Origin: Planctomycetota bacterium | GTDB lineage: Bacteria > Planctomycetota > Phycisphaerae > Phycisphaerales > Phycisphaeraceae | Length of the DNA: 64,000 nucleotides | Direction: 5' to 3' | Assembly: GCA_024279275.1 (NCBI GenBank) | Contig: JAJRRS010000128.1 | Coordinates: 2,121-66,120, forward strand | In this document: one piece after another, positions 1 to 64,000 of the stretch | Numbering within the stretch: position 1 is the stretch's first letter | How the letters are laid out: each line of letters starts with the position of its first letter | Notes under the pieces: generated by a model | The model's input: only the letters and a program-made list of their open reading frames with translations | Databases searched by the model: none | What the model was told of the DNA's origin: nothing | Translations under genes and position numbers: made by a program

Positions 1-130
1 TTTCGCAGATGACGCAGATTTCAGAGAGCCACACCCGGACACACCCTCTTTATCATCTGCGTAATCTGCGGATAACTCCTACTCCCTTCGATCGTCTCCG
101 TGCCTCTGTGACTCCGTGCGCTCTGTGTTT
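1..130. repeat. Interspersed repeat modules E (ATCTGCG iterons: inverted copy 4-20, direct copy 52-74) and G (CTCYGTG 8-mers, 96-127)
   Basis: The same strings recur at 15351-15401, 15580-15629, 36811-36893 and 37533-37563. Confidence 0.8.
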
Positions 131-197
131 GACTTGTTTTTTGCCAGCTTCTTTTCCGATTCACGACACATCGACTCCACCAGCCGGCCTCCCCCCA

Positions 198-713
198 TCA
201 CCCACCCGCACCTTCCCCCTCATCCTGCCGATTCGCCATCTGATTATTCAACGTCAGCAGCGCACTCTTATCATCCCCCACAAAACGCACCAGCCCCAGC
301 GTCTCCTCCATCGTCTTCTCCTCCTCGACCTGCTCATCCAGGAACCATTGCAGATGGCTCAGCGTCGCGTAGTCGTTCATCTCCTTGGCCAGCGCGTAGA
401 CACTGTTGATCGAGGCGGTGTTAGCCTGCTCCATCGCAAGAGCCGCCTCAAAAACCTGTGCGACCGAATCAAATTTAGCTGACGGCTTGGGGATCGCTTC
501 CAACTCGACCACCCCACCGCGATCCGACAGGTACTTGAACAGTTTGGAGGCGTGAGCCAGCTCTTCCTCATGCTGCTTCTGCATCCAGAAAGCGAACCCC
601 GCCAGATTGATCTGATCGAAGTACACCACCATCGCCAGGTAGTTGTACGCGGCGGTCATCTCGTGGTTGATCTGTTTATTGATCGCGGCTTGTATTTTCG
701 GGTCGATGGCCAA
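198..713 (-). CDS. Ferritin-like iron storage protein
   Basis: The ORF 198..764 translation has ferritin four-helix motifs (INHEMTAAYNYLAMVVYF, EEELAHASKLFKYL, WFLDEQVEEE). I prefer the TTG start at 713, preceded by an AGGAAGGA RBS. The ATG at 764 is the alternative. Confidence 0.85.
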   Translation of the reverse strand: MAIDPKIQAAINKQINHEMTAAYNYLAMVVYFDQINLAGFAFWMQKQHEEELAHASKLFKYLSDRGGVVELEAIPKPSAKFDSVAQVFEAALAMEQANTASINSVYALAKEMNDYATLSHLQWFLDEQVEEEKTMEETLGLVRFVGDDKSALLTLNNQMANRQDEGEGAGG

Positions 714-797
714 AATGAATTCCTTCCTGATTGCCTCCCCCGCCGCCGCGTGATTACAACACACAGCACCGGGGCTTTACCTTACACTTATCGGCAG

Positions 798-1220
798 ATG
801 AACAGACCAACACAAGAAGATGGCCGGGTCCACGGCGTAATCATAGGCTGCCAACGCGACGACGGCCGATGGCTGATGATCCGACGAAGTAAAAACGTCG
901 CCGCACCCCTGAAAGTCTGCTTCCCAGGCGGAGCCGTCGAAACAGGTGAAGATCGTGATGCCGCAGCGCTGCGTGAAATGCACGAAGAAGTAGGCCTGAC
1001 CGTCGAACTTATCGCCCAGGTCTGGCGTCACGACTTCACGGACCGTGCATTAACGCTGTACGGCTACCTGGCGAAGCTCAATGACCAGGCCCCACGCCCC
1101 TGTGCCCACGAGGTCGCTGAGATTATGTGGCTGACCACACAAGAAGCCGGCACACACCCCGACGCCATGCCCATGACCGACCGCTTTGTCGCCGCCTTGG
1201 AACAAGCTGTCGTTAAGTAA
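798..1220 (+). CDS. NUDIX hydrolase
   Basis: Nudix box GGAVETGEDRDAAALREMHEEVGL. I chose the ATG at 798 because the 5-prime part of ORF 552..1220 is antisense to the ferritin gene. Confidence 0.8.
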   Translation: MNRPTQEDGRVHGVIIGCQRDDGRWLMIRRSKNVAAPLKVCFPGGAVETGEDRDAAALREMHEEVGLTVELIAQVWRHDFTDRALTLYGYLAKLNDQAPRPCAHEVAEIMWLTTQEAGTHPDAMPMTDRFVAALEQAVVK

Positions 1221-1255
1221 TACGGATTCCATTAAATACATGGGCGGTCGTTTGA

Positions 1256-1284
1256 CCCTCAGCCCCCGGCTTTGCCGGGGGATT
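1256..1284 (+). repeat. Repeat module I: CCCTCAGCCCCCGGCTTTGCCGGGGGATT (hairpin CCCCCGGC/GCCGGGGG)
   Basis: An identical 29-mer occurs at 6556-6584. Confidence 0.85.
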
Positions 1285-1346
1285 GGCTTGGTAATGGGCA
1301 CGAGTTTTTATCGTCATGCGTATAAGTACCGCAACACAGCCGTTTG

Positions 1347-1388
1347 CCGTTTAGCGGCGGATCGCAGATCCGCGCGTTAGCCCAACGG
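1347..1388 (+). repeat. REP-like module J: CCGTTTAGC + hairpin GCGGATC-GCA-GATCCGC + GCGTTAGCC
   Basis: A near-identical copy lies at 9581-9621. It shares the 5-prime GTTTAGC with modules C and L. Confidence 0.85.
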
Positions 1389-1485
1389 GCCAAACTTTCC
1401 CAACGCAGACCATGTGCCGGGGTTGAACGCACGAGTATTTACAGGCCCCCGTATATTCACACCCACCCACCCCCCCCCCACAATT

Positions 1486-1911
1486 TCAAGACCCATCACC
1501 AAGCCCAAACACCGGGGGCATGTTTTTAAGCTGCTGAATCAGATCTTCACTCGCCCCGGGGATCTCAACAAAGTGCCTGATATCCTTCTCGAACTGCTCG
1601 TTGATATTTTTGGATTTCACCCGGTACTTGCTGATCGTCTCGGCCTGCTCTTTATCCGTGATCGCTTTCATCTTTGGAATCAGGTCACGCATATCCTGCA
1701 CGATCAGCAACACCTGCGGCGCCACCGCCTTCGCCTCCGCCTCGCTCTGAACATCGGCCAAAAGCTTGCCGATCTTCTCGACATTCGCCAGGTAAGACTC
1801 CATCACACGATCCGCATCCGTCGTGGCAGGGGGGTTCTCACGGTCGCCCCGGCAACCCGGCAGCAGGCTCATCACCAGGATCAAGGCAATCAGGGGCAGG
1901 TTTTTTTTCAT
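1486..1911 (-). CDS. Hypothetical lipoprotein
   Basis: The internal ATG at 1911 gives MKKNLPLIALILVMSLLPGC, a signal peptide plus lipobox Cys. I recognise no other family. Confidence 0.6.
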   Translation of the reverse strand: MKKNLPLIALILVMSLLPGCRGDRENPPATTDADRVMESYLANVEKIGKLLADVQSEAEAKAVAPQVLLIVQDMRDLIPKMKAITDKEQAETISKYRVKSKNINEQFEKDIRHFVEIPGASEDLIQQLKNMPPVFGLGDGS

Positions 1912-1954
1912 GGTATGTGTCTCCCTGCAAAGATCGGCGTTAATCGGTGTTCGC

Positions 1955-1984
1955 AATAAAAAACCCCAGGTGCGATACCTGGGG
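1955..1984 (-). terminator. Rho-independent terminator downstream of fba
   Basis: The minus strand reads CCCCAGGT-ATCGC-ACCTGGGG followed by TTTTTTATT, about 60 nt after the fba stop. Confidence 0.7.
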
Positions 1985-2041
1985 TTGGGGGTGTAGTGTA
2001 ATCCTAGCCATTAAGACCGGGGGTATCCGGGGGCCGGGGCT

Positions 2042-3094
2042 TTAGACGCCGACCGGAACCTGCGCCAGCAGGCTCTTACCTACGCTGTGTAGATCGACGC
2101 AGGCCTCCTTGACGCGGTCACACATGGCCTGCTCGCCAGCCTTCATCCATGCACGGGGGTCGTACAGCTTCTTGTTGCCGACCTCGCCGTCGATCTTCAG
2201 GACGGCGTCGTAGTTCTTCATCATGTGATCAGCAACGGCGCGGGTGAAGGCGTACTGGGTATCGGTATCGACGTTCATCTTGACCACGCCGTAGCCCAGG
2301 GTTTCTTCGATCTGGGCCTTCTCGGAGCCGGAGCCGCCGTGGAAAACCAGCCAGAACTTGGCGTCTTCGCCGTAGACTGTCTTAAGTGCGTCCTGACCCT
2401 GCTTGAGGATCTCAGGACGGAGCTTCACCGCACCGGGCTTGTAAGCACCGTGCACGTTGCCGAACGTCGCCGCGAACATGTACTTGCCGTCCTTCACTTC
2501 GCCCAGACGACGGTAAACCTCGACCATGTCTTCGGGAGTCGTGTAGAGCTTGTCTTCGGGGGTGTCTTCAGTACCTGCGGCACCGTCTTCTTCGCCGCCC
2601 ACCACGCCGGCCTCGACCTCAAGAATCTGCCCGATCTTGCTCATACGCTCAAGCAACGGCACCGCTACATCCATGTTCTCCTTCAAAGGCGAACCCGAAC
2701 CGTCCATCATGTGACTCGAGAACAACGGCAGCTTCCCAGCAGCCACGCGGCGCTCCGACTCTTCGATCAGCGGGATCAGGAATTCATCAACCTTGTCAGG
2801 CTGGCAGTGGTCGGTGTGCAGCACGATGTAGACGTTGTACTTCTCAGCCATCCGGTGGATGTGCTCAGCGATGCTGATCGCACCTTGAACCATGTCCTTG
2901 ACGCCCAGCCCCGACGCAAACGCCCCGCCGCCGGTGGAGACCTGGATCATGCCGTCGCTCTTGCAGTCGGCGAAGGCCTTGAGGGCCGCGTTGGCGGTGA
3001 CATCGCTGGACACGTTGATCGCCGGGAACGCAAACTTATTTTCATAAGCATTGTCCAGCATCTTGCAGTAGGTTTTGTAGTCGGCTACGGGCAT
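2042..3094 (-). CDS. fba: Fructose-bisphosphate aldolase, class II
   Basis: MPVADYKTYCKMLDNAYENKFAFPAINV..., VLHTDHC and LVFHGGSGS motifs. The ATG at 3094 is preceded by an AAGGAAAGAGG RBS. The longer ORF to 3364 is rejected. Confidence 0.95.
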   Translation of the reverse strand: MPVADYKTYCKMLDNAYENKFAFPAINVSSDVTANAALKAFADCKSDGMIQVSTGGGAFASGLGVKDMVQGAISIAEHIHRMAEKYNVYIVLHTDHCQPDKVDEFLIPLIEESERRVAAGKLPLFSSHMMDGSGSPLKENMDVAVPLLERMSKIGQILEVEAGVVGGEEDGAAGTEDTPEDKLYTTPEDMVEVYRRLGEVKDGKYMFAATFGNVHGAYKPGAVKLRPEILKQGQDALKTVYGEDAKFWLVFHGGSGSEKAQIEETLGYGVVKMNVDTDTQYAFTRAVADHMMKNYDAVLKIDGEVGNKKLYDPRAWMKAGEQAMCDRVKEACVDLHSVGKSLLAQVPVGV

Positions 3095-3306
3095 GGTGGC
3101 GCCTCTTTCCTTTAGTCGGATCAGGTTGGATGGGGAAAACGGTTGGTTCGCCGACCCGTGCGGTCGGCGGCACTCCGTGCGGGATCGGCTCCCGAGCGAA
3201 GAACAGCAGTATAGCAGCCCAAAACCCATCGGCCAAACCCGTCCGAACATTGCCAGGCCGACGAATATGTAACAAATGAAACCAACCGACGGAACATGAA
3301 GATTCA

Positions 3307-3436
3307 GCCACAAAAAGGCACAAAAAACACAAAAGAAGAGGATGCGTGTCAACCGATTCGCCACAAATAATAAAATCTAACCGCCCAGACACAACGATCC
3401 CCTCTGTGCATTTTGTGCCTCTTCGTGGCTACTCCC
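3307..3436. repeat. Inverted pair of module H (TTGTGCCTTTTTGTGGC family)
   Basis: 3307-3323 is the exact reverse complement of 6618-6634. A direct-orientation copy lies at 3405-3436. Further copies are at 6616-6640 and 37590-37612. Confidence 0.75.
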
Positions 3437-3510
3437 CTCTGACCAATCCGCTTCACTACCAAGCCAACCACCCGCTTCCCTCACACCCACCTTTGAGCTA
3501 CAAACCCCCT

Positions 3511-4779
3511 ATGGCTAAATCCCCCCCACGCTCTGTCACCTTCCCCAAAGGCTTCCGCGCCGCCGGCACAACCTGCGGCATCAAGCCCTCCGGCAAGCCG
3601 GATATGGCCCTCATACTCGCCGACCGCCCCTGCGCCGCCGCAGCCGTCTTCACCAAAAACCGCCTACCCGGCGCTCCGGTCATCGCTGGCAAACGACACC
3701 TACGCAACGGCTGCGCCCAGGCCATCGTCATCAACTCAGGCATCGCCAACGACGCCACAGGCCAAGAGGGTGTCGACAACGCCATCGCCACCTGCAAACT
3801 CCTCGCCCAACAGCTCGCCGACCAAGGCACCCCCGGCACCCCCGGCACCCCCATCCCCTTCCGCGACATCGTCCCAAGCTCCACCGGCCTGATCGGCCCA
3901 CAACTCCCCATGGACAAAATCGCACGCGGCATCACACAACTCGTCAAAAAACTCGCCCGCAACCCCAAAGCAGACGCCGACGCAGCACGCGGCATCATGA
4001 CCACCGACCTCACACCCAAATCCGCCAACGCATCACTCAAACTAAACAACAAAACCATCCGCCTCGGCGGCATCGCCAAGGGCAGCGGCATGATCGCGCC
4101 CAACCTCGCCACCATGCTCGTCTTTATCACCACCGACGCCGCCATCACCCCCCCCATGCTCAAACTCGCACTCCGCAAAGCAGCCGCCGTCAGCTTCAAC
4201 CGCATCAGCGTCGATCAGCACACCAGCCCCAGCGACACCGTCGCCATCCTCGCCTCAGGACTCGCCAACAACCCCACCCTCACACGCCCCGGCAAAGCCC
4301 TCAATCAATTCACAGAAAAACTCACCACCCTATGCAATAACCTGGCCTATCAGATCGTCAAAGATGGAGAAGGCGCGACGCGGGTGTTCCACGTCGCCGT
4401 GACCGGCGCACGCTCCGAACGCCACGCCGACAAGGTCGCCAAAGCCGTCGTCGATTCCCCCCTGGTCAAAACAGCCGTCCACGGCTGCGACCCCAACTGG
4501 GGCCGAATTGTCACCGCCGCCGGCTACTCAGGAGCACCCATCAACCCCAACAAGCTCTCTCTCACCATCGGCAAAACCCCTGCCCAACAGGTCCGAGTCT
4601 TCACCAAAGGCATCCCCACCAAGCTGACCCCCACCCAGAAACGCCGTTTACACACCGCTATGCAGCAAAAAGACGTCTACTTCAACCTCGACCTCGCCCA
4701 AGGCCAAGCCGCCGTAAACTGGCTGGGCTGCGACCTCAGCCGCGAATATATAAGGATCAACGCCGATTACACGACGTGA
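3511..4779 (+). CDS. argJ: Bifunctional ornithine acetyltransferase / N-acetylglutamate synthase ArgJ
   Basis: FPKGFRAAGTTCGIKPSGKPDMALI and the autoprocessing site PNLATMLVFITTDA. The ATG at 3511 gives a 422-aa product, typical for ArgJ. Confidence 0.95.
   Translation: MAKSPPRSVTFPKGFRAAGTTCGIKPSGKPDMALILADRPCAAAAVFTKNRLPGAPVIAGKRHLRNGCAQAIVINSGIANDATGQEGVDNAIATCKLLAQQLADQGTPGTPGTPIPFRDIVPSSTGLIGPQLPMDKIARGITQLVKKLARNPKADADAARGIMTTDLTPKSANASLKLNNKTIRLGGIAKGSGMIAPNLATMLVFITTDAAITPPMLKLALRKAAAVSFNRISVDQHTSPSDTVAILASGLANNPTLTRPGKALNQFTEKLTTLCNNLAYQIVKDGEGATRVFHVAVTGARSERHADKVAKAVVDSPLVKTAVHGCDPNWGRIVTAAGYSGAPINPNKLSLTIGKTPAQQVRVFTKGIPTKLTPTQKRRLHTAMQQKDVYFNLDLAQGQAAVNWLGCDLSREYIRINADYTT
3826..3852 (+). 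repeat. 9-bp tandem repeat GGCACCCCC x3 inside argJ (encodes GTPGTPGTP)
   Basis: Read directly from the sequence. The reverse complement is GGGGGTGCC, related to the GGGGGAACC repeats at 20469 and 41382. Confidence 0.9.
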
Positions 4780-4788
4780 GGGGAAAAG

Positions 4789-4936
4789 TGGGGTCTAGGG
4801 TCTGGGGTTCAGGGTCTGGCCGGAAGATGGGGTCCAGGGTCTAGTGAAGAACACCCGCTTCCTCTTCTTTTCTGGCTAGACCCCAGCCCCCAGACCCCAG
4901 ACCCAATCCCCCGGCCCCCAGACCCTAGACCCCCAA
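4789..4936. repeat. Module K: long imperfect hairpin built from GGGTCTRGGG units (left arm 4789-4845, right arm 4875-4936)
   Basis: TGGGGTCTAGGGTCTGGGGT pairs with CCCCCAGACCCTAGACCCCC. A related element with the same CGGAAG centre lies at 27950-28047. Confidence 0.8.
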
Positions 4937-5064
4937 CCTTTTGACACCCCCCCCGCCCCCGGTTACGCTTTTAATGCTGAAAAGCCGACATCCAAAGTGC
5001 GATAACTATGTGAACGAGACTTGTCCCGTGGGGACACCCAACTTTCAGTTCAGGGAGTAGTGCA

Positions 5065-6420
5065 ATGACAGCGACCACCCGACTCTTGACCGCCCTCGCA
5101 GCCTCAGCCATCACACTCGTAGGTTTCACCCCCACGCCCGTCTCCGCCGGCACCTTTGCGACCAACCAACACGAATTCATCCATCGACGCGCAGGCAAAA
5201 CGACTCCGGAAGCCCGCTCAGTCGGGAGTATCGTCGGAGGCTGGACAGAAACAGGGGGCTTTATTGCCCGAGGCTCGGGCGTATTGATCGGTGGTCGCTA
5301 TGTGCTCACCGCAGCCCACCTGGTCGACGACATGACCCCGGGGGCCACATTCACAATCAACGGCCAGAACTACGGCATGCAGCGATGGGTCGTGTCCAAC
5401 CGATTTTATAGCAGGGACCCAACAACCGGAAATCCCGACGCGAGAGCTTTTGGCGTCGGCGGCGACCTGGCCTTGGTTCAACTTGACCGCCGAGTGGTTG
5501 GTGCTCGCAATCTCAGAGCCAAGATGAATACCAGGCGAAATGAAGCCGGCAAGACCGCGACCATCGTCGGCTTCGGAAGGGGCGGCGATGGGGCCGTAGG
5601 GATCAACACCCCGGCCCCGGGTACAGGCGCACTCATACCCGATACCCCCGTCCCTAATGAAGCTGGTTTTGGCACAGACGATGCTGGGGTCTGGAACTTT
5701 CAGCCGGTCAAACGTGCTGGCAAAAACGTGGTCGAGGCGCACAGCCCCTTTGCACGCAGGACCAATCGCGAACTGGTGACCGACTTCGATGCGGCCCCCG
5801 ATCAACTCCCCGCACTTGCCGCGGCCGGTCTGCAGCCGCCCCAGTTTGACCCGTTCACCGGCACCTACAATATCGACGAGGACGATATCCCCATCAGCAA
5901 CGAGTTTGCACCGTCGGTGGGTGACAGCGGAGGCGGTCTGTTCATCAACGGCAAACTGGCCGGCATCACCTCCTGGACCACACGCGCAAACTCCGAGTTC
6001 TTCAGCCAAGCCAACTACACCCGCCTCTCACGTGGCGGATGGAGGTGGGCACGCGACAACATCAGGGCCTTCAACAACTTTCTGGCCAACCCCAACCCCG
6101 AACCTTGGAGGACCGTTGCCAAAGGCGGCAGCGGTTTCCGTGGTGTCGCAAAAATCTTTGCTGCAGCGGATGTAGGCGATGGGTCGGTGATTGCCCAAGG
6201 GGACACCATCAACATCTTCGGCCCCAGACTCTTTTTTGACGAGACGGGCGCAAAATTCACCGTTGAAATGGATGTAAGTAATCGCTTCATCTTTAACGAC
6301 CTCAATGCCGACCCCGCGCCTCTTTCCGATCTGATCGCAAATAACACCGTCCCCGAACCCGCCAGCCTCGCGCTACTAACCCTCGGCGGACTCACCCTCC
6401 TCCGACGCAAACGACGCTGA
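5065..6420 (+). CDS. Secreted trypsin-like (S1) serine protease with PEP-CTERM anchor
   Basis: Signal peptide, then triad contexts LTAAHL, GGDLALVQL and GDSGGGLF. The C-terminus is VPEPASLALLTLGGLTLLRRKRR. Confidence 0.85.
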   Translation: MTATTRLLTALAASAITLVGFTPTPVSAGTFATNQHEFIHRRAGKTTPEARSVGSIVGGWTETGGFIARGSGVLIGGRYVLTAAHLVDDMTPGATFTINGQNYGMQRWVVSNRFYSRDPTTGNPDARAFGVGGDLALVQLDRRVVGARNLRAKMNTRRNEAGKTATIVGFGRGGDGAVGINTPAPGTGALIPDTPVPNEAGFGTDDAGVWNFQPVKRAGKNVVEAHSPFARRTNRELVTDFDAAPDQLPALAAAGLQPPQFDPFTGTYNIDEDDIPISNEFAPSVGDSGGGLFINGKLAGITSWTTRANSEFFSQANYTRLSRGGWRWARDNIRAFNNFLANPNPEPWRTVAKGGSGFRGVAKIFAAADVGDGSVIAQGDTINIFGPRLFFDETGAKFTVEMDVSNRFIFNDLNADPAPLSDLIANNTVPEPASLALLTLGGLTLLRRKRR

Positions 6421-6430
6421 ACCCGACTCC

Positions 6431-6466
6431 CCGGGAACTCCGGAAATTCCGGGAACTCCGGGGGGG
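6431..6466 (+). repeat. 9-nt periodic repeat CCGGRAAYT x4 immediately after the protease stop
   Basis: The units are CCGGGAACT, CCGGAAATT, CCGGGAACT and CCGGGGGGG. Confidence 0.7.
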
Positions 6467-6500
6467 AGCGATCGCAAAACTAAATAACCCATAACCAAAC

Positions 6501-6529
6501 AACCGGCCAGTCCCCCCGACTGGCCGGTT
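6501..6529 (+). terminator. Strong stem-loop, candidate terminator of the protease gene
   Basis: AACCGGCCAGTC-CCCCC-GACTGGCCGGTT forms a 12-bp perfect stem, followed by GCTTATTAATT, which is a weak U-tract. Confidence 0.45.
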
Positions 6530-6555
6530 GCTTATTAATTCAGCCTTCCCATTCT

Positions 6556-6640
6556 CCCTCAGCCCCCGGCTTTGCCGGGGGATTCCCCGGTCCATTCTCC
6601 GGAGGATTCGCATATCTTGTGCCTTTTTGTGGCTACTCCC
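6556..6640 (+). repeat. Module I (6556-6584) followed by module H (6616-6640)
   Basis: Exact or near-exact matches to 1256-1284 and 3405-3436. Confidence 0.85.
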
Positions 6641-6672
6641 GGTTCCCTCCGGCCACCCCCGGCTTCCCCCAT

Positions 6673-7401
6673 CTACCCCCGCTTCACAATCATCGCCAGC
6701 CCAAGCCCCATCAAAACCAGACTCGCCGGCTCAGGCACAAACGTCGTATTAATCGTCAACGCATCCTTGCTGATCGTCGCCATCCCCCCCACCGCCGCAC
6801 TGGCAATCAAGTTGTTATCCATCGCGACGATCACATACGTCGTCTGGATACCCAGGTCAGCCAGGTCGATCAACGCCGCACCCAGCCAAGAGCCACTACC
6901 CGGGCCGTCAACCGGGAACACCGCCGCAGGCGCGGGGATCCCACCCGGGCTGATGACCATGTGAATCGGCTCTGCAAGCGTAATGAATTGTTGTGTCAGA
7001 TCGTCAAAGTACCGCACCGTCAAAGCCCCAGCCGCCGACACGCTCCCGCCTCCAACAATATCGTAGACCCCAGACTCAAAGATCGACAGCGTCCCGATAA
7101 ACAGCCCCGGGGCCGCATCAAACGTAAACTCCAACGCACCCGCTGTCAGGTCGGAGCTGTTATCACTGGCGCTCGCGGTGAACGAAGGCATGGCAAACGT
7201 CATCACATTGCCCGCCCCCGCAGAAGGTGTGCCGTACATCGGCAACGGATCGGTGATCGAGGTCTCGACAATATTGTCATACACCCCATCCGCCACCACG
7301 ACCGCCCCGGGATGCGCCAGGCTCGCTGCCGAAGCACACACAGCCCCCCCAAGCAACGCAGCAGCAGCCATCACACACTGTCCAGACTTGAACCTCAGCA
7401 T
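6673..7401 (-). CDS. PEP-CTERM sorting-domain secreted protein, function unknown
   Basis: The ATG at 7401 follows a GGGAGAAAGGGAAAG RBS. There is a signal peptide, and the C-terminus is VPEPASLVLMGLGLAMIVKRG. Confidence 0.75.
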   Translation of the reverse strand: MLRFKSGQCVMAAAALLGGAVCASAASLAHPGAVVVADGVYDNIVETSITDPLPMYGTPSAGAGNVMTFAMPSFTASASDNSSDLTAGALEFTFDAAPGLFIGTLSIFESGVYDIVGGGSVSAAGALTVRYFDDLTQQFITLAEPIHMVISPGGIPAPAAVFPVDGPGSGSWLGAALIDLADLGIQTTYVIVAMDNNLIASAAVGGMATISKDALTINTTFVPEPASLVLMGLGLAMIVKRG

Positions 7402-7644
7402 CAATTCTTTCCCTTTCTCCCATCCGCCCCATCGAACCCTCAGCCCCGACCCCCAGCACCCACCGGCCAAACAAAACCGGTGCAGATGAAATCTATCCCA
7501 CGCCCATAGGGAAGCTACTTGACTGTCATTTTTGGATGTAAATTGCCCCGATCTAATCGTTACAGATGGACCGCCCAGGAAATAATCATTGACCCGGTCG
7601 CGTAATCAGGGGTATACAGGGTCAACCTTAGCGGAACCTATCCC

Positions 7645-8988
7645 ATGAGAAAGACCGACAAGCCGATCATTGCCCTCACCGCCGTACTGATCCTCATCCT
7701 CACCGCCGCCCTTCTCATCAAAGCCGCCCCCACCTCCACCCCCAACGCCGCCCCTGAGCAACGCGAAGGCTCGGATATCCCCTCCCCCACATCATCAATC
7801 ATAAATCAAAAATCAGAAATCTCCCCCCCCTCCACCACCCTCGCCCCCAACGCCGTCCGCGGCGTCAACTACGCCCACATCCACCGCAACAACAAAGGCT
7901 ACGGCTCGGACGCCTCCAAACGCGAACTCACCAACCTACAAAACCTCGGCATCGACTGGATCGCAATCACACCCTTCGGCTACCAAAGCTCCGCCGACCA
8001 AAACCAGATCGCAGGCTACGACCCCAACCAACCCCTCTCCGCGTTTACCACAACCCCTCCCCCGTTTAGCCCGGTCGCCCGCGACCGGTCCCCTTCCCCA
8101 CTTCATCAATCAGCACTCACACATCAAACCTCCCCCCGCCCCTCCTCCACATCAGCACTCAGCACTCACACCTCAGCACTCACCCCCCGCCCCGGCCAAG
8201 ACCGCTCACTCACCGACCGCCACCTCGCCGAGCAAGTCGCCGCCGCACACCGGCTCGGCGTCAAAGTCCTCATCAAGCCTCACATCTGGTCACGCGACTT
8301 CTGGAACGGCGACGCCTGGCACGGCACCATCGAACAAAACTCACCCAAAGACCACGAATCCTGGCGAAAATCCTACCTACGATTCATCCTGCACCACGCA
8401 CAACTCGCCCAAGACACAAACGCCGAAGCTCTATGCATCGGCACCGAACTCATCAGCCAGACCACCCACCACCCCGACGACTGGCTCACACTCATACGCG
8501 AAGTCAAAAAAATCTACTCTGGCAAACTCACCTACGCCGCACACTGGGATCAGGAGTTCCAGGCCATCACCTTCTGGGACCAACTCGACGCCATCGGCAT
8601 CAGCGCCTACTTCCCACTGGATGCACCCGACAACGCAACCGTCAAACAACTCGTCGATGCCTGGCAACCTCACAAAAAACGGATCGAAGCGGCACACACC
8701 CTCTACAACAAGCCCGTCGTCTTCCTGGAAATAGGCTACCGCCCCGCCACAGGCACCTACCGCCAACCCTGGCTCGACCGCGGCGGCCAACCCGATCCCA
8801 TCGCACAGGCACGCGCCTACGAAGCCCTCTTCCAAACCTACGCCGACGAACCCTGGTGGCACGGCCTGTTCATCTGGAAAGTCTTCACCGACGCCCAAAG
8901 AAGCGATCACCACGGTACCGGCCCCGGCTACTCCTTCAGAAACCAACCCGCCGAGCAAGTCATCCAACAATGGTTCCGCCAACCCTGA
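7645..8988 (+). CDS. Membrane-anchored TIM-barrel glycoside-hydrolase-like protein (clan GH-A / GH113-like) carrying in-frame repeat insertions
   Basis: N-terminal TM helix, then GVNYAHIH..GYGS, WIAITPFGYQ, VLIKPHIW, CIGTELI, LTYAAHWDQE and FLEIGY motifs. The family assignment is by recollection only. Confidence 0.6.
   Translation: MRKTDKPIIALTAVLILILTAALLIKAAPTSTPNAAPEQREGSDIPSPTSSIINQKSEISPPSTTLAPNAVRGVNYAHIHRNNKGYGSDASKRELTNLQNLGIDWIAITPFGYQSSADQNQIAGYDPNQPLSAFTTTPPPFSPVARDRSPSPLHQSALTHQTSPRPSSTSALSTHTSALTPRPGQDRSLTDRHLAEQVAAAHRLGVKVLIKPHIWSRDFWNGDAWHGTIEQNSPKDHESWRKSYLRFILHHAQLAQDTNAEALCIGTELISQTTHHPDDWLTLIREVKKIYSGKLTYAAHWDQEFQAITFWDQLDAIGISAYFPLDAPDNATVKQLVDAWQPHKKRIEAAHTLYNKPVVFLEIGYRPATGTYRQPWLDRGGQPDPIAQARAYEALFQTYADEPWWHGLFIWKVFTDAQRSDHHGTGPGYSFRNQPAEQVIQQWFRQP
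7744..7821 (+). repeat. Module A variant (7744-7782) plus heptad module D (7788-7821) inside the CDS
   Basis: AACGCCGCCCCTGAGCAACGCGAAGGCTCGGATATCCCC and CACATCATCAATCATAAATCAAAAATCAGAAATC translate in frame as NAAPEQREGSDIPSPTSSIINQKSEI. Confidence 0.85.
8051..8200 (+). repeat. Module C REP (8064-8088) plus D-type heptads (8098-8192) inside the CDS
   Basis: GTTTAGCCCGGTCGCCCGCGACCGG followed by CAGCACT heptads translates in frame as PFSPVARDRSPSPLHQSALTHQTSPRPSSTSALSTHTSALTP. Confidence 0.85.
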
Positions 8989-9398
8989 TACGCACCCCCA
9001 ACCACCCATCATCCAACACAATATCAATCCCCCCCCCAACGCCGCCCCTGATCGCAGCAAAGCGGCGGGTATCCCCACCCTCCTCAGAACCCTCCCCCGT
9101 TTAGCCCGGTCGCCCGCGACCGGCTCCCCCCTCCCCCACGAAGCGCCGCGACTTGTCGCGCTCCCCCATCCCCACCCCACGCACCCACTCCACGCTTGCG
9201 GTTTAGCGCCCCTCTTCACCCCAGCACGCAAACCCCTCCCCCTCCCCACATCATCAATCAGCAACCGCAGGTCCGCGAAGCGAAATCACAATTCATACAT
9301 CTCCCCCCACCCCCTCCTCACCTCAGCAATCAGCACTCACACCTCAGACCTCCCCCACTTGGCCCAACCCCCCTCCCCCCGCTAGACTGATACACACC
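8989..9398 (+). repeat. Mosaic repeat cluster: A 9038-9076, C 9099-9123, B 9137-9160, an extra GTTTAGC at 9201, D-type heptads 9246-9350
   Basis: Each module matches copies in the 13.1, 15.0-15.8 and 16.8-17.7 kb clusters. Confidence 0.85.
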
Positions 9399-9471
9399 GG
9401 CCCTGTAGCCCAATGGCAGAGGCACGCGACTTAAAATCGCGCCAGTGTGGGTTCGAGTCCCACCAGGGCCA
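9399..9471 (+). tRNA. tRNA, 73 nt, class I cloverleaf, anticodon UAA by manual fold (isotype uncertain)
   Basis: Acceptor GGCCCTG/CAGGGCC, D arm GCC..GGC with GG in the loop, anticodon stem CGCGA/TCGCG with loop CTTAAAA, 5-nt variable region, T arm GTGGG-TTCGAGT-CCCAC, discriminator A. CCA is not encoded. Confidence 0.75.
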
Positions 9472-9580
9472 TTCACCTCCTTATGCCAATCCCGAACAGA
9501 ACTCGTACGTCAGCGGAATCCCCTCCCCGAACCGTTCACCGATATCCGCCAACCTCCGATATCCGTCAACCCAGGCCCGA

Positions 9581-9621
9581 CGTTTAGCGGCGGATCGCAG
9601 ATCCACGCGTTGGCCTAACGG
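9581..9621 (+). repeat. REP-like module J, second copy
   Basis: CGTTTAGCGGCGGATCGCAGATCCACGCGTTGGCCTAACGG, compared with 1347-1388. Confidence 0.85.
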
Positions 9622-9890
9622 GACAATCGCCCCCCCCCACATAACGTGTGTCCGGGGGCAACCGCAAAAGATTTAACGGGATTGGCATTAAAGCCTTGTC
9701 GATTCAAGACGCACCCATCAGACGTCCGATAATGTTTGCTCGCGGCAGGCTTGCCTATCTTCACACCCCAAGAACTTTGCCAAATAATATTTTCACTCAT
9801 ATCTTAATTGATAACAAGTGGTTATATGACTTTTGCACGCCCAACAACCCCTTCTTTCCCATCATGGGGGGTGTAATTTCAGAGAAAGGG

Positions 9891-9898
9891 TGTATAAT
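9891..9898 (+). promoter_or_regulatory. Candidate extended -10 promoter element TGTATAAT
   Basis: A perfect TGnTATAAT lies 70 nt upstream of the ATG at 9969, in an AT-rich stretch. No clear -35 element is present. Confidence 0.25.
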
Positions 9899-9968
9899 TC
9901 ACCTGTTGTAAAAGGAGGGGACTTCGCATCCGTAAACTCTATTAGCGTGGAGTGAAGGAGAAGTCCTG

Positions 9969-10859
9969 ATGACTGGTCAAATTAGTGCCCCACGGTCGCG
10001 CAATAGCTGCGTCCGTACCCTGTCGCTCACTGCGGCAATTCTCACAACCGGATTCTTAACGGCCAACGCCGCGCAAGCGGATGTCTATGGCTTTGAGTGG
10101 GATCGCCCCGCCGTATTCGACGGCAATGCCGGGCCTATCTATGTCAGTGATGAAGCAGGTGTCATCACCAGTATCACCACCCAATACAACTCTGACACCC
10201 AGAGCCTCTCCTTCGTCGCCGCCTTCGAGCCAGAACCCGGCACGGGCCAACTCCCCGTCGGCTTCTTCCTCGTTCTCAACAACGGCCCGATGCCCATCGG
10301 CATGGACGGCGAGTTCGCCATCCTGTACTTCGATGCCATCACCGGCGCCGCACCCACCGTCACCGCCTACGCCTACAACGGCGAAAACGGTGCAGACTCC
10401 TTCTTCGACGGGGCCGCAGCACCCGGCAACCAGGCTCCCGACCCCATCGTCTCATCGATCAACGACCCCTCCTTTGTTACCGCCGCCTCCAGCGTCGATG
10501 GCCCAGGCGGACGCGTCCTCTCCTTCACCATCGACACCACCGCCATCAACGCACACAACCCGCTCTACGGCAACGCCGTAGACTGGCAAGGCATCGGCTT
10601 CGATGAAAACATCGGCGTCTGGTTCCACCCCTACTCGAACTTGAACCCAGCCTACGGCCAAGACGGCTTCCTCCTACCCGACCCCTCCGGCGCAAGCTGG
10701 CTCACCTGGGGCCAATACCCCGACCAGGGCGAACAGTTCCACGGCTGGCTCGACGCGACCAACCAGCAATCCAACGTACTCATCCCTGAACCCGCCAGCC
10801 TCACCCTGATCGGCCTGGGCGCCATCGCACTCACAACCAGAGGCCGTCGCAACGCATAA
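9969..10859 (+). CDS. PEP-CTERM sorting-domain secreted protein, function unknown
   Basis: Signal peptide (LTAAILTTGFLTANAAQA). The C-terminus is IPEPASLTLIGLGAIALTTRGRRNA. Confidence 0.75.
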   Translation: MTGQISAPRSRNSCVRTLSLTAAILTTGFLTANAAQADVYGFEWDRPAVFDGNAGPIYVSDEAGVITSITTQYNSDTQSLSFVAAFEPEPGTGQLPVGFFLVLNNGPMPIGMDGEFAILYFDAITGAAPTVTAYAYNGENGADSFFDGAAAPGNQAPDPIVSSINDPSFVTAASSVDGPGGRVLSFTIDTTAINAHNPLYGNAVDWQGIGFDENIGVWFHPYSNLNPAYGQDGFLLPDPSGASWLTWGQYPDQGEQFHGWLDATNQQSNVLIPEPASLTLIGLGAIALTTRGRRNA

Positions 10860-11070
10860 ACAACAACACCCCCGGCACAGGCCGATTCATCGGCCGCCTC
10901 CTGCCGCTCGCGGCTTCGCGTAGTCCAGAACCACACGCAACAAAGGGATTCTTGAACACCCGCCAACATAGATAATTTTCCGATCTGCTAGTTTCGATCG
11001 GTGTAGTTTGCTAGGGATCTGGACAGGCTTATCCTCCCAGGTAGGTCCGACCAGATGCCCAACCCACAAA

Positions 11071-11109
11071 CGTTTCGGGTGTGTTGCACAGCCACCCGAA
11101 GCGTTTTTT
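11071..11109 (+). terminator. Rho-independent terminator with no adjacent plus-strand CDS
   Basis: CGTTTCGGGTG-(11-nt loop)-CACCCGAAGCG forms an 11-bp stem, followed by TTTTTT. The nearest plus-strand stop is 210 nt upstream. Confidence 0.65.
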
Positions 11110-11158
11110 CATGCGCCCATCAACCACGAGTGCCGTGTAATTTAACCGTGCGAGTTAT

Positions 11159-11183
11159 GTTTAGCCGCCGCGGCCACGCGGCG
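11159..11183 (+). repeat. REP-like module L: GTTTAGC + hairpin CGCCGCG-GCCA-CGCGGCG
   Basis: A reverse-complement copy lies at 56240-56264. Confidence 0.8.
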
Positions 11184-11261
11184 TATTCGATGCACTAAAC
11201 TGACCACCCGAACCATTAATGCATCGTTGCGAACGATAGTGAATCAGCTCAATCTCCCCTT

Positions 11262-11293
11262 AACAAAAAAAAGCGACCCATCAAGGATCGCTT
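11262..11293 (-). terminator. Rho-independent terminator of tRNA-Ala
   Basis: The minus strand reads AGCGATCC-TTGAT-GGGTCGCT followed by TTTTTTTT. Confidence 0.65.
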
Positions 11294-11327
11294 TTCGTTG
11301 TTTTATGGGTCCAAAACCCGTATTAAG

Positions 11328-11400
11328 TGGAGCTGACAGGGATCGAACCTGCGACCTTCTGTATGCCATACAGACGCTCTCCCAACTGAGCTACAGCCCC
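11328..11400 (-). tRNA. tRNA-Ala (anticodon GGC)
   Basis: The reverse complement is GGGGCTGTAGCTCAGTTGGGAGAGCGTCTGTATGGCATACAGAAGGTCGCAGGTTCGATCCCTGTCAGCTCCA. It has the G3:U70 Ala identity pair and anticodon loop ATGGCAT. Confidence 0.92.
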
Positions 11401-11574
11401 ATAGTGTCCCTCCCGGCGCGGGAAGTATAAGCCCCACAGCCCCCCGCAGCAACCCGATCCCCCCCGCCTCCAGCGACCCAGAAGCCTCCAATACCGTCAT
11501 CTATCGACCAGATCACCCTATTACACAACCACCCCGGATGTGCTATCATTTAATGCTCGGCTGAATCTGTCCTC

Positions 11575-12339
11575 ATGGAGACCCGCGTGTCGCTTCAAGA
11601 AAAGCTGTACGACTTATTTCTGCTGGATCAACAGGTGCGAGGTCTAAGGACCCGCCTCGATGCAGCCACCCGCAGGCTCACCCTACAAGACAAGAAACTA
11701 GGCCAACTCCGCCAGCAACAAGCAGAGCTGGCCGACCAGTTCAAGCACGCCCAGGCCGAAGTCTCCACGCTCGAGCACCAGTCCAACGACGCCGAAGAAC
11801 GTGTCACCAAGCTGCGCGAGCAGATGAACAGCGTCCGCAACAACAAAGAATACTCAGCCATGCTCGTCGAGGTGAACACCCTCAAGGACGAAAAAAGCAA
11901 GCTCGAAGACCAGGCCCTTGCAAAGATGTCCACCTCAGACGACCTCAAACAACGACTCGAAGACGTCAAGACCCAGGCCGACACCCAGGCCAAGCTCGTT
12001 GAATCCGCCAAAACCGAGGTCATAAACGCCAAGAACGAAGTCGGCGTCCAACTCAACGACGCCACCGAAAAACGTGAAGCAGCCGCCTCACTCATCCCCG
12101 CCGACATCCTCGCCACCTTCGAACGACTCGCCGACCACTACGACGGCGAAACCATGGGCCAAATCGAAGAGCAGGACAGACGACGCCGTGAATACACCTG
12201 CAACGGCTGCTATATGGAACTACCCATCGAACGCGTTAACGCCGTTATGGTCAAGCCCGACACTTTAGTCACCTGCCCAAGCTGCAACCGCTTCCTGTAT
12301 ATCAAGCAGGAACTCAAAGCCGAGATCGGCGCAAAATAA
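11575..12339 (+). CDS. Coiled-coil protein with C-terminal C4 zinc ribbon (COG1579/DUF164-like)
   Basis: Long heptad-rich region, then CNGCYMELP...CPSCNRFLY. Confidence 0.75.
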   Translation: METRVSLQEKLYDLFLLDQQVRGLRTRLDAATRRLTLQDKKLGQLRQQQAELADQFKHAQAEVSTLEHQSNDAEERVTKLREQMNSVRNNKEYSAMLVEVNTLKDEKSKLEDQALAKMSTSDDLKQRLEDVKTQADTQAKLVESAKTEVINAKNEVGVQLNDATEKREAAASLIPADILATFERLADHYDGETMGQIEEQDRRRREYTCNGCYMELPIERVNAVMVKPDTLVTCPSCNRFLYIKQELKAEIGAK

Positions 12340-12417
12340 CCACCCACGGGCTGACCTCGTCCCTACGACTCGGCAACCCACACAACCTTCAACCATAATA
12401 TCCGGGAAAATATCACC

Positions 12418-13131
12418 TTGAAACTCACGATCCACTTCGATGGCGGCTCGCGAGGCAACCCAGGCCCAGCATCCGCTGGCGTCGTTATCATCGCATCAGA
12501 CACCGGCAAACCCCTACACGAAGCCGGCTACTTCCTGGGCAAATGCACCAACAACGTCGCCGAATACCAGGGCCTCCTCCACTCCCTCGAACAAGCCAAG
12601 ACTCTCAAAGGCACCTCCCTCGATATCTACAGCGACTCCCAGCTCCTCGTCCGCCAGATCACCGGCCAATACCGCGTCAAATCCCCAGACCTAAAGCCAC
12701 TCTACCAGGAAGCCATCAAACGCCTCCACACATTCGACGACTGGAAAATCCAGCACATCCTCCGCGATAAAAACCAACGGGCCGATGAATTAGCCAACCT
12801 CGCCATGGACCACAAAGCCGACATCACCGCCGACACCCCACCCGCAACCTCCACTCCCAACTCAAGCCTCACCCCTCACCCCTCAACCCTCTCCACCACC
12901 CCCTGCTGGTCCGCCAAACTCACCGGCAAAGACGGCAAATGCATCGCCGGCTGCTCCACACGCAACGAATACACCTTCGGCCCAACCACCCCCGACGGCT
13001 TCTGCGTACACGCCACCCAAGCCATGCTCAACGACGGCCCACTCCAATGGAACCCCAAAAAACGCTCCGGAACCTCCCGCTGCCCAGCCTGCAACCTCAA
13101 CATTCAGATCAACATCATCCACCGCGGATAA
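12418..13131 (+). CDS. RNase HI-family domain fused to a Cys-rich C-terminal domain (TIGR04076-like)
   Basis: TTG start. IHFDGGSRGNPGPASAGVVI, NNVAEYQGLLHSLE, IYSDSQLLVRQ and NQRADELAN are RNase H motifs. The C-terminal region has CIAGCS...TPDGFCVHA...CPAC. Confidence 0.8.
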   Translation: MKLTIHFDGGSRGNPGPASAGVVIIASDTGKPLHEAGYFLGKCTNNVAEYQGLLHSLEQAKTLKGTSLDIYSDSQLLVRQITGQYRVKSPDLKPLYQEAIKRLHTFDDWKIQHILRDKNQRADELANLAMDHKADITADTPPATSTPNSSLTPHPSTLSTTPCWSAKLTGKDGKCIAGCSTRNEYTFGPTTPDGFCVHATQAMLNDGPLQWNPKKRSGTSRCPACNLNIQINIIHRG

Positions 13132-13474
13132 GCCCCCATCCCCCCTCAACCTCATCACCAACTCCCAACGCCGCCCCCTGAGCGCAGCGAAGGGGCGGAT
13201 CTCGCCTCCAAAACACTCTCTCCTGACCTTCCCCCACGAAGCGCCGCGACTTGTCGCGTCCCCTCTCCCCCATTTAGCCCGGTCGCTCGCGACCGGCTCC
13301 CCTCCCCACATCATAAATCGGGGCCTCTGAATAACCTCGGCGGAGGCTGATTTAGCAGCCGTGATTGCACGGAATCACACTCACTGAAGGGTTATTCAGA
13401 GATCCCAATCATCAATCACACATCATAAATCCCCCTCCTCCCCCCTCAAATACACATCGCTTTTAGCCGAACCT
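13132..13474 (+). repeat. Mosaic repeat cluster: A 13167-13202, B 13235-13258, C variant 13272-13296, D 13305-13320 and 13405-13435, unique 12-bp inverted repeat 13325-13336/13389-13400
   Basis: Module matches to the other clusters. The inverted-repeat arms are CTCTGAATAACC and GGTTATTCAGAG. Confidence 0.8.
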
Positions 13475-13513
13475 GTGATTACAATAGAGCTTAGCCCCAC
13501 CCAAGGATCTGCC

Positions 13514-13903
13514 ATGCTTATCCGTAAACCCAGCGACACCCAATCCCGAGTCATGGACATGCCCGGCGCATCAGGCGTCACCATGAAACTCATGGTCGGC
13601 TCAGACGACGGCGCACCCAACTTCGCCATGCGCATCTTCGAGGTTCAGCCCGGCGGACACACCCCTCGCCACCAGCACAACTACGAACACGAAATCATCA
13701 TCCTCGAAGGCCACGCCCACGTCGGCACCAGCGATGACGAATCCCAAGATACCACCGCCCAAGCCGGCGACGTCCTCTTCATCCCCGCCAACCAGACCCA
13801 CCAGTTCCGCAACACCAGCCAAAACGTCCTGAAGTTCATGTGCATGGTCCCCACCGAATTTGACTGCGCCGGCTCCACCGAACCTACTCCCGGCTCGTTC
13901 TAA
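13514..13903 (+). CDS. Cupin domain protein
   Basis: GGHTPRHQHNYEHEIIILEG and GDVLFIPANQTHQFRN, the two cupin motifs. The ATG at 13514 follows an AAGGA RBS. Confidence 0.8.
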   Translation: MLIRKPSDTQSRVMDMPGASGVTMKLMVGSDDGAPNFAMRIFEVQPGGHTPRHQHNYEHEIIILEGHAHVGTSDDESQDTTAQAGDVLFIPANQTHQFRNTSQNVLKFMCMVPTEFDCAGSTEPTPGSF

Positions 13904-14005
13904 TCGCCGATGAATATATTACCCACCAGCTTTGACGCATCCGACCGCGACAACGACAAGTAGCCCTCAACCCGGTTTTGTTTCTTTTTCGATAAGGGTC
14001 AACAC

Positions 14006-15037
14006 ATGCCCAATCAGCCCGCCAAACGCCGTAACTTCTTCGCCACATCCGACGGCATCTTCGTCGCATCTGCACTCCTGATGACCGCCTCCGCTGTCGT
14101 CGCGCTCACCGCCTCCGTCGTACTCGCCAAGGTCACCTTCCAGGACCACGCCACCGAACTACTCTCACAATACGCCGCCTACATCTTCAGCATCCTCCTC
14201 GCCATGGCCAGCCTCTTCGCTCTCATCGCCGGCGCAGTCCGCTGCGGGGTCTACGGCCGAGCCGGCGCACCCGCCCCCCAATCCGCCAACGACTCCGGCG
14301 ACGTCCTCACACAACTACAGATCATCTCCGACCGCATGCTCCTAAGCGACACCGCCAAACGCATCGCATACCGCCAGGAAGACGTCAACGCACTCCGCGA
14401 AGCCATCGCCGACGACATCAAACGCAAAGACTTCGACGCCGCTCTCGTCCTCGTTCAGGAAATGAGCCAGACCTTCGGCTACCGCGAGGAGTCCGAAGAA
14501 TTCCGCGAACAAATCATGGCCGCACGCAGCACCGTCATCGATGCACGCCTCACCGTCCTCCTCCAACGCCTCGACCAGATCATCGCCGCACACGACTTCC
14601 CACAAGCACTCTCAGACGCCCTGAAAATCATGCGGATCTACCCCGACCAGGTCCGCGTCCAAAACCTCGACCAGATCGTCAACCAAGCCCAGGAAACCTA
14701 CAAACACCAGATCGAACGCGACTTCCTCGCCGCCGCTCAGAAAGACGACGTCGACGGCGCTATCGCACTGCTCACAGAACTCGACGCCTTCCTCACCGAA
14801 CGCGAAGCAGAACCCTTCCGCGAAGTCGCAAGAGGCGTCATCGGCAAAAAACGCGACAACCTCGGCGTACAATTCAAGATGGCCGTCCACGACAAGGAAT
14901 GGCTCAAGTCCATCCGCGTCGGCGAACAAATCATCAAAGAATTCCCCAACACACGCATGGCCGAAGAAGTACGCGAACGCCTGGACCAACTCCGCGAACG
15001 CGCCGCCGGCCAACAAGCCGCCCAACAAGCCCGCTAA
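14006..15037 (+). CDS. Hypothetical membrane-anchored helical protein
   Basis: Two N-terminal hydrophobic helices and a long helical C-terminal region. Codon usage is consistent with the neighbours. No family recognised. Confidence 0.6.
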   Translation: MPNQPAKRRNFFATSDGIFVASALLMTASAVVALTASVVLAKVTFQDHATELLSQYAAYIFSILLAMASLFALIAGAVRCGVYGRAGAPAPQSANDSGDVLTQLQIISDRMLLSDTAKRIAYRQEDVNALREAIADDIKRKDFDAALVLVQEMSQTFGYREESEEFREQIMAARSTVIDARLTVLLQRLDQIIAAHDFPQALSDALKIMRIYPDQVRVQNLDQIVNQAQETYKHQIERDFLAAAQKDDVDGAIALLTELDAFLTEREAEPFREVARGVIGKKRDNLGVQFKMAVHDKEWLKSIRVGEQIIKEFPNTRMAEEVRERLDQLRERAAGQQAAQQAR

Positions 15038-15773
15038 CCCCATCTTCACCTGACACCACCACCCCAAAGCCGCAGGCTGCGAAGCTGCCGCGGATCTCCC
15101 CACGTTTCTCCCTCACCATCTCCCCCCTCCTAACGCCGCCCCTGAGCGCAGCGAAGATGCGGGTATCCCCCCACCACCAAAATACTGACCTTCCCCACGA
15201 AACGCCGCAACGTGTCGCGTCCCCCCTCCCCCGTTTAGCCCGGTCGCCCGCGACCGGCTCCCCTCCTCACATCATCAATCATAAATCAACAACCATAGGC
15301 CACCGAAGCTAAATCATAAATCCCCCTCCCCCACGAAACGCCGCGCCCCGGCACGCCTTTCCCTATTCCAAATCTGCGTCATCTGCGCAATCTGCGGACA
15401 CCTCCCCCTCCCCTCTTCACATCAGCAATCATAAATCACAATTCATACCTCCCCCTCCCCACATCAGCACTCAGCAATCACACATCAGCACTCCCCCCCC
15501 ACCCCCAACGCCGCCCCTGAGCGCAGCGAAGGGACGGGTATCCCCCCACCCCCGTTTACCTCAATCACTCACGCCCTGCCACGCCTTTCCCTATTCCAAA
15601 TCTGCGTCATCTGCGCAATCTGCGGACACATCCCCTCCCCACATCAGCAATCATAAATCACAATTCATACCTCCCCTCCCCCTCCTCACCTCAGCACTCA
15701 GCAACCGCAACTCCGCAAAGCGATATCTTCTCTCCACCGTGCAACTCCCTCCCACATCGCTACACTGTCCGCC
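15038..15773 (+). repeat. Largest mosaic repeat array: A 15132-15170 and 15507-15546, B 15196-15219 and partial 15332-15345, C 15233-15257, E 15351-15401 and 15580-15629, many D heptads
   Basis: A 735-bp gene-free interval composed almost entirely of modules separated by C-rich CCCCTCCCC linkers. It contains an internal ~100-bp duplication (15352-15454 vs 15580-15675). Confidence 0.9.
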
Positions 15774-16802
15774 ATGCCCACAACCCACCAAGCCGTCTTG
15801 ATACCCGGCGACGGCATCGGCCCCGCCGTCTCCGCCGCCGTTCTCAAAATACTCAAAGCCGCCGACGCTCCCGTCGCCTTCCACCAGCACCACGCCGGCA
15901 TCGCCGCCCTTGCAGACTCCGGCGAAGTCCTACCCCAGTCCACCATCGACGCCGTCCGTGAGCACCACGTCGCACTCAAAGGCCCATGCACCACGCCCGT
16001 CGGCAAAGGCTTCTCCTCCGTCAACGTCCAACTACGCAAAAAACTCGACCTCTACGCCGCCATCCGACCCGTCCGCAGCCTCCCAGGCGTCCCCACCCGC
16101 TACACAGACGTAGACCTCGTCATCTTCCGTGAAAATACCGAAGGCCTCTACTCCGGCATCGAAAACGAAATCACCGACGGCGTCGTCACCAGCCTCAAAA
16201 TCGCCACCCGAACCGCCTGCACTCGCATCGCTCAGCGGGCTTTCGAGTACGCCAAAAAACGTGACCGTAAAAAAGTCACCGTCTTCCACAAAGCCAACAT
16301 CCTCAAACTCAGCGACGGCCTCTTCCTCGACTGCGTCGAAAAAGTACACGACGAACAGTTCCCCGACATCCCCTACGAAACCCAAATCATCGACGCCGGC
16401 TGCATGAAGCTCGTACAGGACCCCACCCAGTTCGACCTCCTACTAATGGAAAACCTCTACGGCGACGTCATCTCTGACCTCACCGCAGGACTCGTCGGCG
16501 GCCTCGGCGTCGTCCCCGGATCTAACATCGGAGAGACCGACGCCGTCTTCGAAGCAGTCCACGGCAGCGCACCAGACATCGCAGGCAAAGGCATCGCAAA
16601 CCCCCTCGCCCTACTCATGTCCGCCGTCATGATGCTCAACCACCTCGCCGAATCACGCAAAGATGACCGCTGCCTCACCGCCGCCAACGCCATCAAAAAT
16701 GCCTACAACAAAGCTCTTGAGGACAACCAAAAAACCGGCGACCTCGGCGGCAACCTCAACACCGACCAATTCGCCAACGCCGTCATCCAACGACTCACCT
16801 AA
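15774..16802 (+). CDS. Isocitrate/isopropylmalate dehydrogenase family protein (NAD-dependent IDH-like)
   Basis: LIPGDGIGPAV, NVQLRKKLDLYAAIRP, FRENTEGLYSG, NLYGDVISDL and HGSAPDIAGKGIANP motifs. Confidence 0.9.
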   Translation: MPTTHQAVLIPGDGIGPAVSAAVLKILKAADAPVAFHQHHAGIAALADSGEVLPQSTIDAVREHHVALKGPCTTPVGKGFSSVNVQLRKKLDLYAAIRPVRSLPGVPTRYTDVDLVIFRENTEGLYSGIENEITDGVVTSLKIATRTACTRIAQRAFEYAKKRDRKKVTVFHKANILKLSDGLFLDCVEKVHDEQFPDIPYETQIIDAGCMKLVQDPTQFDLLLMENLYGDVISDLTAGLVGGLGVVPGSNIGETDAVFEAVHGSAPDIAGKGIANPLALLMSAVMMLNHLAESRKDDRCLTAANAIKNAYNKALEDNQKTGDLGGNLNTDQFANAVIQRLT

Positions 16803-16825
16803 CCCCCCCCAGTTTGCCCCTCCCC

Positions 16826-17647
16826 AACGCCGCCCCTGAGCGCAGCGAAGGGACGGGTATCCCCCACCCCTCCCCGTTTAGCCCGGTCGCCCGCGACCGG
16901 CTCTTCCACTCCCCCCTGCGACCGGCTCTAACCCTCTAAACCCGCGACAAACCCCCATCGCTGCCGCCGCAACCCCTGCCTCACCGGATTACCTTCGACA
17001 TACTTCACACACTGCCCCACACGCTCAGACGTATCCAGATAAACAATCCACCCACCCATCGCCCAAGGTGTCGGCACCCGACCGTGACGATCAACACACC
17101 CCGCCAGCGGGCGAACACCCTCAGCACTCATCCGCCTTGTGCCTGCACTTTTTAACCGCTGCGATATCTCTTCCCCGTCGAGCCTGTGCCGAGCAACCAC
17201 CATATGCACATGGTCCGGCATGATTGCACACGCATACACATTCAACCCTGTCTGCTCAATTACCTGCCCAAACCCACGCCCCACCGCCCGCGCCTGAACG
17301 CCCGTTAACCGTACCGGCGGGTACTTCAACACCCCTTGCATCTCGCGCCGTCGGCCACGGTCGTAATTTTGATGTGCCACCGATCGCGTCGTCTCAACCT
17401 TCGTCGCCATACCAAACCGTTGAAGATGTCTCGCCCAAACCCTCGTTGACCACGAACCCCGCGACTCATTGGGAAGCCAAAACCCATAGGTAGACCAGAT
17501 GATATGGGAAGCGATAGCCATCAGGATTCCACCGTATCAAAGATACTGGTCGCGGGCGACCGGGCAAACACAAGACGACACTCCCTCCCCCCATTTAGCC
17601 CGGTCGCCGCCTCCCCCTCCCCGTTTAGCCCGGTCGCCCGCGACCGG
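16826..17647. mobile_element. REPtron-like unit: RAYT-type transposase gene bracketed by module C REPs
   Basis: Module A lies at 16826-16865 and module C at 16876-16900. A partial C at 16918-16928 overlaps the transposase stop. A partial C lies at 17593-17608 and a full C at 17623-17647. Confidence 0.7.
16928..17521 (-). CDS. HUH/Y1 transposase of IS200/IS605 TnpA type, REP-associated tyrosine transposase (RAYT)-like
   Basis: HUH motif PDHVHMVVA and catalytic Tyr context VKYVEGNPVRQGL. It is 197 aa, has no partner tnpB and is flanked by REPs. Confidence 0.8.
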   Translation of the reverse strand: MAIASHIIWSTYGFWLPNESRGSWSTRVWARHLQRFGMATKVETTRSVAHQNYDRGRRREMQGVLKYPPVRLTGVQARAVGRGFGQVIEQTGLNVYACAIMPDHVHMVVARHRLDGEEISQRLKSAGTRRMSAEGVRPLAGCVDRHGRVPTPWAMGGWIVYLDTSERVGQCVKYVEGNPVRQGLRRQRWGFVAGLEG

Positions 17648-17725
17648 CTCTTATCTTTCTCACCGCCGCCTGGGACACCCTTCCCTCACCTCAGCAATCA
17701 GCACTCACACATCAGACCTCACCCC
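17593..17725 (+). repeat. Partial C, full C (17623-17647) and D heptads (17686-17725)
   Basis: The D module supplies the last four codons and the stop of the minus-strand CDS 17712..18329. Confidence 0.8.
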
Positions 17726-18329
17726 CACCCTCCAACCGCCGCATCATCCCACCCATCTGCTCCTTGAACCGCTGATGCTCCGCAGGATCGGTTTCACGTT
17801 GATGGGTCAGACGCCGCGACCCGTCGGCCAGGTAGTTCATCCGATGGGCCGTGTCGATCAGACGCTGATAATTCCGCACGATCGCCTCCTCTGCCCACAG
17901 CCGCGCGAACGGCGGAGTGTTCACATCGTGCGCCAGTCGCACCAGCCGTTGGATCGACGCCAAAATCAACCGCTGAAACTCGCCAAGCAACTCATCACCC
18001 AACGCCAGGTCAGGCGTCAATGCGTGGTCCTTACGGATGGCCGACCGGTCACGGCGGACAGTCCGCACACTGATCTTCATCAACTCCGCAATCTCCGTCG
18101 TCGAGAACCCCTCATGCGTCAGGTGATCCACACAACGCTGCCTCGTTTCCATCGGCAACTCTTTCGGCGAAACCCGCCCCGCATGTATCTGCTGCACCAA
18201 CGCCGTGACCGCCTCCCTGTCCGCCTCCGCCTTATCCCCAGCCCCTCCGGCCGAGGCGCATCGAGCCTCAACCTCCCCCACAACTTGTTCTGGATCGCCA
18301 GCCACAACAGAATCGGATGTCTGAAGCAC
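17712..18329 (-). CDS. Helix-turn-helix protein (sigma-70 region 4 / resolvase-type HTH-like), function unknown
   Basis: GFSTTEIAELMKISVRTVRRDRSAI. The remainder is helical and I do not recognise it. Confidence 0.55.
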   Translation of the reverse strand: MLQTSDSVVAGDPEQVVGEVEARCASAGGAGDKAEADREAVTALVQQIHAGRVSPKELPMETRQRCVDHLTHEGFSTTEIAELMKISVRTVRRDRSAIRKDHALTPDLALGDELLGEFQRLILASIQRLVRLAHDVNTPPFARLWAEEAIVRNYQRLIDTAHRMNYLADGSRRLTHQRETDPAEHQRFKEQMGGMMRRLEGGGEV

Positions 18330-18637
18330 TCGAAAAACCCCTTGAGAGGCGGTAACAACCGCGATTGACTGTACGGCTTATGTTAGGTATCATACCCAGC
18401 ATGGCCCCCACGATCAACCCCAGGCTTCACACTCAAAACAAGCCTTTCTCAAACCCAGGGCGGACGGCCTACCCCCAGAACCCGGACATCGCACAACCCA
18501 CGACCACCCAATCATTTACACCACTTATCACCTCACATGGGGGGAGGGGGCCGGACATGACCGCCCCACACAGTCCGACACAGGTTGCGTTATCCTTAAC
18601 CCCAAGATCACAAACCCTTCAACGAGAAACGCAAACC

Positions 18638-19498
18638 ATGCCACAAGTAATAGATTGGTCCATACCCGGCTCGGATGGCCGCACCATCCTCGGCAACACA
18701 CACATGCCCGACGGCGGACATGAAAAAGCCATCGGCGTCATCCTCATCTGCCACGGCTTCAAGGGCTACAAAGACTACGGCTTCTTCCCACACATGGCAC
18801 AAGCCGCCGCATCCGCCGGCCTCATCGCCCACCGCTTCAACTTCTCCCACTCCGGCATGACCAACAACACCGACACCTTCGAGCACCCCGACCTCTTCGA
18901 GCAGGACACCTGGCGCAAACAATCCAACGACCTCAAAGCTGTCATAGCCGCCGTCGAATCCGGCGAACTTCAAGGCCAACACAAACCACTCACCATCTTC
19001 GGCCACAGCCGAGGCGGACTCACCACCCTCCTAACGGCTGGTGATCAGGGTGCAAGCAAGCAACTCGCAGCCGTCATCACCGCCGCCTCACCCAGCGCTG
19101 CCAGCCGACTCGATCCCGATCAGATAGAAATGCTCAAGCGCCTCGGCCGATTGCCCTCCCCATCATCACGCACCGGACAAACACTCCACGTCGGACGCAT
19201 CTGGCAAGACGAAATCGACGAAGACCCCACCTGGCACGACCCCTGCCAAGCCATCGCCGCCATCAACTGCCCCGTCTTGCTCATCCACGGCACCGACGAC
19301 ACCACCGTCCCTATCTCCGAAGCCCACGAACTACACCAAGCAAAACCTGATGCCAAACTAGAAATCATTCCGGGGGCAGGCCACACCTTCAACGCCCCCA
19401 ACCCCCTGCCACTTAACCAGTCACCTCCCCCCGAAACCCAACAGATGATCGCCGCCGCTTGCGGCTTCGCAGTCGATTGTTGCAAAAGTAAAACGTAA
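18638..19498 (+). CDS. Alpha/beta hydrolase
   Basis: ILICHGFKGYKDY and the nucleophile elbow GHSRGG, with the late motif LIHGTDDTTVP...GAGHTF. The ATG at 18638 is preferred over the longer ORF from 18365. Confidence 0.8.
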   Translation: MPQVIDWSIPGSDGRTILGNTHMPDGGHEKAIGVILICHGFKGYKDYGFFPHMAQAAASAGLIAHRFNFSHSGMTNNTDTFEHPDLFEQDTWRKQSNDLKAVIAAVESGELQGQHKPLTIFGHSRGGLTTLLTAGDQGASKQLAAVITAASPSAASRLDPDQIEMLKRLGRLPSPSSRTGQTLHVGRIWQDEIDEDPTWHDPCQAIAAINCPVLLIHGTDDTTVPISEAHELHQAKPDAKLEIIPGAGHTFNAPNPLPLNQSPPPETQQMIAAACGFAVDCCKSKT

Positions 19499-19509
19499 CC
19501 CCAAACCGG

Positions 19510-20970
19510 TTACCGCTTGATCGTCCCCAGATCAACCACCACCCCGCCGGGCTGATAATAGTCCACCCCCAACGTATCACGATCCAGAAACGTAAACACC
19601 ACCGCACTCGCCCGCAGCCGCTCCACGAATCCCAGATCCCCCGCACCAGGCCCCGCATACGAAGCATTATTAAACTGCTGTGCATGGAAATGATAATGAG
19701 CAAGCCCCGTATACATCCGTCGGATCAGCGCGTCAGACGAATAAAACTTCAGATCATGCAAACGAATCTCCGGCGGATACGCCAATGCAACAACCCGTCC
19801 ACCCTCACCAACCAACACCCCCCCATGCTCCGATGTCCTGTCAACCAAATCCCGATCCGCCTGCATGAACAACCCCGCCACCAACGCACGATCCGCCAAC
19901 GCATCAAGCAAGAGTTCGATCGTCATCAGGTCAGCGAAACACAACGACTCAGCATGGTCCGCCAAGGATTCCGAGGGCAACCCCAACGCAGCCCCCACCT
20001 CGGTACGAACCGTCCCCTGCCCAGGACCAATCAACCCTGCAACACGCGACAACAGCATGCCCTTACTCAACCCCGGGTCCGAAATACCAGCCATCATGAC
20101 CGTCGGCAGATGCCGCAGCTCAAGCCCCTCCCGCTGCTTGTCCGTCAACCGCCCAGCCGACCGCTGGGCACGCTCCCAATATGCCCCACCCGACTGGCTA
20201 CGTACCTGCATCAACCAAAGCACCGCCTCGCGATTCACCGGCAAAACGCTCAACCAACGCGCCGCCTTAAGATCAAGAATCACCGGCTCCCGCGAATCCA
20301 TCCCCAACAACAACCCCCGCGCCTGATCAGCACCCACCAGCCGATGCATCAAAACCCACGCATCCACTCGCGCCGCCGTCGTAACCGTTTCATCGTCACT
20401 GACGAACACCTCCCACACCGCCTGCTCAACCGTTACCCCCGGGTTCAGCGCCTCGATCGCCGCACGTTCCGGGGGAACCGGGGGAACCGGGGGAACCGGG
20501 GGAGCCGGGGGAGCCGGGGGAGCCGGGGGTTGATCGTCTGTGTAAAATCGCGATTGTTGTGCGTAGCTGCGCACCAGCGCCACCGTGAAACCCGGGTCGC
20601 CATGCTCCACCGCACGATCTATCAAGAGCTTTCGCACCGCCAAGAGATCAACCTCTCGAAGGTGTTCCCGCGCAGCAGCCCAAAACGCATCCTGATCGTA
20701 TTCAATCAGCCGATCCATCGACCACAACCGCAACGCCGTCGGCTGAGCATCCGACCACAGCACACGGTACATCACCGCCACCGCACGCCGAGCATCGGGC
20801 AGGTCAGACAGATTGCCTAATTGCTTCGCCGCCGCCAGACGCCGGCCCGGGTCTCTATCACGATCGAGCATCACCGCCAGCGGATCGGCCACGGGCGTCG
20901 GCCCACAACCCGACAGGGAGGCTAACAATGCTATTGAAACCACCAACCACCCGACAACTTGCTTCATCAC
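19510..20970 (-). CDS. Lipoprotein with a diverged JAB/MPN (JAMM)-like C-terminal domain
   Basis: MMKQVVGWLVVSIALLASLSGC lipobox. The C-terminus has SEHGGVLVG ... HYHFHAQQFNNAS...GAGD, which resembles but does not exactly match E..HxHx7Sx2D. Confidence 0.55.
   Translation of the reverse strand: MMKQVVGWLVVSIALLASLSGCGPTPVADPLAVMLDRDRDPGRRLAAAKQLGNLSDLPDARRAVAVMYRVLWSDAQPTALRLWSMDRLIEYDQDAFWAAAREHLREVDLLAVRKLLIDRAVEHGDPGFTVALVRSYAQQSRFYTDDQPPAPPAPPAPPVPPVPPVPPERAAIEALNPGVTVEQAVWEVFVSDDETVTTAARVDAWVLMHRLVGADQARGLLLGMDSREPVILDLKAARWLSVLPVNREAVLWLMQVRSQSGGAYWERAQRSAGRLTDKQREGLELRHLPTVMMAGISDPGLSKGMLLSRVAGLIGPGQGTVRTEVGAALGLPSESLADHAESLCFADLMTIELLLDALADRALVAGLFMQADRDLVDRTSEHGGVLVGEGGRVVALAYPPEIRLHDLKFYSSDALIRRMYTGLAHYHFHAQQFNNASYAGPGAGDLGFVERLRASAVVFTFLDRDTLGVDYYQPGGVVVDLGTIKR
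20469..20529 (+). repeat. 9-bp tandem repeat: CCGGGGGAA x3 then CCGGGGGAG x3 (+ partial), inside the CDS
   Basis: It encodes PPAPPAPPAPPVPPVPPVPP on the minus strand. The DNA unit is the same as at 41382-41413. Confidence 0.9.
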
Positions 20971-20975
20971 AGGCC

Positions 20976-22181
20976 TCAGCGTGTCATCATCCGGTAGTCC
21001 AGCCGAGGCAGCCCCAGCTCCGTCAACACCGCACGCGCCTGCTCCGCAGAATAGGTCGGCAGTTCCATCTGCTCTACACCGAGCAGCGCATCAAGCACCG
21101 AGCGATGCTTGCCAAGAACCGTGACATGCAGCGTGTCGTCAGTGGGCAGCCCCGCGAGCGTAGCCGCCTTCTTGATCGCATCATCGAGATAACCGATCTC
21201 ATCGATCAGCTTGGCTTCCTTCGCCTCAGCAGCGGTAAAGATCTGCCCGGTCGCGATCTCGCGCACCTCGTCCTCGCTCAAAACCGACGCCCTGCCCTCA
21301 GCGACGATCTGGACAAACCGTTCGTGAGCACTATCCAAAAGCACCTGCACCACCTGCCGGTCTTCATCCGTCCACGACCGCGTGATGTCGTTAGCACGAT
21401 CCTTGTTCGGCGAGCCGGTCGCGACCATCGTGATCGGTTCGATCCCGATCTTTTCAAGCAAACCCCCGACGGTGAACAACTGCCCCATCACACCGATGCT
21501 CCCGGTCACACAGGTCGGCTCAGCATAAATCTCATCCGCCATCGCAGAAACATAATAACCCCCGCTAGCCGCATACGAACCATAGCTCGCAATGATCTTG
21601 ATATCCGGATGAGCTATACGGAACTCGCTGATGTAATGCCATATCCGATCCGATGCACCCACCGAACCACCGCCGGAATCCACCCGCAGCACAATCGCCG
21701 CCGGGGGATTGTCGTTAAGTGCCTTGATCGCCTGGCGGACATACACCGCTGTGTCATCGGTAATCACCCCCGTCACCGGCAGGATCACGACACGCTTCTC
21801 CGTCGTCCCCTCCTGAAACACCTGCTCGACCACCGGCCCAACCGACACGCTCTGCGAAAAAATAATCGCGAAGTAGATATTCATCACGATCGACGACACA
21901 AAAACCGTCGTGATCAGCGAGGTCATCACCTTGCTCGCCACACCACCCGACGCCTTTGGAGGCGGCCCGTAATACGCCGGGGGATATCCCTGCCCGCCCG
22001 GGGGCGGCGGCGGCGGTGGTGGTGCCGAAAACGACGGGTCGATCGGCGGTCGGCCCTGTGGCTGGGAACTTTGTTGCGAATCAGGCTGGTCGGGCATTAG
22101 AAAACCTCGGTCTTTATAGTTCGGAGCGGAAGGGCCATACGCATACCTAAATACGCCTGATCCCACTGTAAGATCGGCCAT
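20976..22181 (-). CDS. sppA: Signal peptide peptidase SppA (S49 family, 36K type)
   Basis: VDSGGGSVGASD, SYAASGGYYVS and GSIGV motifs. The N-terminus is Pro-rich with one TM helix. An alternative start lies at 22097. Confidence 0.88.
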   Translation of the reverse strand: MADLTVGSGVFRYAYGPSAPNYKDRGFLMPDQPDSQQSSQPQGRPPIDPSFSAPPPPPPPPGGQGYPPAYYGPPPKASGGVASKVMTSLITTVFVSSIVMNIYFAIIFSQSVSVGPVVEQVFQEGTTEKRVVILPVTGVITDDTAVYVRQAIKALNDNPPAAIVLRVDSGGGSVGASDRIWHYISEFRIAHPDIKIIASYGSYAASGGYYVSAMADEIYAEPTCVTGSIGVMGQLFTVGGLLEKIGIEPITMVATGSPNKDRANDITRSWTDEDRQVVQVLLDSAHERFVQIVAEGRASVLSEDEVREIATGQIFTAAEAKEAKLIDEIGYLDDAIKKAATLAGLPTDDTLHVTVLGKHRSVLDALLGVEQMELPTYSAEQARAVLTELGLPRLDYRMMTR

Positions 22182-22275
22182 TTAGGCAGGCCAGCTATAT
22201 AATCCAACGAAGCCGCAACCCTTACCCAAAATTGAATTTACAACATCATGGAGCCTCAGCGCCAAGGCGGCTATC

Positions 22276-23106
22276 ATGCCCGGTATGACTAACCACCTGC
22301 ATATTGACCCCTTCAGCGGGATCGCTGGAGATATGTTCCTCGCAGCCGCCATCGACCTGGGTGCCCCCCTGGATGAGATACTCAAGGCACTTAAACCCGT
22401 AAGCGTCGCCAAGCCCTACAAAGTCACCACCCAACGCGTCCAGCGCCACGGGATCGGCGCGGTCGATCTGAAAGTCCACATCGATCACAACGACACCCAC
22501 GACCATCACCATCAAGAAGCCCACCACCATCACCACACCCATTACCGCGACATCATGGCGATGATCGACCAGATGGACACCACCGACCGGGCAAAAGACC
22601 GCGCCCGCCGGGTGACGACCAAGCTCGCCGAAGCAGAAGCCCAGGTCCACAGCATGCCCATCGATAAAGTCCACTTCCACGAGGTTGGCGCAGTCGATTC
22701 AATTATCGACATGCTCGGCTCAGCCGTCGCGTTGGAGTTGCTCGACGTGGACACCCTCTCATGCGGAACACTCCCGATCTCCCACGGCTTCGTGAAGTGC
22801 GACCACGGCATCATGCCCGTTCCCGCACCCGCAACCGCCTACCTCATGCGCGGCCTCCTCACCGCTGGCGTTGACCGCAAGGGCGAACTGGTCACACCCA
22901 CCGGCGCAGCCATCGCAGCCGCCCTGTGTGAAACCTTCGGCCCACCCCCAGCCATGACCCTCCAAGGCGTCGGATACGGCGCAGGCGACCGTGAAGACCC
23001 AAAAATCCCTAACCTGTTAAGGCTCATGCTCGGCGAAGTCACCGCCCACCGGGGGGGCAGACAAACTCCTACATCGCAGCCGATACCAACCGCCCAGAAC
23101 GCATGA
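22276..23106 (+). CDS. larC: LarC (DUF111) nickel-insertion protein, N-terminal domain only
   Basis: HIDPFSGIAGDMFLAAAIDLG, the His-rich tract HDHHHQEAHHHHHTH, HFHEVGAVDSIID and VTPTGAAI. The ORF ends at 276 aa without the C-terminal domain. Confidence 0.75.
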   Translation: MPGMTNHLHIDPFSGIAGDMFLAAAIDLGAPLDEILKALKPVSVAKPYKVTTQRVQRHGIGAVDLKVHIDHNDTHDHHHQEAHHHHHTHYRDIMAMIDQMDTTDRAKDRARRVTTKLAEAEAQVHSMPIDKVHFHEVGAVDSIIDMLGSAVALELLDVDTLSCGTLPISHGFVKCDHGIMPVPAPATAYLMRGLLTAGVDRKGELVTPTGAAIAAALCETFGPPPAMTLQGVGYGAGDREDPKIPNLLRLMLGEVTAHRGGRQTPTSQPIPTAQNA

Positions 23107-23158
23107 CGCCCCACCGCCCCGTGCCGTCCCACATGATCCACATGGAGTTAGCCACGCT

Positions 23159-24073
23159 GTGAAGTTGAGTTATGTCACCTGGGCTTTCACCGGGGCCATG
23201 TTGATTGGGTTGTGTGCCTTTCTCTACACGAAGGCAGACTCACCGACACAGCTAACCAACGCCCGTGGACTCGCGATGCAACGCCTCCCCGCCGAGCTTC
23301 CCAAGCTATCCACGCCGAGCAATCCAAACGACGATGCCGCGATCTATTACGAACAAGCGATCGATCTGTATGCCCAACAGCGCAACGCACGACCCAAGAC
23401 ACCCGAACACGACAAACTGCTCACGGGGATCTGCGAGTTGCTGGAGCTTGCCGCACAGGCCGGGCGTGTCCCTGATGGGTTCATGGATAGCCACATCCCC
23501 GTCAAGATCGGAGTCTACCCAGACTTTGACGACGCGCTCGAAGAAATATTTACACTCGCGATCTACCAGTCAGCTTATCGATATTCCCACAAAGACCCCG
23601 ACGGTGCCCGCGACCTGGCACTGGCCGTCTGGGTGTTTGGCCAACGGATGTTCGAGCACAACGTCCGCCTCTACAACCGCAACACCGGCCTGGACATGAT
23701 GGAGTCCGCAGGCTCACTGCTCTACGACATGTCCACCAACGACCCCACACTGGATACCGGGGCCTTACACGCATGGTCCCAAGCCATCGACCAAATCCGC
23801 CGCCACTGGCAACCAAAATTGGAAGCGATCATGGGTATCAACCCGCCGATCGGCGACCTTCTAAACATCGCACTAAACGACCAGGACCGAATGTTCCGCA
23901 TCGAAGCAACCCTCCGCCTGGGAATCCACAAGCACAGCCCCGTCGGCCAAGGCAACCTCCGGGCAATTCAAGACACCATCCAGTCTGCCCTACAATCAGA
24001 CGACCCCATACTGGCCGAAGCCGCCAAAGCCGCCGACGCCATGACACTGCAACAAAAACGTAAGCTCTACTAA
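23159..24073 (+). CDS. Hypothetical membrane-anchored protein
   Basis: GTG start, N-terminal TM helix and a helical body. The stop lies 14 nt before the M48 peptidase gene. Confidence 0.55.
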   Translation: MKLSYVTWAFTGAMLIGLCAFLYTKADSPTQLTNARGLAMQRLPAELPKLSTPSNPNDDAAIYYEQAIDLYAQQRNARPKTPEHDKLLTGICELLELAAQAGRVPDGFMDSHIPVKIGVYPDFDDALEEIFTLAIYQSAYRYSHKDPDGARDLALAVWVFGQRMFEHNVRLYNRNTGLDMMESAGSLLYDMSTNDPTLDTGALHAWSQAIDQIRRHWQPKLEAIMGINPPIGDLLNIALNDQDRMFRIEATLRLGIHKHSPVGQGNLRAIQDTIQSALQSDDPILAEAAKAADAMTLQQKRKLY

Positions 24074-24087
24074 CCGGCACACGCTTC

Positions 24088-25590
24088 ATGCAGCTACTGA
24101 TCATCGCCATGATGTTGTGCCTCTTCGCCCACGACCAGGCACCGTCACTGATTTGGACCGACCTGCCCTGGCCTATCGTTCTGCTGGGCGTGTTGGTTCC
24201 CAAGCTGCTGGCCATATTTGCCTACGCGCTCGCCTGCCGATCGACACACCGGCAACTGATGTCCGGTGACGCTGCCAAACGCCTGCGTCGGCTTGAACGG
24301 ATCAGCGGGATCTTCCGTATGACGGGGCTTGTCTTGTTGGTTTTAGACCTGCACCTCGGGCTACTGGTTCTAATCCGAAACCAGATCACAAACCTCTCAG
24401 GGATCCTGAATCCAATACTGATTGATGAGGCATTGGCCCTTTTCCCGACGCTGATGTTTCTGGGCCTTGGCTGGTGGGCGTATTACCCGATCGACCGTCG
24501 CCTCCGCGAAGCGTCCATGATGAAACGCTTCGATCAAGGCCTACCCGTCTACCCCATGTGGACGCGCTGGCAGTATGTCGTGTCGCAATTCCGCTACCAG
24601 GTCGCACTGATCCTCATACCGTTGCTTTGTATTTTCACATGGTCCGAAACTGTACACCTGGCTGTAACCCATAGCTGGTTGGGCATGACAACTCAGTCGG
24701 AATCCTGGTGGCTACTCAGCGGAAGCCTCACCATCTTCCTGCTCACCCCCCTGATGATCCGATTGATCTGGGACACCGTCCCCTTGCCCGACGGCGAGAT
24801 CCGCCAACACCTCCTGGCCATGTGCAAGACCCACCGCGTCCGCGTGCAGGAACTACTCCTCTGGCGAACCTACGGCGGAATGATCAACGCAGCCGTCATG
24901 GGACTGATCGCCCCCCTGCGCTTCATCCTCATCACCGACGCCCTCCTCCAACAAATGCCCAAGCCTCACGTCGAGGCCGTCATGGCACACGAGCTGGCCC
25001 ACGTTAAAAAACGCCACATGATCTCACTGGTCATCACCGCCATCGCACTGATGGTCATCGTCGAAACCGGTGCTGTACTCGTGCTGGCTAGCCACGGAAT
25101 CCGATTCGAAGAGTCGGAACAATCATTGGTCATTACGATGGACAACGTACACACCACCTCAGCGGGGGTGGGAATACCGGGGGTATACAGCGGCGGGATA
25201 GATTCTTCACAGGCCCTTGTGTTTGCAACGATGGCGATGTCTGCCGCCGTGTGGGTGGTGGGGTTTGGCTGGGTATCCCGTCGAGCAGAACGGCAGGCGG
25301 ACAGCTTCGCCGTCGCCCATATTGCACGGGAAAGAGGCGCAGACACCGTAGAACCCCAGGACGCCAACACTATGATCGGCGCACTACAACACATCGCCGA
25401 GCTGAACCACCTGCGTGTGGAGAAACACAGTTGGCGGCACGGCTCAATCCAATGGCGACAGGACTATCTAAAATCACTCACCGGCTCGCCCATCAACCGC
25501 CTCCCGATCGACAGTCTGATGCGCTGGGTCAACGCTTTGTCTGTGACGGCCGTGGTCGTGATCGGACTGGTACAATGGTGGGTATCGTAA
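24088..25590 (+). CDS. M48-family integral-membrane zinc metallopeptidase
   Basis: HELAHVKKRH (HExxH) embedded among multiple TM helices. Confidence 0.8.
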   Translation: MQLLIIAMMLCLFAHDQAPSLIWTDLPWPIVLLGVLVPKLLAIFAYALACRSTHRQLMSGDAAKRLRRLERISGIFRMTGLVLLVLDLHLGLLVLIRNQITNLSGILNPILIDEALALFPTLMFLGLGWWAYYPIDRRLREASMMKRFDQGLPVYPMWTRWQYVVSQFRYQVALILIPLLCIFTWSETVHLAVTHSWLGMTTQSESWWLLSGSLTIFLLTPLMIRLIWDTVPLPDGEIRQHLLAMCKTHRVRVQELLLWRTYGGMINAAVMGLIAPLRFILITDALLQQMPKPHVEAVMAHELAHVKKRHMISLVITAIALMVIVETGAVLVLASHGIRFEESEQSLVITMDNVHTTSAGVGIPGVYSGGIDSSQALVFATMAMSAAVWVVGFGWVSRRAERQADSFAVAHIARERGADTVEPQDANTMIGALQHIAELNHLRVEKHSWRHGSIQWRQDYLKSLTGSPINRLPIDSLMRWVNALSVTAVVVIGLVQWWVS

Positions 25591-25615
25591 CCCAATCCCA
25601 TACCTGGATACCAAC

Positions 25616-26494
25616 ATGCGATTCACAAAAATGCACGGCCTGGGCAACGACTACATCTACATCAATGGCTTTGATCCATCAGATGTCCCCGACGACCCAA
25701 CAACACTCGCCAAACTAATCTCCGATCGCCACTTCGGCGTCGGCGGCGACGGCCTGATCCTCCTGCTACCCGCACAAGACGGCTCCGATGCGCACTGCCG
25801 CATGCGCATGTTCAATATCGACGGCTCCGAAGGCGAGATGTGCGGCAACGGCATACGCTGCGTCTGCAAACTCGCTCACGACAGCGGCGCCGTCACCGCC
25901 AACCCCATGAAAATACAAACCGGCAACGGCGTCCTCACACTGGATTACACACTCAACACGAACAACAAAGTCGATTCCGTCACCGTCGATATGGGTGAAC
26001 CCAAACTGGACCCCGCACAAGTGCCCATCGACACCGCCGGCATGACCGCAACCGACCAGCCCCAGACCTTTAAGTTCACGATTGATGAAACTGGCGAACG
26101 ATTCACCGGGACGTTCTGCTCCACCGGCAACCCCCACGTCACGATCTACGTCGATGGTGTCTCATCAATCAACCTCACCCAACTCGGCCCAAAACTGGAA
26201 CGACACCCCTTGTTCCCAGCACGCATGAACGTCCACTTCGCTGAGGTGATTTCCAACAACGAAGTCAAAGTACGCCACTGGGAACGCGGCAGCGGCATCA
26301 CCCTCGCCTGCGGCACCGGCGCCAGCGCGGTCTGTGTCGCCGGCGTATTAACTGGACGAAGCAGCCGAAAGATCACCGCACACCTGCCCGGCGGCGCGCT
26401 GACCCTTGAATGGAAAGAATCCGACAACCATCTCTACATGACCGGCCCCGCCACCGAAGTCTTCACCGGCGAATGGCCCGAACAGGCCGATTAA
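25616..26494 (+). CDS. dapF: Diaminopimelate epimerase
   Basis: MRFTKMHGLGNDYIYI, GNGIRC, STGNPH and ACGTGASA, including both catalytic Cys contexts. Confidence 0.95.
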   Translation: MRFTKMHGLGNDYIYINGFDPSDVPDDPTTLAKLISDRHFGVGGDGLILLLPAQDGSDAHCRMRMFNIDGSEGEMCGNGIRCVCKLAHDSGAVTANPMKIQTGNGVLTLDYTLNTNNKVDSVTVDMGEPKLDPAQVPIDTAGMTATDQPQTFKFTIDETGERFTGTFCSTGNPHVTIYVDGVSSINLTQLGPKLERHPLFPARMNVHFAEVISNNEVKVRHWERGSGITLACGTGASAVCVAGVLTGRSSRKITAHLPGGALTLEWKESDNHLYMTGPATEVFTGEWPEQAD

Positions 26495-26595
26495 ACGAAC
26501 CCCTCATCACATCACAGCCGCAAGGCTACGCCTCGCATGTCTTCCCCCTGCAGCGCCATACTTGCCCAGAAACTTAAAAACAAGAAACTTAAAAA

Positions 26596-27945
26596 TCACA
26601 TCCCCAGCAACCGCTCGACAAAGTTGATGTCGATGTCGTTGCTGACGAAGTTCCCATTACGCACGAGGTCCGCATGCAGCGGGATCGTCGTCTTGATCGG
26701 GTCGATCTTAAACTCCCGCAGCGCACGCTTAAGTGTTGCGATCGCCTCGTCGCGCGTCGGCTGATGAACGATCAGCTTGGCGATCATCGAGTCATAGTTA
26801 GGCGGGATGCGGTAGCCAGAGTGGCAGTGGGTGTCGATACGTACCCCAGGCCCACCCGGCGCATCGAAGTGTTCAATAACCCCAGCGCAGGGCGTAAAGT
26901 TCTTCGCCGGATCCTCAGCATTAATACGCACCTCGATCGCGTGCCCCTTCTGCTTGATCTGCTTCTGCGTGTACGAGAGTTTTTCTCCCGCAGCGATGCG
27001 GATCTGCTCTTTGAGGATATCCACGCCGGTGACCATTTCGGTCACAGGATGCTCAACCTGAATGCGGGTGTTGACCTCCATGAGATAGAACGTCTTGTCC
27101 GCACTCATGAGAAACTCAACCGTCCCAGCCGAGTAATACCCTGCGGACTTGCACAGACGGACCGCTGCTTTGCAGAGCTTCTCACGCTCGTCCTTTGTGA
27201 TCACCGGGCAGGGCGACTCCTCGATCAGCTTCTGCTTACGCCGTTGCATCGTGCAGTCGCGTTCATAGAGATGAATAAGGTTGCCGTGCTGGTCGCCGAG
27301 GATCTGAACCTCGACGTGACGTGCGTGCTCGATGAATTTTTCAAGATAGACCGTGCCGTCCCCGAATGCGGCTTCTGCCTCCTGACGCGCAGCCTTGATC
27401 CCCGATCGCAATGACATATCGTTGTGAGCCACGCGCATCCCACGCCCGCCCCCGCCCGCAGCCGCCTTGATGATGACCGGGTACCCGATCTCCTTGGCGA
27501 TCTTGACCGCGTCGGCCTCGGCCTCGGGGTCGATCTTGCCCTTGGACCCCGGGCTGGTCGGCACCTTGTTCTTGATCGCCAACTGCTTGCACTGAACCTT
27601 ATCACCCAACAGACGCATCGACTCCACACTCGGCCCAATGAATTCGATGTTGCACGACCGACACACCTCCGCAAAGTGCGCGTTCTCCGCCAAAAACCCG
27701 TAGCCGGGGTGGATCGCATCGACGTTAGCGACCTCGGCGGCAGCGATGATCCTCGCGATGTTCAGATACGACTCCGCAGGCGGTGGGGCACCGATGCAGA
27801 TCGCCTGGTCCGCGATCTTCACGTGCTTGGAGTCTTTATCCGCAGTCGAATAAACAGCGACCGCCTCGATGCCAAGGTCGTGTGCTGCGCGGATGATCCG
27901 TACGGCGATCTCACCTCGATTTGCTATCAGAATGCGTGAAAACAT
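26596..27945 (-). CDS. accC: Acetyl-CoA carboxylase, biotin carboxylase subunit
   Basis: [38 protein letters not shown] and [14 protein letters not shown]-like motifs. Length is 449 aa. Confidence 0.97.
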
Positions 27946-27949
27946 GGTG

Positions 27950-28047
27950 TTGGGTCTGGGGTATAGGGTATAGGGTCTGGTCGGAAGGGAAACAAAAATC
28001 TGATCGGTATAAGGTCTTATCTGGTTAGACCCAAGACCCTAGCCCCC
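27950..28047. repeat. Module K-like hairpin element in the accB-accC spacer
   Basis: GGGTCTGGGGTATAGGGTATAGGGTCTGGTCGGAAGG ... CCAAGACCCTAGCCCCC, compared with 4789-4936. Confidence 0.7.
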
Positions 28048-28048
28048 A

Positions 28049-28516
28049 CTAATCCGGCTTGATCGCGTACAGCGGTTGGTCGAACTCCACTGCTTGTCCG
28101 TTCTCGACCAAAATCTTCGTGATCGTCCCGCTGGTCTCCGCCTTGATCTCGTTGAAGACCTTCATCGCCTCGATGATGCAGACAACCGTGTCCGCATCCA
28201 CACGGTCGCCGACATTGGCGAAGGCCTTGGCGTCGGGGCTGGATGCCGTATAGAACGTGCCGACCATCGGGCTGTCAATCGTCTCGCCGTTGTCTTCTTC
28301 GGCGGGTGCTTGGGCCGCAGCCGCAGGGACTGCCGCAGCAACGGCTGGGACAACTCCGGGCACCGCAGCGGGAACAAGTTGAACCCCCGCCCCCCCGGCT
28401 CCCTGACTATTACGCCGAAGTTTCACCGGCCCGCCTTCTGCCTGAATATCCAACTCCGTCAGGTCATTATCGACCATGAGCTTAATGAGTTGCTTGAGTG
28501 TCTTAAGATCAACCAT
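28049..28516 (-). CDS. accB: Biotin carboxyl carrier protein
   Basis: CIIEAMKVFNEIKAE biotinylation motif after an Ala/Pro linker. Confidence 0.95.
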   Translation of the reverse strand: MVDLKTLKQLIKLMVDNDLTELDIQAEGGPVKLRRNSQGAGGAGVQLVPAAVPGVVPAVAAAVPAAAAQAPAEEDNGETIDSPMVGTFYTASSPDAKAFANVGDRVDADTVVCIIEAMKVFNEIKAETSGTITKILVENGQAVEFDQPLYAIKPD

Positions 28517-28611
28517 GGAAATTTCCTGTTTGCCCGTCGCTATTTCACACCGCTTACGTTGGCCGGTGGCCGGACCCTGTGACCACGCCCAATCGGCGTG
28601 GGGTATTGAAC

Positions 28612-29736
28612 TTAGATAATCGCGGATTCAAGGCTCTTGGGCAAATTACTTAGCACCTTATGCCCCTTAGGCGTCACCAGCACGTCATCCTCGATCCGCA
28701 CGCCCCCCACACCCGGCAGATAAATCCCCGGCTCCACCGTCACCACCTGACCAGCCTCCAACACCCCCGCAGCCTTGCTCGCCAGCACCGGCAACTCATG
28801 GATATCCAACCCAATCCCATGCCCAAGCGAATGCCCAAACCGATCCCCGTACCCAGCCTTTTCAATCACCCGCCGAGCGACCGCATCGATATCACTCTGC
28901 CGCTTGCCCGGCCCAATCGTATCGATCGCCGCCATCTGCGCATCCAAAACTATTTTATATATCTCCCGAATCTTCGGCTTCATCTTCCCCACCGCCACCA
29001 CACGGGTCAGGTCCGAGCAATCCCCCCCCCACTTCGCGCCCCAGTCAATCAACACCGACCCCCCAGCCTTGATCTTCGTCTTCCCCGGCACAGCATGAGG
29101 CAAACTCGCATTCGCACCCGCCGCAATGATCGATGGGAAACTCACCCCATCGGCGCCCAGCGCACGCATCCGGTATTCCAGATACGCCGCGACTTCGTAT
29201 TCACTCAGCCCCGGCTTAATAAACTCACACGTCTCACGGAACGCCTGCTGCTGAATCGAAATCGCCCTGCGGATCGCCTTGACTTCACCAACATCCTTAA
29301 CAGCACGCTGCGCAAACATCCCATCATCAATGGCAAGGATCCGCCTCGCGCCCAGATGTTTCGCCAACACCTTGCGCAACAAAACCGTGACACACCCCGG
29401 CTGCACCGTGATCTTATCTAGCTTCAATCGCCGGGTCAGCGCCGCCAGCTCCTCCGCCAGGCTCTTGCTCCGCATAATCACCACCGCATGCGGCGCTTCT
29501 TTTTGTATCTGTTCCTCAAAGCGAAAATCGCTGAGGATATAAACCTTCGCCCCGCGCATCGGGATCAAAGCCCACGAGTCATCCCCGACAAACCCCGTGA
29601 GGTAGCGTATGTCGCACGGGTTAGTCACCAGCAACCCCGAAGCACCCGTCGGCCTCAAACGCTTGCGCATCACACGCACCCGCTCGCTTAGCCACAATGT
29701 AGGGGCCGCCTTCTTGACGGTTTTCTTCTTCGCCAT
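28612..29736 (-). CDS. M24-family Xaa-Pro aminopeptidase
   Basis: HSLGHGIGLDIHELP and VEPGIYLPGVGGVRIEDDV motifs. Confidence 0.9.
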   Translation of the reverse strand: MAKKKTVKKAAPTLWLSERVRVMRKRLRPTGASGLLVTNPCDIRYLTGFVGDDSWALIPMRGAKVYILSDFRFEEQIQKEAPHAVVIMRSKSLAEELAALTRRLKLDKITVQPGCVTVLLRKVLAKHLGARRILAIDDGMFAQRAVKDVGEVKAIRRAISIQQQAFRETCEFIKPGLSEYEVAAYLEYRMRALGADGVSFPSIIAAGANASLPHAVPGKTKIKAGGSVLIDWGAKWGGDCSDLTRVVAVGKMKPKIREIYKIVLDAQMAAIDTIGPGKRQSDIDAVARRVIEKAGYGDRFGHSLGHGIGLDIHELPVLASKAAGVLEAGQVVTVEPGIYLPGVGGVRIEDDVLVTPKGHKVLSNLPKSLESAII

Positions 29737-29775
29737 CGTTAGTTTCCCTGATCGGTAGCCGAAACGGGCCGATGT

Positions 29776-30177
29776 TTACTTATACACTTTCGCGGGATCA
29801 AACACCTTCTTGGCCACCAGCTTCAACGTCCCATCCGCCTGAACCTCGCGGTAAAAGCACGAGTTGTACCCGACGTGGCAGCAAGGCCCATGCGATTTGC
29901 ACTTGAGCAACACCAGGTCCTGATCGCAGTCAACCCGCACCTCGACGACTTCCTGAACGTGGCCGGAGCTTTCCCCCTTGATCCACATCTTGTCGCGCGA
30001 CCGGGAATAGAAGGTCGCCTTCTTCACCTCGAGCGTCTGCTTCAGCGCCGCCTCGTTCATCCAGGCCATCATCAGGATTTCGCCCGAGTCGATATCCTGA
30101 ACGATCGCGGGGACCAACCCCTTCTCGTCGAACTTGATGTCCAGCTTGTCGGTCGTTTCGCGTTGGGTGTCGCCCAT
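29776..30177 (-). CDS. hisI: Phosphoribosyl-AMP cyclohydrolase
   Basis: GLVPAIVQD, MMAWMNEAAL, FYSRSR, WIKGESSGH and CDQDLVLL...CH motifs. Confidence 0.93.
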   Translation of the reverse strand: MGDTQRETTDKLDIKFDEKGLVPAIVQDIDSGEILMMAWMNEAALKQTLEVKKATFYSRSRDKMWIKGESSGHVQEVVEVRVDCDQDLVLLKCKSHGPCCHVGYNSCFYREVQADGTLKLVAKKVFDPAKVYK

Positions 30178-30249
30178 ATCAATAGCTCCTGCTCTCTGTA
30201 TTTCGAGCCAAGCATTATAACAGTTAAGGCCGAACCGCGGCGAGTTGTG

Positions 30250-31131
30250 TCAGGGCCTGGGCGGGACGTCCAGATCCACAATCTCGTCCGGCTTCATCAC
30301 ACGCTTGAGTATCTCAAAGTCAAAATGAGCGTCCTTGATCCGTGTCCCCCGTGTCGTCAGCCCCTTGAGTTTCAGCGTCATCCGTGCCTCTTGCCCTAGC
30401 ACATAAACTTCGACAACCCGGTGCATCACCGGCTCAGGCCCGTCCGCTTCATCTCTCCCGGTCTTGAGTTTGGAGGGCTTCGACAGCACACACTTCACCG
30501 CCGACTCACCCACAGCATTCAATAGATCAACCCGAACCGGCCTTGCCGTCACCGGATCAATCAGCATCCGCAATCCAAGCCCCGGCGGCTCCACAAGGTA
30601 GTACCCCGCCACACGCTCAACCTCCGGCGCCTCGGGAACAATCGCCGAATCAATCGGCACCAGCCCCAACACATACAACAAGTCACCCGGTTTCACCGGC
30701 AACGGAAAATCTTGTGGGTCCAACTCATCAAGATTCTCAAACCGGCCCACATAAGCAACCCGCTCATCTTGCAGATCAAACAGCCAGTAACGCTCCCCAT
30801 CACCTCCAGCCCAGAACCCCCTGCCGAACTCCTGAATCTCCAACGCGATCTTGTCCGGGTTCACAAACATGAACCGCCCGTCCCCGTGCTCAGACTTCCG
30901 CTTGCCCTTCTCATCACGCCACACAAGATCAACCCGAGCCTCCGCCCAGACCCGCCTCAAAGATCGAGTCGTCTCGTTGTACCGCTCAATCAATTCGCTA
31001 TAAGTCGGCAGCGGCTCCGCTGTCTCGATCGGCTTGGGCAGCAAAGTCTCTGGCACAATCGGCTGAACAGGTTTACACCCCGTACACCACATGGCCAACA
31101 ACACACAAGCTATCACCGCCCCGCAACGCAC
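30250..31131 (-). CDS. Hypothetical lipoprotein
   Basis: MRCGAVIACVLLAMWCTGC lipobox. It lies 2 nt downstream of the preceding gene. Confidence 0.6.
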   Translation of the reverse strand: MRCGAVIACVLLAMWCTGCKPVQPIVPETLLPKPIETAEPLPTYSELIERYNETTRSLRRVWAEARVDLVWRDEKGKRKSEHGDGRFMFVNPDKIALEIQEFGRGFWAGGDGERYWLFDLQDERVAYVGRFENLDELDPQDFPLPVKPGDLLYVLGLVPIDSAIVPEAPEVERVAGYYLVEPPGLGLRMLIDPVTARPVRVDLLNAVGESAVKCVLSKPSKLKTGRDEADGPEPVMHRVVEVYVLGQEARMTLKLKGLTTRGTRIKDAHFDFEILKRVMKPDEIVDLDVPPRP

Positions 31132-31133
31132 CG

Positions 31134-31820
31134 CTAAAACTCCGCCTGAAGAATCTCGCCGAGCTGCTGCATCACCTGCTCCACCCGCGTCTCGTCGAGC
31201 TTAGGATCCAGCACCTCAAGCCTGACATCCGGGTGCCACTTCCCCAGCATCCCCTTGGCAAGGTCCAGCTTAGGCGTGAGCTTCCACCACGTCTGCTCCA
31301 CCTGCTCGCCATCCACCTCGCCGATGCGTGTCTCATTCCCGTCGTAACGCAGCAGCTTCTTACGCATCAATATCAAGGCTAACACATACCGAAACGCCAA
31401 CCGGTCCGGCTCCGTCGCATCCGCCAGCCGTTCCAAAAGGTTCATCAACATCGCATCATCGACGAACATCTTCTTTTTTTGGTTAGGCTCAGGAACCGTA
31501 GACTTCCAATACCCAAACAAGCCCTCCGGCCTAAACCCGCCCTCCCAAGCATCACTACTGATATCAATCCGACACATCCCAAGAGCCGTGAGCGCCGCGA
31601 CCGCCTTATCCTTAGCCGACCCCCCGGATTTACCACCGGATTTACCGCCAGCCTTACCCCCCTCGGCTTTAAGTTCCTCCGCCGCGCTCGCCGTCTGCTC
31701 CTCGGTCAGCTCAACCAGCGCCGCAAAATAAGACTCACCCGGCACCAACTCCCGACCACTAGATGCACAAACCCCACTGGTCCGCGGTATCTCATAACTG
31801 GGTGTGTTAAATTGCGACAT
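31134..31820 (-). CDS. Hypothetical protein
   Basis: Coherent ORF in the folD-to-accC minus-strand gene string. It contains a GGKAGGKSGGKSGG low-complexity tract. No family recognised. Confidence 0.55.
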   Translation of the reverse strand: MSQFNTPSYEIPRTSGVCASSGRELVPGESYFAALVELTEEQTASAAEELKAEGGKAGGKSGGKSGGSAKDKAVAALTALGMCRIDISSDAWEGGFRPEGLFGYWKSTVPEPNQKKKMFVDDAMLMNLLERLADATEPDRLAFRYVLALILMRKKLLRYDGNETRIGEVDGEQVEQTWWKLTPKLDLAKGMLGKWHPDVRLEVLDPKLDETRVEQVMQQLGEILQAEF

Positions 31821-31860
31821 AGTTCTCTTACTAAAGACTAATGGCTAAAGGCTAACTTCT

Positions 31861-32763
31861 TCACTCCAGTTCGGACACGCCCAACTGCCGCGCCGCACCG
31901 ATCGATGTCTGATCGATCAGCACCGCCAACGTCATCGGCCCAACGCCCCCAGGCACCGGCGTGATCATCGAACACTTCGGCGCACAGTCATCATAATCCA
32001 CATCCCCGACGTTACCCTTGGGACTCGGATTAAACCCCGCATCAATCACGATCACGCCTTCCTTAAGCCAATCCGCCTTGACGAAGTCCGCAATACCCAC
32101 CGCCGCAACCACGATGTCCGCCATGCGCGTGATGCTCGGCAAATCAACCGTCCGCGAATGGCAGATCGTCACCGTCGCATGCGAAGCCAGCAGCAGCATC
32201 GCCATCGGCTTACCCAGGATCACGCTCCGCCCAATCACCACCGCGTGCTTCCCCTTCACATCAATATCGTAAGCCTTCATCATCCGCATGATCCCCTCGG
32301 GTGTCGCCGAGCCGAATCCAGGCAGTGCGTAGGTCATCGTCCCGAAGCTGTGGAACGTCACGCCATCCACATCCTTCGCCCCCCCGATCGCCTCGAATAC
32401 CGCCCGCTCATCAATCTGCTTGGGCATCGGGTGCTGCACGAGAATCCCATGCACACTCTTGTCGTTCGCCAGTTCCGTCACCTTCGCCACGACTTCTTCC
32501 GTGGTCGACGTGTCAGCCATATGAATCTTGATCGACTTCATCCCGTGCTTCACGCACAGCTTCCCCTTGCGATCCACATACTTCTCACTCGCCGGATCGC
32601 TCCCCACCAGCACCGTCGCCAGGCACGGCGTAACACCCGTCTTCTCAATAATACGCCTCACCCGCTTCTCGCAATCCGCGAGCAGGGCATCGGCGATGGG
32701 CTTACCTTTAATAACAACAGGGTTCGTCGTGGTGGTACTCATGGACGGATTATAGGGACTCAT
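31861..32763 (-). CDS. folD: Bifunctional methylenetetrahydrofolate dehydrogenase/cyclohydrolase
   Basis: VLVGSDPASEKYV, GILVQHPMP, VVIGRSVILGKPMAMLL, VTICHSRT and PVPGGVGPMT motifs. Confidence 0.95.
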   Translation of the reverse strand: MSPYNPSMSTTTTNPVVIKGKPIADALLADCEKRVRRIIEKTGVTPCLATVLVGSDPASEKYVDRKGKLCVKHGMKSIKIHMADTSTTEEVVAKVTELANDKSVHGILVQHPMPKQIDERAVFEAIGGAKDVDGVTFHSFGTMTYALPGFGSATPEGIMRMMKAYDIDVKGKHAVVIGRSVILGKPMAMLLLASHATVTICHSRTVDLPSITRMADIVVAAVGIADFVKADWLKEGVIVIDAGFNPSPKGNVGDVDYDDCAPKCSMITPVPGGVGPMTLAVLIDQTSIGAARQLGVSELE

Positions 32764-32860
32764 CCCCTCCCCGGCACATCCTCAGTTTGACCCCTCGACC
32801 CGGGATACCTCACCCCAACACGCGAGACTCTATCAGCCCATGCAATCCGTCCCATGTAAA

Positions 32861-32910
32861 GCCACTCTTATAAGATCAATTTTAATTTATAATTGATCTT
32901 GCCGAGTGGC
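32861..32910. promoter_or_regulatory. AT-rich 50-bp nested palindrome in the folD/cinA divergent region
   Basis: GCCACTC-TTATA-AGATCAATT-TTAATTTAT-AATTGATCT-TGCC-GAGTGGC. Confidence 0.3.
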
Positions 32911-33021
32911 TCTCATCCCAGCCTGCCAATTGATTCTAAATCCATCGTGATGCCTGACCCGTCATAGCAAAATTGTGGGTGATGGTGCGGCATAGCGGAG
33001 AGGTGTTTACAATCACAGGCT

Positions 33022-34326
33022 ATGCAAGCAGTAATCCTATCCATCGGCGACGAGCTGATCCTCGGCCAGACCGTCGATACGAACTCCGCCTACCTCGCCG
33101 CTAAGCTCGCCGAGTCAGGCATCCCCACCCTCTACCACCACACACTCCCTGACGACCCCAAACTCATCACCGACGCCATCACACAAGCCTCCCAACGCGC
33201 CCAATGCATCCTGATCTCCGGCGGACTTGGCCCCACCAAAGACGACCTCACACGCCACGCTCTCGCCGACGCCATGGCCGTCGATCTACAAGAAGACCCC
33301 GCCAGCCTTGACATGATCGAAGCCTTCTTCGCCGAGCGCAAAATACCCATGTCAGACGCCAACCGCGTTCAAGCCATGCTCCCCGTCGGATCTACCATGA
33401 TCCCAAACCACCACGGCACAGCGCCAGGCATCCACGCTACACTCAACAACGCCGACATCTTCGTCATGCCCGGCGTACCACAAGAAATGCGGGCGATGTA
33501 TGACACCGCCATCCTCCCCGCACTACGACAACACGCAACCACCACTAAAACCATACTCACCACCAAAATCAACACCTTCGGCATGGGCGAATCAGCCGTC
33601 GGCAAGATCCTCGGCGACCTGATGACCCGCAACCAAAACCCAACCGTCGGCACCACCGTCAACAACGCCATCGTCTCCATACGCATCCGCAGCGAATCCA
33701 ACAACCCAGACGACGCACGCGACCGACTGGAACAAACAGCCCAACAAGTCGAACAACGCCTCGCCCCCATCACCTTCGGTCGCGACGACCAGACCCTCGC
33801 CGCCACACTCGTCACCGCATTGCAAAACGCCAACCTCACACTCGCCACCGCCGAAAGCTGCACCGGCGGACTCATCAGCAAACTCATCACCGACGTCCCC
33901 GGCTCAAGCAACGTCTACGCAGGCGGCTGGATCACCTACACCAACGATCTAAAACAATCCCAACTCGACGTCCCCGCTGAATTAATCCAACAACACGGCG
34001 TAGTCAGCGCCCCCGTCGTCTGCGCCATGGCACGAGGCGCACTAAAACACACCCAAGCCGACCTCGCCATCTCTATCAGCGGCATCGCAGGCCCCACCGG
34101 CGGCACACCCCACAAACCCGTCGGCACCGTCTGGCTCGGACTCGCCCACAATGACGCTCTCAATAACACCCCACAATCAAAAGCCATCCAGATCCGCCTC
34201 CCCGGCGGCCGCCACGCCGTCCGAACCCGCGCCGCCCTGTCCGCCCTCCAATGGCTCCGCCTGCACCTCGCCAACCAACCACCTTCCCACATGACATGGG
34301 TCGTTAGCACTCACTCCGAACCATAA
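33022..34326 (+). CDS. cinA: CinA-family protein (MoCF-binding domain + nicotinamide-nucleotide amidase PncC domain)
   Basis: ILSIGDELILGQTVDTNSAYLA, ISGGLGPTKDDLT, ATAESCTGG and GIAGPTGG motifs. Confidence 0.9.
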   Translation: MQAVILSIGDELILGQTVDTNSAYLAAKLAESGIPTLYHHTLPDDPKLITDAITQASQRAQCILISGGLGPTKDDLTRHALADAMAVDLQEDPASLDMIEAFFAERKIPMSDANRVQAMLPVGSTMIPNHHGTAPGIHATLNNADIFVMPGVPQEMRAMYDTAILPALRQHATTTKTILTTKINTFGMGESAVGKILGDLMTRNQNPTVGTTVNNAIVSIRIRSESNNPDDARDRLEQTAQQVEQRLAPITFGRDDQTLAATLVTALQNANLTLATAESCTGGLISKLITDVPGSSNVYAGGWITYTNDLKQSQLDVPAELIQQHGVVSAPVVCAMARGALKHTQADLAISISGIAGPTGGTPHKPVGTVWLGLAHNDALNNTPQSKAIQIRLPGGRHAVRTRAALSALQWLRLHLANQPPSHMTWVVSTHSEP

Positions 34327-34386
34327 AAGATATACTTAGCCTGCCACACCGACCGATACCCGACACCCGAACCCCGATACCCGATC

Positions 34387-35127
34387 ATGCCCCCCATCCC
34401 TCCCACAGGCCGAATCGACGTCCACAGCCACATGCTCCCGGGCATCGACGACGGCTGCGAAACCATCGAAGAATCCATCGCCAGCATCAACCTCTTAAAA
34501 CAAGTTGGCTACACCGGCACCATCTGCACCCCCCACCTCTGGCCGGACATGTTCCCCGACAACACACCCGCCAACATCCAACGCTGGACCGATGAACTTG
34601 CAGCACAACTCGCCGACCGCGGAATCGACTACGCCCTCTGGACCGGCGGAGAACTGCGACTCGATGAAGATGTCATCGACTGGATGAAAACCCACGGCGT
34701 ACCCACACTCGCCAACTCCCGCTACGTCCTCACCGACTTCTGGGAAGACAACTGGCCCAAGTACGTCGATCAGGCCTTCGATTGGCTCATCGCTCAAGGC
34801 TATCAACCCATCCTCGCACACCCCGAACGCATCGGCATCGCTAAACTCGACACCCTCATCGAACACCTCGACGCCATCACCGCACGCGGCGTCCTGCTGC
34901 AAGGAAACTTCCGCTGCATGACCGGCGAAGACGGCTACCTACAGGACCAACGCATCCGGCAATTCCTGACCGAAGATCGCTACTGGCTTCTCGCCATGGA
35001 CATGCACCGCCCAGACGCACTCCCCTCACGCCTCGACGGCATGCAAATGGTCGTCACCGAGTTCGGCCAAAACATAGTCGACATCACCACCATCCAACGC
35101 CCCCGCACCATACTCGCAACACCCTAG
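34387..35127 (+). CDS. PHP-domain tyrosine-protein phosphatase (CpsB/CapC family)
   Basis: IDVHSHMLPGIDDG, TPH and ILAHPER motifs. Length is 246 aa. Confidence 0.85.
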   Translation: MPPIPPTGRIDVHSHMLPGIDDGCETIEESIASINLLKQVGYTGTICTPHLWPDMFPDNTPANIQRWTDELAAQLADRGIDYALWTGGELRLDEDVIDWMKTHGVPTLANSRYVLTDFWEDNWPKYVDQAFDWLIAQGYQPILAHPERIGIAKLDTLIEHLDAITARGVLLQGNFRCMTGEDGYLQDQRIRQFLTEDRYWLLAMDMHRPDALPSRLDGMQMVVTEFGQNIVDITTIQRPRTILATP

Positions 35128-35302
35128 CGGCGATCCGTCTTTACACCTTGACGTCTTCACTTCGCCCGCCTCTCACACCCGTGCGCTGGGTTCCATGCAA
35201 CCTGTCAGGCAACGTGAAAGACAAGACCATTTCCACTCATTACCAGCACCTATCTTGCCTATTTACCAGGTAAACACCCGGCAAAATTCTTCAGAAAAAC
35301 CA

Positions 35303-35331
35303 TTGACGCACCCGCCTCCCTCCCAGACAAT
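35303..35331 (+). promoter_or_regulatory. Candidate sigma-70 promoter TTGACG-N17-GACAAT
   Basis: It lies 37 nt upstream of the ATG at 35368. Called by sequence match only. Confidence 0.25.
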
Positions 35332-35367
35332 AATCCAGGCCTTTCTCTTCTTTTATGGAGTTCACTT

Positions 35368-36651
35368 ATGCGACGTAACTTGAGGGCGGTGTGCGCGGTC
35401 GTTCTGGGGATCCTTTCAACTCAAGCAGCCACGATGGCTGCTACCTTTGACATCATCGGCCAAGACTTTGTTGGCGGCGTCCAGTTCATCAATGGCAGCC
35501 TCCGCCCGTCGATCGGCGAAGATGGCAAAGTCGTCTTCGCCGCATCAAAACTACCCGCCGGCGAACAATCCTTCTTCGTTGGCGATGGATCAAACCCCTT
35601 ATCTTCCGCTACATACAGCCTGTCAGGTTACGACAACGTAGGCGTCGTGAAGATCGATTCCTCAGGCACCGTCTCATTCGTCGCCACACGCAACGCAACC
35701 CCCATGGACTTCCGCGGCGTCTACCGCACCGACACCTCAGGCTCCGCCTACTCAACCGTCTTCGAGGTTGAGAATGTCTTCGGCCCACCCCTGATGCCCG
35801 ACCCCCAATCACGCCTCGCCGTCTCCGCCAACGGCACACTCGCATTCAGCAACATCGTCAACGGCGAAGGCGCACTCTACACCGCGCCACAAGCCGGCAC
35901 CGCCACCGTCCTGCGTCAAGGCTCCGGCACGTTCTTTAATAACCTCCCCTTTGACGTCAATGACTCCGGCGCCGTCGCCATCCAGATGGAATACACCGAC
36001 CCCAATAACGGCCTGTCACGCGGTATCCTCATCTTCGACACCCCCGGCGAAGGCCTCGCCACCATCGAAACCACCATCGAACGTGTCGGCGTCGGCAACC
36101 AACCCAAACTCGCAATCAATAACCTCGGCCAGGTCGCCTTCATCCTGGACTTCACCGCCACCATCAACTACTTCGACCCACCACTCCCAAACGGCGGCAC
36201 ACCCAACGGCTCACAAATAATCACGCCCGGCGTCTACATGTCCACCCCCTCCGCATTCGGCACCCCCTTCGCTTTTACCAAGATCGCCGACACCAGCGGG
36301 GCGTTTAACGCCTTCAACGAGATCCGTCTCAACGACGACGGCACTATCGTCTTGGAAGCCAGCGTTGAAATCTCACCCGGGAACTTCGAGACCGGCATCT
36401 ACACAGGCGGTGACCCCATCGCCGACGAACTGGTCCGCACAGGCAAGACCATCAACATCAACGGTGAAGACAACTTCTTCTCCATCATCCGACTCGGCGA
36501 CCTCAACAACCAGGACCAACTCACCTTCCAAACCAGCGACTTCCTCACCACCGACCAACGCGTCTGGCGAGTAAACAACGTCCCCGAACCCACATCAATG
36601 ATGCTATTGCTCGCCGCCGCCACAACATACCTCTCACGCCGAAAGGCCTGA
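35368..36651 (+). CDS. PEP-CTERM protein with tandem D/NxxGxVAF-type repeats
   Basis: Repeated DGKVVFAA, SGTVSFVA, NGTLAFSN, SGAVAIQM, LGQVAFIL and DGTIVLEA strands. The C-terminus is VPEPTSMMLLLAAATTYLSRRKA. Confidence 0.8.
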   Translation: MRRNLRAVCAVVLGILSTQAATMAATFDIIGQDFVGGVQFINGSLRPSIGEDGKVVFAASKLPAGEQSFFVGDGSNPLSSATYSLSGYDNVGVVKIDSSGTVSFVATRNATPMDFRGVYRTDTSGSAYSTVFEVENVFGPPLMPDPQSRLAVSANGTLAFSNIVNGEGALYTAPQAGTATVLRQGSGTFFNNLPFDVNDSGAVAIQMEYTDPNNGLSRGILIFDTPGEGLATIETTIERVGVGNQPKLAINNLGQVAFILDFTATINYFDPPLPNGGTPNGSQIITPGVYMSTPSAFGTPFAFTKIADTSGAFNAFNEIRLNDDGTIVLEASVEISPGNFETGIYTGGDPIADELVRTGKTININGEDNFFSIIRLGDLNNQDQLTFQTSDFLTTDQRVWRVNNVPEPTSMMLLLAAATTYLSRRKA

Positions 36652-36810
36652 CTACCAGGAAAACCACAATATAGATCGTATGCAAAGGCCTACAAAAGTA
36701 GCCCAACAATTATCTCAAGACCCCATCTCACCAATCCCGCTCCCGCTTGGTGCAAACACCACTCTCCCGCCGTGTCCACCGTTCGTGGGGAAGGTCACAT
36801 CGCTCGACAT

Positions 36811-36893
36811 TCCGAATCTGTGTAATCTGCGCAATCTGCGGACACGCCCCTCCCCCGCTTTCTCCGTGTCTCTGTGACTCCGTGCGCTCCGTG
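36811..36893 (+). repeat. Module E (36811-36845) followed by module G (36862-36893)
   Basis: Matches 52-127 and the E copies at 15.3-15.6 kb. Confidence 0.85.
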
Positions 36894-37399
36894 CCCCCGC
36901 CTTGGCCTCCTCACCTTTCTTGTCTCCCTCAACATCCTCCACACCTTCACAGCCCACCCCCTCCGACCGTCCCCGTGCGCACATCCCCGACGATTCTCCA
37001 ATCAAAAATCCGCCACAACGCACATCCCCTTACCAACCCAGCCAACAAGACTTAACCCCACCGCACCGAACGCCTCGACCGCATCCATGCGCACAAACCT
37101 GACGCATTCACCATAGATAGAGGCGTATCCAATTTCTGGTTCGCCCCTGGAACCCGGATAACACATCCGGGGGCCGACAACCTCACGACGGCGATCGACA
37201 GCTACCCTGAGTATCCAAAGATTAAAAGGACCGGGACTCGCGGGCTGCCCTCACGCAACGCTGCACTCAAAAAGTGTATGCCGGTGACGGGACTTTGTAG
37301 CGGATCGCCCCGGCTAGATAGCGGATCAACAGCACACGGGCCTGGCCCGGTCCCAGCGATCCCCTGGCTGCCGCTACCGCCGGTGAATCGTGAGGCTTT

Positions 37400-37612
37400 A
37401 GATTGATGACCTGTGATGGATGATAGATGATGCGAGGAACAAGACTTAAACACAGAGAGTACAAAGCACACCAAGACACCGAGAAGATCAACACACCGCA
37501 CGAAGCGCCGCGACTTGTCGCGTCCCCTTCTTATCTGTGTCATCTGCGCAATCTGCAGACACTCTCTTCTTCAGTCCTCTTCCGATCCCTTCGCGCCTTC
37601 GTGGCTATCCTA
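37400..37612. repeat. Inverted D-type heptads (37400-37437), module B (37499-37522), module E (37533-37563), module H variant (37590-37612)
   Basis: TGATTGATGACCTGTGATGGATGATAGATGATG is the G-rich complement of the D modules. B and E are in direct orientation. Confidence 0.75.
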
Positions 37613-38876
37613 CGCCCCCTCTGCGGTGAACCCTATGCCTCAACACCGCCACACAACCCAACCCCACCACCAGCCCCGCCGTCGGCTCAGGGACCACCAC
37701 CAATGACGGCGCCCCCGCGTTCCAATTCCCAAGCACCGTGTTCAGATCCTCAATCCCCACAAAACCATCCGCACTCGGATCCCCAGCACTATAAAACCCA
37801 GGCAGAACAAATTGGTTCCAATGACTCAGAACAGTGTTGAGGTCATCGATCCCAACAAACCCGTCGGCATTAAGGTCGCCAATGATAACCGGACGGTCCG
37901 GATCGCCGGTCGCAACGACATCCACTTCGATGCCGAGATTTGTCCCAGTCGCAATCGTGTCAGGCGCGTCAAGCCATTCAAGCCAGACGCTCAGAGAATC
38001 ATCGTTAGGACTCGTTGTGCCAGCAAGAAATCCCTGCACACCCAGCCGCATCCCATTCGTATTAGTCAGGTCAATACGGATCGTCGGGCTGTCGGCAAAC
38101 CAGGTGGAACCAGGACTCTTAATCAATTCGATCCACCCCCCAACCTCATCAGCCGCAGAGAACAGATGGCTATTGCGTGCGGTCGCACTGGTGAGTTGCA
38201 GTGTCTGGATATCACCATTGACATCTTCATAACGGATCATGTCAGCATCGTAGACGCTGGAAGTCGAGAACATGCTCGACACCGTCATCATCCGAAAGCG
38301 ATCGTTGCCGGTAAAGAATCCGGTAACAAGATTGATGTTCTGATCGGAGGTGAAGTCGACGGTCAACCCAACCGTGGTTTTGCCGACGATCGGATCGGGG
38401 AACGAGCGTGTGGTAGTCAGGCTGGCCTGTGTGCCAAAGTCCCCAACGATCTGGCTGGCATATCGCAAGGCCGAAGTAGCTGTGACATCCCCGCGTGTAA
38501 CGGTAGGAATGAACTGCAACCCAGAGGTAGTGCGGAACGAAGCCGAGCCGACCACGCTGGTCCCCAGAGCCGCCCCGCTACCGTCGGGCTTCTGGTAGGT
38601 GTTCCGCAGGAAGGTGTTGGTGTGAAGATCAACAAAGACCAGCGGGAAACTCCCCGTGCCCGGCACCTGGTCGAACGCCTCAACGATCTTGTGGTTATGC
38701 CCACCAATCAGCGAGTTGTTAAAGAAGATCGGGACCGCCGGCTCAAGCACACCGCCATCGGCAGCACGCAACGCGAGTGTGCCGTCGTCGAAAATTACCT
38801 GATCGCTTGCGACCGCAGGCATAACGGCCATAAAGCAGATCGGCAACAGTTTCCACGCGGTCATCCGGCGACTCAT
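37605..38876 (-). CDS. Secreted protein with two dockerin-like repeats and a PEP-CTERM anchor
   Basis: GDLNADGFVGIDDLNTVLSHWNQ and GDPSADGFVGIEDLNTVLGNWN, followed by VPEPTAGLVVGLGCVAVLRHR. Confidence 0.8.
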   Translation of the reverse strand: MSRRMTAWKLLPICFMAVMPAVASDQVIFDDGTLALRAADGGVLEPAVPIFFNNSLIGGHNHKIVEAFDQVPGTGSFPLVFVDLHTNTFLRNTYQKPDGSGAALGTSVVGSASFRTTSGLQFIPTVTRGDVTATSALRYASQIVGDFGTQASLTTTRSFPDPIVGKTTVGLTVDFTSDQNINLVTGFFTGNDRFRMMTVSSMFSTSSVYDADMIRYEDVNGDIQTLQLTSATARNSHLFSAADEVGGWIELIKSPGSTWFADSPTIRIDLTNTNGMRLGVQGFLAGTTSPNDDSLSVWLEWLDAPDTIATGTNLGIEVDVVATGDPDRPVIIGDLNADGFVGIDDLNTVLSHWNQFVLPGFYSAGDPSADGFVGIEDLNTVLGNWNAGAPSLVVVPEPTAGLVVGLGCVAVLRHRVHRRGGVG

Positions 38877-38948
38877 TCTTCCCTCCTGTCACAACTCATA
38901 GTATTCACCATACCACCGACTCGGCAAGGATTTATACGCATAAATGTG

Positions 38949-41471
38949 CTATTTCAATATCACCACAACCCGATGCTCACCGTTTGGTGCCTCAGGCGGC
39001 GGGATGACAGCCCCATCGATCCGTTTGCCATCGACCGTAACCGACGCAACGGTAAGACCCGCCCCGTCGGGACGTGTAACCTCGATGTGATACACATTGC
39101 TACGGTAACGCCTGGTCATCTTAAACCCCGGCCAATGCGACGGGATGCACGGGTCGATCAGCAACCCCTCCCATGTCGGCCGAACACCCATGATCGATTC
39201 CATCAGCACCCGGTAAACCCATGCCGACGATCCCGTGTACCACGTCCAGCCACCACGCCCATACAGCGGCGAGTCCGGACCATCGACATTCGCAGCCATG
39301 ACATAAGGCTCACACTGATACAACTTCGCGTCCATCCCCCGCTGCGGTGGCGACATCTTGCGGAACAAATTCCACGCCTTGTCAGGCCGCTTCAGTTGGC
39401 ACTCCATCTGAATAGCCCAGGCGGCGGCATGAGTGTACAGCCCGCCGTTCTCGCGCGTGCCCGCAGCATAGCGTGTCAGATATCCGATACGCGGGTCGGG
39501 GTTCGTGTAAGCCGGTTGCAAAAGTACCGCGCCGTAGTCCCGGTAGAGTTTTGTCTCCAGCGATTCGAGTACCGCCTCTTTGCGATCGTCGGGAACGATG
39601 CCGCTGAGGATCGACCAGACCTGCGGGTTCAGGTGGATCTTGCCTTCATGTGCGGTGTCGCTACCAACAAGCGTACCGTCGTCGCAACTCGCGGCCCAGT
39701 ACCATTGGCCGTCCCAACCATGAGTGTTTACCGCATCAGTGAGGCTCTTGATCTCCGCACGGTAATGTTCGACACGCTGCTGCTCTTGCGCGGGCAACTT
39801 GCCGTTTTTAATCGCACGTTCAATTGCGGGGCAGAACTCATTGAGGATCGCAACCAGGAACTGCGCCACCCAGACGCTCTCGCCCTTGCCTTCCCAACCG
39901 GTGACGGAAAACCCGTCATTCCAATCCCCGGTCCCGATCAACGGCAGCCCGCGTTCGCTGCGCTTAGAGAACGACCGTTCGATCGCCCGCGTGCAGTGTT
40001 CGTAAAGCGTGCCGGTGTGATCGGCATCAATCGCTTGATCGAGATAGGGCGCGGTCTCGTTGAAGATACCAAAGTCGGCTGTCTCTTTGAGGTAGTTGCA
40101 AGTTACAAATGGCAACCAGAGCAGGTCGTCGGAGAACTGCGACTCCATGCCGTCTTCCGTGATCGGGTGCCACCAGTGCTGGACGTGACCCGCCGAAAAC
40201 TGATGCGCCGCGTGGAGCATGATCTGCGCCTTGGTTCGCGTGGGGTCCAGGTGCAGGAAGAGTTGACTGTCCTGCAATTGATCCCGGTAGCCAAACGCCC
40301 CCCCGGTCTGGTAGTACGCGGTCCGCCCCCAGATACGCGACGACAGCGACTGGTACTTCAGCCAGCGGTTGACCATGAGGTTCACACCGTCGTCAGGCGT
40401 GTCGGCTTGCGATGCATCCATCCAGCGCGACCAGAACTTTTCAACCTCACGCATGGCCTTATCGACCGCGTCGGGTTGTTGATACTGTTGGACACTCTGC
40501 TCAGCTTGTTCGCTGGAATCAGCAACGCCCAGCGTAAATATCATCGTCTGGGATTCACCCGGTGCAAGTTCGACTGGCACACGCAGACTCGCCACCGAGT
40601 CGTCCCATCGGCCGGTCGTCTTGGCGACATATCCTCCTTCGCGCAACGCCATAGGCGACGCGTTCGTGCCGTACTGCCCGATGAAAGCTTCTTTGTTGCC
40701 GGACGCCGCAGAAGCGGGAAGGTCCACACTGTGGAACGCGACCTTGTCCCAATCACGGTTCCAGTGCTGCCCCTTTTCGTTTTGGATATCCCACATCCGC
40801 TTGGTGGCGAAGACCGCGCGATGGTCGTCTGCGAGTTGGGTTTCAAGAAACGTCTTATGAAACTCCCGGTGAGTGTCGGGCGCGACGCCTAAACACCATT
40901 CGAGATAGGACCAGACCGACAAAATCCGTTTACGCTTGCCTTTGTTAGTTAGCGTGAGCCGCCAGATCTCAACCGATTCACCCGGCGGAACTGTCAACGT
41001 CATCTGTGTCTCGACGTCTTGGTTGACTGTCGTGAAAGTAGTGTACCCGATGCCGTGTCTGCATTCGTATGATTCGTAATCCTTGCAGACAGGCTTCCAC
41101 GAGGGCGACCAGAACTCGCCGGTGTCTTCGTCGCGGATGTAGAGATATTTTCCACATGAGTCAGAAACCAGATCCTGGTCCCAGCGTGTAATGCGGTTAA
41201 GCCCCGCGTGTGTCTGCCACGAGTAACCGCCACCGATCTGTGAGACCACCAGGCCGTAGTCACCCGGGCAGATCACGTTGACCCAAGGCTTGGGCGTGTC
41301 CGGGCGCGTGATGACATACTCGCTGCCGTCGGCAGTGAAGTAGCCGTAGCCGTTGTCAAACAGCTTGCCTGACAGTGAGCTGGGGGAACCGGGGGAACCG
41401 GGGGAACCGGGGGCATTGACTTTCACGGGTTTGATAATAGGTCGGGTCACTCTAGTCACAACATACTCCAA
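38949..41471 (-). CDS. GH94-family glycoside phosphorylase (cellobiose/chitobiose/laminaribiose phosphorylase-like)
   Basis: FDNGYGYFTADGSEYVITRPDTPKPW, GGAFGYRDQLQDS and GTGDWNDG motifs. Length is 840 aa. The N-terminal 35 aa carry the 9-bp repeat. Confidence 0.88.
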   Translation of the reverse strand: MEYVVTRVTRPIIKPVKVNAPGSPGSPGSPSSLSGKLFDNGYGYFTADGSEYVITRPDTPKPWVNVICPGDYGLVVSQIGGGYSWQTHAGLNRITRWDQDLVSDSCGKYLYIRDEDTGEFWSPSWKPVCKDYESYECRHGIGYTTFTTVNQDVETQMTLTVPPGESVEIWRLTLTNKGKRKRILSVWSYLEWCLGVAPDTHREFHKTFLETQLADDHRAVFATKRMWDIQNEKGQHWNRDWDKVAFHSVDLPASAASGNKEAFIGQYGTNASPMALREGGYVAKTTGRWDDSVASLRVPVELAPGESQTMIFTLGVADSSEQAEQSVQQYQQPDAVDKAMREVEKFWSRWMDASQADTPDDGVNLMVNRWLKYQSLSSRIWGRTAYYQTGGAFGYRDQLQDSQLFLHLDPTRTKAQIMLHAAHQFSAGHVQHWWHPITEDGMESQFSDDLLWLPFVTCNYLKETADFGIFNETAPYLDQAIDADHTGTLYEHCTRAIERSFSKRSERGLPLIGTGDWNDGFSVTGWEGKGESVWVAQFLVAILNEFCPAIERAIKNGKLPAQEQQRVEHYRAEIKSLTDAVNTHGWDGQWYWAASCDDGTLVGSDTAHEGKIHLNPQVWSILSGIVPDDRKEAVLESLETKLYRDYGAVLLQPAYTNPDPRIGYLTRYAAGTRENGGLYTHAAAWAIQMECQLKRPDKAWNLFRKMSPPQRGMDAKLYQCEPYVMAANVDGPDSPLYGRGGWTWYTGSSAWVYRVLMESIMGVRPTWEGLLIDPCIPSHWPGFKMTRRYRSNVYHIEVTRPDGAGLTVASVTVDGKRIDGAVIPPPEAPNGEHRVVVILK
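41382..41413 (+). repeat. 9-bp tandem repeat GGGGGAACC x3 (+ partial) inside the 5-prime end of the GH94 CDS
   Basis: It encodes PGSPGSPGSP on the minus strand. The unit is identical to 20469-20495 but read in a different frame. Confidence 0.9.
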
Positions 41472-41507
41472 TCAATACAACAAACAAACTCCGGCGTGTG
41501 AAACGAA

Positions 41508-42884
41508 TCACCCCTTGAGGCCGGACATGGAAATCCCCTCGATAAACGTCTTCTGAGCCAGAAAAAACAGGGCGATGACAGGTAACACCACCAGCGTGCT
41601 GGCCGCCATCAGGTAATGCCACTGCGTGCCGCCGCTCTTGCTCTGGAAGAACTGCAGGCCAAGCGCCAACGTAAAATCATTCTGGTCCGTCAGGTAAATC
41701 AGCGGCCCCAGGAAGTCGTTCCAGGTGCCCATGAATTGAAACAGCGCCACCACCGTGATCGCCGGGCGTGCCAACGGCAGGATGATCTGCCAGAAGATCC
41801 GTATCTCGCTGCACCCGTCGATCTTTGCGGATTCGGACAGGTCCTTGGGGATCGTCCGGAAGAACTGGCGCAACAGGAAGACGTTGAACGCGCCCGCAAA
41901 GAAAGTCGGGACCCACAACGGCTTGAGCGTGCCGATCCAACCAAGGTCACGGAACATCGTGAACAGCGGGACCATCACCACCGGGAACGGGATCATCATC
42001 GTCGCCATCACGACCAGGAAAACCTTGTCCCGCCCGGGCCATTCGATACGCGAGAACCCGTAGGCGACCAGCGTGCTGGAGCAGACCGTCCCTATCACCG
42101 TCAGCACGCAGAGGACGAGCGTGTTCTTAAGATAAGTCGGGAACATCTTCATCGCATCGATCGCCTTGGCGAAGTTGCCCCAACGAAGCGATATCTTTTC
42201 TTGCAAGTCTCCGACCGTGGCGGCCCGTTGTTCGACCTGCACATGCGCCAGTTCTGTTCGGTCGTCCCAAGGGATCAGCGATTTTGTCAGCAACCCCGGC
42301 AAGACGGTGAGCGTTTCGGTTTCGCCGAACGATGCTTCGGTGTCCTTGATCGTCTGGTCGTAGGTCTTGCGGAGATCGGTTTGATCGACGGATATCTTCG
42401 ACATGTACCCCTCGGCATCGATCACGACGACATAAACTTGCCCGTCGTCTTCATGTCCGACGCCATTGCCAGCGATTCGTGCGGGACGCAGTCCGGCCTG
42501 AGTGTTCGCCTGCAAATGGTAATTCACCGTCACTGCCACGGGAGCGGTAGCGTCGGGATCAAAGTCAGAATCTACTGGCTTTACCGGAACCTGTTCACCG
42601 TCGATTTGCATTAACCATTGATACGCGATCTGCACGGTGATCGGCGTGTCGGGGCCGGCGTAGTTTTCATCATCCGGGGAAGGGAGTTTTTCTACCCCCA
42701 CCGAGAGGCCTTTGCCGTCCACGATCATCAGTTGCTTGTACGCCAGCCAACGCGGGGGCGAACTCATCGCCTGGTCGATCGGCTTGAGCGCGGTGGACAG
42801 CATCCACAACAGCGGGATCGTGAAGATCGCCGCGCCGCCAAGCAGCACAACGTAAAGCATCAGCTTCCGCAGGCGGTTTGCCAT
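41508..42884 (-). CDS. Carbohydrate ABC transporter permease (MalG-like) with a ~190-aa extracytoplasmic insertion
   Basis: The EAA loop region is SESAKIDGCSEIRIFWQIILPLARP. There are six TM segments. The insertion lies between TM1 and TM2. Confidence 0.88.
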   Translation of the reverse strand: MANRLRKLMLYVVLLGGAAIFTIPLLWMLSTALKPIDQAMSSPPRWLAYKQLMIVDGKGLSVGVEKLPSPDDENYAGPDTPITVQIAYQWLMQIDGEQVPVKPVDSDFDPDATAPVAVTVNYHLQANTQAGLRPARIAGNGVGHEDDGQVYVVVIDAEGYMSKISVDQTDLRKTYDQTIKDTEASFGETETLTVLPGLLTKSLIPWDDRTELAHVQVEQRAATVGDLQEKISLRWGNFAKAIDAMKMFPTYLKNTLVLCVLTVIGTVCSSTLVAYGFSRIEWPGRDKVFLVVMATMMIPFPVVMVPLFTMFRDLGWIGTLKPLWVPTFFAGAFNVFLLRQFFRTIPKDLSESAKIDGCSEIRIFWQIILPLARPAITVVALFQFMGTWNDFLGPLIYLTDQNDFTLALGLQFFQSKSGGTQWHYLMAASTLVVLPVIALFFLAQKTFIEGISMSGLKG

Positions 42885-43771
42885 CAGCTATCCCCCCCAT
42901 AGTAGACGTGCTTGCGGGAGGCTGCGGTCGCGCCCCAAGTCATCAGGATGATAATGACAAACAGCACCCACGCCATCGCGCAGGCGTAGCCCATGTTAAG
43001 GTAAGAGAAGGCGTTCTGATACAGATTGACCGCGTAGAACAGGGCCGAGCGGTTGGGGCCGCTGCCGCCGAGCATCACGAACGGACGGACGAACTCCTGC
43101 AGCGCGCCGATGATCCCCATGATCAGGTTGAAGTAGATCGCTGGCGAGATCATCGGCACGGTGATGTGCATGAGCCTGACGGGTGCGGATGCGCCGTCGA
43201 TCTGTGCCGATTCATACAGCGCCCGGGGCACGTCCTGCAACGCCGCCAGGAAGATCACGATCGTCCCGCCGACCTGCCAGACGCCGGACATCACCAGCGT
43301 CGGTTTGACCCACGCCTCATCGGTCAGCCAACCGGGGCCGGTGATACCGATTTTTGATAGCGCGTAATTCACCAAACTATAATCGCCGTTGAATAGCCAT
43401 ATCCAGATCATCGACACGCCCACCAACGGCACGATCGACGGCAGGTAGTAAGCGGTGCGGAAGATCGACCGACCTTTGACTTCCTGATTGAGCATCACCG
43501 CGATCAGCAGGGACAGGATCAAACCCAACGGGATCGAGAAGATCGCGAAGTAGAACGTGTTGTAGAGCGCCTTCCAGAAGACCGAATCGCCCACCATGTC
43601 CTGATAATTCAGCGTCCCGATAAAGGCGGGCTTGTTCAGCACGTCGTAGTCGCAGAACGAGTAATACAGCGATGTACACAGCGGGTAAAGCCCGAACACG
43701 GCGAAGCCGACGATCCACGGGCTGATGAAGCCCAGGCCTTTCACGAGGTTTTGACGTTCACCTTTGGTCAT
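42884..43771 (-). CDS. Carbohydrate ABC transporter permease (MalF-like)
   Basis: YESAQIDGASAPVRLMHITVPMISP. The ATG at 43771 overlaps the upstream stop as TGATG. The alternative start at 43783 would add 4 aa. Confidence 0.88.
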   Translation of the reverse strand: MTKGERQNLVKGLGFISPWIVGFAVFGLYPLCTSLYYSFCDYDVLNKPAFIGTLNYQDMVGDSVFWKALYNTFYFAIFSIPLGLILSLLIAVMLNQEVKGRSIFRTAYYLPSIVPLVGVSMIWIWLFNGDYSLVNYALSKIGITGPGWLTDEAWVKPTLVMSGVWQVGGTIVIFLAALQDVPRALYESAQIDGASAPVRLMHITVPMISPAIYFNLIMGIIGALQEFVRPFVMLGGSGPNRSALFYAVNLYQNAFSYLNMGYACAMAWVLFVIIILMTWGATAASRKHVYYGGDS

Positions 43772-45258
43772 CACCCGCCCCACTCCGCCACACGCTCGTC
43801 CTTAACCATGTCCCACCGTCGAAGCACGCGATCGAGCCTGCGTTGGACTCGTTTCTGGACATCGCCAAGCGCCTCTTCGACGGTCGCGGAACCTGCGTGG
43901 ATCCGATCGACCGCGGCCAGCATCTCGTCTTTGTATTCGTTCCAGATCGATAGACGGGGAACGATCACCGCGTTGGGGCTGTTCGCCAGGTCTATAAAGA
44001 CTTGGATCGAGGGGTTGGGGTGGATGCTGACAAATGAATCGCTGACCTGCGTAAGCGGGCTGAACTTGCGTTGCCCCATGCACAGTTTTTCCATCGGGCT
44101 TTGTAAGTTGACATAGCGGATAAACTCGAACGCTTCGTCGGGGTGACTCGCGCCGCGGGGGATCACCAGAACGTCCGACTCGATAATGGCGACCGGTGCC
44201 GCCCCCTCTGGCAGCGCCGACGGGAATGCCGCCGCGCCCCAACGCATACCTGGAGCGAATTGATCGATGAAGTTAAACATCCACACGCCCTGTAACACCA
44301 TCGCGACCTGTCCGCTAAGGAACGGGTCCTGCGGCGAGGCGGCGTTGCCGAACGAAGCGCCGAACGTGTCCAGATTACGTCGGCCGTACTTCTGAGAATA
44401 GCCCGCAAACCAGTTAAAGGCCTCGATGTTTTTATCGTTAGCCGCTGTGGCCTGACGCTCACCGTCCCACAACTCGCCACCGAACCAGTAGCCCCACAAC
44501 TCAACAAACATGCCGGGCACTTTCGGGGAATGCCCAAGCTGGATGATCTTAAAATCCTTGGCGTCCCGCTCCGCATCCGTCAATTCAGGGAATCGCAAGC
44601 GGACGTTTTCACCATCGCGCTTCAACTCGACGATCGTAAGTTGCTCGGCCATCGCATCGAGTTCGGCGATCGTGGTCGGCGGTTTGTCAGGATCCAGACC
44701 GGCCTCCTCAAATAGTCGCTTGTTCCAGTGCAATGCGACCGACGCTGGCGTTGTGGGCAGCGCCCAGGAGAATCCCCGGTGCCGACAACACGCCCAGATC
44801 GCCGGGATGTAGTCCGCCTCCGTGATCCCCGCGTCACGCAGGTAATCATCCAACGGCGTGAGCGCTCCCTTCTCGGCAAACACCGGGACCGTATGCGTCC
44901 AGACTCCCGCCACGTCCGGCGGGTTGCCGCCCGCCGTAGACAGCAGCAGTTTTTGATCCACATCGCTGACCGACAGCATCTTCACGAAGATACGGTCCTG
45001 CGACGCGTTGAAGTCGTCCACCACCGCACGCATCGCCTCGGCCTCGAAGCCGGTCCACTTCTCCCAGTACCGCACGATCACCCGTCCGTCCGGTGTATGA
45101 GTCGGCTCGTCGTTACCGCAACCCTGCAAACCGATCAGTAGCACCGCTAACAATCCAAACGTCAACACGCTTCCACACAGACACACCCACCGCCCCGCGC
45201 CGCTGCGGCATCGGGCGTCATGTCTCTGGCTAAATGTCTCACGGTCGAGATCGTCCAC
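43771..45258 (-). CDS. ABC transporter extracellular solute-binding lipoprotein (sugar-binding family 1)
   Basis: The lipobox is LIGLQGC. It has the typical SBP size and sits next to the two permease genes. Confidence 0.8.
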   Translation of the reverse strand: MDDLDRETFSQRHDARCRSGAGRWVCLCGSVLTFGLLAVLLIGLQGCGNDEPTHTPDGRVIVRYWEKWTGFEAEAMRAVVDDFNASQDRIFVKMLSVSDVDQKLLLSTAGGNPPDVAGVWTHTVPVFAEKGALTPLDDYLRDAGITEADYIPAIWACCRHRGFSWALPTTPASVALHWNKRLFEEAGLDPDKPPTTIAELDAMAEQLTIVELKRDGENVRLRFPELTDAERDAKDFKIIQLGHSPKVPGMFVELWGYWFGGELWDGERQATAANDKNIEAFNWFAGYSQKYGRRNLDTFGASFGNAASPQDPFLSGQVAMVLQGVWMFNFIDQFAPGMRWGAAAFPSALPEGAAPVAIIESDVLVIPRGASHPDEAFEFIRYVNLQSPMEKLCMGQRKFSPLTQVSDSFVSIHPNPSIQVFIDLANSPNAVIVPRLSIWNEYKDEMLAAVDRIHAGSATVEEALGDVQKRVQRRLDRVLRRWDMVKDERVAEWGG

Positions 45259-45263
45259 GCTGA

Positions 45264-47198
45264 TTACTCCAACACCAGTTCGCCGAGCTGGATACGCCCG
45301 GCTTGTTCCTTGAATCGCCAGTTGAGCTTCATCGACGAATCGCCTTGTGCGCTCACACTCTTAACAGCGACCGATGCCTGCATCTTCAAGCCCGACTTGG
45401 GGGTAACGCTCAACACACGCCAGGGGATCGCCGCCTTGACCTCGTAGCCGTCGTCGGTCTGCGTGACGGTTTGCTCGATCTGGTCTTGACGTCCGCCGAA
45501 CCATTCCCCGACCTTGTCAGTCACAGCAAAGCCGAACTGAAAATCCTTATCGCTGCCCCAGACCAGCCCGTCGTTCTGTGGGTCGATGTACAATTCGACG
45601 CAGTCCTGTTCGTAAAGCTGGTCGGCGTCCAAAGTATTCACAACCTCGCCATCGGTAACGCGCACAACTATATATAGCGCCTGATCGTCCCAAGCGAACG
45701 CAAAGCTCGCTGAGACCTCGTTATCTTTACGGGGTTGCCCTTTCTCCAGACAATCCTCGGCGGTCACGGCGTGCCAGTCGGCCTGCTCCCAGCCGTGCGA
45801 CAGCGGACGCGCCTTCGCGGTACGGTTGCCCTTGTTCCAACTGGCGCTGAGCATCTCCGAGGGGATCGACTCCAGGCCGTAGACCGACGTGCTTTCATCT
45901 TTCACTTCACCCTCGGGGCGGAACCCGCCCAGGTCCATCGCCTGTTGGATTTCCGGGTTGGCCATGAAGTGTTTCCACACGAACCCGCTGCGGTAGTTTT
46001 CGATCATCATCAGCGTGATGCCGACATCGATACCGATCACGTGGTCAGCGGTGTAGCCGGTCTGTGGGTTGAAGGCATCGACGAATCCATAATGCTTCCA
46101 GACCCGGTCGCCGTAGGTTTTTTTCATGTGGCGAAGTGTGCGGATGCATTCGTCCGGCAAAAACGGGATCGACCCGGCGGCGGCACAGGGGACGACGGTG
46201 CCATCGATGTTGCCGGTGGCGGGTGGTCCACCCCATGCGGTGTACCCCCCGGCGTAGTCCGACGCGGTGATGCCCCAGAGGTCTTGACTGAAATGCGGAA
46301 AACGTTTGGCGAGTTTGATGCACATCTGCCGGTGTGCGCGTGTGGCGAGTACGGAGTTTCGGAAGTAGTTAGCGACGTCATCCCGCTTGCCACGGTAGTC
46401 GACGAAGGCATGTGAGAACTGGTGTGTGAATAGTGGCGGGCAGGCCATGTAGGTGAGGCCGTCGTAGGTGATGACGGGTTCGCGTTTCCAACTATTCCAG
46501 ACTTCGGGGGGTAGCGGGTGTGTGCTGGATCCCAGGCCCATCAGATAGATCATGGTGTGTTCACTGTAGCCGTCCCAGGTCGCGTTGAGAAATCCGTTCT
46601 CGGGATTCCAACCCATCGACAGGGTTTTGCCGTTGTTGAGCATCCAGGGCCAGTCGACTCGCTCGTATATTTTTGTTGCAAGCTCTTCGACTTCCGTGCC
46701 TTTGTAATACTGCCGGGCGGTCAACACACCGGCCATGAGCAGCCCGGTATCGATGGAGGAAAGCTCGCAGTCCCATACACGTTCGCCGGTCTTGTTGTTA
46801 ACGAAGTGATAATAAAACCCGTGTTCGTGGGGCATTTTCTCCCAGATAAACTTGAGCGTGGTCAGGACACGTTGGTAGGCTTGGTCGTGCTCGACCCAAC
46901 CTCGTTCATCGGCGACACAGACTGCGGCGAGTCCGAAGCCGGTCGAGGCGATGCTGGCCTCGGAATACTTGCCGCTACCGTCGGCTAAGGCGCGGTCGGC
47001 GATCAAGCCCGTGGTAGGCTCGGCCTGCTCCCAGAAGAACATGAAGCAGCGGCGTTCAAGCTCATCCAGAAAAGCATCATCGTCCTCGCCATCGACACGG
47101 GCTGACTCAGCAACCGGCACCGGTGCCGATGCAAATGCCTGGAACCCTACAAACAGGATGCTCAACATACAGATAGCGCTGATCGTTTTAATAGACAT
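45264..47198 (-). CDS. Secreted GH144-like (putative glucoamylase / DUF3131 type) glycoside hydrolase with C-terminal CBM9-like domain
   Basis: FFWEQAEPTTGLIADRA, ASIASTGFGLAAVCVADERGW and a C-terminal DCVELYIDPQNDG module. Assigned by motif recollection. Confidence 0.7.
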   Translation of the reverse strand: MSIKTISAICMLSILFVGFQAFASAPVPVAESARVDGEDDDAFLDELERRCFMFFWEQAEPTTGLIADRALADGSGKYSEASIASTGFGLAAVCVADERGWVEHDQAYQRVLTTLKFIWEKMPHEHGFYYHFVNNKTGERVWDCELSSIDTGLLMAGVLTARQYYKGTEVEELATKIYERVDWPWMLNNGKTLSMGWNPENGFLNATWDGYSEHTMIYLMGLGSSTHPLPPEVWNSWKREPVITYDGLTYMACPPLFTHQFSHAFVDYRGKRDDVANYFRNSVLATRAHRQMCIKLAKRFPHFSQDLWGITASDYAGGYTAWGGPPATGNIDGTVVPCAAAGSIPFLPDECIRTLRHMKKTYGDRVWKHYGFVDAFNPQTGYTADHVIGIDVGITLMMIENYRSGFVWKHFMANPEIQQAMDLGGFRPEGEVKDESTSVYGLESIPSEMLSASWNKGNRTAKARPLSHGWEQADWHAVTAEDCLEKGQPRKDNEVSASFAFAWDDQALYIVVRVTDGEVVNTLDADQLYEQDCVELYIDPQNDGLVWGSDKDFQFGFAVTDKVGEWFGGRQDQIEQTVTQTDDGYEVKAAIPWRVLSVTPKSGLKMQASVAVKSVSAQGDSSMKLNWRFKEQAGRIQLGELVLE

Positions 47199-47280
47199 AG
47201 CTCCTCAAATTCCCGCCGGCACAGACAACGGGTTAAAATCTTCGGGTGGCCATACTCGGATCGTGAGCCTCGGCCCTAAA

Positions 47281-49713
47281 TTACATCTGCGATTCGTCCC
47301 CGGCCTCCCACAGGCTCAACGGCGGCGCGTATGAATGATCCGCATCCGTCGTGTCGCCCCCAGACATGGCGTGCATCATATCCATCGACATGAACGCCGA
47401 TCGTGATCCCTGCTGCCAACTCGCGATACCCGATCGCTGCGTCGCAGTTAACGAACGCCCCACAGTTGCATCTGTTGGTTCTTTCAAGGATCGCGATCGC
47501 GAATTTCTGTCGGTCACCACCACTTCCGTAGCAGCCGCGGAAACGGGTTCCGACGTGCTCAGCACCGACGTAACGGTGGCTGATTCACTCAAGGCTTCCG
47601 CGGTCGGCGGGGTACTCGCGTTCCAGTTGCCTAACACCGTGTTCAGGTCATCTATACCCACAAACCCGTCGCCGCTAGGATCGCCTGCAAACCAATCACC
47701 CGGTGCGACCGCCTGGTTCCAGTTACCCAGCACGGTGTTGAGATCATCAATGCCTACGAAGCCGTCCTTGTTCAGGTCGCCGTTGAGCAGTTCATCGGGG
47801 AACACCAGGTCCAGCGCCGCTTGGACTTCGGGCAGGTCATTCAGAAAGCGGCTGTCGTCGTAGAGGTAATCCATGTATGCCATGGTCGCCAGCGAGGTGT
47901 TCCAGAGGTCGTTGTTGGCGGGGTAACTGGTGGGTTCAGCGGCTCCGGTCGCCCAGATCGCCGAGTCACTTAGACCAAACGGGCCGTGGAGGTTGTGTTG
48001 CAGACTGTTGCGGAGCGCCGCCTCGGCAAACTGCGGCTCACCCAGGAAGCTAAACGCCACCGACCAGGGCATGAAGACGTCAGGCTCGCCGAAGTTGTTG
48101 TAAGCGCTGAACTGCTGATACTGCGACCCGCTTGATCCTGCATCCGGCTGGAGGAACAGGCCACGCCCGTTCTGCTCGAAATAATCGTGTACGTCTTTCT
48201 GATATTTCACGGCGTTGTCGAACGGGTTGGTGCTCTGGAACCCGTTGGGGAAGTTATCCGTGCCGCGGTCGTTGGTATCTACATAAAGGTCAAATAACCA
48301 CTGCACGAACGGCGGGCGGAACTGGGTGAATGTGTGGTTGAACTGTGTGTTCGCCGGGTCGACCAGGAAACTGGCTGCCCGAACGGTCCCGGAGTGAAAG
48401 TTCGTGGTGATATCGACGTGGTTGACCTGCGCCAGGTGCGCCGCCAAAGAGATGGTCCATATTTCTCCGCCGTAGCCGTTGTACCCCGCGTTGATAAACG
48501 AGTCGGTGTCGTGGTTGTAGGCGAACGACCAGCCGCCGCCGGGCAGTTGGAACGAGGCGAAGTCGAAACGGTCGAGCAGCGTCTCGATGCTGGTGTTTAA
48601 GTTTGCATCGATGCCCGCCTGCGATTTGTAGCCGTACAACGCCAGGAACATGAATGCGCCGTCGATGACGGATTCTTCGGGATTCGTCGGGGTAAAGGTC
48701 ACGCGATCCATGTATCGGGCGGGCAGGAATCCCCCGCCCATTGCGGCTTGGTTGTCCATCCCGGTGTTCATGGTCACGACCATCTGTGTGAGCAAGGCAT
48801 CCGCCTGGACCCGTGTAACCCAACCGCGTTCGATCGCTCCGGGGAGCAGCTTGATCAGGGACGATGTGGTGTTCATCGCCATAACCCGGCCACTCTGGGC
48901 ATTGGTTTCCAGCGCGCCGGTCGCCGGATCGGCTGCGCCAAAGAGGCTGCGGAACTGGCGTTCGGCTAAACGTTCGATGAGGTCGTTGATCGGGGCGGTG
49001 GCGGGGTCCAGTACACCGCCGGGTTCGACGAAGACCATGTCGTCGAGGATAACCTGGCCGTTGACCGCGGAGCCTTGATTGGCTTCGACCAGCAGCGCGA
49101 ATTGTCTGGCACGGGTAAAGTCCGGGTTGCCCGCGATCACCCAGCCGGGTGCCGCCAGGTCCAATGGCACGACAATCTCGGTCCATTGATCTGCCGCAGC
49201 GATCACATAGTTCTGGCTCGCCCGGTGTGAGTTGCTGTCGCGGTAGTCTTTGACCTCGAAGCGGAGTGTGAAGCTCGACCCGGTCTGGTTCCGCAGGAAG
49301 AACCGGACCTCGTTAAAAGCTGTGATGTCGCGTGTGTCGGTGTAGAGGTTGCTGGGTTCTGTGCCGCCCAGCGTGGTAATGACAAAACCGAACCCACCCT
49401 GCGTGACGTTGACGTTCATCTTTACCGCGCCGTTGCCGGTGCGGACCAGTGCCGGGTCGTTGGTGTGAGACACCGTTGCGTTGAACGCAAGATTCGTGAC
49501 CCCGCCGAAGCGGTTCAGCAGGTTGTTGCCGCCGGAGACGGTTTCGCCATCCAGTAGCGGAATCTGGCTGATGTCCTGAGACAGTGTCAGCGAGGCCAAT
49601 TCTTCCGGGGCAAAGACACTGGCCGGTTGGGCACTAAGCAATATCCTCGGTTCCAGAGGTTCCAGTAAGTGTTGCGAGTGAGCCGGCATACACGGGCACC
49701 TTTCCCTTGCCAA
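47281..49713 (-). CDS. Large secreted protein: LEPLEPRILLSA N-terminus, distant GH144-like alpha/alpha-barrel region, two dockerin-like repeats
   Basis: AIERGWVT and FMFLALYGYK resemble the neighbouring GH144-like protein. It also has GDLNKDGFVGIDDLNTVLGNWNQ and GDPSGDGFVGIDDLNTVLGNWN. Confidence 0.65.
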   Translation of the reverse strand: MARERCPCMPAHSQHLLEPLEPRILLSAQPASVFAPEELASLTLSQDISQIPLLDGETVSGGNNLLNRFGGVTNLAFNATVSHTNDPALVRTGNGAVKMNVNVTQGGFGFVITTLGGTEPSNLYTDTRDITAFNEVRFFLRNQTGSSFTLRFEVKDYRDSNSHRASQNYVIAAADQWTEIVVPLDLAAPGWVIAGNPDFTRARQFALLVEANQGSAVNGQVILDDMVFVEPGGVLDPATAPINDLIERLAERQFRSLFGAADPATGALETNAQSGRVMAMNTTSSLIKLLPGAIERGWVTRVQADALLTQMVVTMNTGMDNQAAMGGGFLPARYMDRVTFTPTNPEESVIDGAFMFLALYGYKSQAGIDANLNTSIETLLDRFDFASFQLPGGGWSFAYNHDTDSFINAGYNGYGGEIWTISLAAHLAQVNHVDITTNFHSGTVRAASFLVDPANTQFNHTFTQFRPPFVQWLFDLYVDTNDRGTDNFPNGFQSTNPFDNAVKYQKDVHDYFEQNGRGLFLQPDAGSSGSQYQQFSAYNNFGEPDVFMPWSVAFSFLGEPQFAEAALRNSLQHNLHGPFGLSDSAIWATGAAEPTSYPANNDLWNTSLATMAYMDYLYDDSRFLNDLPEVQAALDLVFPDELLNGDLNKDGFVGIDDLNTVLGNWNQAVAPGDWFAGDPSGDGFVGIDDLNTVLGNWNASTPPTAEALSESATVTSVLSTSEPVSAAATEVVVTDRNSRSRSLKEPTDATVGRSLTATQRSGIASWQQGSRSAFMSMDMMHAMSGGDTTDADHSYAPPLSLWEAGDESQM

Positions 49714-49811
49714 TCATTCAGACGGGTCATGCCAACGAGGATTGGAATCCCGGGCATGAAACACATCATACCTGCGTGGTGATCGGTCCGGTCCGGGCAC
49801 TGGCGTCTGGA

Positions 49812-50597
49812 TCAGGGTTGAGATGTTTGACCAACCTTGTCGGGATTCCCCCACCGGTACCAGACATCATTGCCCACGGGGTCTTTGCGGGCGGTCAACG
49901 GATCGCGGTATTCCTTACGGTCCATGTGTTCGGAGTGACCGTCAAGAAAACTCAGGTTCTCACCGTTCCCATGCCGGGCTATATCCGGGTTCAGTATGGA
50001 CCCGTCTTCATTGGTCGATCCCCAGTCTATGTCGATGGCGACCACCGTCCAGGTTGTGTAGGGCAACTGTCCGATGGGCCGGTCGATCACGCCGTCGGGC
50101 GGAGTGTTCAGTGCCTGTGTGGTCCCGATGTTGTCGTTGAGTTTATAGTCGGTGTACTTGGGGATATTGTTCCAAAGCAGTTCGGTGGGGAACTTGGGCT
50201 TAAACTTGGATTCGTAACGACCGTTGCCGAAGAAGTTCGGCGCCTGCCAGTTCCAGAGCTGGCCGCTGCTGGAGGTCGCTTCTGCGGAGGGGCATAGAAA
50301 TATCTGGTCGCCGCCCAGATACGAGTTCAGCAGGTAGACCTGGTCTCCCTGACGATTGAAACTTGGGATCAGGGGCAGGTAGTCATCAAAATCGTTCGCG
50401 TAATACTGAGCGGCCAGCGCGATCTGCCTGACATTGGACAGGCACTTGGAGGTCTGCGCAGAACGGCGTGCGGCACCTAATGCCGGGAGCAGGATCCCCA
50501 CCAGTAGCGCGATGATGGAGATCACCACCAGCAGCTCGATCAGTGTGAACCCGGTGGCTCGGCCTGTCCTGGTGTTTGGGGTAAGTTCGCGGGTCAT
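49812..50597 (-). CDS. Prepilin-type N-terminal cleavage/methylation protein with H-X9-DG motif (DUF1559-like pseudopilin)
   Basis: [25 protein letters not shown] and [13 protein letters not shown] motifs. Confidence 0.88.
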
Positions 50598-50747
50598 AGC
50601 TGTGGACTCCTCACCCCAACGGTTTGGGGGGGCGGTGTGTTTGGTTTCAATGCTTCGATCAGCAAAGCAAGTATCAAGCAGGTTTCACAAGGCCTTGTAA
50701 GCGGAGGGGCCCGAGTTAACGGCCCCCTCCGGGAGAGTGCGATCCAA

Positions 50748-51509
50748 TCAGCGTTTACGACGCAGCATCGCCAAGCCACCAAGGCCCATCAGGCCGAGGC
50801 TGGCCGGCTCGGGCGTGATGACGACGTTGTTGAACGTCGTGGTCACCTGGCTGGTGGTCGTGGGGGCACTGGGGATGTTCTGGGCGTACATCCCAACGGA
50901 GTGTGCCACCGGTCCGCCCTCGGTGTTGGACCAGTTCAGCGGGCCGCTTGTTTCCAAACCGGCACCGCGATCGATGAGGTATTCGACCGTACCCGGTGAG
51001 CCGAAGACCCCGCTGGATTGGTAAACCATCTTCATGAAGATCGTGCTGCCGGGGACGTAGCCGTTGGCGGCACCCGCTGCGGCAAAACTGAAGAACGGGG
51101 CACCACCGCCGAAGGCGACGATCTCGCCGTTGTCCTTAATCAGGAACAGCGCGTCGCCTGTCACGGGGGCGTTCAGGCGCAGCCCCGCCTCGGCGGACGC
51201 GTCGGTGAGGCTGAGTGTCACGTCGGCTTCGATCGAGAAATCCTCAAGCAGATCAAAACTCTGGTCCGACGCGCCGCCGTCACTGGACGCTACCGCGTCG
51301 TGACGGTTTGCCCAGCCTCCGGTCCCGAACGGGCCTTCGCTAAACTGAACCGAACTGAGGTTGTCGGTCGTGGTCACCAGCGTACTGCTGGGGAAGTCGT
51401 TGAACACGCGCTCATTGATCTTCAGCGAAGTCGCGGCGGACGCCGACTGCGTGATTGCTAAACCAATGATTGCTGTTCCTGCCAGTTTCATCATGTTCAT
51501 ACTTCTCAT
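50748..51509 (-). CDS. PEP-CTERM secreted protein, paralog of 51637..52662
   Basis: NERVFNDFPSSTLVTTTDN aligns with VERNFNDFPNSTLVTTNNY in the neighbouring gene. The C-terminus is TPEPASLGLMGLGGLAMLRRKR. Confidence 0.8.
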   Translation of the reverse strand: MRSMNMMKLAGTAIIGLAITQSASAATSLKINERVFNDFPSSTLVTTTDNLSSVQFSEGPFGTGGWANRHDAVASSDGGASDQSFDLLEDFSIEADVTLSLTDASAEAGLRLNAPVTGDALFLIKDNGEIVAFGGGAPFFSFAAAGAANGYVPGSTIFMKMVYQSSGVFGSPGTVEYLIDRGAGLETSGPLNWSNTEGGPVAHSVGMYAQNIPSAPTTTSQVTTTFNNVVITPEPASLGLMGLGGLAMLRRKR

Positions 51510-51636
51510 TTCTCCGTCTCCTGTCTGTTAAATAAGGACTTGAAACTATGGGCGATACGTCGCCCTTGTGATTGATTTTCGTGGGCCGTCGATCGGTCCG
51601 GCCCGGCTCGCGGCGGCAACCAAACGGTAGCCCGGT

Positions 51637-52662
51637 TTATCGGCGCCGGCGTAGCATGGCCACACCACCCAGACTCAGCAGTGCGAGCGTGGTCGGTTCG
51701 GGCACGGCTCCGGAAGCGGGGGGTGTGCCCGCGTTCCAGTTGCCCAAGACCGTGTTGAGGTCGTCGATCCCGACAAACCCGTCACCCGAGGGATCGGCAG
51801 CCGGGTCGGCGGGGGGCACGTTCTGGTTCCAGTTACCCAGGACGATGTTCAGGTCGGCGATACCCACAAACCCGTCGCCGTCCAGGTCGCCTAGAAGCGG
51901 TGGCGATAGCTGACCGATGCTGATATTGCTGAAGGTGGTGACCACGGCATCGGTGGAGATGTTGACGGCGTTGATGGCGTTCTGTGCGTAGACGCCGACT
52001 TCCGATCCATCGATCACGCCGTTCTCGGTGTTGAAAATCTCAAGCGGGCCTGTGGAGATGCCATCGACCAGATATTCCATGGTCGCTGGCATGACACCGC
52101 CCGCGCCGTCGCCGGGTGTGTAGACCATCTTCATGTTGACGGTCGTGCCCGGCGTGTAAGGCGTGCCGCCGAAGTTTCCGATGTTGGTGCTGGCGAACGG
52201 CAGGAACGAGCCGAACGCAGCGATCTCGCCGTCGGAAGTAATGATGAACAACCCCTCACCACCGACCTTGGTGTCGATGCGTATCCCGGCTTCCTTGCGG
52301 GGGCTGGTGAACAAAGGATCAAGATTTACATCCACACTCAACTCCCAGCCTTCACTGTTCTGGAAAGCGTACCGGGTGGAACCGCTGTCCGAACTGAACC
52401 ACGCCTGGTGCTGGTTCGCGAAGGGGTTTGGGATATTGATCAGGTCCGGGGGATCAAAGCTCGACTCATCGAACTGCAATATCGTGGGGTAATTGTTTGT
52501 CGTCACCAGCGTGCTGTTGGGGAAGTCATTAAAGTTCCTCTCTACAACTACAAAGCTGTTGATGTCCGTGACCGCGGCCCTAGCCGAGTTGGTCAAGGCC
52601 GAGCCTGTCAAGGCCATCGCGACCACGGCTGAGCAGGCCGCCGCAGATTGACTACTGTTCAT
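51637..52662 (-). CDS. PEP-CTERM secreted protein with two dockerin-like repeats
   Basis: The ATG at 52662 follows a GGAGGAATGGGATC RBS. It has GDLDGDGFVGIADLNIVLGNWNQ and DPSGDGFVGIDDLNTVLGNWN, then VPEPTTLALLSLGGVAMLRRRR. Confidence 0.8.
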   Translation of the reverse strand: MNSSQSAAACSAVVAMALTGSALTNSARAAVTDINSFVVVERNFNDFPNSTLVTTNNYPTILQFDESSFDPPDLINIPNPFANQHQAWFSSDSGSTRYAFQNSEGWELSVDVNLDPLFTSPRKEAGIRIDTKVGGEGLFIITSDGEIAAFGSFLPFASTNIGNFGGTPYTPGTTVNMKMVYTPGDGAGGVMPATMEYLVDGISTGPLEIFNTENGVIDGSEVGVYAQNAINAVNISTDAVVTTFSNISIGQLSPPLLGDLDGDGFVGIADLNIVLGNWNQNVPPADPAADPSGDGFVGIDDLNTVLGNWNAGTPPASGAVPEPTTLALLSLGGVAMLRRRR

Positions 52663-52760
52663 GATCCCATTCCTCCAAGTTAGTAAAGCCGAACTGATCG
52701 GTACGAACAATTAATAAGAAAATCCATCTATCCAGGTCCGCGATACACATCGCGTCACCC

Positions 52761-52776
52761 GTGTAAGCCCTTACAC
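52761..52776. promoter_or_regulatory. Candidate LacI-family operator GTGTAAGCCCTTACAC
   Basis: A 16-bp palindrome (7/8 half-site match) lies 100 nt upstream of the start at 52662 and 79 nt downstream of the LacI gene stop. It resembles the TGTAAnCGnTTACA-type operator consensus. Confidence 0.35.
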
Positions 52777-52854
52777 TCTTGCTGGCAAAAACAATTGCCT
52801 CCGACTCATCCTCAAAATCAATCGCCGGCACGACTCGTGCGGGCGTGTAAAACG

Positions 52855-53928
52855 TTAAGATTTCTTCTCCACACCACATGAACGCCGAACGACCAGGTCG
52901 GTTGCCAGCACCTGCTCGAGTTGTGTCCGTCCGCCTGTAACCAGATTGATCGCCGCTTGGGACGCGACCCGGCCCATCTCACGCATCGGCGAACGCACGG
53001 TGGTCAAGCCCAGGTAACGCGCCGCCTGAACGTCGTCGAACCCGACCAGAGCCATGTCGTCTGGCACGCTCAGCCCACGCTCGCGCATCGCTTCCATTAC
53101 GCCCATCGCCATCGGGTCGTTGAGCGCAAACATCGCGTCGGGAAGCGGCTTGCCCGAGTCAAGCCAATTGTTCATCAGCTCATAACCGCTTTCCCATAAA
53201 AAATTGCCCGGCCAGACCAGGTCTTTATTCAGCTTGTATCCGGCGTGCTTCGCGGCACGCTGGCATCCGTCGAAGCGTTGCTCGGCATCAATCGTCCCGT
53301 CCGGGCCTTTCAAGATTGCGATACGCTTGTAGCCCAGCCCCAGCAGGTGCGACATCGCCGCGCCGGCACCGGAAATATTATCGATCATCACCGACGCGAC
53401 CCGCGCGCCTTTCACCGGGCGATCGATCAAGACGATCGGCAACTCACGCTGCGAAGCCTGGCGTACGAACTGGTCTGACATCCCCAGGCTCATGAGGATC
53501 AGCGCATCAACGCGGCCCGCCTGGAGGTACTCGGCGATCCGGCCGTGCTCATCGTCTTTACCTTGAGAAAACGCGACCATCAGGTGATAGTCCCGGCTGA
53601 CCGCGTATTCGTTGATGCCCTTGAGCACCTCACTGAAGAAGCCCGAATCGATCCCGGGGAAGACCACGCCGATGGTGTCGGTTTTCTGCCGGGCCAAGGC
53701 GCGGGCGGAATGGTTTCGCATGTAACCCAATTTCTCGATGGCTTTGAGAACACGACCCCGTGTGGCCGGGCTGACCTTGGGTGATTGATTGATGACTCGG
53801 GACACGGTCGCGGTGGAGACTCCGCTTTGACGGGAGACATCCAGAACGGTGACCGGACGGGCAAAATCGCCCGTGCCATCCCGAAGAATGGTATCGCTTA
53901 CATCAGGCATGTAATCGTTTACATTCAT
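52855..53928 (-). CDS. LacI-family transcriptional regulator
   Basis: The HTH is VTVLDVSRQSGVSTATVSRVINQSPKVSPATRGRVLKAIEKLGY, followed by a periplasmic-binding-protein-like effector domain. Confidence 0.92.
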   Translation of the reverse strand: MNVNDYMPDVSDTILRDGTGDFARPVTVLDVSRQSGVSTATVSRVINQSPKVSPATRGRVLKAIEKLGYMRNHSARALARQKTDTIGVVFPGIDSGFFSEVLKGINEYAVSRDYHLMVAFSQGKDDEHGRIAEYLQAGRVDALILMSLGMSDQFVRQASQRELPIVLIDRPVKGARVASVMIDNISGAGAAMSHLLGLGYKRIAILKGPDGTIDAEQRFDGCQRAAKHAGYKLNKDLVWPGNFLWESGYELMNNWLDSGKPLPDAMFALNDPMAMGVMEAMRERGLSVPDDMALVGFDDVQAARYLGLTTVRSPMREMGRVASQAAINLVTGGRTQLEQVLATDLVVRRSCGVEKKS

Positions 53929-54125
53929 GGGCGTATCTTACCGCATCTCGTGGGGGTGTCAAGCCTATTTGTAACACTTGGAACGATTATTTGAGGGATT
54001 TTTTCCAAAGCCAGCCACCTTGTCAAGATGAGAGGAATCTGCAATCAACACCCGAATCGCCTATGTAACCCATTTATGTTTAGATGATTACGTGGGTCGC
54101 AACCGGCCATCACTCAAACCAAAAG

Positions 54126-55994
54126 TCACCGACCACGTCGTGGACGGCCTCGAAGGCACATCCCCATCGCCGCACCAAACAAGGTCAATCCGGCGGGTTC
54201 GGGGATCAAGCTCGATGGCTGGACCGGCGGTGGTGATCCCGCGTTCCAATTGCCCAGGATCTCGTTGAGGTCATCGATGCCGACAAACCCATCGCCGGAG
54301 GGGTCGCCCTTGCGATGCAGGCCGAACACGACCGACTGGTTCCAGTTGCTAAGGACAATATTAAGGTCGGTGATGCCGACGAAGCCATCACCGTCCAGGT
54401 CGCCGGGGAGGTAGGTTTCCATCGCTAATAGAACCTGATTCGGCGCGACATCGAAGAACTGTTGGACGATGCCGCTGGGCCAGTAGATTGTGATGTTGTC
54501 GATGTTGCCAACGAGTGCGCCCAGGCCGAAGTGTGCGGTCATCTGGTTTTGGCTGAGGTAGTTGGTGCCGCCATCGATCTCGCGTAGCTGTTCGTCGCCG
54601 GTGACGGTGCTGTCGGGGTCGATGATAATTCGTGCGCCGATGCCGTCGCGGTTGGACTCGGTGCCTTGTGTTTTCACACGGAGCCAGGCGTTGCCGTTGG
54701 CGGAATCGTTTCGGTAGAAGACCGGTGCCCCGCCGTGGTTGATGACGAGTGTGTCCAGGTCGCCATCGTTGTCGTAATCGAGTGTGAGCAGGCCACGACC
54801 TTGCGCGGTGTCGGTGATGCCCTGGGCGGTGGTGACGTCGGAGAATGTGCCGTCGCCGTTGTTGCGCCAGAGTGTGGTGGGGTCTGCATCGAAGACGCCG
54901 GGGAAGCCGTTGGTGGCCATGAGATCGAGGTTGCCGTCGTTGTCGTAGTCAAGCCAGGTGGTGCCCCACCACCAGCCGGAGGGCTGAATACCTGCATCAA
55001 ACGTCTGCTCTGAGAAGACACGGTTGCCGTCGTTGCGGTAGAGTTTGTTGCCAAATTCGGTGGTCGGGCTGGGGGTTCCGTTGAGGATGGCTGTGACATA
55101 CCAGTCCAGATCGCCGTCGCCGTCGAAGTCGCCGATGGTGGATCCCATGCCGGCGCGGTCGGTCCCGACATTGGCGGCGGCTGTGCCGTCGGTGAACGTG
55201 CCGTCGCCGTTGTTCCAAAACAATTGGCTGGTAACGAAATCCGCAGCGATCGCCAGGTCGGGGTTGCCGTCGCCATCCATATCAGAAAACCGTGGCGAGA
55301 AACGGTACGCGGTGGTGTCGGGATATACGTTCAGCCCCGCAGCCACCGTGACATCGTCGAAGTGCCCAGGGTTGACCGCACCCTGGTTGCGCAACAGTCT
55401 GGATGATGATTGCGAAGCAAGCGAATTCCAGTCACTGGTCATCGCATCGAGGTAGCCGTCGCGGTTGTAATCGCCCAGCGCGATCCCCATACCGTTGGTG
55501 GGGATGGTGGTGGTGATGTCCGCGCCGTGCGCGACGGCGTCTTCTGTGAACGTGCCGTCACCGTTGTTGATGTAGAGGTAGTACCGGTTGCCGTTCGCAG
55601 AGAGGGGGACGACGGCGGAGACATAAAGATCCAGATCGCCGTCGTTATCGATATCGCCGAACACCGGGCCGTTGGTCGGGAGGTTGGCGGTGAAGCCGGC
55701 AGTTAAGGAGACATCCTGAAACGATCCGTTGCCCAGGTTCTTGTAGAGGACGTCGGTGCCGTCGATGCGTGTGAAGAACAGATCGACCAGGCCGTCGCCA
55801 TCAAAATCGCCCGCCGCCGCCCCACCGGTCATGGCCGCTGGGCCTGACTGGATGCCAGCCGCCTGGACGTGGGTGATGCCCGAATCGATAGCTGAAATCT
55901 GGGTAAACGCGCCTTGCACCGACGCTCCCGCAAACAGCACACCGACGCACGGAGCAAACAGCCATGTATAACTCACCCGCAACATCTTTAGCAT
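54126..55994 (-). CDS. FG-GAP/VCBS repeat + ASPIC/UnbV (CRTAC1-like) protein with dockerin-like repeats and PEP-CTERM anchor
   Basis: FGDIDNDGDLDLYV-type repeats, GIGARIII...REIDGGTNYLSQN, GDLDGDGFVGITDLNIVLSNWNQ and IPEPAGLTLFGAAMGMCLRGRPRRGR. The ATG at 55994 gives a signal peptide. Confidence 0.85.
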   Translation of the reverse strand: MLKMLRVSYTWLFAPCVGVLFAGASVQGAFTQISAIDSGITHVQAAGIQSGPAAMTGGAAAGDFDGDGLVDLFFTRIDGTDVLYKNLGNGSFQDVSLTAGFTANLPTNGPVFGDIDNDGDLDLYVSAVVPLSANGNRYYLYINNGDGTFTEDAVAHGADITTTIPTNGMGIALGDYNRDGYLDAMTSDWNSLASQSSSRLLRNQGAVNPGHFDDVTVAAGLNVYPDTTAYRFSPRFSDMDGDGNPDLAIAADFVTSQLFWNNGDGTFTDGTAAANVGTDRAGMGSTIGDFDGDGDLDWYVTAILNGTPSPTTEFGNKLYRNDGNRVFSEQTFDAGIQPSGWWWGTTWLDYDNDGNLDLMATNGFPGVFDADPTTLWRNNGDGTFSDVTTAQGITDTAQGRGLLTLDYDNDGDLDTLVINHGGAPVFYRNDSANGNAWLRVKTQGTESNRDGIGARIIIDPDSTVTGDEQLREIDGGTNYLSQNQMTAHFGLGALVGNIDNITIYWPSGIVQQFFDVAPNQVLLAMETYLPGDLDGDGFVGITDLNIVLSNWNQSVVFGLHRKGDPSGDGFVGIDDLNEILGNWNAGSPPPVQPSSLIPEPAGLTLFGAAMGMCLRGRPRRGR

Positions 55995-56239
55995 GGCCCC
56001 TCCACACAAATCACAACTCTCTCCCAGCCTGGCTCGAAAATGTAATCGATTACATCTGGGTAATATACCACAATTCTGGACCATTACCACATAAATCCAC
56101 GGCAATGCCGATCCCGTTTATTTACGTCGGTCAACCCCGGCACACGGCGAGCGTTAGGGATGATCAGAGAATTCGAGCGGATATACCTTGCTCGTAGCAT
56201 TGCGTTCAGGGTTCAGATGGTTAGTTAAAGCACCAAGCT

Positions 56240-56264
56240 CGCCGCGTGGCCGCGACGGCTAAAC
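56240..56264 (-). repeat. REP-like module L, inverted copy
   Basis: The reverse complement is GTTTAGCCGTCGCGGCCACGCGGCG, compared with 11159-11183. Confidence 0.8.
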
Positions 56265-56293
56265 CTTGCTGGCTACGATGAAAATAAACCTTT

Positions 56294-58048
56294 CTAATAG
56301 AGGTCCAGGGCCTCTAACATGAACGGCACACGTTCCCGTCTCATGCCGCTTGGGTAGCTGATGATTAATGTGACGGCGTCAGGGTCCAGGCTCTCGCTGA
56401 CACTCCATTCATGGTATTGGATTTCTGTTGATCGTTTTGTCACGCCGGCGGTGGTGTTGATTTGATTCGTCGATTCGTAGCTATTGACATCGTTCGCCCC
56501 GGGTATCTCAACGGAGAACTGCAGGGCTGATATCTCGGGGGGCCCGGCCATCTCTAACTCGAACCGGCCTTGGATCTGACGATTGGAGGCATCGGTTTCG
56601 ACGTGGCGTTTGTAACGCTTTATTTTCAGGGTGGCACCGGGCAGGATGTCTGCGAGGTCGATCAGCTTGTCCGGGTTGGCACGGACGCGTGGGATGCGGT
56701 GCTTGCTCCAGTCGTCGAATGCGGTGACGATCAGGGTGCCTTCCACCTCTTCGATCGCTTCGGCGCCGGGGGCGGGCAGGCTCAGGATGACTTGAAATGA
56801 TACTGAGTTGGAATCATCATCGGACGAGTTGGACCTGCCGTAAGAACCGTATCCATATCTGTCGAATCCGGCGTCCGTCTTTTTGTACTCCTTGATTTCG
56901 TTGCCCTGGTCGTCGATGGCCCGCTGGACCTTGACCTTCCCCACGCCCAGCAGTTTGGCGTTTTCAGGGGCGTACAGCTTGGCCTGGATCTTCGCGCTGT
57001 TGTTGAACTCCTGAGAGAACATGTCAGCGCGTCGGCCCAGCTTGTCTTTGGCATTCGGCAGGAGGACGACGGTTGAGACGGCGAGGGTTTCGGCCTCGGC
57101 ATAGTAGCCGTCGGGCGCTTCGACGATTGGGATATCCGCGTAGGGATCGTCTTGCTCTTGGGAGTCATAGTCAAGGGATTCACCAATCTCTTCTGAGTCC
57201 AGGGGCAGCGTAGATATGTCAAGGACGCCGGGGTCGGCAACGATCGTGAACGGTTCATCAAACATCGCAACAATATGATCCAGCGATTCGTTGTCGGCTG
57301 CGTCGATCTCAAACCAGGTCTGACTTTCCTGGGCATTGGGTAATGGGCTTGAGACGATCGCGCCGGGCAGGGTTAATCGGAAAGATCCTTTGAACTTTTG
57401 TGCTTTGAGCATTCGGCGCATGCGGGAAAGATCGGGCTTGGTCAGCTCCCTGAAGGTCGCGGTTGCGACGAGGTGGCCCTGGTCGTCCTGTTCAAGGCGG
57501 AACGATTCGATGCCGGCCGACCGCCAGTAGTAGGTCCCGTGTTTCACGAACAGTTCGAGGCTGTCGAAATGGGTTGCGCCTTCGGCCTGGACGGTGTCTT
57601 CCTCCACCGTGACGGAGCGCATCTCCTGGGTGATGCCTTCTATGTTTTTAAGTGGACTCTTTTCACGGGAGAGTTCGGTGAAGCCCTCGATAATCTGTTG
57701 GTCGGTGAGGGGCGTGTTGGAGTCGAGTAGGTCTTGTTGAGGCGTCCGTTCCTCGATGACCACGCCGTCTTCGAGCACGTCTACCCAGCCCGTCTCGTCT
57801 CCGTAGTGGCGGCTCATTCGTGTGGTTGGATCGGACCAACGGACCATCTGTTCAACCTGGGCGCGGTTGAGTGTGTAGCGTGTGCTGAGGTCAACGGAGC
57901 CGTCGTCGTTGACGGTGACGGCCAGGTGGTATTCGCTTGCGCAGCCGGACAGCAGCAGAGAGAAGCCCAACGCCGCCAAGAGAAGGATGCGGTGAAATCC
58001 TGTGCGGATGTGTTTGTTTGTGTGTTTGATGTTACTCACTTCATTCAC
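56294..58048 (-). CDS. Hypothetical lipoprotein, paralog of 58041..59714
   Basis: GTG start and lipobox LLLSGC. The N-terminus HLAVTVNDDGSVDLSTRY parallels HLTINADGSGTVVIQTTM in the upstream gene. Confidence 0.65.
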   Translation of the reverse strand: MNEVSNIKHTNKHIRTGFHRILLLAALGFSLLLSGCASEYHLAVTVNDDGSVDLSTRYTLNRAQVEQMVRWSDPTTRMSRHYGDETGWVDVLEDGVVIEERTPQQDLLDSNTPLTDQQIIEGFTELSREKSPLKNIEGITQEMRSVTVEEDTVQAEGATHFDSLELFVKHGTYYWRSAGIESFRLEQDDQGHLVATATFRELTKPDLSRMRRMLKAQKFKGSFRLTLPGAIVSSPLPNAQESQTWFEIDAADNESLDHIVAMFDEPFTIVADPGVLDISTLPLDSEEIGESLDYDSQEQDDPYADIPIVEAPDGYYAEAETLAVSTVVLLPNAKDKLGRRADMFSQEFNNSAKIQAKLYAPENAKLLGVGKVKVQRAIDDQGNEIKEYKKTDAGFDRYGYGSYGRSNSSDDDSNSVSFQVILSLPAPGAEAIEEVEGTLIVTAFDDWSKHRIPRVRANPDKLIDLADILPGATLKIKRYKRHVETDASNRQIQGRFELEMAGPPEISALQFSVEIPGANDVNSYESTNQINTTAGVTKRSTEIQYHEWSVSESLDPDAVTLIISYPSGMRRERVPFMLEALDLY

Positions 58049-59714
58049 CTTCTTCCTGGGTCTGCTGTGTCAGGGGTAGGTCCGTCAACTCGACGGGGAT
58101 CTGGACCCGGGTGCTGGCGGCGTCGATCAGGATTGCGATCGACAGTGGGAGCTGGGGTCGGCCGGGGATCATGATCTCCATTTGTTGAACATCTGAGCCG
58201 CCGTACTCCGACTGAAGATAGGTTGGCCAGGGTTGGCCTTGCTTGTCGAAGACTTGTATCTCTTTCACGATGGCATCTTGTGATTCGAAGCTTAAGGAAA
58301 GGGTCAGGCCCGGTCCCTGGAACTGGGCACCGCTTATTTGCAGGGTTGTTCCGGTCTCGCGTAGTGCCGGGTGGTCGATGTTGTCTTCATCATCATCCCT
58401 ATAGAACGTGTCATCGTCCTGATCCGCTATGGTTTTTACGGCGTTGGGGAGTTTGATGACCCTTGGCGATCCGCCGTACAGGGCGTTGATCGATCCGGAG
58501 AGAGTCTTGAGGTGGGTTGCGGTGATGTCGGGCGTGTCGAATTGGATGGTGAGGTAGTGGTCGACCTGTTCTGTGTTTTTGGGTTTGTTTTCTTCGCCGT
58601 ACCAGCCGTAGTTTTCGTTCAGGTCGTACCTGTTTCCGTATCGGGAATACTCGTCTTCATCGGATGGGACGAGTTCATTGCCTTGGTTATCAGTTACGGT
58701 TTCAAGCTCGAACTTACCCCACCGAAGCGGCTCAAGCTCCTTGGGGAGCGAAACGACCGCGACAACAATCCCGATGTTATCACCGCCCCAGCCTCGACCG
58801 GTGTAGTTGCTCGTGCGTTTGATCAATACCGCCAACGGGGTCGCCTGGGCCTCGGCCAGGACACGTTGAGAATCGATAGCTGGGGAGGCTTGATTGTTAG
58901 TGCCGCCCTCGGCGAGAGAATCAAAATCGCCCAGATCCAGGCGTGTGGGTGTGACCGGTGTGAAGGAGATTCCTTCGTTAGAGCAGCTCGCGGTCATCAC
59001 CTGTTGAAGCTGTGTTAAGAATGCCTCGGGGGTATCGGAATCTTCGCGTGCGATCTTCCAGACGGCGGTTGAGCCTTCGGATTGTGCGGATTCGTCGGCG
59101 GTCAATTCGCCGGGCAGAGTCAGCGTGAAAGTGGCCTTGAACTTGTCTTCAATTTCCTGGATTTGCTTCTGATCGAATGACATCATACCCATGGTCATGG
59201 CCGATTCGTCATCCTCTTCATCAAGGGCGCCGGCGAACGCGGCGATTCCCTGGAGGCCGCTACGGCTTTTGACCGTGAGCCGACCGGTGGTCTTGTCGGA
59301 TTCGATCGCCAACGAACGGGCCTTGGCGTAGGGGGTTTCCAAGAGGTCGTTGATAGCCTTGAACGACACGGTGATAGTAGACGTGATGGTGCCGTCGGCT
59401 TGCTCGGTTTGTTCTTCGATGGTGAACCCGTCGCCGGGGAACAGGACGGTCGCGGCGTCGGTATTCATGGGGGGATACATCAGCGTCGGGGCCTCCTGCA
59501 TCATCCCCCCATACATATCCAGGCCCTCGATTGTTTCGTTCATGGTGGTCTGGATCACGACGGTGCCGCTGCCATCAGCGTTGATCGTCAGGTGGTCGCT
59601 GACACTGGTACACCCAACAAGCGACAGACCCATCGCGGCGAAGAGGGTCACAAGCAGGTACAGGCGGGTGGGAAACATGGGGTACGTCCTTTCGGCAAAT
59701 ATCGATCCGGTCAT
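58041..59714 (-). CDS. Hypothetical lipoprotein
   Basis: The lipobox is LSLVGC. There is an ATGA overlap with the upstream HEAT-repeat gene and an 8-nt overlap with the downstream paralog. An alternative start lies at 59678. Confidence 0.65.
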   Translation of the reverse strand: MTGSIFAERTYPMFPTRLYLLVTLFAAMGLSLVGCTSVSDHLTINADGSGTVVIQTTMNETIEGLDMYGGMMQEAPTLMYPPMNTDAATVLFPGDGFTIEEQTEQADGTITSTITVSFKAINDLLETPYAKARSLAIESDKTTGRLTVKSRSGLQGIAAFAGALDEEDDESAMTMGMMSFDQKQIQEIEDKFKATFTLTLPGELTADESAQSEGSTAVWKIAREDSDTPEAFLTQLQQVMTASCSNEGISFTPVTPTRLDLGDFDSLAEGGTNNQASPAIDSQRVLAEAQATPLAVLIKRTSNYTGRGWGGDNIGIVVAVVSLPKELEPLRWGKFELETVTDNQGNELVPSDEDEYSRYGNRYDLNENYGWYGEENKPKNTEQVDHYLTIQFDTPDITATHLKTLSGSINALYGGSPRVIKLPNAVKTIADQDDDTFYRDDDEDNIDHPALRETGTTLQISGAQFQGPGLTLSLSFESQDAIVKEIQVFDKQGQPWPTYLQSEYGGSDVQQMEIMIPGRPQLPLSIAILIDAASTRVQIPVELTDLPLTQQTQEEGE

Positions 59715-62700
59715 CGGGTCATCTCCCGCATCTTCACGTTGATTTTACGGCGGAGGGCACGGGCTTCGGTGCCGCGTACACCCCTGAGCCAATTCAATAA
59801 TTTCCGCATCTCGTATTCGCTGTCCACCTGGAGCATCTCTTGGCGCAGGGGTTCCAGGAAGCGTTCGTCTTTGGTCAGCAGCAATGCAACGAGCAGGATG
59901 CCGGGGACTTCCTGGCGGTTGCCGGCATTCCATACTTCCAGACGTTTTTCCAGGCCTGAGAAGTCGCCGTACTGCGCTAAGGTCAGAGCGATGATGTCTG
60001 AAGTGTTTGCATCTTCGATTTGTGTTTCGGCGAGTGATTTCAAGGCTGGGAGGAAGTCTGGTTGTCGATCAATCACGTGGGGCGGGCGCGTGTCACGGCG
60101 GCTGTTCCAGGAGCGCTTGATGCGCGTTTTGTCGTAAACGAACTGAGAATCGGACGGTGGGAGGTCGGCGGCTAAGCGTAATGGGGCGGCCAAGACACCC
60201 GCTGCGGCGGCGGCACCGACGTCCGGCGAGGGGTCGGCGATCATCGGGCCGAGCGTCGATTCGATCTGGACAGCGGTGGGTTTGGTCGCAAGATAAGCCT
60301 GAATCGCGGCGCGTCGGACCCACGGGTTATCATCGATCAAGGCGGGTTGTATGGACTCGGGGGGGAGGGTGCCGGGGCGCAAGATGGAGATAAAGATGCC
60401 TGTCGCGCGTGGGAGAGGTTGCGGTGAGGCGACCAGTTGTTTCACCAGTTCACCTGCTTGTTCATCAGTCATGGCGATGATGAGCGACGGTCTGTTGTAC
60501 TCTCCGACGACCGCGCCGAGGATCTCGTCAAGCTCGTCGTCGCGGGCGGATTCGAGGATGCGGGTAATGCGTGCCGGGTTGAGCAACACCTGTTTGACTT
60601 GGGGCTTGGCGCGATTCGAGGCGGCTAGCAATCGTGCGTAGCCCCCGGGTTCATCAGCCATCTTGTTGACCACCGCCAACCCCTCGGGCAGCGGTATGCG
60701 TGCGAGCAGGAGCGCAGCGACCAGGTCAGGGTTCATCCCGGTGGACGGATCGAACAGCCGGTCTTCGCTGACGAGCGTGGAGATAGCTGCGAATTCGGCC
60801 TTTGGATCGCCGGTGATAAACCTTGCGAACAGGTAGGCTGGGTTGGGGTGTTGCGGGGGGTGCTCCACGAGTAATTCATACCAGCGTCGGTGCATCTCCG
60901 CGATCGGGTTGGTTTGATCCGGCGAGTTGTCGGCTGGTTGAGTTGCGTTGGTGTTATCAGAGTTATCCGGTGTGTTAAACAGGGTGATGTCAACGGGATT
61001 GTCTGCATCGACACGATCAACGACAACCGCCTGGACAGGTCGTGTGCCACCGAGGTATGTCTTTATGGGGGTTGTTGAAGTAGTAGCGATGCCGGTACCG
61101 AGCGCACCGAAGTTTTTCTGTTTTTCGCCGGCGTTAGTCAGACCGTAGTGGAAGCCGACCAGTGGGACGATCATGGAAACGGCTTGGGCGCGGACCTCGC
61201 TGTCGGCATCGGCGAGTGCTGCGTCTGCGTATTCGATCGCCAGGGAGTAGGACCGTACACGCAAGACTTCTACACCGCGGCGGCGTATGGCGGGGTTATT
61301 AGAGGCCATGACATCGTTCATCAAAGGACGCCAATGCGCGTCGGCGTTGCGTTGACGGCTCTGGTTGGACATCACGGAGGCAAGGATGTCCAGCCTCACC
61401 GGGTCGCTTGAGTCGCGGTACATGGTGAGGATGCGGTCGACGGCGATGGCGTTGTCCTGCTCGAGAAGGAATTCGATGACCAACGGCCTCATCGTTTCCT
61501 GTCGAGAGACCAGAGCGAGAAGTTTGTCGACGCTGGGTTGAGCGTTCATTTCTTTTAGGGCCATGAGCGCGGACTTGACCACGAACGTATCTTCGTCCTC
61601 GAGGCTTTTTTCGAGCTTGGGCACGGCACGGCGTATCTCGAGCTTGCCCAACGCTTCGGCGGCGGCGGCTCGGACACGCCATCGCGGGTCTTGCAGCGCC
61701 TTGATTAAGACATCACCCTGCTTCACGGCCTTGGCTTCTTCCAATGCGGCGATGGCGGCGATGGCGACGACTTCATCGGAATCGTTCAGGGCCGGGGCGA
61801 GGTATTTGCCCGCATCGGGCGAGCCGGATGCGCCGAGTTGTTGGGCGGCGACCATCCGCAGGTTCGGGTCGTGGGCCTTGAGCATCGTGGCGGTTGCGGC
61901 CAAGGCGTCCTTGCCGCCCACGGTCGAGAGCGCGTGGATGGCGCTTTCACGGACGAGCGTGTCGTCGTCATTGATTAGTTCGCGCAGCGGCGGGAGGGCA
62001 ATAGCCCCGGCGGACCCGAGACGATCCGCTGCGGCCTGGCGTTGCTCACTGGTGCCGCGTGCCAGATCACGGCGGACGGCTAAGTCGGCCTCGGTGCGAT
62101 CTGGCACAAGGATCGCCCAACGCACGTCCTCGAATAGCAGGACCGCCTGGTATTCGTTCTCACGCTCGGCTCGCGCGATCGCGTTGCGCACGGTCGGGAG
62201 CGCGGCAGAGCCGGTGTCTACCAGGATCGTCATGGCGCGTGTCCTGCGGACCGGGGCGGAGGCAAATACGCCATCAATCGCGTCGTCGAGGGTGCGTTCT
62301 TCTGCGGGTGTGAGCTGACGGACGAGTTGTGGCGAGGGGAGTTTGCCTAAGTCGGCCCACCACCCGGTCAGGGCGTCGGCCTGCTTGTCGCGGTTGGCTT
62401 GAGACAGCCAAGGCTCATAGATCGGGGCGTCCGGCGCAAGGTATTTAAGCGTTTCGTATGCGGCGATCCGGGTGCCCAGGTAATGGTCGTCGAGCGCATC
62501 GATCAGGGGTGTGACCGCGTCTTCACGGTGGTCAAGCAGCGTGGCGCGGGCACGCCTTCTCATCGAGGGGTCGCGGCTGCCGAGTGACTTAACGGCGTCG
62601 GCGATGGGGTTTTTAGCACGGCCTGCGGTGCGGTTCAGCGGCAAGCCCTCCCACACACCGTCGGCAACGCGCCGCCTGGCTTGTTTAACCCACTGGATAA

Positions 62701-63103
62701 ACGCCTCCGCATCCAGCATGCCGGAGGTTCGGGAGATAATCTTGAATTCGGGTGTCATCAGCAGGAGGGTCGGGATCTGATCCACCTCGAATTTTCGGGT
62801 CCACTCAAAGCCCATATCGACTTCCATCTCGACGGTGTGCAGCAGGCCGATGCGGTCGCGGACCTGATGGTTCCAGATGACCTGCTCGCTGAGTTGATGG
62901 GATGCGGGGTCTGTCAGGGAGAAGAATACGATGAGTACAAGCGAGTTATCTTCCGCCGCAGAGAGGCGGGCGGATTTGATGCTGTAGTGAAGCTCAGGCG
63001 GGAGCGTGTTGGCCTGGCTATCCGTGTATGGGGGGGCAGGGGGCGCAGCGATGACGTAGGAAGCCATCGAAATAAACAGGGTATAAATGATGGTCCTAAT
63101 CAT
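59711..63103 (-). CDS. Large secreted HEAT-repeat protein with an N-terminal thioredoxin-fold-like domain lacking CxxC
   Basis: The ATG at 63103 gives a signal-like MIRTIIYTLFISMASYVIAAPP. HEAT/PBS-lyase-like repeats are present (DPRWRVRAAAAEALGKL, DPNLRMVAAQQLG, DDTLVRESAIHAL). The thioredoxin-like stretch is LVLIVFFSLTDPAS...IPTLLL. Confidence 0.7.
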   Translation of the reverse strand: MIRTIIYTLFISMASYVIAAPPAPPYTDSQANTLPPELHYSIKSARLSAAEDNSLVLIVFFSLTDPASHQLSEQVIWNHQVRDRIGLLHTVEMEVDMGFEWTRKFEVDQIPTLLLMTPEFKIISRTSGMLDAEAFIQWVKQARRRVADGVWEGLPLNRTAGRAKNPIADAVKSLGSRDPSMRRRARATLLDHREDAVTPLIDALDDHYLGTRIAAYETLKYLAPDAPIYEPWLSQANRDKQADALTGWWADLGKLPSPQLVRQLTPAEERTLDDAIDGVFASAPVRRTRAMTILVDTGSAALPTVRNAIARAERENEYQAVLLFEDVRWAILVPDRTEADLAVRRDLARGTSEQRQAAADRLGSAGAIALPPLRELINDDDTLVRESAIHALSTVGGKDALAATATMLKAHDPNLRMVAAQQLGASGSPDAGKYLAPALNDSDEVVAIAAIAALEEAKAVKQGDVLIKALQDPRWRVRAAAAEALGKLEIRRAVPKLEKSLEDEDTFVVKSALMALKEMNAQPSVDKLLALVSRQETMRPLVIEFLLEQDNAIAVDRILTMYRDSSDPVRLDILASVMSNQSRQRNADAHWRPLMNDVMASNNPAIRRRGVEVLRVRSYSLAIEYADAALADADSEVRAQAVSMIVPLVGFHYGLTNAGEKQKNFGALGTGIATTSTTPIKTYLGGTRPVQAVVVDRVDADNPVDITLFNTPDNSDNTNATQPADNSPDQTNPIAEMHRRWYELLVEHPPQHPNPAYLFARFITGDPKAEFAAISTLVSEDRLFDPSTGMNPDLVAALLLARIPLPEGLAVVNKMADEPGGYARLLAASNRAKPQVKQVLLNPARITRILESARDDELDEILGAVVGEYNRPSLIIAMTDEQAGELVKQLVASPQPLPRATGIFISILRPGTLPPESIQPALIDDNPWVRRAAIQAYLATKPTAVQIESTLGPMIADPSPDVGAAAAAGVLAAPLRLAADLPPSDSQFVYDKTRIKRSWNSRRDTRPPHVIDRQPDFLPALKSLAETQIEDANTSDIIALTLAQYGDFSGLEKRLEVWNAGNRQEVPGILLVALLLTKDERFLEPLRQEMLQVDSEYEMRKLLNWLRGVRGTEARALRRKINVKMREMTR

Positions 63104-64000
63104 TTCGGTTCCGTGTGGTCGATGATCGCCCAATCTTGCGAGAACGCGAAGTCGGGGTCGTGTTTGCCGTAGTGACACTGCCGGCAGTCCGTCTCCCTGC
63201 TGAGGCGTGCGATGCCTTTGCACGCACCCTTTAATAAGGCTTCGCCGGGTCCGTGACAGCTTTCACAGCCGACGTTTCCCAGGTTGGGAGTTTTTCGCAT
63301 CGATATGTAGCCGTCATTAGCGCCGTAGGCCACGACGTGGCAGACGATACACTCGGGGGATCGGTCGTAACCGGATCGTTGTAGCGACTGCATGGCGTTG
63401 GCGTGCCGCTGTGACTGCCAGTTCTGATGGACGGCTGTGTGGCATTGGATGCAGGCGTCGGACCCGACATAGCCGTTGCCCGGCTCGGCCTGGATCGGTG
63501 AAATCAGGGGTGAACCCGGGCGGTTTTCTGAGAGGTCGAAGCTGCGCCCATCGATCTGTTGTTTGTACCAATCGATCGATGCCTTGGTGACCTGGGGGTC
63601 GCCGGTGTATTGGTTATCTAACAGCACGGCGCGGCCTTGGGCTGTCACGGGTTGGCCGGGCGTTTGGATCAGTGTGATGTCGGCGATGTAGCGTGACTCG
63701 CCGTAGACCGATGCGATGATCGTGCGGTTGACAAGCGTGGGCGGGAGGCTGTCGCCGCGGCCTCGGAACAAGATAACATCTATTTCAGGGAAGCGCTGAG
63801 CGAGGTCGCGGACGCCTTGCTGGGTCAGGTCTGCGAGAACGACAATCGTATCGATGTCATCCGGGAGGTTTGCTAAGAAACGGCTGATCGCCTGATCGGG
63901 TGGATCGACTCGGAGGCTTGGGTTGATTTGCTTGTAGGCGTTGTCAACGACACCCGTCACCGCGATCCGTCGGCCGGCGGATTCGATGAGGATGTAGGTC
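63100..64000 (-). CDS. Multiheme c-type cytochrome domain fused to a metallophosphoesterase/5-prime-nucleotidase-like region (5-prime partial, runs off the window)
   Basis: Four CxxCH motifs are present: CIQCH, CIVCH, CESCH and CRQCH. The reading frame stays open from 63960 to the window end (…TYILIESAGRRIAVTGVVDNAYK). Confidence 0.7.
   Translation of the reverse strand, partial: TYILIESAGRRIAVTGVVDNAYKQINPSLRVDPPDQAISRFLANLPDDIDTIVVLADLTQQGVRDLAQRFPEIDVILFRGRGDSLPPTLVNRTIIASVYGESRYIADITLIQTPGQPVTAQGRAVLLDNQYTGDPQVTKASIDWYKQQIDGRSFDLSENRPGSPLISPIQAEPGNGYVGSDACIQCHTAVHQNWQSQRHANAMQSLQRSGYDRSPECIVCHVVAYGANDGYISMRKTPNLGNVGCESCHGPGEALLKGACKGIARLSRETDCRQCHYGKHDPDFAFSQDWAIIDHTEPK

Follow-up and report, generated by a model that had tools for sequence, protein, structure and literature searches.

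In-frame mosaics of intergenic repeats in a predicted GH113 glycoside hydrolase gene of a planctomycete

A GH113 gene among repeat clusters

The window, by which we mean the whole 64-kb stretch of planctomycete DNA analysed here, carries an uninterrupted open reading frame for a 447-aa protein (Table 1). The product is laid out as an N-terminal membrane or signal helix (residues 6-24), a linker and a (beta/alpha)8 barrel. It matches the Pfam family GH113 (PF22612, E 4.7e-51) and 1024 homologs were found; in Foldseek, its AF2 model retrieves the GH113 mannanases 5yli, 7dv7 and 3civ, with target-normalised TM-scores of 0.79-0.84 and E-values of about 1e-21 to 1e-19. The catalytic residues Glu268 (8446-8448) and Glu362 (8728-8730) are kept and, together with 96 more positions, are invariant in alignment A1, which holds 19 aligned homologs. 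By profile, fold and these two glutamates, the product is a predicted GH113-type TIM-barrel glycosidase. The dN/dS of its core against five orthologs ranges from 0.06 to 0.30, the highest value being that against the relative L001, with dS confounded by a C bias that the orthologs share at third codon positions (64% C, 10% G). In a neighbour-joining tree, the branch of the window gene is not longer than the others. To judge from these comparisons the enzyme gene is intact, looks functional and appears to be under purifying selection.

Five copies of short repeat modules lie inside this gene, in the order A, D, C, D, D, and all of them are read through without a stop. An earlier, sequence-only reading had placed intergenic modules in frame within a glycoside-hydrolase gene, and both the open reading frame and nhmmer profiles bear this out. 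Its module coordinates are within 1-10 nt of ours, with the largest differences at the outer limits of the last D block, and the two peptides that it quoted are correctly translated. It was also right that the modules are otherwise intergenic in the window: all the other copies lie between long ORFs, and this is the one colonised gene within the 64 kb. What does not stand is the idea that several unrelated modules had entered. Since the modules recur in one order and one orientation, with linkers, in the intergenic clusters, the gene as we read it holds two mosaic blocks, A-D and C-D-D, and not the products of four unrelated events.

Table 1. Features of the window. E-values come from nhmmer profiles that were built from the window copies, the genic ones included.
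Feature	Coordinates	Strand	Remarks
GH113 family glycoside hydrolase CDS (predicted)	7645..8988	+	447 aa, ORF uninterrupted
Module A, genic copy	7742..7782	+	E 1.6e-10
D heptad unit after A	7789..7823	+	E 4.7e-5
Insertion block 2	8051..8193	+	about 46 codons, roughly residues 138-183; boundaries approximate because of C-rich flanks
Module C (REP), genic copy	8061..8088	+	E 2.9e-8
D heptad unit	8100..8133	+	E 2.4e-5
D heptad unit	8149..8182	+	E 2.1e-5
Mosaic cluster A-C-B-D-D	9036..9353	+	between GH113 stop codon and tRNA gene (9399-9471)
Mosaic cluster A-B-C-...-D	13165..13433	+	intergenic
Largest mosaic cluster	15130..15715	+	order A-B-C-D-E-D-D-A-E-D-D
A-C pair	16824..16901	+	just past stop-codon end (16928) of RAYT-like gene
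RAYT-like Y1 (HUH) transposase gene (predicted)	16928..17521	-	197 aa, HVH motif, YVEGNPV tyrosine motif
Module group beyond start-codon end (17521) of RAYT-like gene	17546..17721	mixed	inverted C (17546-17567, minus), partial C (17590-17608), full C (17620-17648), D (17688-17721)
Distant E copies (36810-36845, 37528-37562) and B (37499-37526)	36810..37562	+	intergenic

Block 1 opens with module A, whose REP-like hairpin carries CCAACGCC as its 5' tail; the module is translated as PNAAPEQREGSDIP. This copy is 83% identical to the intergenic reference copy and its hairpin is partly decayed, folding at -8.0 kcal/mol versus -14.1 for the intergenic copy at 16824. The D unit that follows is a period-7 array of the ATCANNA type, translated as TSSIINQKSEI; TRF delimits it as 7791-7821 with 4.4 copies and reports a second period-7 array at 8152-8182.

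Block 2 is made up, in order, of a C-rich leader, REP C, a linker, D, a linker and D. Its C copy has a TTTAGCC tail followed by a 7-bp GC hairpin (8071-8077 with 8082-8088, 4-nt loop; -12.5 kcal/mol, z -2.4), is translated as FSPVARDR and is identical at 26 of 26 positions to four intergenic copies. The 26-nt core CGTTTAGCCCGGTCGCCCGCGACCGG occurs at 8063-8088, 9098, 13271, 15232, 16875 and 17622, always on the + strand, and gave no match in 100 dinucleotide-preserving shuffles. Around the core of block 2, frames 0 and +1 are open for at least 50 codons to either side. The first D unit, which belongs to repeat families D2, D6 and D10, lies inside the translated LHQSALTHQTS. The second, translated as TSALSTHTSALT, forms with its linker a 49-nt tandem duplicate of the preceding unit (TRF 8090-8193: period 49, 2.1 copies, 81% matches) and plausibly arose by duplication in situ.

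In the longer intergenic clusters, module A comes first, then B and C, then D, with E present in the largest cluster; the exception is 9036-9353, where C precedes B, and a syntenic A-C-D cluster matching this one is found in L001. CCCCTCCCC-type linkers recur in the five clusters lying between genes at 9-18 kb, and every module is on the + strand, with the sole exception of one C copy beside the RAYT-like gene. Over 17 copies of the A hairpin, 92% of cells are paired and one pair shows UG, CG, GC and AU; the covariation score was reached by 3 of 500 shuffles, which with a single covarying pair amounts to modest support. Rfam searches returned two tRNAs only, both over the whole window at the gathering threshold and over 7000-18000 with E-values up to 1. 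No terminal inverted repeats or target-site duplications were seen.

Module C is present in the window as six full and two partial copies, all but one intergenic. Exact copies were found at 70 loci in many Planctomycetota, often as inverted pairs (40-70 nt apart in L005, L020, L045, L048, L057 and L065), and a 24-nt core is common to several planctomycete classes; no inverted C pair was found inside the GH113 gene. Directly 5' of its stem, C carries TTTAG, which resembles the GTAG or CGTC tag sought without being the same, and B-like repeats in other genomes carry GTAG. The 197-aa RAYT-like protein matches Pfam Y1_Tnp (E 4.3e-5, 24.1 bits against a cut-off of 23), and ISDra2 TnpA (2xm3) is a weak structural match. 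Its best NCBIfam match is REP_Tyr_transpos (NF047646, E 8.2e-12) at 45.2 bits, below the 80-bit cut-off, and the protein would be a distant member of that family at best. The gene is flanked by C(+) at 16873 and C(-) at 17546, and homologs in L005 and L013, which are 42% identical to it, have C on both sides in the same way. Judged by its hairpin, its phylum-wide copies and its position beside RAYT-like genes in three genomes, C is a true REP, and the RAYT-like protein is a candidate mobiliser of it.

Filled and empty sites in related genes

Block 2 is missing in 19 of 19 aligned homologs, and an empty site can be seen at the DNA level in L001, which is syntenic, and in L072 and L074. From this comparison block 2 is an insertion, seen in its present form solely in this genome. 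It is known from one MAG assembly: the identical protein P0001 has a single member, the exact 447-aa protein has no record in the contig index, and the 5' junction of the block has no exact match in public metagenome contigs.

Block 1 has another history. The L001 ortholog matches the window's module A at 38 of 39 nt, shares its deviations from the intergenic consensus, has 13 of 13 third codon positions conserved and carries a D unit at the same place as the window's 7789-7823. Because L001 carries the same A-D insert, block 1 is the older one, predating the split from the L001 lineage. Thus, the expectation that an ortholog alignment would reveal lineage-specific inserts holds for block 2 but fails for block 1. 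In the comparison of the window with L001, module A matches the best-conserved core segments in its degree of conservation, which hints at some constraint beyond neutrality.

L072, L074 and 15 other orthologs are without any insert. L076 and L077, which differ from each other by a dN of 0.093 and a dS of 0.71, have decayed C copies at the same two places, the N-terminal linker and the loop, and these suggest that the same two sites have been hit, or have retained their inserts, repeatedly. The loop C copy of the window is offset by 15 nt relative to those of L076 and L077. Decayed C at the same two places is unexpected under random neutral insertion.

Where do the inserts fall in the protein? 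Block 2 takes the place of a short, variable segment in the loop that links beta2 (residues 105-114) to alpha2 (191-203), and this beta2-alpha2 loop is an indel hotspot, with 0 to about 20 residues in homologs. The second block had been said to interrupt the TIM-barrel region; it does lie within the barrel, but in a loop, and it breaks no core strand. In the AlphaFold model the barrel is modelled well, residues 26-58 (block 1) and 142-149 and 152-180 (block 2) have pLDDT below 50, and both blocks are outside secondary-structure elements, so that the model puts both inserts in non-core parts of the fold, block 2 in a loop of the kind that structure prediction was to look for. The beta2-alpha2 loop is on the modelled barrel's catalytic face, and block 2 may affect activity.

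A second in-frame case comes from other genomes. An EamA-like transporter gene of L042 and L068 contains C in frame, with a pN/pS of 0.19 in that frame only, and the insert is missing in an ortholog (P0122/L094) that is about 80% identical. In this filled and empty pair, the 42-nt insert consists of leader plus REP, and in L072, a relative free of the modules, the intergenic DNA is ordinary and has no C-rich linkers; together, these observations suggest that the leader arrives with the REP. A candidate REP-containing ORF was also seen in L043. Pfam gave no match on three candidate REP-containing ORFs from other genomes, one of which is supported by pN/pS and homologs and one by codon-position composition only. 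In total, 2-3 colonised genes are documented.

A proposed origin and its alternatives

To explain these results we propose that mobile mosaic repeats landed at least twice in frame and now persist as tolerated passengers in a working gene, an account that we consider probable as a whole. It builds on the homology between genic and intergenic copies, the filled and empty sites, the intact and conserved gene and the association of REP with RAYT, all of which the sequence comparisons establish. The repeat family comprises REP-type hairpins A, B and C, each following a C-rich leader, as well as D heptad and E nonamer arrays, and the modules accumulate in a single orientation just downstream of genes. 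The RAYT-like Y1 transposase would move C as a unit of leader, tail and hairpin. An A-D block would have entered the linker after the N-terminal anchor helix, before the L001 lineage split off, and a C-D(-D) block would have entered the variable beta2-alpha2 loop, with D probably co-inserted with C. The gene may have survived these landings because the insert length is a multiple of three and the modules are stop-free in two of the three sense frames, because C-rich inserts suit the host's extreme C-ending codon usage, and because the inserts hit segments that were already disordered and variable in length. As far as conservation indicates, the inserts would be translated as loops rich in Pro, Ser, Thr and His. 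They are most likely tolerated passengers and not functional additions.

A bolder proposal, which we regard as rather doubtful, is that the two disordered sites of this GH113 gene repeatedly receive or retain REP-type modules. The linker holds A-D in the window and L001 and C in L076 and L077; the loop holds C in the window, L076 and L077. Under every tree, an insertion must have recurred or been precisely lost at least once, the protein tree used for dating the insertions having a backbone bootstrap below 60%. If the recurrence were true, a REP-RAYT system found throughout the phylum could be directing insertions to C-rich tracts of sense-strand proline codons, or selection could act on REP-encoded loops or intragenic hairpins. 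Either way, a domesticated transposase system would be a regular supplier of new coding sequence in Planctomycetota.

Could the inserts instead be kept for a function, either of the nucleic acid, with the intragenic REP hairpin binding RAYT or gyrase, causing a pause or affecting mRNA stability, or of the peptide, as an extended flexible spacer or an altered loop at the surface? If so, the recurrence at the same two sites would reflect selection or site-specific targeting. We think it unlikely, even though genic A is nearly identical between the window and L001, third codon positions included, at 63-75% identity in neighbouring linker segments, and the syntenic intergenic A is less conserved than the genic one. 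The perfect consensus hairpin of genic C points the same way, as do the C-derived stretches, which three orthologs have in the same loop and two in the N-terminal linker, and the U-G pairs of the A stem, which suit an RNA or single-strand role on this strand. However, three other 39-nt stretches in the gene reach 37-38 of 39, so genic A is no clear outlier, and a conserved structural role is hard to reconcile with the weakened hairpin of genic A and the unpaired C copies of L076 and L077. Moreover, most orthologs, among them L072, L074 and 15 others, manage without any insert, and both sites vary in length naturally, so that tolerance alone can explain the recurrence.

It is quite improbable that the gene is a recent pseudogene, its barrel wrecked by block 2 and its ORF still open since stops had too little time to appear. 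Block 2 is indeed known from this genome alone, and with an undiverged C copy it may be of recent date; it sits in a beta-alpha loop of the catalytic face, and the dN/dS against L001 is the highest of the five. But the frame is preserved, 98 of 98 invariant family residues are kept, both catalytic glutamates included, and the window branch is no longer than others. In addition, the loop that received the insert is an indel hotspot, and L076 and L077 have kept C-derived codons in it through a long divergence in which the gene was conserved.

Least credible of all is an assembly artefact, in which the MAG contig was mis-joined through its repeats, a classic cause of misassembly, and block 2 is not truly in the gene: the block does occur in one assembly only, with a single-member protein and a junction not found in public metagenome contigs, but on either side of the block the same gene runs on in one frame and shows the conserved residues expected there, something that a chimera would not restore, and independent assemblies hold similar inserts (A-D in L001, C remnants in L076 and L077, the EamA C in two MAGs).

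Three further ideas were set aside. Convergent low complexity, that is, Pro/Ser linkers in a C-rich genome, is ruled out by the 26 of 26 identity of C, the empty shuffles and the significant E-values of A and D. A derivation of the intergenic modules from the gene is rejected, as C is phylum-wide and the insert unique among the homologs examined. Pre-existing C-rich linkers as the target of insertion are unsupported, given the ordinary intergenic DNA of L072 and a leader that comes with the REP in EamA.

If these are indeed passengers that landed in a working gene, the locus offers a clean comparative example of non-coding repeats turning into protein sequence, with filled and empty sites in syntenic relatives and a predicted structure. 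It would extend the phenomenon to Planctomycetota and to mosaic modules that combine REP hairpins with heptad arrays, and it points to factors of survivability: repeats poor in stops, a match to the codon bias of the host and landing in disordered loops. Annotators are thereby cautioned that a REP-like sequence in an ORF is not by itself the mark of a pseudogene or of a wrongly called gene. Finally, the presence of REP C and a RAYT-like gene across planctomycete classes may interest those who study the persistence of REPIN-RAYT systems.

Relation to known repeat systems

Events of this kind have precedents in Rickettsia and in other bacteria that carry REPs. Rickettsia palindromic elements (RPEs) are single elements of roughly 100-150 bp. 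Like them, the repeats described here are small and non-autonomous and reside both between genes and in frame within apparently functional genes, and the inserted peptides fall in tolerant regions, here modelled as disordered. Unlike RPEs in size and architecture, they are mosaics of 25-40 nt REP hairpins and heptad arrays. They also have a cognate RAYT-like transposase, and they occur in a planctomycete that is free-living, whereas Rickettsia is an intracellular alphaproteobacterium. The RPE-like behaviour that had been suggested from the sequence is therefore apt as far as in-frame insertion in a conserved gene goes, but not for the element itself, C being a REP with its own RAYT-like transposase. 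RPEs go back to Ogata et al. 2000, as cited in PMC3733652 and PMC3184786, and in-frame REPs in genes outside Rickettsia are already documented (PMC3733652, PMC3184786).

Another likeness is to the GTAG/CGTC-tagged REPs with RAYTs (Di Nocera et al. 2013, PMC3733652; PMC3116915, PMC5581495); REP families have already been reported in Planctomycetes (R. baltica). Both have a short GC-rich hairpin with an unpaired 5' tail, copies that are mostly downstream of genes and co-oriented, inverted doublets and a RAYT gene flanked by REPs, and some copies of the tagged REPs also lie wholly within ORFs (PMC3733652). Unlike in the tagged REPs, the tail here is TTAG, not GTAG, and a 24-nt core extends across several planctomycete classes. 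A C-rich leader, ordered mosaics in which REPs and non-palindromic heptads share one orientation, and two module types in one gene further set the present repeats apart.

In their use of few motifs, conserved linkers and a stereotyped order, the mosaics recall the BIMEs of E. coli (PMC2817692). However, the REPs of BIMEs alternate in orientation and are extragenic, whereas the modules here share one orientation, and the motifs are unrelated in sequence. Module D, for its part, resembles the cyanobacterial STRR heptanucleotide repeats, reportedly described by Mazel and colleagues in 1990, in being a tandem period-7 array in intergenic DNA. It differs from them in the heptad itself, in the shortness of its units (4-5 heptads), in the C-rich linkers on both sides and in its linkage to REPs. 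In cyanobacteria, too, small repeats such as Nezha and the Anabaena MITEs have become fused in frame to chromosomal reading frames (PMC3184786).

Repeat modules inside the GH113 gene

The sequence-only reading proposed that intergenic-type repeats lie in frame inside a glycoside-hydrolase-like CDS, and modules A and C (REP-type hairpins) and D (heptad arrays) were indeed placed within an intact ORF, using repeat families and nhmmer profiles made of the window copies (Table). In fact, the ORF, a search with the 26-nt core of module C, the profiles and TRF all agree, so that the module coordinates and translations of that reading are correct. The core, CGTTTAGCCCGGTCGCCCGCGACCGG, occurs in the ORF at 8063-8088 and again at 9098, 13271, 15232, 16875 and 17622, always on the + strand, with no match in 100 dinucleotide-preserving shuffles. 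Within the gene TRF finds arrays of period 7, as well as 2.1 copies of a 49-nt unit (8090-8193). Elsewhere in the window, modules A to D and the nonamer E are present solely between long ORFs, and by sequence the two inserts, block 1 (A and D, residues ~34-60) and block 2 (C, D, D), are homologous to these intergenic REP-type modules.

Table. Modules, genes and arrays (window coordinates unless a locus is named)
Feature	Position	Strand	Remark
GH113 ORF	7645-8988	+	447 aa, without interruption
Module A, genic	7742-7782	+	nhmmer E 1.6e-10
D units, genic	7789-7823, 8100-8133, 8149-8182	+	nhmmer E 2e-5 to 5e-5
Module C, genic	8061-8088	+	nhmmer E 2.9e-8
Intergenic module copies	9036-9353, 13165-13433, 15130-15715, 16824-16901, 17546-17721, 36810-37562		
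RAYT-like gene	16928-17521	-	197 aa; HUH and tyrosine motifs, Pfam Y1_Tnp match
RAYT-like homologs	L005 4215-4799; L013 2535-3104		C-flanked
EamA/DMT-like membrane protein gene	L042 1438-2391	+	
EamA/DMT-like ortholog	L068	-	
EamA/DMT-like ortholog	L094 1501-2415		P0122
ORF with C-derived peptides	L043 4983-6581	+	533 codons
PEP-CTERM-type neighbours	5065-6420; 6673-7470 (-); 9969-10859		include a trypsin-like protease
Conserved GH113 upstream region	7470-7644		~170 nt
Hairpin segment before tRNA gene	9244-9300; L001 4202-4260; L076 3280-3340		D-flanked
Nonamer arrays	20469-20529; 41382-41413		first in minus-strand CDS 19510-20970
Other short intergenic heptad arrays	4791-4935, 12861-12902, 27959-27976, 31831-31855, 34353-34385; L090, L092, L093		

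The host protein belongs to family GH113 (Pfam PF22612, E 4.7e-51). Its homologs number over 1000, and nearest to it are Phycisphaerales-type metagenome proteins (~60-72% identity). A 20-sequence alignment has 98 invariant positions, including the expected catalytic glutamates E268 and E362. The AlphaFold2 model built from it (mean pLDDT 76, pTM 0.73) comprises an N-terminal helix (residues 6-24), a low-confidence linker (26-58) and a (beta/alpha)8 barrel, in which a second low-confidence stretch (142-180) separates beta2 (105-114) from alpha2 (191-203); its top Foldseek matches are the GH113 beta-mannanases 5yli, 7dv7 and 3civ (E ~1e-21 to 1e-19, TM 0.79-0.84 on target). Thus, both blocks sit in segments modelled as disordered, block 2 in the beta2-alpha2 loop. 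By standard TIM-barrel topology this loop belongs to the catalytic face, and across homologs its length runs from 0 to ~20 residues. The gene is still intact and conserved: core dN/dS is 0.06-0.30 against five orthologs, and the window branch of the tree is not elongated.

The gene is set among secreted PEP-CTERM-anchored proteins, a neighbourhood kept at the orthologous loci L001 and L072 and in part at L077, which would place the enzyme in an exopolysaccharide or cell-surface setting. The region 5' of its start codon is conserved at all six orthologous loci (window, L001, L072, L074, L076, L077), even with synonymous sites saturated. It has no Rfam match, contains the blocks TGAAATCTA, TGTCAT, CGTTACAGAYGGA and GGCAATAAT, and could serve both divergent genes as promoter or operator region, or else encode a leader RNA.

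Filled and empty sites in orthologs

Residues ~136-186 had been suspected to be an insertion, and block 2 (residues ~138-183; 8051-8193) is missing in 19/19 aligned homologs. The DNA-level empty site is found in L001, the syntenic ortholog, and also in L072 and L074: L001 reads TTC ACC TCC CCC AAC..., where the window reads TTT ACC followed by a C-rich leader, C, D and D. Block 1, proposed as lineage-specific, is likewise an insertion but not one specific to the window genome, as the L001 ortholog has A and D at the identical position. The two genic A copies share 38/39 nt (13/13 third positions) and depart from the intergenic consensus in the same way (GAGCAACGCGAAGGCTCGGATATC); identity is ~80% over the gene core and 63-75% in the linker next to it. 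Hence block 1 is the older insertion, passed down to two lineages, and this inheritance is evidence that the insert-bearing gene persists under selection. Judged from these alignments, both blocks are true insertions relative to the orthologs. Window and L001 also have in common an A-C-D cluster 3' of the gene, before a tRNA gene. A D-flanked segment that carries a small hairpin (…AACCGCAGGTCCGCGAAGCGAAATC…) and directly precedes this tRNA gene has been kept in three syntenic genomes, one of them without A or C there.

The same two sites are occupied in other orthologs. A scan of the best 120 homologs found module-derived peptides in four proteins only: P0001 (identical to the window protein), P0002 (L001), P0006 (L076) and P0013 (L077). 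The DNA of the last two carries decayed C, in the N-terminal linker (L076 2050-2077, GTTAGCCCGGCTGCTAGCGACCGG) and in the beta2-alpha2 loop (L076 2344-2368, TTTAGCCCGGACGCTGGCGACCGG; L077, TTCAGCCCGGTCGGCGACGATCGG). The linker thus holds A in window and L001 and C in L076 and L077, and the loop holds C in window, L076 and L077, so that no tree can do without either a repeated insertion or a precise loss. L076 and L077 group as sisters with 99% bootstrap; other backbone nodes are without resolution. Their loop C begins at the conserved Phe codon, which puts it 15 nt 5' of the window copy, and is decayed and without D units; the window copy is perfect consensus. We favour an independent insertion in the window lineage; the window copy may instead be an old one refreshed by gene conversion.

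Module C, its RAYT-like gene and the other modules

Module C folds into a GC hairpin (7-bp stem, 4-nt loop, -12.5 kcal/mol). Its 24-nt core has exact matches at 70 loci in many Planctomycetota MAGs, including Phycisphaerae, Tepidisphaeraceae, Thermoguttaceae and Planctomycetaceae, often as inverted pairs 40-70 nt apart; most copies adjoin gene ends, just outside. Such breadth, with one identical core over several planctomycete classes, is unusual in a REP family. A RAYT-like transposase goes with C: the window gene has C(+) at 16873 on one side and C(-) at 17546 on the other, and homologs (42% identity) are likewise C-flanked at two other C-bearing loci, making three genomes in all. In NCBIfam the gene product matches REP_Tyr_transpos best (E 8e-12), although its 45 bits fall short of the 80-bit cut-off. 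Given the hairpin, the many loci and the C-flanked genes, we regard C as a REP with a cognate, though divergent, RAYT.

Module A folds into a hairpin of 8 bp whose CCAACGCC tail and loop are conserved; in an alignment of 17 copies (window, L001, marine metagenome contigs) pairing holds for 92% of cells, and one pair shows UG, CG, GC and AU. B contains a smaller palindrome; the D and E arrays are not palindromic. None of modules A-E has an Rfam family. Longer clusters keep a single orientation, CCCCTCCCC-type linkers and a recurrent order in which A comes first, B and C next and D last; at 9036-9353, C precedes B. Among the five clusters between 9 and 18 kb, four open with A, 21-92 nt past a stop codon.

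C also colonised a second gene. In the EamA/DMT-like ORF of L042 and its L068 ortholog, from two Planctomycetota MAGs and with EamA-domain proteins among their homologs, C lies antisense and in frame, reading PVASDRAK (…SAGG PVASDRAK RVGSW…); pN/pS between the two is 0.19 in the insert-coding frame, against 0.5-2.5 in the five remaining frames. P0122, ~80% identical, is without the insert, its central loop showing a gap of 14 residues against L042 and 17 against L068. The inserted DNA (42 nt in L042, 51 nt in L068) comprises C-rich leader, tail and hairpin. Since this filled/empty pair gains the leader with the REP, and the syntenic intergenic DNA of L072, a relative without modules, is ordinary, the C-rich leaders are part of the modules, not of the target. 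The L043 ORF, a further candidate, contains VSPVARDRSP and FSPVARDRSP, has coding-like codon-position composition (C3 0.78, GC2 0.54) and no Pfam match.

Near-perfect nonamer arrays (CCGGGGGAA or GGGGGAACC) occur twice in the window, one encoding PPAPPAPPAPPVPPVPPVPP in frame, another repeat-built proline linker. Many further short heptad arrays, with units including GGGTCTA/AGACCCC, CTCAACC, GGGTATA, CTAAAGG and CCGATAC, are scattered through intergenic DNA, and similar ones adjoin module A in marine metagenome contigs. The lineage seems to carry heptad arrays generally, in a way reminiscent of the STRR repeats of cyanobacteria.

In-frame survival and known systems

By analogy with REP/RAYT systems (PMC3116915, PMC5581495, PMC3733652), the RAYT would mobilise C units. 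D units may arrive together with C, as C-D adjacency at 15230-15301, at 17620-17721 and in L022 suggests, or may expand in place by slippage, as the 49-nt duplication suggests. C and A each lack stops in 2/3 sense frames, the closed phases being only GTT TAG and CCC TGA; over the C core in block 2, frames 0 and +1 stay open for at least 50 codons on each side. Third codon positions are C-rich in the host (64% C and 10% G in the GH113 gene), so the C-rich repeats simply yield commonplace Pro, Ser, Thr and His codons. Strand asymmetry is extreme window-wide and follows transcription direction (GC skew -0.3 to -0.4 at + genes, mildly positive at minus genes). With stop-poor frames, fitting codon usage and disordered, length-variable sites, in-frame survival is unsurprising, and the inserts are thus quite probably tolerated passengers. 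The strong conservation of genic A and the repeated occupation of the two sites speak for functional inserts or targeted insertion, a reading that is nevertheless unlikely; three other 39-nt stretches of the gene are conserved equally to A.

In-frame repeat insertion in the GH113 gene is a kind of event already known. It is classic for the palindromic RPEs of Rickettsia and catalogued for GTAG/CGTC REPs and MITEs in several phyla, and both REP families and multiple tyrosine transposases are on record for R. baltica, a planctomycete (PMC3733652, PMC3184786). The modules described here differ from RPEs in size and are probably unrelated to them in sequence, and they lack the alternating orientation of BIMEs. 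What is noteworthy is the mosaic of REP and heptads in each block, the two module types within one gene, the fresh and decayed copies at the same loops of orthologs, and a REP core conserved over planctomycete classes.

Follow-up and report, generated by a model that had tools for sequence, protein, structure and literature searches.

Results and Discussion

A tRNA gene with a UAA anticodon and a short variable loop

The window, that is, the whole stretch of 64,000 nucleotides of contig JAJRRS010000128.1 that was analysed, carries a 73-nt tRNA gene on its forward strand between a glycoside hydrolase gene and a gene for a PEP-CTERM protein. The tRNA gene, its parts and its neighbours are listed below.

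7645-8988 (+): upstream gene, glycoside hydrolase family 113 (GH113; Pfam PF22612, E 4.7e-51)
9399-9471 (+): gene of 73 nt for a type I tRNA-Leu(UAA), with a short variable loop (ARAGORN, Rfam RF00005, family conservation and covariation)
9399-9405 (+): 5' strand of the acceptor stem, GGCCCUG, forming seven Watson-Crick pairs with 9464-9470 (CAGGGCC)
9408-9423 (+): D arm GCCC-AAUGGCAG-AGGC, three base pairs and a C13.A22 mismatch, with A14, A15 and G18G19
9425-9441 (+): anticodon arm CGCGA-CUUAAAA-UCGCG (sequence; family pairing)
9432-9434 (+): anticodon 5'-UAA-3', followed by A37 and A38 (sequence, ARAGORN, Rfam)
9442-9446 (+): 5-nt variable loop CCAGU, whose U48 pairs with A15 (Levitt pair)
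9447-9463 (+): T arm GUGGG-UUCGAGU-CCCAC, with U54, U55, C56 and A58 (sequence, Rfam, family)
9471 (+): discriminator A73 (sequence; A in 77 of 79 family members among the matches listed)
9969-10859 (+): downstream gene, PEP-CTERM protein (Pfam PF07589)
11327-11400 (-): tRNA-Ala(GGC) (ARAGORN, Rfam)

Read from 5' to 3', the tRNA is GGCCCUG-UA-GCCC-AAUGGCAG-AGGC-A-CGCGA-CUUAAAA-UCGCG-CCAGU-GUGGG-UUCGAGU-CCCAC-CAGGGCC-A, with U at position 8 and no encoded CCA. ARAGORN called tRNA-Leu(taa) at exactly 9399-9471 (+), with the same anticodon as the manual fold of the first-pass annotation, and Rfam RF00005 matched the gene from end to end with 62.8 bits (gathering score 29; E 2.9e-11), just 2 bits under the adjacent tRNA-Ala(GGC). 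The 73-nt cloverleaf drawn in that annotation, with seven Watson-Crick acceptor pairs, G18G19, the T loop UUCGAGU and A73, is borne out by the sequence and by both programs, and so are the UAA anticodon in the loop CUUAAAA on the stem CGCGA/UCGCG and the 5-nt variable region. The C13.A22 mismatch of the D stem was absent from that description. Folded as a single sequence, the tRNA has an energy of -32.9 kcal/mol (z = -3.0 as compared to shuffled sequences). The elements listed for LeuRS recognition of E. coli and S. coelicolor tRNA-Leu (PMC6614811) are all present, namely the core and tertiary elements U8-A14, A15-U48, G18G19/U55C56, U54-A58 and A73, and the 5-nt loop. The variable arm of a canonical type II tRNA-Leu forms a stem and is longer than 10 nt, whereas this tRNA has 5 nt; with its cloverleaf, 5-nt variable loop and leucine anticodon it belongs to the type I tRNA-Leu. 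A reading on the reverse strand, which would give the anticodon UUA and an ochre suppressor, was ruled out, as Rfam and ARAGORN score the forward strand only.

Genomic surroundings

Beyond the tRNA-Ala(GGC) gene lie genes for a CdsZ-like zinc-ribbon protein and then RNase H. Neither an integrase nor a phage gene was found among the neighbours of the tRNA-Leu gene, and no second copy of its 3' end was found in the window with up to 3 mismatches allowed; on these two results, integration of a mobile element was rejected. No LeuRS was found among the window ORFs scanned. In a Planctomycetota MAG (L011), the tRNA lies 1.2 kb from the same tRNA-Ala(GGC) and from a CdsZ-like gene that shares 63% amino-acid identity with that of the window over the stretch seen, with the tRNA-Leu inverted relative to the window. 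These observations speak for a gene that is native to this planctomycete lineage.

The first-pass annotation had also described a REP element (its module J) and an AT-rich stretch on the 3' side of the tRNA, and both are present. A 42-nt REP-like element at 9581-9622 has a 93% identical copy 8 kb away, at 1348-1389, and the GC fraction drops to 0.46-0.51 over about 9550-10000. Within the region, sigma-70-like promoter matches were found only at 9760-9805, just 5' of the gene at 9969. Since the AT-rich DNA of 9700-9968 is directly 5' of the PEP-CTERM gene and holds these matches, it is predicted to be the promoter and leader of that gene rather than a part of the tRNA.

Upstream of the tRNA, a C-rich tract (9233-9356) is built from short repeats, which recur at 8089-8176, 13299-13319, 15260-15723 and 17684-17720. 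The repeat modules (CCCCTCCCC..., ...CAGCAATCAGCA...) are all in the same orientation and lie in intergenic and possibly in coding DNA. The forward strand has a very strong C excess here, with a GC skew of -0.3 to -0.57 across 7-13 kb.

Distribution of the short-arm tRNA-Leu in bacterial genomes

Scanning a species-representative genome collection with a degenerate class I pattern that contained the loop CUUAAAA gave at least 120 loci, with a short-arm tRNA(UAA) gene fitting this looser scan pattern in at least 120 species. ARAGORN found a tRNA(taa) of 72-77 nt in essentially all of these loci, and nearly all of the genome matches listed have in common the D arm GUAGCCCAAYGGCAGAGGCA and the variable loop NCAGU. 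The hosts among the matches listed are mostly Actinomycetota, including Microbacterium, Arthrobacter, Clavibacter, Rhodoluna, Nonomuraea, Streptosporangium, Microbispora, Pseudonocardia, Nanopelagicaceae, Planktophila (with the complete 1.46-Mb genome of IMCC26103), Bifidobacterium, Actinomyces, Dermabacter, Acidimicrobiales and Rubrobacteraceae. Four of the genome matches listed are from Planctomycetota (L011, L033, L072 and L089), and one each is from a Victivallaceae MAG (L115), Armatimonadota (L043) and Candidatus Terrybacteria (L064, CPR). The closest relative among the matches listed is the copy of the Planctomycetota MAG L011, with 92% identity to the window tRNA; the best actinobacterial copies among those matches (loci L001-L120) are 86-90% identical.

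Approximately one tenth of the 31-mers of 9250-9700 were found in many unrelated marine and sediment metagenomes, and this fraction equals the share of the tRNA in that stretch. Near-identical tRNAs were also found on marine metatranscriptome contigs, where the flanks differ from those of the window, and these transcripts are therefore from other organisms.

Some of the loci have further tRNA genes that deserve mention. Plasmid unnamed1 of Streptomyces sp. NBC_00989 (L003 3053-3128 and 3497-3572; see also L050 5680-5755) carries a class-I-shaped tRNA(UAA) with a different body, which has the D arm GUAGCUCAGUGGCAGAGC and a longer variable region and adjoins a tRNA-Ile(UAU); such a plasmid-borne pair of rare-codon tRNAs might sidestep the bldA-dependent control of UUA codons. 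In Pseudonocardia endophytica DSM 44969 (L040 3900-3971 and 7358-7432), a partial second type I tRNA-Leu(UAA), identical to the full gene in its 3' two-thirds, lies 3.4 kb from it and looks like an att duplication from an element integrated into the type I tRNA-Leu(UAA) gene. The chromosome of Timonella sp. A28 (L058 3094-3167 and 4989-5064) has two near-identical type I tRNA-Leu(UAA) genes 1.9 kb apart, one of which begins with C1 instead of G1.

Phage-borne copies and the origin of the window gene

Members of the family abound on viral contigs. A viral scan in which the anticodon was left free returned at least 120 contigs (loci L184-L303), and half of the viral loci listed are arrays of at least five tRNAs. 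In 20 of the 21 phage arrays with both types in the stretch examined, the type I tRNA-Leu has an anticodon that is carried by no type II tRNA-Leu there. The type I genes thus fill an anticodon slot of their own in phage arrays, which argues that they are real isoacceptors and not spare copies. Annotated phage genes are of the same kind as the window tRNA, being class I-shaped tRNA-Leu of 75 nt with 76-79% identity to it, for example the tRNA-Leu(caa) of Streptomyces phages such as CeilingFan (75 nt, 79% identical) and the 75-nt tRNA-Leu(tag) of Mycobacterium phage Tourach, and many type I copies in IMG/VR have its exact D arm. These genes are embedded in tRNA arrays of phages, whereas the copy in the window has ordinary chromosomal surroundings.

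Two metagenome contigs carry further tRNA genes of interest. Contig L176 has three tRNA-Leu genes (GAG, CAG and CAA), all of type I. On contig Ga0222664_1000159 (L180 2850-2923), ARAGORN found in a phage-like tRNA array a 74-nt tRNA of the amber-suppressor type, with the anticodon CUA and the label Pyl.

The presence of the family on so many viral contigs, and in phages of Streptomyces and Mycobacterium, is what would be expected if the window gene were an accessory copy from a phage or mobile element, redundant with a long-arm tRNA-Leu(UAA) elsewhere in the genome and outside the core set; the 88-90% identity to actinobacterial copies also makes a transfer between phyla conceivable. We consider such an origin improbable, however. 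The window has no integrase, no phage gene and no att-like duplicate of the tRNA 3' end, and the composition around 9399-9471 is typical of the window. Furthermore, a related planctomycete (L011) has the tRNA in a partly conserved neighbourhood, and the occurrence of the family in three further planctomycete genomes and in the Victivallaceae MAG points to vertical inheritance. Even in phage arrays, the type I genes take their own anticodon slot instead of duplicating a type II gene.

Amino-acid identity

The first-pass annotation had regarded the charged amino acid as not obvious and the anticodon arm as Phe-like. Neither view is supported by the company that this tRNA body keeps. In scans of the anticodon spectrum, which fixed only the D arm and the T loop and left the anticodon free, all 60 loci returned from metagenomes had leucine anticodons (UAA 41, CAA 10, UAG 9). 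Among the viral matches listed, 120 of 121 had leucine anticodons and all six were covered (UAA 64, UAG 23, CAA 22, GAG 5, AAG 3, CAG 3). The sole exception among them, on IMG/VR contig L296 (813-886), is a tRNA-Asn(GUU) that belongs to a phage tRNA array and has U1 and G73 at its acceptor end, which is typical of Asn; as it has the D arm of type I tRNA-Leu, this arm is not a strictly Leu-specific signature. A body found with every leucine anticodon, and with practically no other, is expected for a synthetase that ignores the anticodon, as LeuRS does, and such a spectrum is the opposite of what PheRS, LysRS or TrpRS would permit.

The architecture of the tRNA agrees with this assignment. Among approximately 500 tRNAs of all isotypes at the loci listed, the type I Leu D arm is near only that of other type I tRNA-Leu, with a median score of 17 within this group, as opposed to a score of at most 8 against 11 tRNA-Phe. 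A tRNA-Phe has G34-A35-A36 on a Phe-type body, and position 34 is U in the window tRNA.

The codons also read as leucine. UUA occurs 64 times in the long ORFs of the window (3.5 per 1000 codons) and UUG 241 times (13 per 1000). When a HEAT-repeat gene (59714-63223, -) was aligned with 27 homologs of 31-66% identity, 43% of the homolog residues at its 8 UUA sites and 53% at its 16 UUG sites were Leu, as compared to 54% at CUG and 62% at CUC, and Phe was not enriched at the UUA and UUG sites among these homologs. Two near-invariant Leu columns of the alignment, 466 and 1042, are UUA codons in the window gene. In this small sample, the aligned sequences give no hint of recoding. A separate 486-aa ORF (19510-20970, -) has no Pfam match and contains 30 UUG codons, far above any other ORF of the window; it may be in the wrong strand or frame, or it may be a gene with unusual codon usage.

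Taken together, three independent lines of sequence evidence, that is, the anticodon spectrum of the body, its architecture and the codon side, point to leucine. Another reading is that a tRNA of other identity (Phe-, Lys- or Trp-like) has gained a UAA anticodon and inserts a residue other than leucine at UUA and UUG. The A35-A36-A37-A38 context is common to tRNA-Phe, and bacterial tRNAs in which body and anticodon disagree are known in Streptomyces. Nevertheless, we regard mischarging or recoding of this kind as highly unlikely here. A mistranslating tRNA would show a mismatch between body and anticodon, whereas both indicate leucine in this case; the same body occurs with all six leucine anticodons and essentially no others among the matches listed; its D arm scores far from those of tRNA-Phe, tRNA-Lys and tRNA-Trp; and UUA and UUG align with Leu, not Phe, in homologs. 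A Phe-, Lys- or Trp-like origin was rejected on the anticodon spectrum, the D-arm comparison and the codon alignment. In addition, A14, A15:U48 and A73, which belong to the identity set of E. coli tRNA-Leu (PMC6614811), are all present.

Conservation and covariation

Conservation was assessed in 79 unique 73-nt family members among the matches listed. All seven acceptor pairs are paired in at least 99% of these members, with 3-6 pair types each, and the five pairs of the anticodon stem in 97-100%, with up to 7 pair types; for the acceptor, anticodon and T stems together, pairing is 97-100% with 2-7 Watson-Crick or G-U types per pair. The D arm is invariant in 79 of 79 members listed, as is its C13.A22 mismatch. 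Because the search patterns prescribed the anticodon loop, the T loop and parts of the D arm, the constancy of these segments carries no information, but the invariance of the D arm extends to positions that the pattern left free. Such pattern-free positions are nearly invariant among the 79 members listed, namely C12, C13, A15, the run C20-A-G-A, A46 and G47, and the variable loop has the consensus NCAGU. U48, also free in the pattern, is present in 79 of 79, and A73, outside the pattern, in 77 of 79. Of the 157 unique type I Leu genes among the matches listed, 146 have the Levitt pair A15:U48, and in the planctomycete copy L033 this pair is altered on both sides to G15:C48. Stems kept by compensatory change over the family are those of a presumably functional gene and not of a pseudogene.

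The lack of an encoded CCA and of a sigma-70-like promoter in the 300 nt upstream might suggest that the gene is decaying into a pseudogene or that a tRNA-like element serves a non-translational role (integration target, regulator, or amino-acid donor for cell-wall or natural-product synthesis), but with a perfect cloverleaf, every tertiary-interaction nucleotide intact, stems maintained by compensatory change across the family, a promoter scan limited to one promoter type and no tRNA-dependent transferase gene adjoining the tRNA, this reading is very unlikely, and many bacterial tRNA genes do not encode CCA.

Comparison with known leucine tRNAs

The statement of the first-pass annotation that all known bacterial tRNA-Leu are of class II is incorrect. 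A bacterial type I tRNA-Leu has been described and assayed by Fan, Huang, Ji and Wang (2019, Nucleic Acids Res 47:6369; PMC6614811), and this was the only study found among the papers searched for the distribution of type I tRNA-Leu. S. coelicolor contains five tRNA-Leu isoacceptors: four of type II and, as the only one of type I, tRNA-Leu(CAA), whose variable loop A44-C45-A46-G47-C48 is 5 nt long (PMC6614811). A single LeuRS (ScoLeuRS) leucylates both types, with a kcat/Km for type I (6.25 s-1 uM-1) that is about half of that for type II (14.2 s-1 uM-1), whereas the type I tRNA is not a substrate of E. coli LeuRS (PMC6614811). U8-A14, C74 and a loop of 5 nt are important for type I charging, for which the enzyme needs a specific region of its leucine-specific domain (LSD), and the type I body with its anticodon changed to UAA can substitute for the bldA tRNA in vivo (PMC6614811).

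The window tRNA resembles S. coelicolor tRNA-Leu(CAA) in its 5-nt loop (CCAGU here, ACAGC there, with a common CAG core), in U8-A14, G18G19/U55C56, U54-A58 and A73, and in decoding a UUR codon. They differ in the anticodon (UAA here, CAA there), in the host (a planctomycete and an actinomycete, respectively) and in the end of the loop, which is C48 in S. coelicolor and U48, together with A15, in the family of the window tRNA. Homology to the assayed tRNA is suggested by the shared architecture and by members of the family that have a CAA anticodon. In Actinomycetota, the short-arm tRNA-Leu(UAA) has an identical D arm and anticodon loop, the NCAGU pattern, the same T loop and A73, although its acceptor stem is typically GCCCCCG, as opposed to GGCCCUG in the window tRNA, and CCA is encoded in many of its copies but not in the window gene.

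The type II tRNA-Leu(UAA), such as E. coli leuZ and Streptomyces bldA, shares with the window tRNA the anticodon and the codon assignment, A73, A14, A15-U48 and the D-loop layout A14 A15 Y16 (N17) G18 G19 Y20 A G, then A22, but its variable arm forms a stem and is longer than 10 nt, where the window tRNA has 5 nt. The animal mitochondrial tRNA-Leu(UUR) is likewise a class I tRNA-Leu with a UAA anticodon; unlike the window tRNA, it is organellar, structurally relaxed and divergent in sequence. Human mitochondrial tRNA-Leu(UUR) is not charged by ScoLeuRS (PMC6614811), and the identity sets of the two therefore differ.

Proposed function and implications

In all probability, the gene at 9399-9471 is a functional type I tRNA-Leu(UAA) that is charged by LeuRS and reads UUA, and probably UUG, as leucine. 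The transcript would undergo end processing and CCA addition, and the CCA-ended tRNA would then be charged with leucine by the LeuRS of the cell, an enzyme that does not read the anticodon. In normal translation, the charged tRNA would insert leucine at UUA codons and, through wobble, probably also at UUG codons. We infer the leucylation step from the published work on S. coelicolor.

This is a normal leucine tRNA with no sign of a change in the genetic code or of deliberate mistranslation. Its kind is already known and widespread, and what is mildly new is its presence in a planctomycete and nothing else. It is also tempting to speculate, although we would hold this slightly more doubtful than probable, that the gene is the sole UUA reader in this and other PVC bacteria, which would lack a long-arm tRNA-Leu(UAA), and that their LeuRS either adapted independently of that of Streptomyces or that features of tRNA and LeuRS were exchanged with Actinomycetota. 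If this is true, then with the family present in at least 120 species and on at least 120 viral contigs, type I tRNA-Leu would be a mainstream bacterial design across phyla and not, as the literature pictures it, a rarity confined to some Streptomyces.

A modest correction to the textbook picture follows in any case: short-arm tRNA-Leu occurs beyond mitochondria and a few Streptomyces, and its UAA isoacceptor, which has a single, highly conserved D arm, is found through the Actinomycetota and also in Planctomycetota, Victivallaceae, Armatimonadota and a CPR bacterium, and is abundant in phage arrays. Annotation pipelines and readers that flag a class I tRNA with a leucine anticodon as odd will continue to raise false alarms. 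The distribution of the family offers a comparative handle on how LeuRS recognizes a tRNA without the long arm.

Follow-up and report, generated by a model that had tools for sequence, protein, structure and literature searches.

Within a 64-kb stretch of DNA from a Planctomycetota bacterium (hereafter the window, meaning the whole 64,000 nucleotides that were analysed), three mutually unrelated GC-rich hairpins, which we call modules C, J and L, are each found directly 3' of the same heptamer, GTTTAGC. What does such a shared foot beside different hairpins represent, and which enzyme would recognise it? An earlier note on this DNA had likened GTTTAGC to the GTAG tetranucleotide next to E. coli REP palindromes, and had proposed that one enzyme, or one family of enzymes, services the different hairpin lineages. 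We consider it likely that C, J and L belong to the REP elements of a divergent RAYT/REP system that extends across the Planctomycetota and uses a GTTTAGC foot instead of GTAG. A REP unit of this system is made of the unpaired 7-nt GTTTAGC, 0-2 nt, a GC-rich stem of 6-8 bp and a loop of 2-5 nt, one clade having a bulged longer stem in place of the short one.

Module C reads GTTTAGC-CCGGTCGC-CC-GCGACCGG, module J reads GTTTAGC-G-GCGGATC-GCA-GATCCGC, and module L reads GTTTAGC-CGCCGCG-GCCA-CGCGGCG. In the window we found six copies of C (one of them with ATTTAGC), all confined to 10 kb, plus two of J and two of L (Table 1). The copies listed by the earlier note are all present, with some corrections. 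Five of its six C sites are exact, and the one at 13272 deviates in both foot (ATTTAGC) and loop (TC). The two J units begin at 1349 and 9582, 1-2 nt away from the 1347 and 9581 initially given, and module L does occur on both strands, as described at 11159 on the plus strand and with CGTCGCG and one G.T pair at 56264 on the minus strand. Three pieces of C had been overlooked, namely an inverted copy (17546-17569), a truncated one (17593-17607) and a right-arm fragment (16918-16928), as had the open reading frame of a RAYT at 16928-17521 on the minus strand.

Table 1. Repeat modules, isolated motifs and transposase gene of the window (positions counted from its first nucleotide).
Feature	Position	Strand	Remarks
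Module J, copy 1	1349..1445	+	core (foot and hairpin) 1349-1373; homologous 3' extension of ~70 nt
Module C	8064..8088	+	exact; within an in-frame mosaic insertion in a GH113 gene
Module C	9099..9123	+	exact
Orphan GTTTAGC	9201..9207	+	no hairpin; relic or chance
Module J, copy 2	9582..9680	+	core 9582-9606, one stem mismatch
Module L, copy 1	11159..11257	+	core 11159-11183
Module C, variant	13272..13296	+	foot ATTTAGC, loop TC
Weak candidate ATTTAGC-AG-CCGTG-ATTG-CACGG	13350..13372	+	5-bp stem, within a larger inverted repeat
Module C	15233..15257	+	exact
Module C	16876..16900	+	exact; 27 nt past the RAYT stop codon, foot gene-distal
Module C, right-arm-only fragment GCGACCGGCTC	16918..16928	+	
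RAYT-like HUH/Y1 tyrosine transposase gene, 197 aa	16928..17521	-	identified by profiles, motifs and fold
Module C, inverted, decayed	17546..17569	-	lies 25 nt ahead of the RAYT start; foot GTTTGC (A deleted), one stem mismatch
Module C, truncated	17593..17607	+	ATTTAGC and left arm only
Module C	17623..17647	+	exact; upstream of the RAYT
Module L, copy 2	56167..56264	-	core 56264-56240; reads CGTCGCG, one G.T stem pair

The J and L repeat units open exactly at the G of GTTTAGC, their upstream flanks being unrelated, and continue beyond the hairpin into homologous 3' extensions of ~70 nt, whose local alignments score 21.5 and 18.5, where shuffled sequences reach 7.5-7.7 +/- 1.3-1.4 (z ~8-10). 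The 25-nt core is 96% conserved in J and L, whereas the extension is only ~60% identical, which indicates that constraint acts on the foot and the hairpin. No second conserved structure was found in the J and L extensions by single-strand DNA folds, whose z-scores are weak, nor were these extensions found in the other genomes compared. An extension of ~70 nt is more than simple REPs need.

GTTTAGC is strongly over-represented in the window, with 15 copies against 3.33 +/- 1.62 expected, a count that was reached in none of 100 dinucleotide-preserving shuffles. Of the 15, ten lie in intergenic DNA or as insertions within a gene: nine on the plus strand (1.3-17.7 kb) and an intergenic one on the minus strand at 56264. 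The remaining five, all on the minus strand (34.8-51.5 kb), lack a hairpin, and their number is roughly that expected by chance. A C, J or L hairpin lies directly 3' of nine exact copies. The expectation that GTTTAGC is followed by a hairpin more often than control positions is borne out in the window, a perfect hairpin with 6 bp or more being present after 7 of the 15 exact copies (47%) versus 0.46% of random positions. Reciprocally, among the 7-mers immediately 5' of GC-rich hairpins in the window, GTTTAGC is by far the commonest (6 of 34). Two orphan motifs had also been reported: the GTTTAGC at 9201 is indeed there and has no hairpin, and the GTTTACC placed at 15553 starts at 15554 and, like another GTTTACC at 8041, is not followed by a hairpin either.

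The window contains a single RAYT locus. The encoded protein displays an HUH motif (P-D-H104-V-H106), a catalytic tyrosine, Y174, embedded in YVEGNP, and a conserved N-terminal motif, YGFWLPN..RGSWS. In an alignment of 23 homologues H104, H106, Y174, N178 and P179 are invariant, with Y-V-x-x-N-P around Y174; W153 and W158 are also conserved, and a WQ is not obvious. The protein matches Pfam Y1_Tnp (PF01797) with 24.1 bits, just above the cutoff of 23, and its best NCBIfam match, REP_Tyr_transpos (NF047646), reaches 45.2 bits, under the curated cutoff of 80, so that by sequence it appears to be a divergent relative and not an equivalog. A sequence search against the PDB gave weak matches to the ISDra2 and IS200 transposases. 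The top PDB match of its AlphaFold2 model (pLDDT 86.3) found by Foldseek is 4er8_A, from the E. coli RAYT-REP complex (E = 1.5e-5, TM 0.44/0.51), followed by about 29 IS200/IS605 TnpA chains; identity with the E. coli RAYT is only 18%. Of the marks of class 2 TnpA-Y1 proteins, the protein shows the HUH motif, the Y---NP signature of class 2 (RAYT) as defined by Quentin et al. 2018 (PMC6006769), and, in the model, the TnpA-REP/IS200 TnpA fold.

The C copies at 16876-16900 (plus strand) and 17546-17569 (minus strand) form an inverted pair that brackets this gene in a REPtron-like arrangement, and the organisation by which REPtrons are recognised, inverted REPs within ~100 nt of a RAYT, is likewise found at most homologous loci. 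From these inverted brackets, and from the presence of the same hairpin at its closest homologues (62-75% identity), module C appears to be the cognate REP of the window RAYT.

A protein search with the window RAYT returned more than 1200 homologues, of which the named ones belong largely to Planctomycetota (Pirellulales, Phycisphaerae, Tepidisphaeraceae); JGI often labels these homologues RayT. When species-representative genomes were searched with the RAYT alignment, 583 loci were confirmed, almost all in Planctomycetota, the best match having 62% identity to the window protein. Look-ups of exact protein matches to the RAYT and to isocitrate dehydrogenase yielded none, and the 25-mer of module C matched one contig of 1.6 kb in a metagenome scan. 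The best 80 of these 583 loci, nearly all from Planctomycetota MAGs and with 43-62% protein identity, were taken together with 10-kb flanks. In this set we found that GTTTAGC followed by a perfect GC-rich hairpin recurs next to the RAYT, and that the sequence of the hairpin varies between genomes. Allowing at most one mismatch to GTTTAGC, the density of foot plus hairpin over the 80 loci is 2.45/kb within 300 nt of the RAYT versus 0.072/kb elsewhere, a 34-fold difference, and the 112 matches observed near the RAYT compare with a mean of 3.1 for 40 permuted feet. Exact GTTTAGC is present no more than 200 nt from the RAYT in 52 of the 80 loci, and on both sides in 44. When close variants are included (TTTTAGC, GTGTAGC, GTTTCGC and others) a foot is found in 71 loci, against an average of 2.6 for permuted 7-mers over the same 200 nt, leaving nine loci in which no foot variant lies within that distance. 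A large clade that seemed to be devoid of tagged hairpins carries in fact a bulged version, GTTTAGC-CGCGACCC-GCA-GGGGAGCGCG, which at some loci is fused into long double-foot palindromes of the form GTTTAGC...GCTAAAC. Another 79 tagged hairpins are distant from the RAYT in the homologous loci.

When the hairpins are anchored on TAGC only, conservation runs exactly three bases further 5' (G, T and T) and then vanishes, from which a foot of 7 nt can be deduced. This foot remains constant while the stems vary through compensatory changes: we counted 78 distinct foot-plus-hairpin types with 53 distinct left arms, and at least four base-pair types at each stem position. Taken with the inverted C copies around the window RAYT and the concentration of tagged hairpins at its homologues, this variation of stems behind a fixed foot substantiates the proposed analogy between GTTTAGC and the GTAG foot of E. 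coli. The orientation of the REPs relative to the RAYT is mixed and often inverted. A preference of the foot for the C-rich (lagging-type) strand was also considered and discarded: all window copies follow it, and the 80 loci are without bias (104 versus 89), so strand preference is not a property of the family.

Hairpin type follows clade when the RAYT proteins are arranged in a neighbour-joining tree. Two loci that have their hairpin in common show a RAYT identity of 67.6%, versus 51.9% for other pairs, a difference matched in none of 2000 label permutations. The window RAYT groups with that of the locus designated L001, and the C hairpin, CCGGTCGC-NN-GCGACCGG, is common to the four closest RAYTs. 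Among the closest homologues, L083 (75% identity) and L082 (68%) have it with the foot GTTTAGC, and L001 (62%) with the foot GTGTAGC or GTTGAGC. The hairpin of module L marks a different RAYT clade (L023, L035, L002, L005, L017, L006 and L041), and the 25-mer of the window copy at 11159 is identical to the REPs that flank the L006 RAYT and to a dispersed copy in L002. Module J is similar to REPs found in the L040/L070 clade, as well as to one REP in L032. The J type is denoted by GGCGGATC-GCA and the L type by CGCCGCG-GCCA. Two RAYT paralogues are present in nine MAGs, and wherever REPs were detected beside both, their types differ; in such MAGs, REPs of one type also occur dispersed near the locus of the other paralogue.

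Judging from these sequence comparisons, modules J and L represent two further REP lineages, the RAYT clades cognate to them occurring in other genomes, and in this bacterium they are most likely serviced by paralogous RAYTs encoded elsewhere in the genome, or are relics of paralogues that were lost. Between the two options of the earlier note, one enzyme or one family, it is the family, with several lineages, that is favoured, because the C, J and L types track RAYT clades and the J and L types flank clades other than that of the window RAYT.

The other option, that the single RAYT of the window services C, J and L alike by reading mainly GTTTAGC plus any stable hairpin, appears unlikely to us. 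It would fit with the identical foot of the three modules and with the absence of a second RAYT locus in the 64 kb, and the fact that a single RAYT may be flanked by two or three stem variants (e.g. at L005, L040, L055 and L002) implies some tolerance for the stem. In E. coli, according to Quentin et al. 2018 (PMC6006769), a single RAYT likewise coexists with several REP subfamilies (Y, Z1 and Z2). However, the variants beside one RAYT differ slightly, by a few compensatory pairs and usually with the same loop, whereas C, J and L differ in the entire stem and loop. A single enzyme would also fit poorly with the correspondence between hairpin type and RAYT clade, with the presence of J- and L-type hairpins around RAYTs of other clades, with the two paralogues held by genomes that have two REP types near RAYTs, and with the low copy number of J and L and their divergence outside the core. 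We also find it doubtful that recognition is dominated by the foot, unusually long with its 7 nt and constant throughout a phylum, and that the hairpin is an interchangeable, lineage-specific module, in which case one enzyme could mobilise C, J and L. If this were true, an HUH nuclease would here use a natural address code of modular design, 'foot plus hairpin', in a system that also seeds oriented intergenic mosaics and in-frame gene insertions in this genome.

We also weighed the possibility that the GTTTAGC-hairpin serves the host in regulation or structure, for instance by stabilising transcript 3' ends, by acting as a terminator or by binding a DNA-binding protein, and that its link to a transposase-like gene is incidental. 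In E. coli, REPs do bind IHF and gyrase and play a secondary part in mRNA stability, and TTTAGC is also a KorB operator half-site. Moreover, each of the ten window copies has the sense orientation of a same-strand gene, which either contains it or precedes it, and would therefore be transcribed as GUUUAGC plus hairpin. Such an element would nonetheless not be expected to be concentrated 34-fold beside the RAYT, on both sides and across 80 loci, nor does it sit well with the mixed orientation relative to that gene. Rfam scans of the whole window at the gathering threshold, and of positions 9300-11500 by E-value, returned only two tRNAs, which indicates that J and L do not belong to known RNA families. 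Intrinsic terminators were rejected, as no T-tract follows the hairpins, a terminator-like site was called at a single copy, and the window has no excess of such sites (25 versus 18.8 +/- 4.6). All in all, an element with a purely host function seems very improbable, and a secondary host function at the RNA level would add to the RAYT link without replacing it. Less probable still, to the point of being negligible, is that the shared foot simply reflects common descent or chance, i.e. that C, J and L diverged from one ancestral repeat in which GTTTAGC is under no constraint. Compensatory changes in the stem are a known source of diversity among the REPs of a genome (Di Nocera et al. 2013, PMC3733652), but here the same foot accompanies at least 53 different stems across dozens of genomes, with RAYT identities of only 43-62%, and in J and L the core has been retained far better than the adjacent extension. 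As for chance, the acquisition of the same 7-mer by two further unrelated hairpins would have a probability of ~1e-7 (a rough estimate based on 4^-7 per family, with a few offsets and strands allowed). This last explanation is already contradicted by the comparative data, and we retain that of a RAYT family with lineage-specific REPs.

REPIN-like doublets, whose search had been advised by the earlier note, are rare in the window, where copies are singletons in direct orientation except for the decayed pair at 17546-17647. They are present in relatives, L001, L049, L042 and L068 having doublets or double-foot palindromes. A CRISPR reading was dismissed, since the tandem copies at L041 have identical 'spacers' and no arrays exist in the window.

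By analogy with E. coli TnpA-REP and with the TnpA of IS200/IS605, the HUH/Y1 enzyme of such a family would bind single-stranded DNA at the hairpin, with specificity for structure and lineage, would read the unpaired foot base-specifically as a guide element, and would cleave and rejoin nearby by means of Y174, with the metal held by H104 and H106. In the loci compared, the foot is nearly constant across the RAYT family, and the stem and loop co-evolve with the RAYT lineage. One strand-transfer junction is probably located at the 5' edge of the foot, the sole clue from sequence being that the J and L units begin exactly at its G. It is on the model of the E. coli and IS200/IS605 enzymes that we propose a role of GTTTAGC as guide or cleavage motif. 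The repeats and their enrichment, the fold and motifs of the RAYT, the flanking arrangement, the conserved foot and the co-variation of stems with RAYT phylogeny are observed, and from them we infer the binding, the cleavage position, the mobility and the enzyme servicing J and L.

Concerning the foot, those described so far include GT[AG]G, in TnpA-Y1 subclasses 2.2, 2.4, 2.5, 2.7 and 2.8 (Quentin et al. 2018, PMC6006769), CGTC, in the REP superfamily of Di Nocera et al. 2013 (PMC3733652), and CnGA, in class 3 TnpA-Y1, which are present in Planctomycetes and have a Y----Q motif (PMC6006769). In addition, GTAG-20/21/22 REPs are known in Rhodopirellula baltica (Di Nocera et al. 2013, PMC3733652). 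A GTTTAGC foot is absent from the text and supplements of both PMC3733652 and PMC6006769, and we found no description of it in the searchable literature, in which the string matched only unrelated primer or operator sequences. The REPs of the window do not carry the canonical 5' GT[AG]G foot, and it is only in the lineages of L001 and L056, through GTGTAGC, that a GTAG is contained. This variant suggests a kinship between the two, in which the Planctomycete foot would be an extended form related to the GTAG foot and would have TTAG where the latter has GTAG.

These data bring to light a large RAYT clade for which we found no earlier description (over 1200 homologues and 583 loci, almost all Planctomycetota), together with its cognate REPs and a 7-nt foot distinct from the published GT[AG]G, CGTC and CnGA. 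A constant foot with stems that vary between lineages offers a natural mutational series in which recognition of the foot and of the hairpin by HUH/Y1 enzymes may be separated. It also provides a rule for REP annotation in Planctomycetota, i.e. GTTTAGC, 0-2 nt and a GC-rich hairpin. In the window, the rule accounts for those parts of the repetitive intergenic DNA that correspond to C, J and L, and covers these modules of the mosaics only.

Among characterised systems, a close parallel is offered by E. coli REP/BIME elements and their RAYT (TnpA-REP, YafM; 4ER8). In both cases a stand-alone HUH/Y1 gene is bracketed by inverted short GC-rich palindromes that are also dispersed in intergenic regions, with an unpaired conserved foot just 5' of the hairpin, and, as happens in BIMEs, the repeats are combined with other short modules into mosaics; the E. 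coli protein (4er8_A) is also the best structural match of the modelled window protein. However, the foot of the window is the 7-nt GTTTAGC and not GTAG, with TTAG at the GTAG position, the stems are short and mostly perfect, and the protein, of 197 aa, differs by its YGFWLPN..RGSWS N-terminus, its 18% identity and a score below the NCBIfam cutoff. The REPIN-RAYT system of Pseudomonas fluorescens (PMC3116915) similarly comprises several REP lineages in one genome, each of them linked to a RAYT paralogue of its own. Both there and in subclass 2.5 (PMC3116915; PMC6006769), REPs are inherited and evolve together with their RAYT, hairpins are also short and the foot may stand 1-2 nt from the stem. 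In contrast to P. fluorescens REPINs (Bertels and Rainey 2011, PMC3116915), most copies of the window are singletons, doublets being found in relatives, and foot sequence, RAYT clade and phylum all differ. The GTAG- and CGTC-tagged REPs (PMC3733652) and class 3 (PMC6006769) share with the present system tagged stem-loops that are linked to Y1 transposase genes, carriers in Planctomycetes and reported in-frame gene insertions. However, the R. baltica RAYT rba11751 (PMC3733652) has another sequence around the HUH motif, and class 3 proteins show Y----Q where the window family shows Y---NP. Finally, the IS200/IS605 elements IS608 and ISDra2 have the same catalytic fold and HUH/Tyr chemistry, and their recognition of subterminal hairpins in single-stranded DNA, where a short guide precedes the hairpin foot on its 5' side, would have its counterpart in the GTTTAGC-hairpins. 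Unlike these elements, the RAYT gene of the window is without tnpB and without IS-like left and right ends, is present in the window as a single copy, and has its hairpins dispersed as independent units of 25-28 nt.

Between 7700 and 17800, the window's intergenic regions are BIME-like mosaics, in which we found at least six further short repeat modules besides the GTTTAGC REPs. These all point the same way, with CCCCTCCCC spacers between them, and the GTTTAGC foot is absent from all of them across this mosaic stretch. Inside the mosaic, a 12-bp inverted repeat surrounds a small hairpin together with the motif ATTTAGC-AG-CCGTG-ATTG-CACGG, and has the look of a small insertion in its own right.

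The mosaic also reaches into coding sequence. In a GH113 beta-mannanase gene, ~62 aa are inserted in frame; they are encoded by C-rich mosaic that includes the REP module C copy at 8064, and the enzyme's N-terminal linker is likewise mosaic-encoded. The reading frame is open throughout, and residues 71-125 and 188-445 align with residues 38-91 and 95-341 of 7dv7_A. Tandem repeats of 9 nt and their variants also lie within coding regions, and give PPV/PPA runs in the protein of one ORF.

In the first part of the window, whatever the gene orientation, the plus strand has a positive AT skew and a very strong GC skew of -0.3 to -0.4. Compared with this part, the GC skew of 38000-64000 weakens and flips sign at ~38-46 kb, where the cumulative skew has a minimum resembling a replication origin; no dnaA turned up in the small set of ORFs scanned in that region.

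Coordinates of the features (bare positions in the window; those of L loci, homologous RAYT loci of other Planctomycetota, are locus-own)
Feature	Locus	Position	Sequence
GH113 gene	window	7645-8988 (+)	
GH113 gene, especially	window	8020-8206, 7735-7840	
Mosaics	window	7700-17800	
Mosaic module example	window	within 7700-17800	AACGCCGCCCCTGAGCGCAGCGAAGGGxCGGGTATCCCC
Mosaic module example	window	within 7700-17800	CACGAAGCGCCGCGACTTGTCGCG
Mosaic module example	window	within 7700-17800	ATCTGCGTCATCTGCGCAATCTGCGGACAC
Mosaic module example	window	within 7700-17800	CACATCAxCAATCAxxAxTCACA
Inverted repeat	window	13326-13400	CTCTGAATAACC...GGTTATTCAGAG
Module L copy 1	window	11159-11205	
9-nt repeats	window	20457-20538, 41368-41431	GAACCGGGG
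ORF with PPV/PPA runs	window	19510-20970 (-)	
Strong skew	window	1-37000	
Closest RAYT homologue	L083 (GCA_029260695.1)	7189-7826	
41-nt tandem units	L041	9732-9977	
Double-foot palindromes	L049	590-655, 1437-1504	GTTTAGC...GCTAAAC
Double-foot palindrome	L042		GTTTAGC...GCTAAAC
Double-foot palindrome	L068	9929-9978	GTTTAGC...GCTAAAC
GTGTAGC-foot REPs	L001	9900-9990, 10589-10670	
GTGTAGC-foot REPs	L056		

Module L copy 1 has an asymmetric double-foot look, with CTAAAC, the reverse complement of the foot, 11 nt past the hairpin; copy 2 has merely TTTAAC at this site. Long perfect double-foot palindromes lie beside the RAYT gene in three relatives, and another carries six tandem units, each opened by GTTTAGC. 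The closest homologue of the window RAYT (75% identity) appears split or frameshifted, with just 136 aa called and the N-terminal motif encoded upstream, and is still flanked by GTTTAGC-CCGGTCGC-TT-GCGACCGG.

In a sister lineage (L001 and L056), the RAYT gene has REPs to either side that are paired as inverted, REPIN-like doublets. These retain the module C hairpin on a GTGTAGC foot, which includes the GTAG canonical in E. coli REPs, a hint that GTTTAGC and GTAG feet are homologous.

Follow-up and report, generated by a model that had tools for sequence, protein, structure and literature searches.

Mosaic repeat array ahead of an isocitrate dehydrogenase gene of a marine Phycisphaeraceae bacterium: a probable pile-up of dispersed modules

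A non-coding spacer of 735 bp (15038-15773) precedes an isocitrate dehydrogenase (IDH) gene in an uncultured marine Phycisphaeraceae bacterium, and the question raised by this locus is what such a long, repeat-rich interval is composed of and how it was assembled. Its upstream bound is the stop codon of an ORF (14006-15037) for a 343-residue protein to which no function is assigned, and its downstream bound is the ATG at 15774 of a gene (Iso_dh, 15774-16802) of the isocitrate/isopropylmalate dehydrogenase family (Pfam PF00180, E=9e-101). A reading of the sequence only had described the stretch between this stop and the IDH-family start as gene-free, which is borne out by the ORFs and by the PF00180 match. 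When compared with the window (the whole stretch of DNA analysed, 64 kb), 73% of the array bases lie in a significant match to another place, as compared to 0-2% of the bases in 15 coding segments of array length used as controls. At its two ends, 85 nt (15038-15122) and 50 nt (15724-15773) have no match elsewhere in the window; the description of nearly every base as part of a module is therefore correct for most of the interval and somewhat overstated for its ends. The modules A, B, C, D and E are all present where that reading had placed them; dinucleotide-preserving shuffles give 0-0.1 expected matches per module pattern. That they might be peculiar to this spacer is dispelled by their recurrence at other sites of the window, in two sister contigs (L071 and L077) and in metagenome contigs. 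All module matches inside the array are in direct orientation. The parts of the array are listed in Table 1.

Table 1. Parts of the array, its transposase context and other module mosaics in the window
Feature	Position	Strand	Evidence or remark
Unique 3' trailer of upstream gene	15038..15122	+	no match elsewhere in window
Weak hairpin in 3' trailer	15070-15094	+	-13.3 kcal/mol, z -1.3
Module A copy 1, hairpin, apex CCCT-GAGCGCAGCGA-AG	15123..15175	+	exact 25-mer; weak fold, -10.3 kcal/mol
Module B, short CGCGAC-TT-GTCGCG-type hairpin, degenerate in this copy	15189..15220	+	repeat matches, fold
Module C, intact REP: GTTTAGC tag and 8-bp palindrome CCGGTCGC/GCGACCGG	15233..15258	+	repeat copies, fold, RAYT
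D1 heptad tract (CACATCA TCAATCA TAAATCA ...) and short unique insert	15259..15321	+	7% G
C-tract and truncated B (CCCCACGAAACGCCGC)	15322..15345	+	B 16-mer match
Module E copy 1, three ATCTGCG words at 9-nt spacing	15352..15401	+	identical 50-mer; core high-copy in marine metagenomes
D1 and D2 units, ~42 nt each, C-tract then G-poor heptads	15402..15496	+	TRF period 42, 2.1 copies; 0 kcal/mol
Module A copy 2, ancestral copy	15497..15550	+	orthologous to A of sister L071
Decayed REP (GTTTACC...)	15546..15579	+	alignment: orthologous to decayed C of L071
Module E copy 2	15580..15629	+	identical 50-mer
D1, D2 and D3 tracts	15630..15727	+	last part orthologous to L071 D3 tract
Conserved promoter-like region of IDH gene	15728..15773	+	TAnACT invariant in seven lineages
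RAYT-type HUH/Y1 transposase (context, outside array)	16928..17521	-	PF01797, NF047646, motifs, flanking C
Other module mosaic	1-120
Other module mosaic	7736-7830
Other module mosaic	8054-8193
Other module mosaic	9029-9340
Other module mosaic	13160-13440
Other module mosaic	16822-16903
Other module mosaic	17546-17720
Other module mosaic	36780-36893
Other module mosaic	37496-37562

Other classes of sequence were also considered for this interval. A pseudogene reading of the array gains no support from the ORFs, and a CRISPR reading gains none from the repeat geometry. A G-quadruplex or i-motif reading of the C-tracts was dropped, since just two canonical four-tract motifs fall in the array.

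The repetition of the E + D block 228 bp further on is confirmed at ~89% identity, as evident from the alignment of 15352-15477 with 15580-15704 (89% over 131 columns); self-comparison also displays a 69-nt repeat family of 93% identity spaced by 228 nt. The duplication, or the length of the array as such, could have arisen as an assembly artefact, the DNA being a metagenome-assembled, short-read contig of 74.6 kb. In public runs, the organism reaches 2-5x and the array is recovered as fragments of 30-600 nt, with alternative joints when the stringency is set to 90%. At 97% stringency, however, there are no alternative joints. X3 contigs span 15606-15721 and 15728-15850, the only parts independently spanned, with 1-2 differences. 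An artefact is thus considered highly improbable, because the duplicated blocks differ by ~11% (and the A copies at 3/44 positions), which renders them resolvable, and because the orthologous arrays of the sisters, which come from independent assemblies, have a common module order.

Among the modules, C is the only one that folds significantly as compared to shuffles. It consists of GTTTAGC followed by a perfect palindrome (CCGGTCGC-CC-GCGACCGG) with an 8-bp perfect stem (-13.2 kcal/mol, z -2.7), and is present in six to seven copies in the 64-kb window, including the one at 15233. A scan of one genome per species recovered 70 loci with an exact match to the 24-mer of C, all of them in Planctomycetota MAGs and spanning Phycisphaeraceae, Tepidisphaeraceae, Thermoguttaceae and Planctomycetaceae, with many copies per MAG in relatives. 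A RAYT-type ORF (16928-17521, -) is located 1.2 kb downstream of the array, as evident from a match to Y1_Tnp (PF01797, E=4e-5), an HUH motif (DHVHMV) and a Tyr motif (KYVEGNP); its top NCBIfam match is NF047646 (REP_Tyr_transpos, E=8e-12), at 45 bits against a cut-off of 80. Residues D103, H104 and H106 and the motif Y174-V-x-x-x-P are invariant in three homologues, and a PDB profile search with the RAYT alignment gave marginal matches to ISDra2 TnpA alone. The ORF is bracketed by C at 16876-16901 (+) and by an inverted copy at 17546-17565, and transposase homologues of 42% identity in L004 and L012 are again located between inverted copies of C. The 70 loci, together with the location of RAYT homologues between inverted C, indicate that module C is a true, phylum-wide REP and that a RAYT-type transposase is its cognate enzyme. 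A class of REPs is marked by an unpaired terminal tag with a conserved sequence, GTAG (or CGTC); GTAG-tagged REPs, some of them in Planctomycetes and some intragenic, have been reported, as have degenerate tags (PMC3733652). The tag of C is TTAG inside the invariant GTTTAGC, and related Planctomycetota copies have GTAGC.

The transposase looks inserted at the IDH site or specific to this lineage, and not anciently resident, since relatives are without the segment that carries it. The RAYT and an HTH/ECF-sigma-like gene (17712-18329, -) lie within an extra segment of 1.86 kb (about 16797-18656), which is absent between the IDH and alpha/beta-hydrolase genes in five contigs (L071, L072, L075, L107 and L108), where the next genes stand at most a few hundred bases beyond the IDH gene. 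The C copies are letter-perfect in the window, where the RAYT is present, and decayed at both orthologous sites in L071 and L077; L071 has no RAYT at the corresponding IDH/hydrolase site, and contig L077 does not reach that site. Intact versus decayed C fits recent RAYT-linked activity of the repeat, as a correlation only.

Folds of modules A and B, when compared with shuffles, give z values of -0.3 to -1.3. A, with the apex CCCT-GAGCGCAGCGA-AGGG, folds weakly (-10 to -17 kcal/mol) and shares an exact 25-mer at 15132, 15507, 16826, 9038, 7744 and 13164; B shares an exact 16-mer at 15193 and 15329. A is located 24-95 nt past four + strand stop codons and is also present at orthologous sites in L071 and L077, where it keeps its place just after stop codons while C decays. 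The A apex GCCGNCCCTGAGCGCAGCGAAG (22-nt core; window copies at 13164, 15132, 15507 and 16826) occurs verbatim in 29 JGI metagenome contigs (L078-L106) with a GC content of 49-77%. Most of these are clearly not Planctomycetota, unrelated soil contigs being included, and several have more than one copy. In L101 and L106, the only two Phycisphaerae-like contigs of this set, A lies beside heptamer tracts, (CCCCCAA)n and (GGTATCG)13. In the remaining contigs, the basal stem varies below an unchanged apex in a partly compensatory manner, although this comparison is not a fair covariation test because the scan fixed the left stem.

It may be ventured, as a rather doubtful proposal, that A belongs to a very widespread, as yet undescribed family of hairpins in which the apex, CCCT-GAGCG(N)AGCGA-AGGG, is conserved and the basal stem varies freely. 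The apex family has no Rfam match, a literature search by the A-motif sequence found no relevant paper, and a plasmid search with an A-like hairpin returned unannotated 86% matches in Pseudomonas plasmids and nothing else. Retention of the position of A while C decays, together with conservation of the apex beyond the phylum, hints at a function rather than pure junk. If a conserved protein of the host or of a mobile element reads the A apex, A would be the functional anchor of the arrays, and this would explain its post-stop position while the neighbouring REP decays. Hairpin plus word-tract units would, if so, represent a common and unrecognised gene-end construction in Phycisphaerae; the widely shared apex is the one observation from which more might follow.

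Neither D nor E is a palindromic unit; both are tracts of short words that lack structure, repeating every 7 nt in D and every 9 nt in E. The heptad cores of D are at 15268, 15418, 15460 and 15640, and the D tracts contain 4-7% G on the + strand and 50-64% A+T and fold at 0 kcal/mol. Their units of 42-49 nt comprise a C-tract plus heptads (TRF periods 42 and 49) and are dispersed, D1 in four copies and D2 in five. TRF also reports 4.3 copies of period 7 at 15464-15493, where matches reach only 76% and the words are degenerate, and 2.9 copies of period 9 for E. The latter is present as an identical 50-mer at 15352 and 15580; its 30-nt core reaches unitig depths of 20-80 in marine metagenomes, as compared to 2-5 for unique flanks, and is joined there to many different flanks. 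Tandem arrays of 6-10 nt units are found near C at 24% across the 70 loci and at 9% of random positions, a weak enrichment because the random positions include coding DNA.

Cyanobacterial heptameric simple repeats (STRR) were reportedly described by Mazel et al. in 1990. D and E resemble heptamer-type simple repeats of this kind, and the GGGNATC heptameric repeats of Xanthomonas and Nostoc (PMC4692102), in forming tracts of about four 7-nt words whose number and sequence vary between relatives, and in their intergenic place, often within ~50 nt of a stop codon. The D words, however, are degenerate, AT-rich and G-free, and cannot form a quadruplex because of this lack of G; furthermore, D1 and D2 behave as dispersed 40-50-nt units, not as products of pure local slippage.

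Further word repeats were observed in the window. A composite in which ~20 nt separate ATCTGCG from CTCYGTG words is found at 36809-36893 and 50-120, and is conserved in Phycisphaera sp. RI_382 (L044, about 2850-3000 of the reverse strand), where E-like words also form outer arms around a REPIN-like C doublet. (GGGTCTA)n stands opposite (TAGACCC)n as long imperfect inverted repeats at 4780-4940 and 27950-28045, and (CCGATAC)4.7 at 34353-34385 gives the GGGTATC type, as described in Xanthomonas and Nostoc (PMC4692102), when read on the complementary strand.

The C-tracts between the modules had been taken as linkers that join them, and the plus strand of the D modules as essentially G-free; both have to be viewed against the composition of the strand. 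The array has 46% C and 14% G, as compared to 40% C and 20% G in + strand coding DNA and 60% C and 13% G at the four-fold sites of + strand genes. The - strand genes in the first 38 kb (RAYT, HTH and those at 28.6-32.8 kb) display 50-55% G at third positions. The GC skew is -0.3 to -0.4 over 1-38000 and reaches -0.85 at third positions of the IDH gene. Its sign switches at about 38-46 kb, where convergence of genes is likewise seen (1-38000 versus 46000-64000); two more distant relatives (L107 and L108) have a far weaker skew. Since the + strand is C-rich whatever the gene direction, its C-richness represents a bias of the physical strand, presumably from replication.

The tracts of the CCCCTCCCC type number 8 as against 4.0 +/- 1.8 expected, and C runs of at least 4 are fewer in the array than expected (26 versus 39). 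The linkers are largely predicted by the neutral composition of the strand, so that their role as module joints is not upheld. The low G of the D tracts stands as an observation, and is itself largely expected from the same neutral composition. Linkers and G-poverty are thus mostly filler at compositional equilibrium and need not be a designed joint, because the skew of the array does not exceed that of neutral sites. It is the G-bearing hairpins and AT-rich D tracts that truly stand out in composition. An extreme strand bias largely yields striking C-rich linkers and G-free tracts, which is a caution for any reading made from the letters only. An inverted REP-like hairpin with the GTTTAGC tag and a different stem was also observed at 56240-56263, beyond the GC-skew switch, and forms one data point for strand-linked REP orientation.

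Comparison with sister sequences for gain and loss of modules, which had been proposed earlier, was carried out on six syntenic contigs. Homologues of the 343-residue upstream protein put the organism in Phycisphaeraceae. The 735 bp ahead of the IDH gene in the window correspond to 235 bp in L071 (89% protein identity), 228 bp in L072, 309 bp in L073, 123 bp in L075, 114 bp in L107 and 128 bp in L108, and module-sized indels are seen. In this spacer, both the hairpin and the 7-8-nt words differ from lineage to lineage, the sole invariant of the seven-lineage alignment being a TAnACT box 7-8 nt before the ATG (TACACT at 15761-15766 in the window, 7 nt ahead of the IDH ATG). A consensus scan of the + strand of the array found neither a sigma-70 site nor an intrinsic terminator. 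The invariant TAnACT suggests that the IDH mRNA is leaderless and has its own promoter. The spacer of L071 comprises A, a decayed C, D3 and the promoter, and aligns to 15497-15773 of the window. From this alignment, the promoter-proximal 277 bp are the only ancestral part of the array, and the promoter-distal ~460 bp (A, B, intact C, D1, B', E, D1, D2) are new in the window lineage and partly duplicated.

The comparisons show the repeat identity, the RAYT-C link, the gain and loss of module-sized pieces among lineages and the bias in composition. The array itself is probably best explained as a pile-up, selfish or neutral, in which a RAYT-linked REP, two other hairpin repeats and dispersed heptad-type word units accumulated by module insertion and local duplication. 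As part of the same explanation, the site of the array probably always holds a short gene end made of a hairpin plus words. Three types of block make up the array. The first comprises the hairpins, namely C, a REP that the RAYT-type single-strand DNA transposase nearby would mobilise or maintain, and the weaker repeats A and B; the second comprises the AT-richer unstructured word tracts, D (7 nt) and E (9 nt), themselves dispersed as 40-50-nt units; and the third is C-rich filler with the composition of neutral sites on the + strand.

Starting from an ancestral A, C, D core beside the IDH promoter, the array would have grown by whole-module insertions and by one duplication of the E+D block, probably via slipped or unequal pairing between the many C-tracts. 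These tracts would provide ready microhomology for such pairing, which fits the C-tract boundaries of the indels. The single orientation of the modules may have two reasons, namely that local duplication preserves orientation, and that the bias of the strand, along with HUH transposition into a single replication strand, would favour one polarity. Both this mode of growth and the mainly selfish or neutral nature of the array are what we infer from the comparison. As the orthologues show, module-sized gains have made one spacer of a little-studied phylum three to six times longer, the gained modules being the RAYT-linked REP, other hairpins and heptad-type word tracts.

A role of the array in ending or stabilising the upstream transcript would be secondary to this. 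If such a role were primary, the array would be a working 3' end or insulator, in which the hairpins (H0, A, B, C) stabilise or pause the transcript and D/E, with their regularly spaced TC dinucleotides, act as Rho rut sites, so that transcription stops before the leaderless IDH promoter; judged from the sequence features, this is possible but unlikely. The unfolded D tracts, the lack of an intrinsic terminator on the + strand of the array, the position of A shortly after the four + strand stop codons and the occurrence of a hairpin plus word tract at the IDH spacer in 7/7 lineages, ahead of the invariant TAnACT, are consistent with it. The C-rich and G-poor composition of the array also agrees with rut sites; however, it does not discriminate, because coding DNA of the strand is similarly biased, most of all at four-fold sites. 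Moreover, a length of 735 bp is not needed for insulation, since the relatives manage with 114-309 bp. The modules stay in + orientation beside - strand genes (RAYT and 37605-38876), and C and A-like hairpins in other genomes display no clear bias in orientation with respect to the upstream gene (26 versus 24 for C and 13 versus 8 for A-like copies, as obtained with a crude gene caller).

That the array encodes structured non-coding RNA(s), or a cis-regulatory leader of the IDH gene, is very hard to credit, although some compensatory stem changes in A between copies and lineages would agree with it. Rfam covariance models over 7400-18000 (E<=1) matched two tRNAs and nothing else, leaving the array without a match. 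The whole array folds no better than shuffles (z -1.1), a significant fold being confined to C, and its content is not conserved between lineages except for the last ~50 nt. The apparently leaderless nature of the IDH mRNA also argues against a leader.

As a probable pile-up, the array is a dense local example of known bacterial repeat DNA, and not a new system; it extends REP/RAYT and heptamer-repeat biology to Phycisphaeraceae, as specialists would expect, and is no surprise to them. As in the REP/BIME and RAYT (TnpA_REP) systems of E. coli, Pseudomonas and Stenotrophomonas, a short tagged palindrome is dispersed extragenically, a single Y1/HUH gene is bracketed by inverted copies, and the REP clusters with non-palindromic motifs into mosaics, with occasional intragenic copies. 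The short (20-40 nt) stable hairpin of a REP is found in C, with A and B being weak, and the Y1/HUH gene flanked by inverted REPs that characterises a REPtron is found in the window, L004 and L012. The tag here is TTAG (GTTTAGC) and not GTAG, and the RAYT, which falls below the curated cut-off, belongs to a Planctomycetota branch and lies in the 1.86-kb segment missing from relatives.

What defines a BIME is a cluster whose REPs alternate in orientation and have a few conserved linker motifs between them. The resemblance to BIMEs that had been proposed holds for the combinatorial mosaic of dispersed modules, for C as a REP and for the nearby RAYT, but does not extend to the arrangement, as the array modules are all direct and neither head-to-head nor tail-to-tail, most of the array is non-palindromic, and the only inverted REP pair flanks the RAYT. 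A REPIN (two inverted REPs forming one long hairpin) is not found in 15038-15773; REPIN-like doublets are present in L004, L012 and L044. The further proposal that the array has many more module types than BIMEs fails, the BIMEs of E. coli being no poorer in motif types: according to Gilson and Bachellier, they are said to combine three PU types and about seven extra-PU motifs.

The modules of the array recur at about eight other sites in the window, nearly all copies being in + orientation, and can also land in frame in an enzyme gene. A GH113 glycosidase gene (7645-8988; PF22612, E=5e-51) contains a surface-loop insert of 40 residues encoded in frame by C+D+D2 (about 8064-8190). Alignments show that this loop insert is absent from 11 homologues, the sister included, and the C+D+D2 insertion is a recent one. 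The A+D block at 7736-7830 is read in frame as part of the N-terminal linker of GH113 and is common to the sister L077. Rickettsia palindromic elements (RPE) were reportedly described by Ogata et al. in 2000 as inserted in frame in genes, and the read-through of C+D+D2 and A+D in the loop and the linker is alike; however, this likeness concerns the neighbouring GH113 gene and not the array, and the elements here are mainly intergenic. On the 3' side of GH113, the window and L077 align cleanly save for two indels of whole modules (107 bp and 51 bp), each with C-tracts as its bounds.

Further downstream, a tRNA of 73 nt at 9399-9471 is called Leu(UAA) by ARAGORN and is kept in L073, L075 and L077. 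Its variable loop has just 5 nt, bacterial tRNA-Leu normally having a long variable arm. The stretch just 3' of this tRNA (9480-9960) displays a differing composition.
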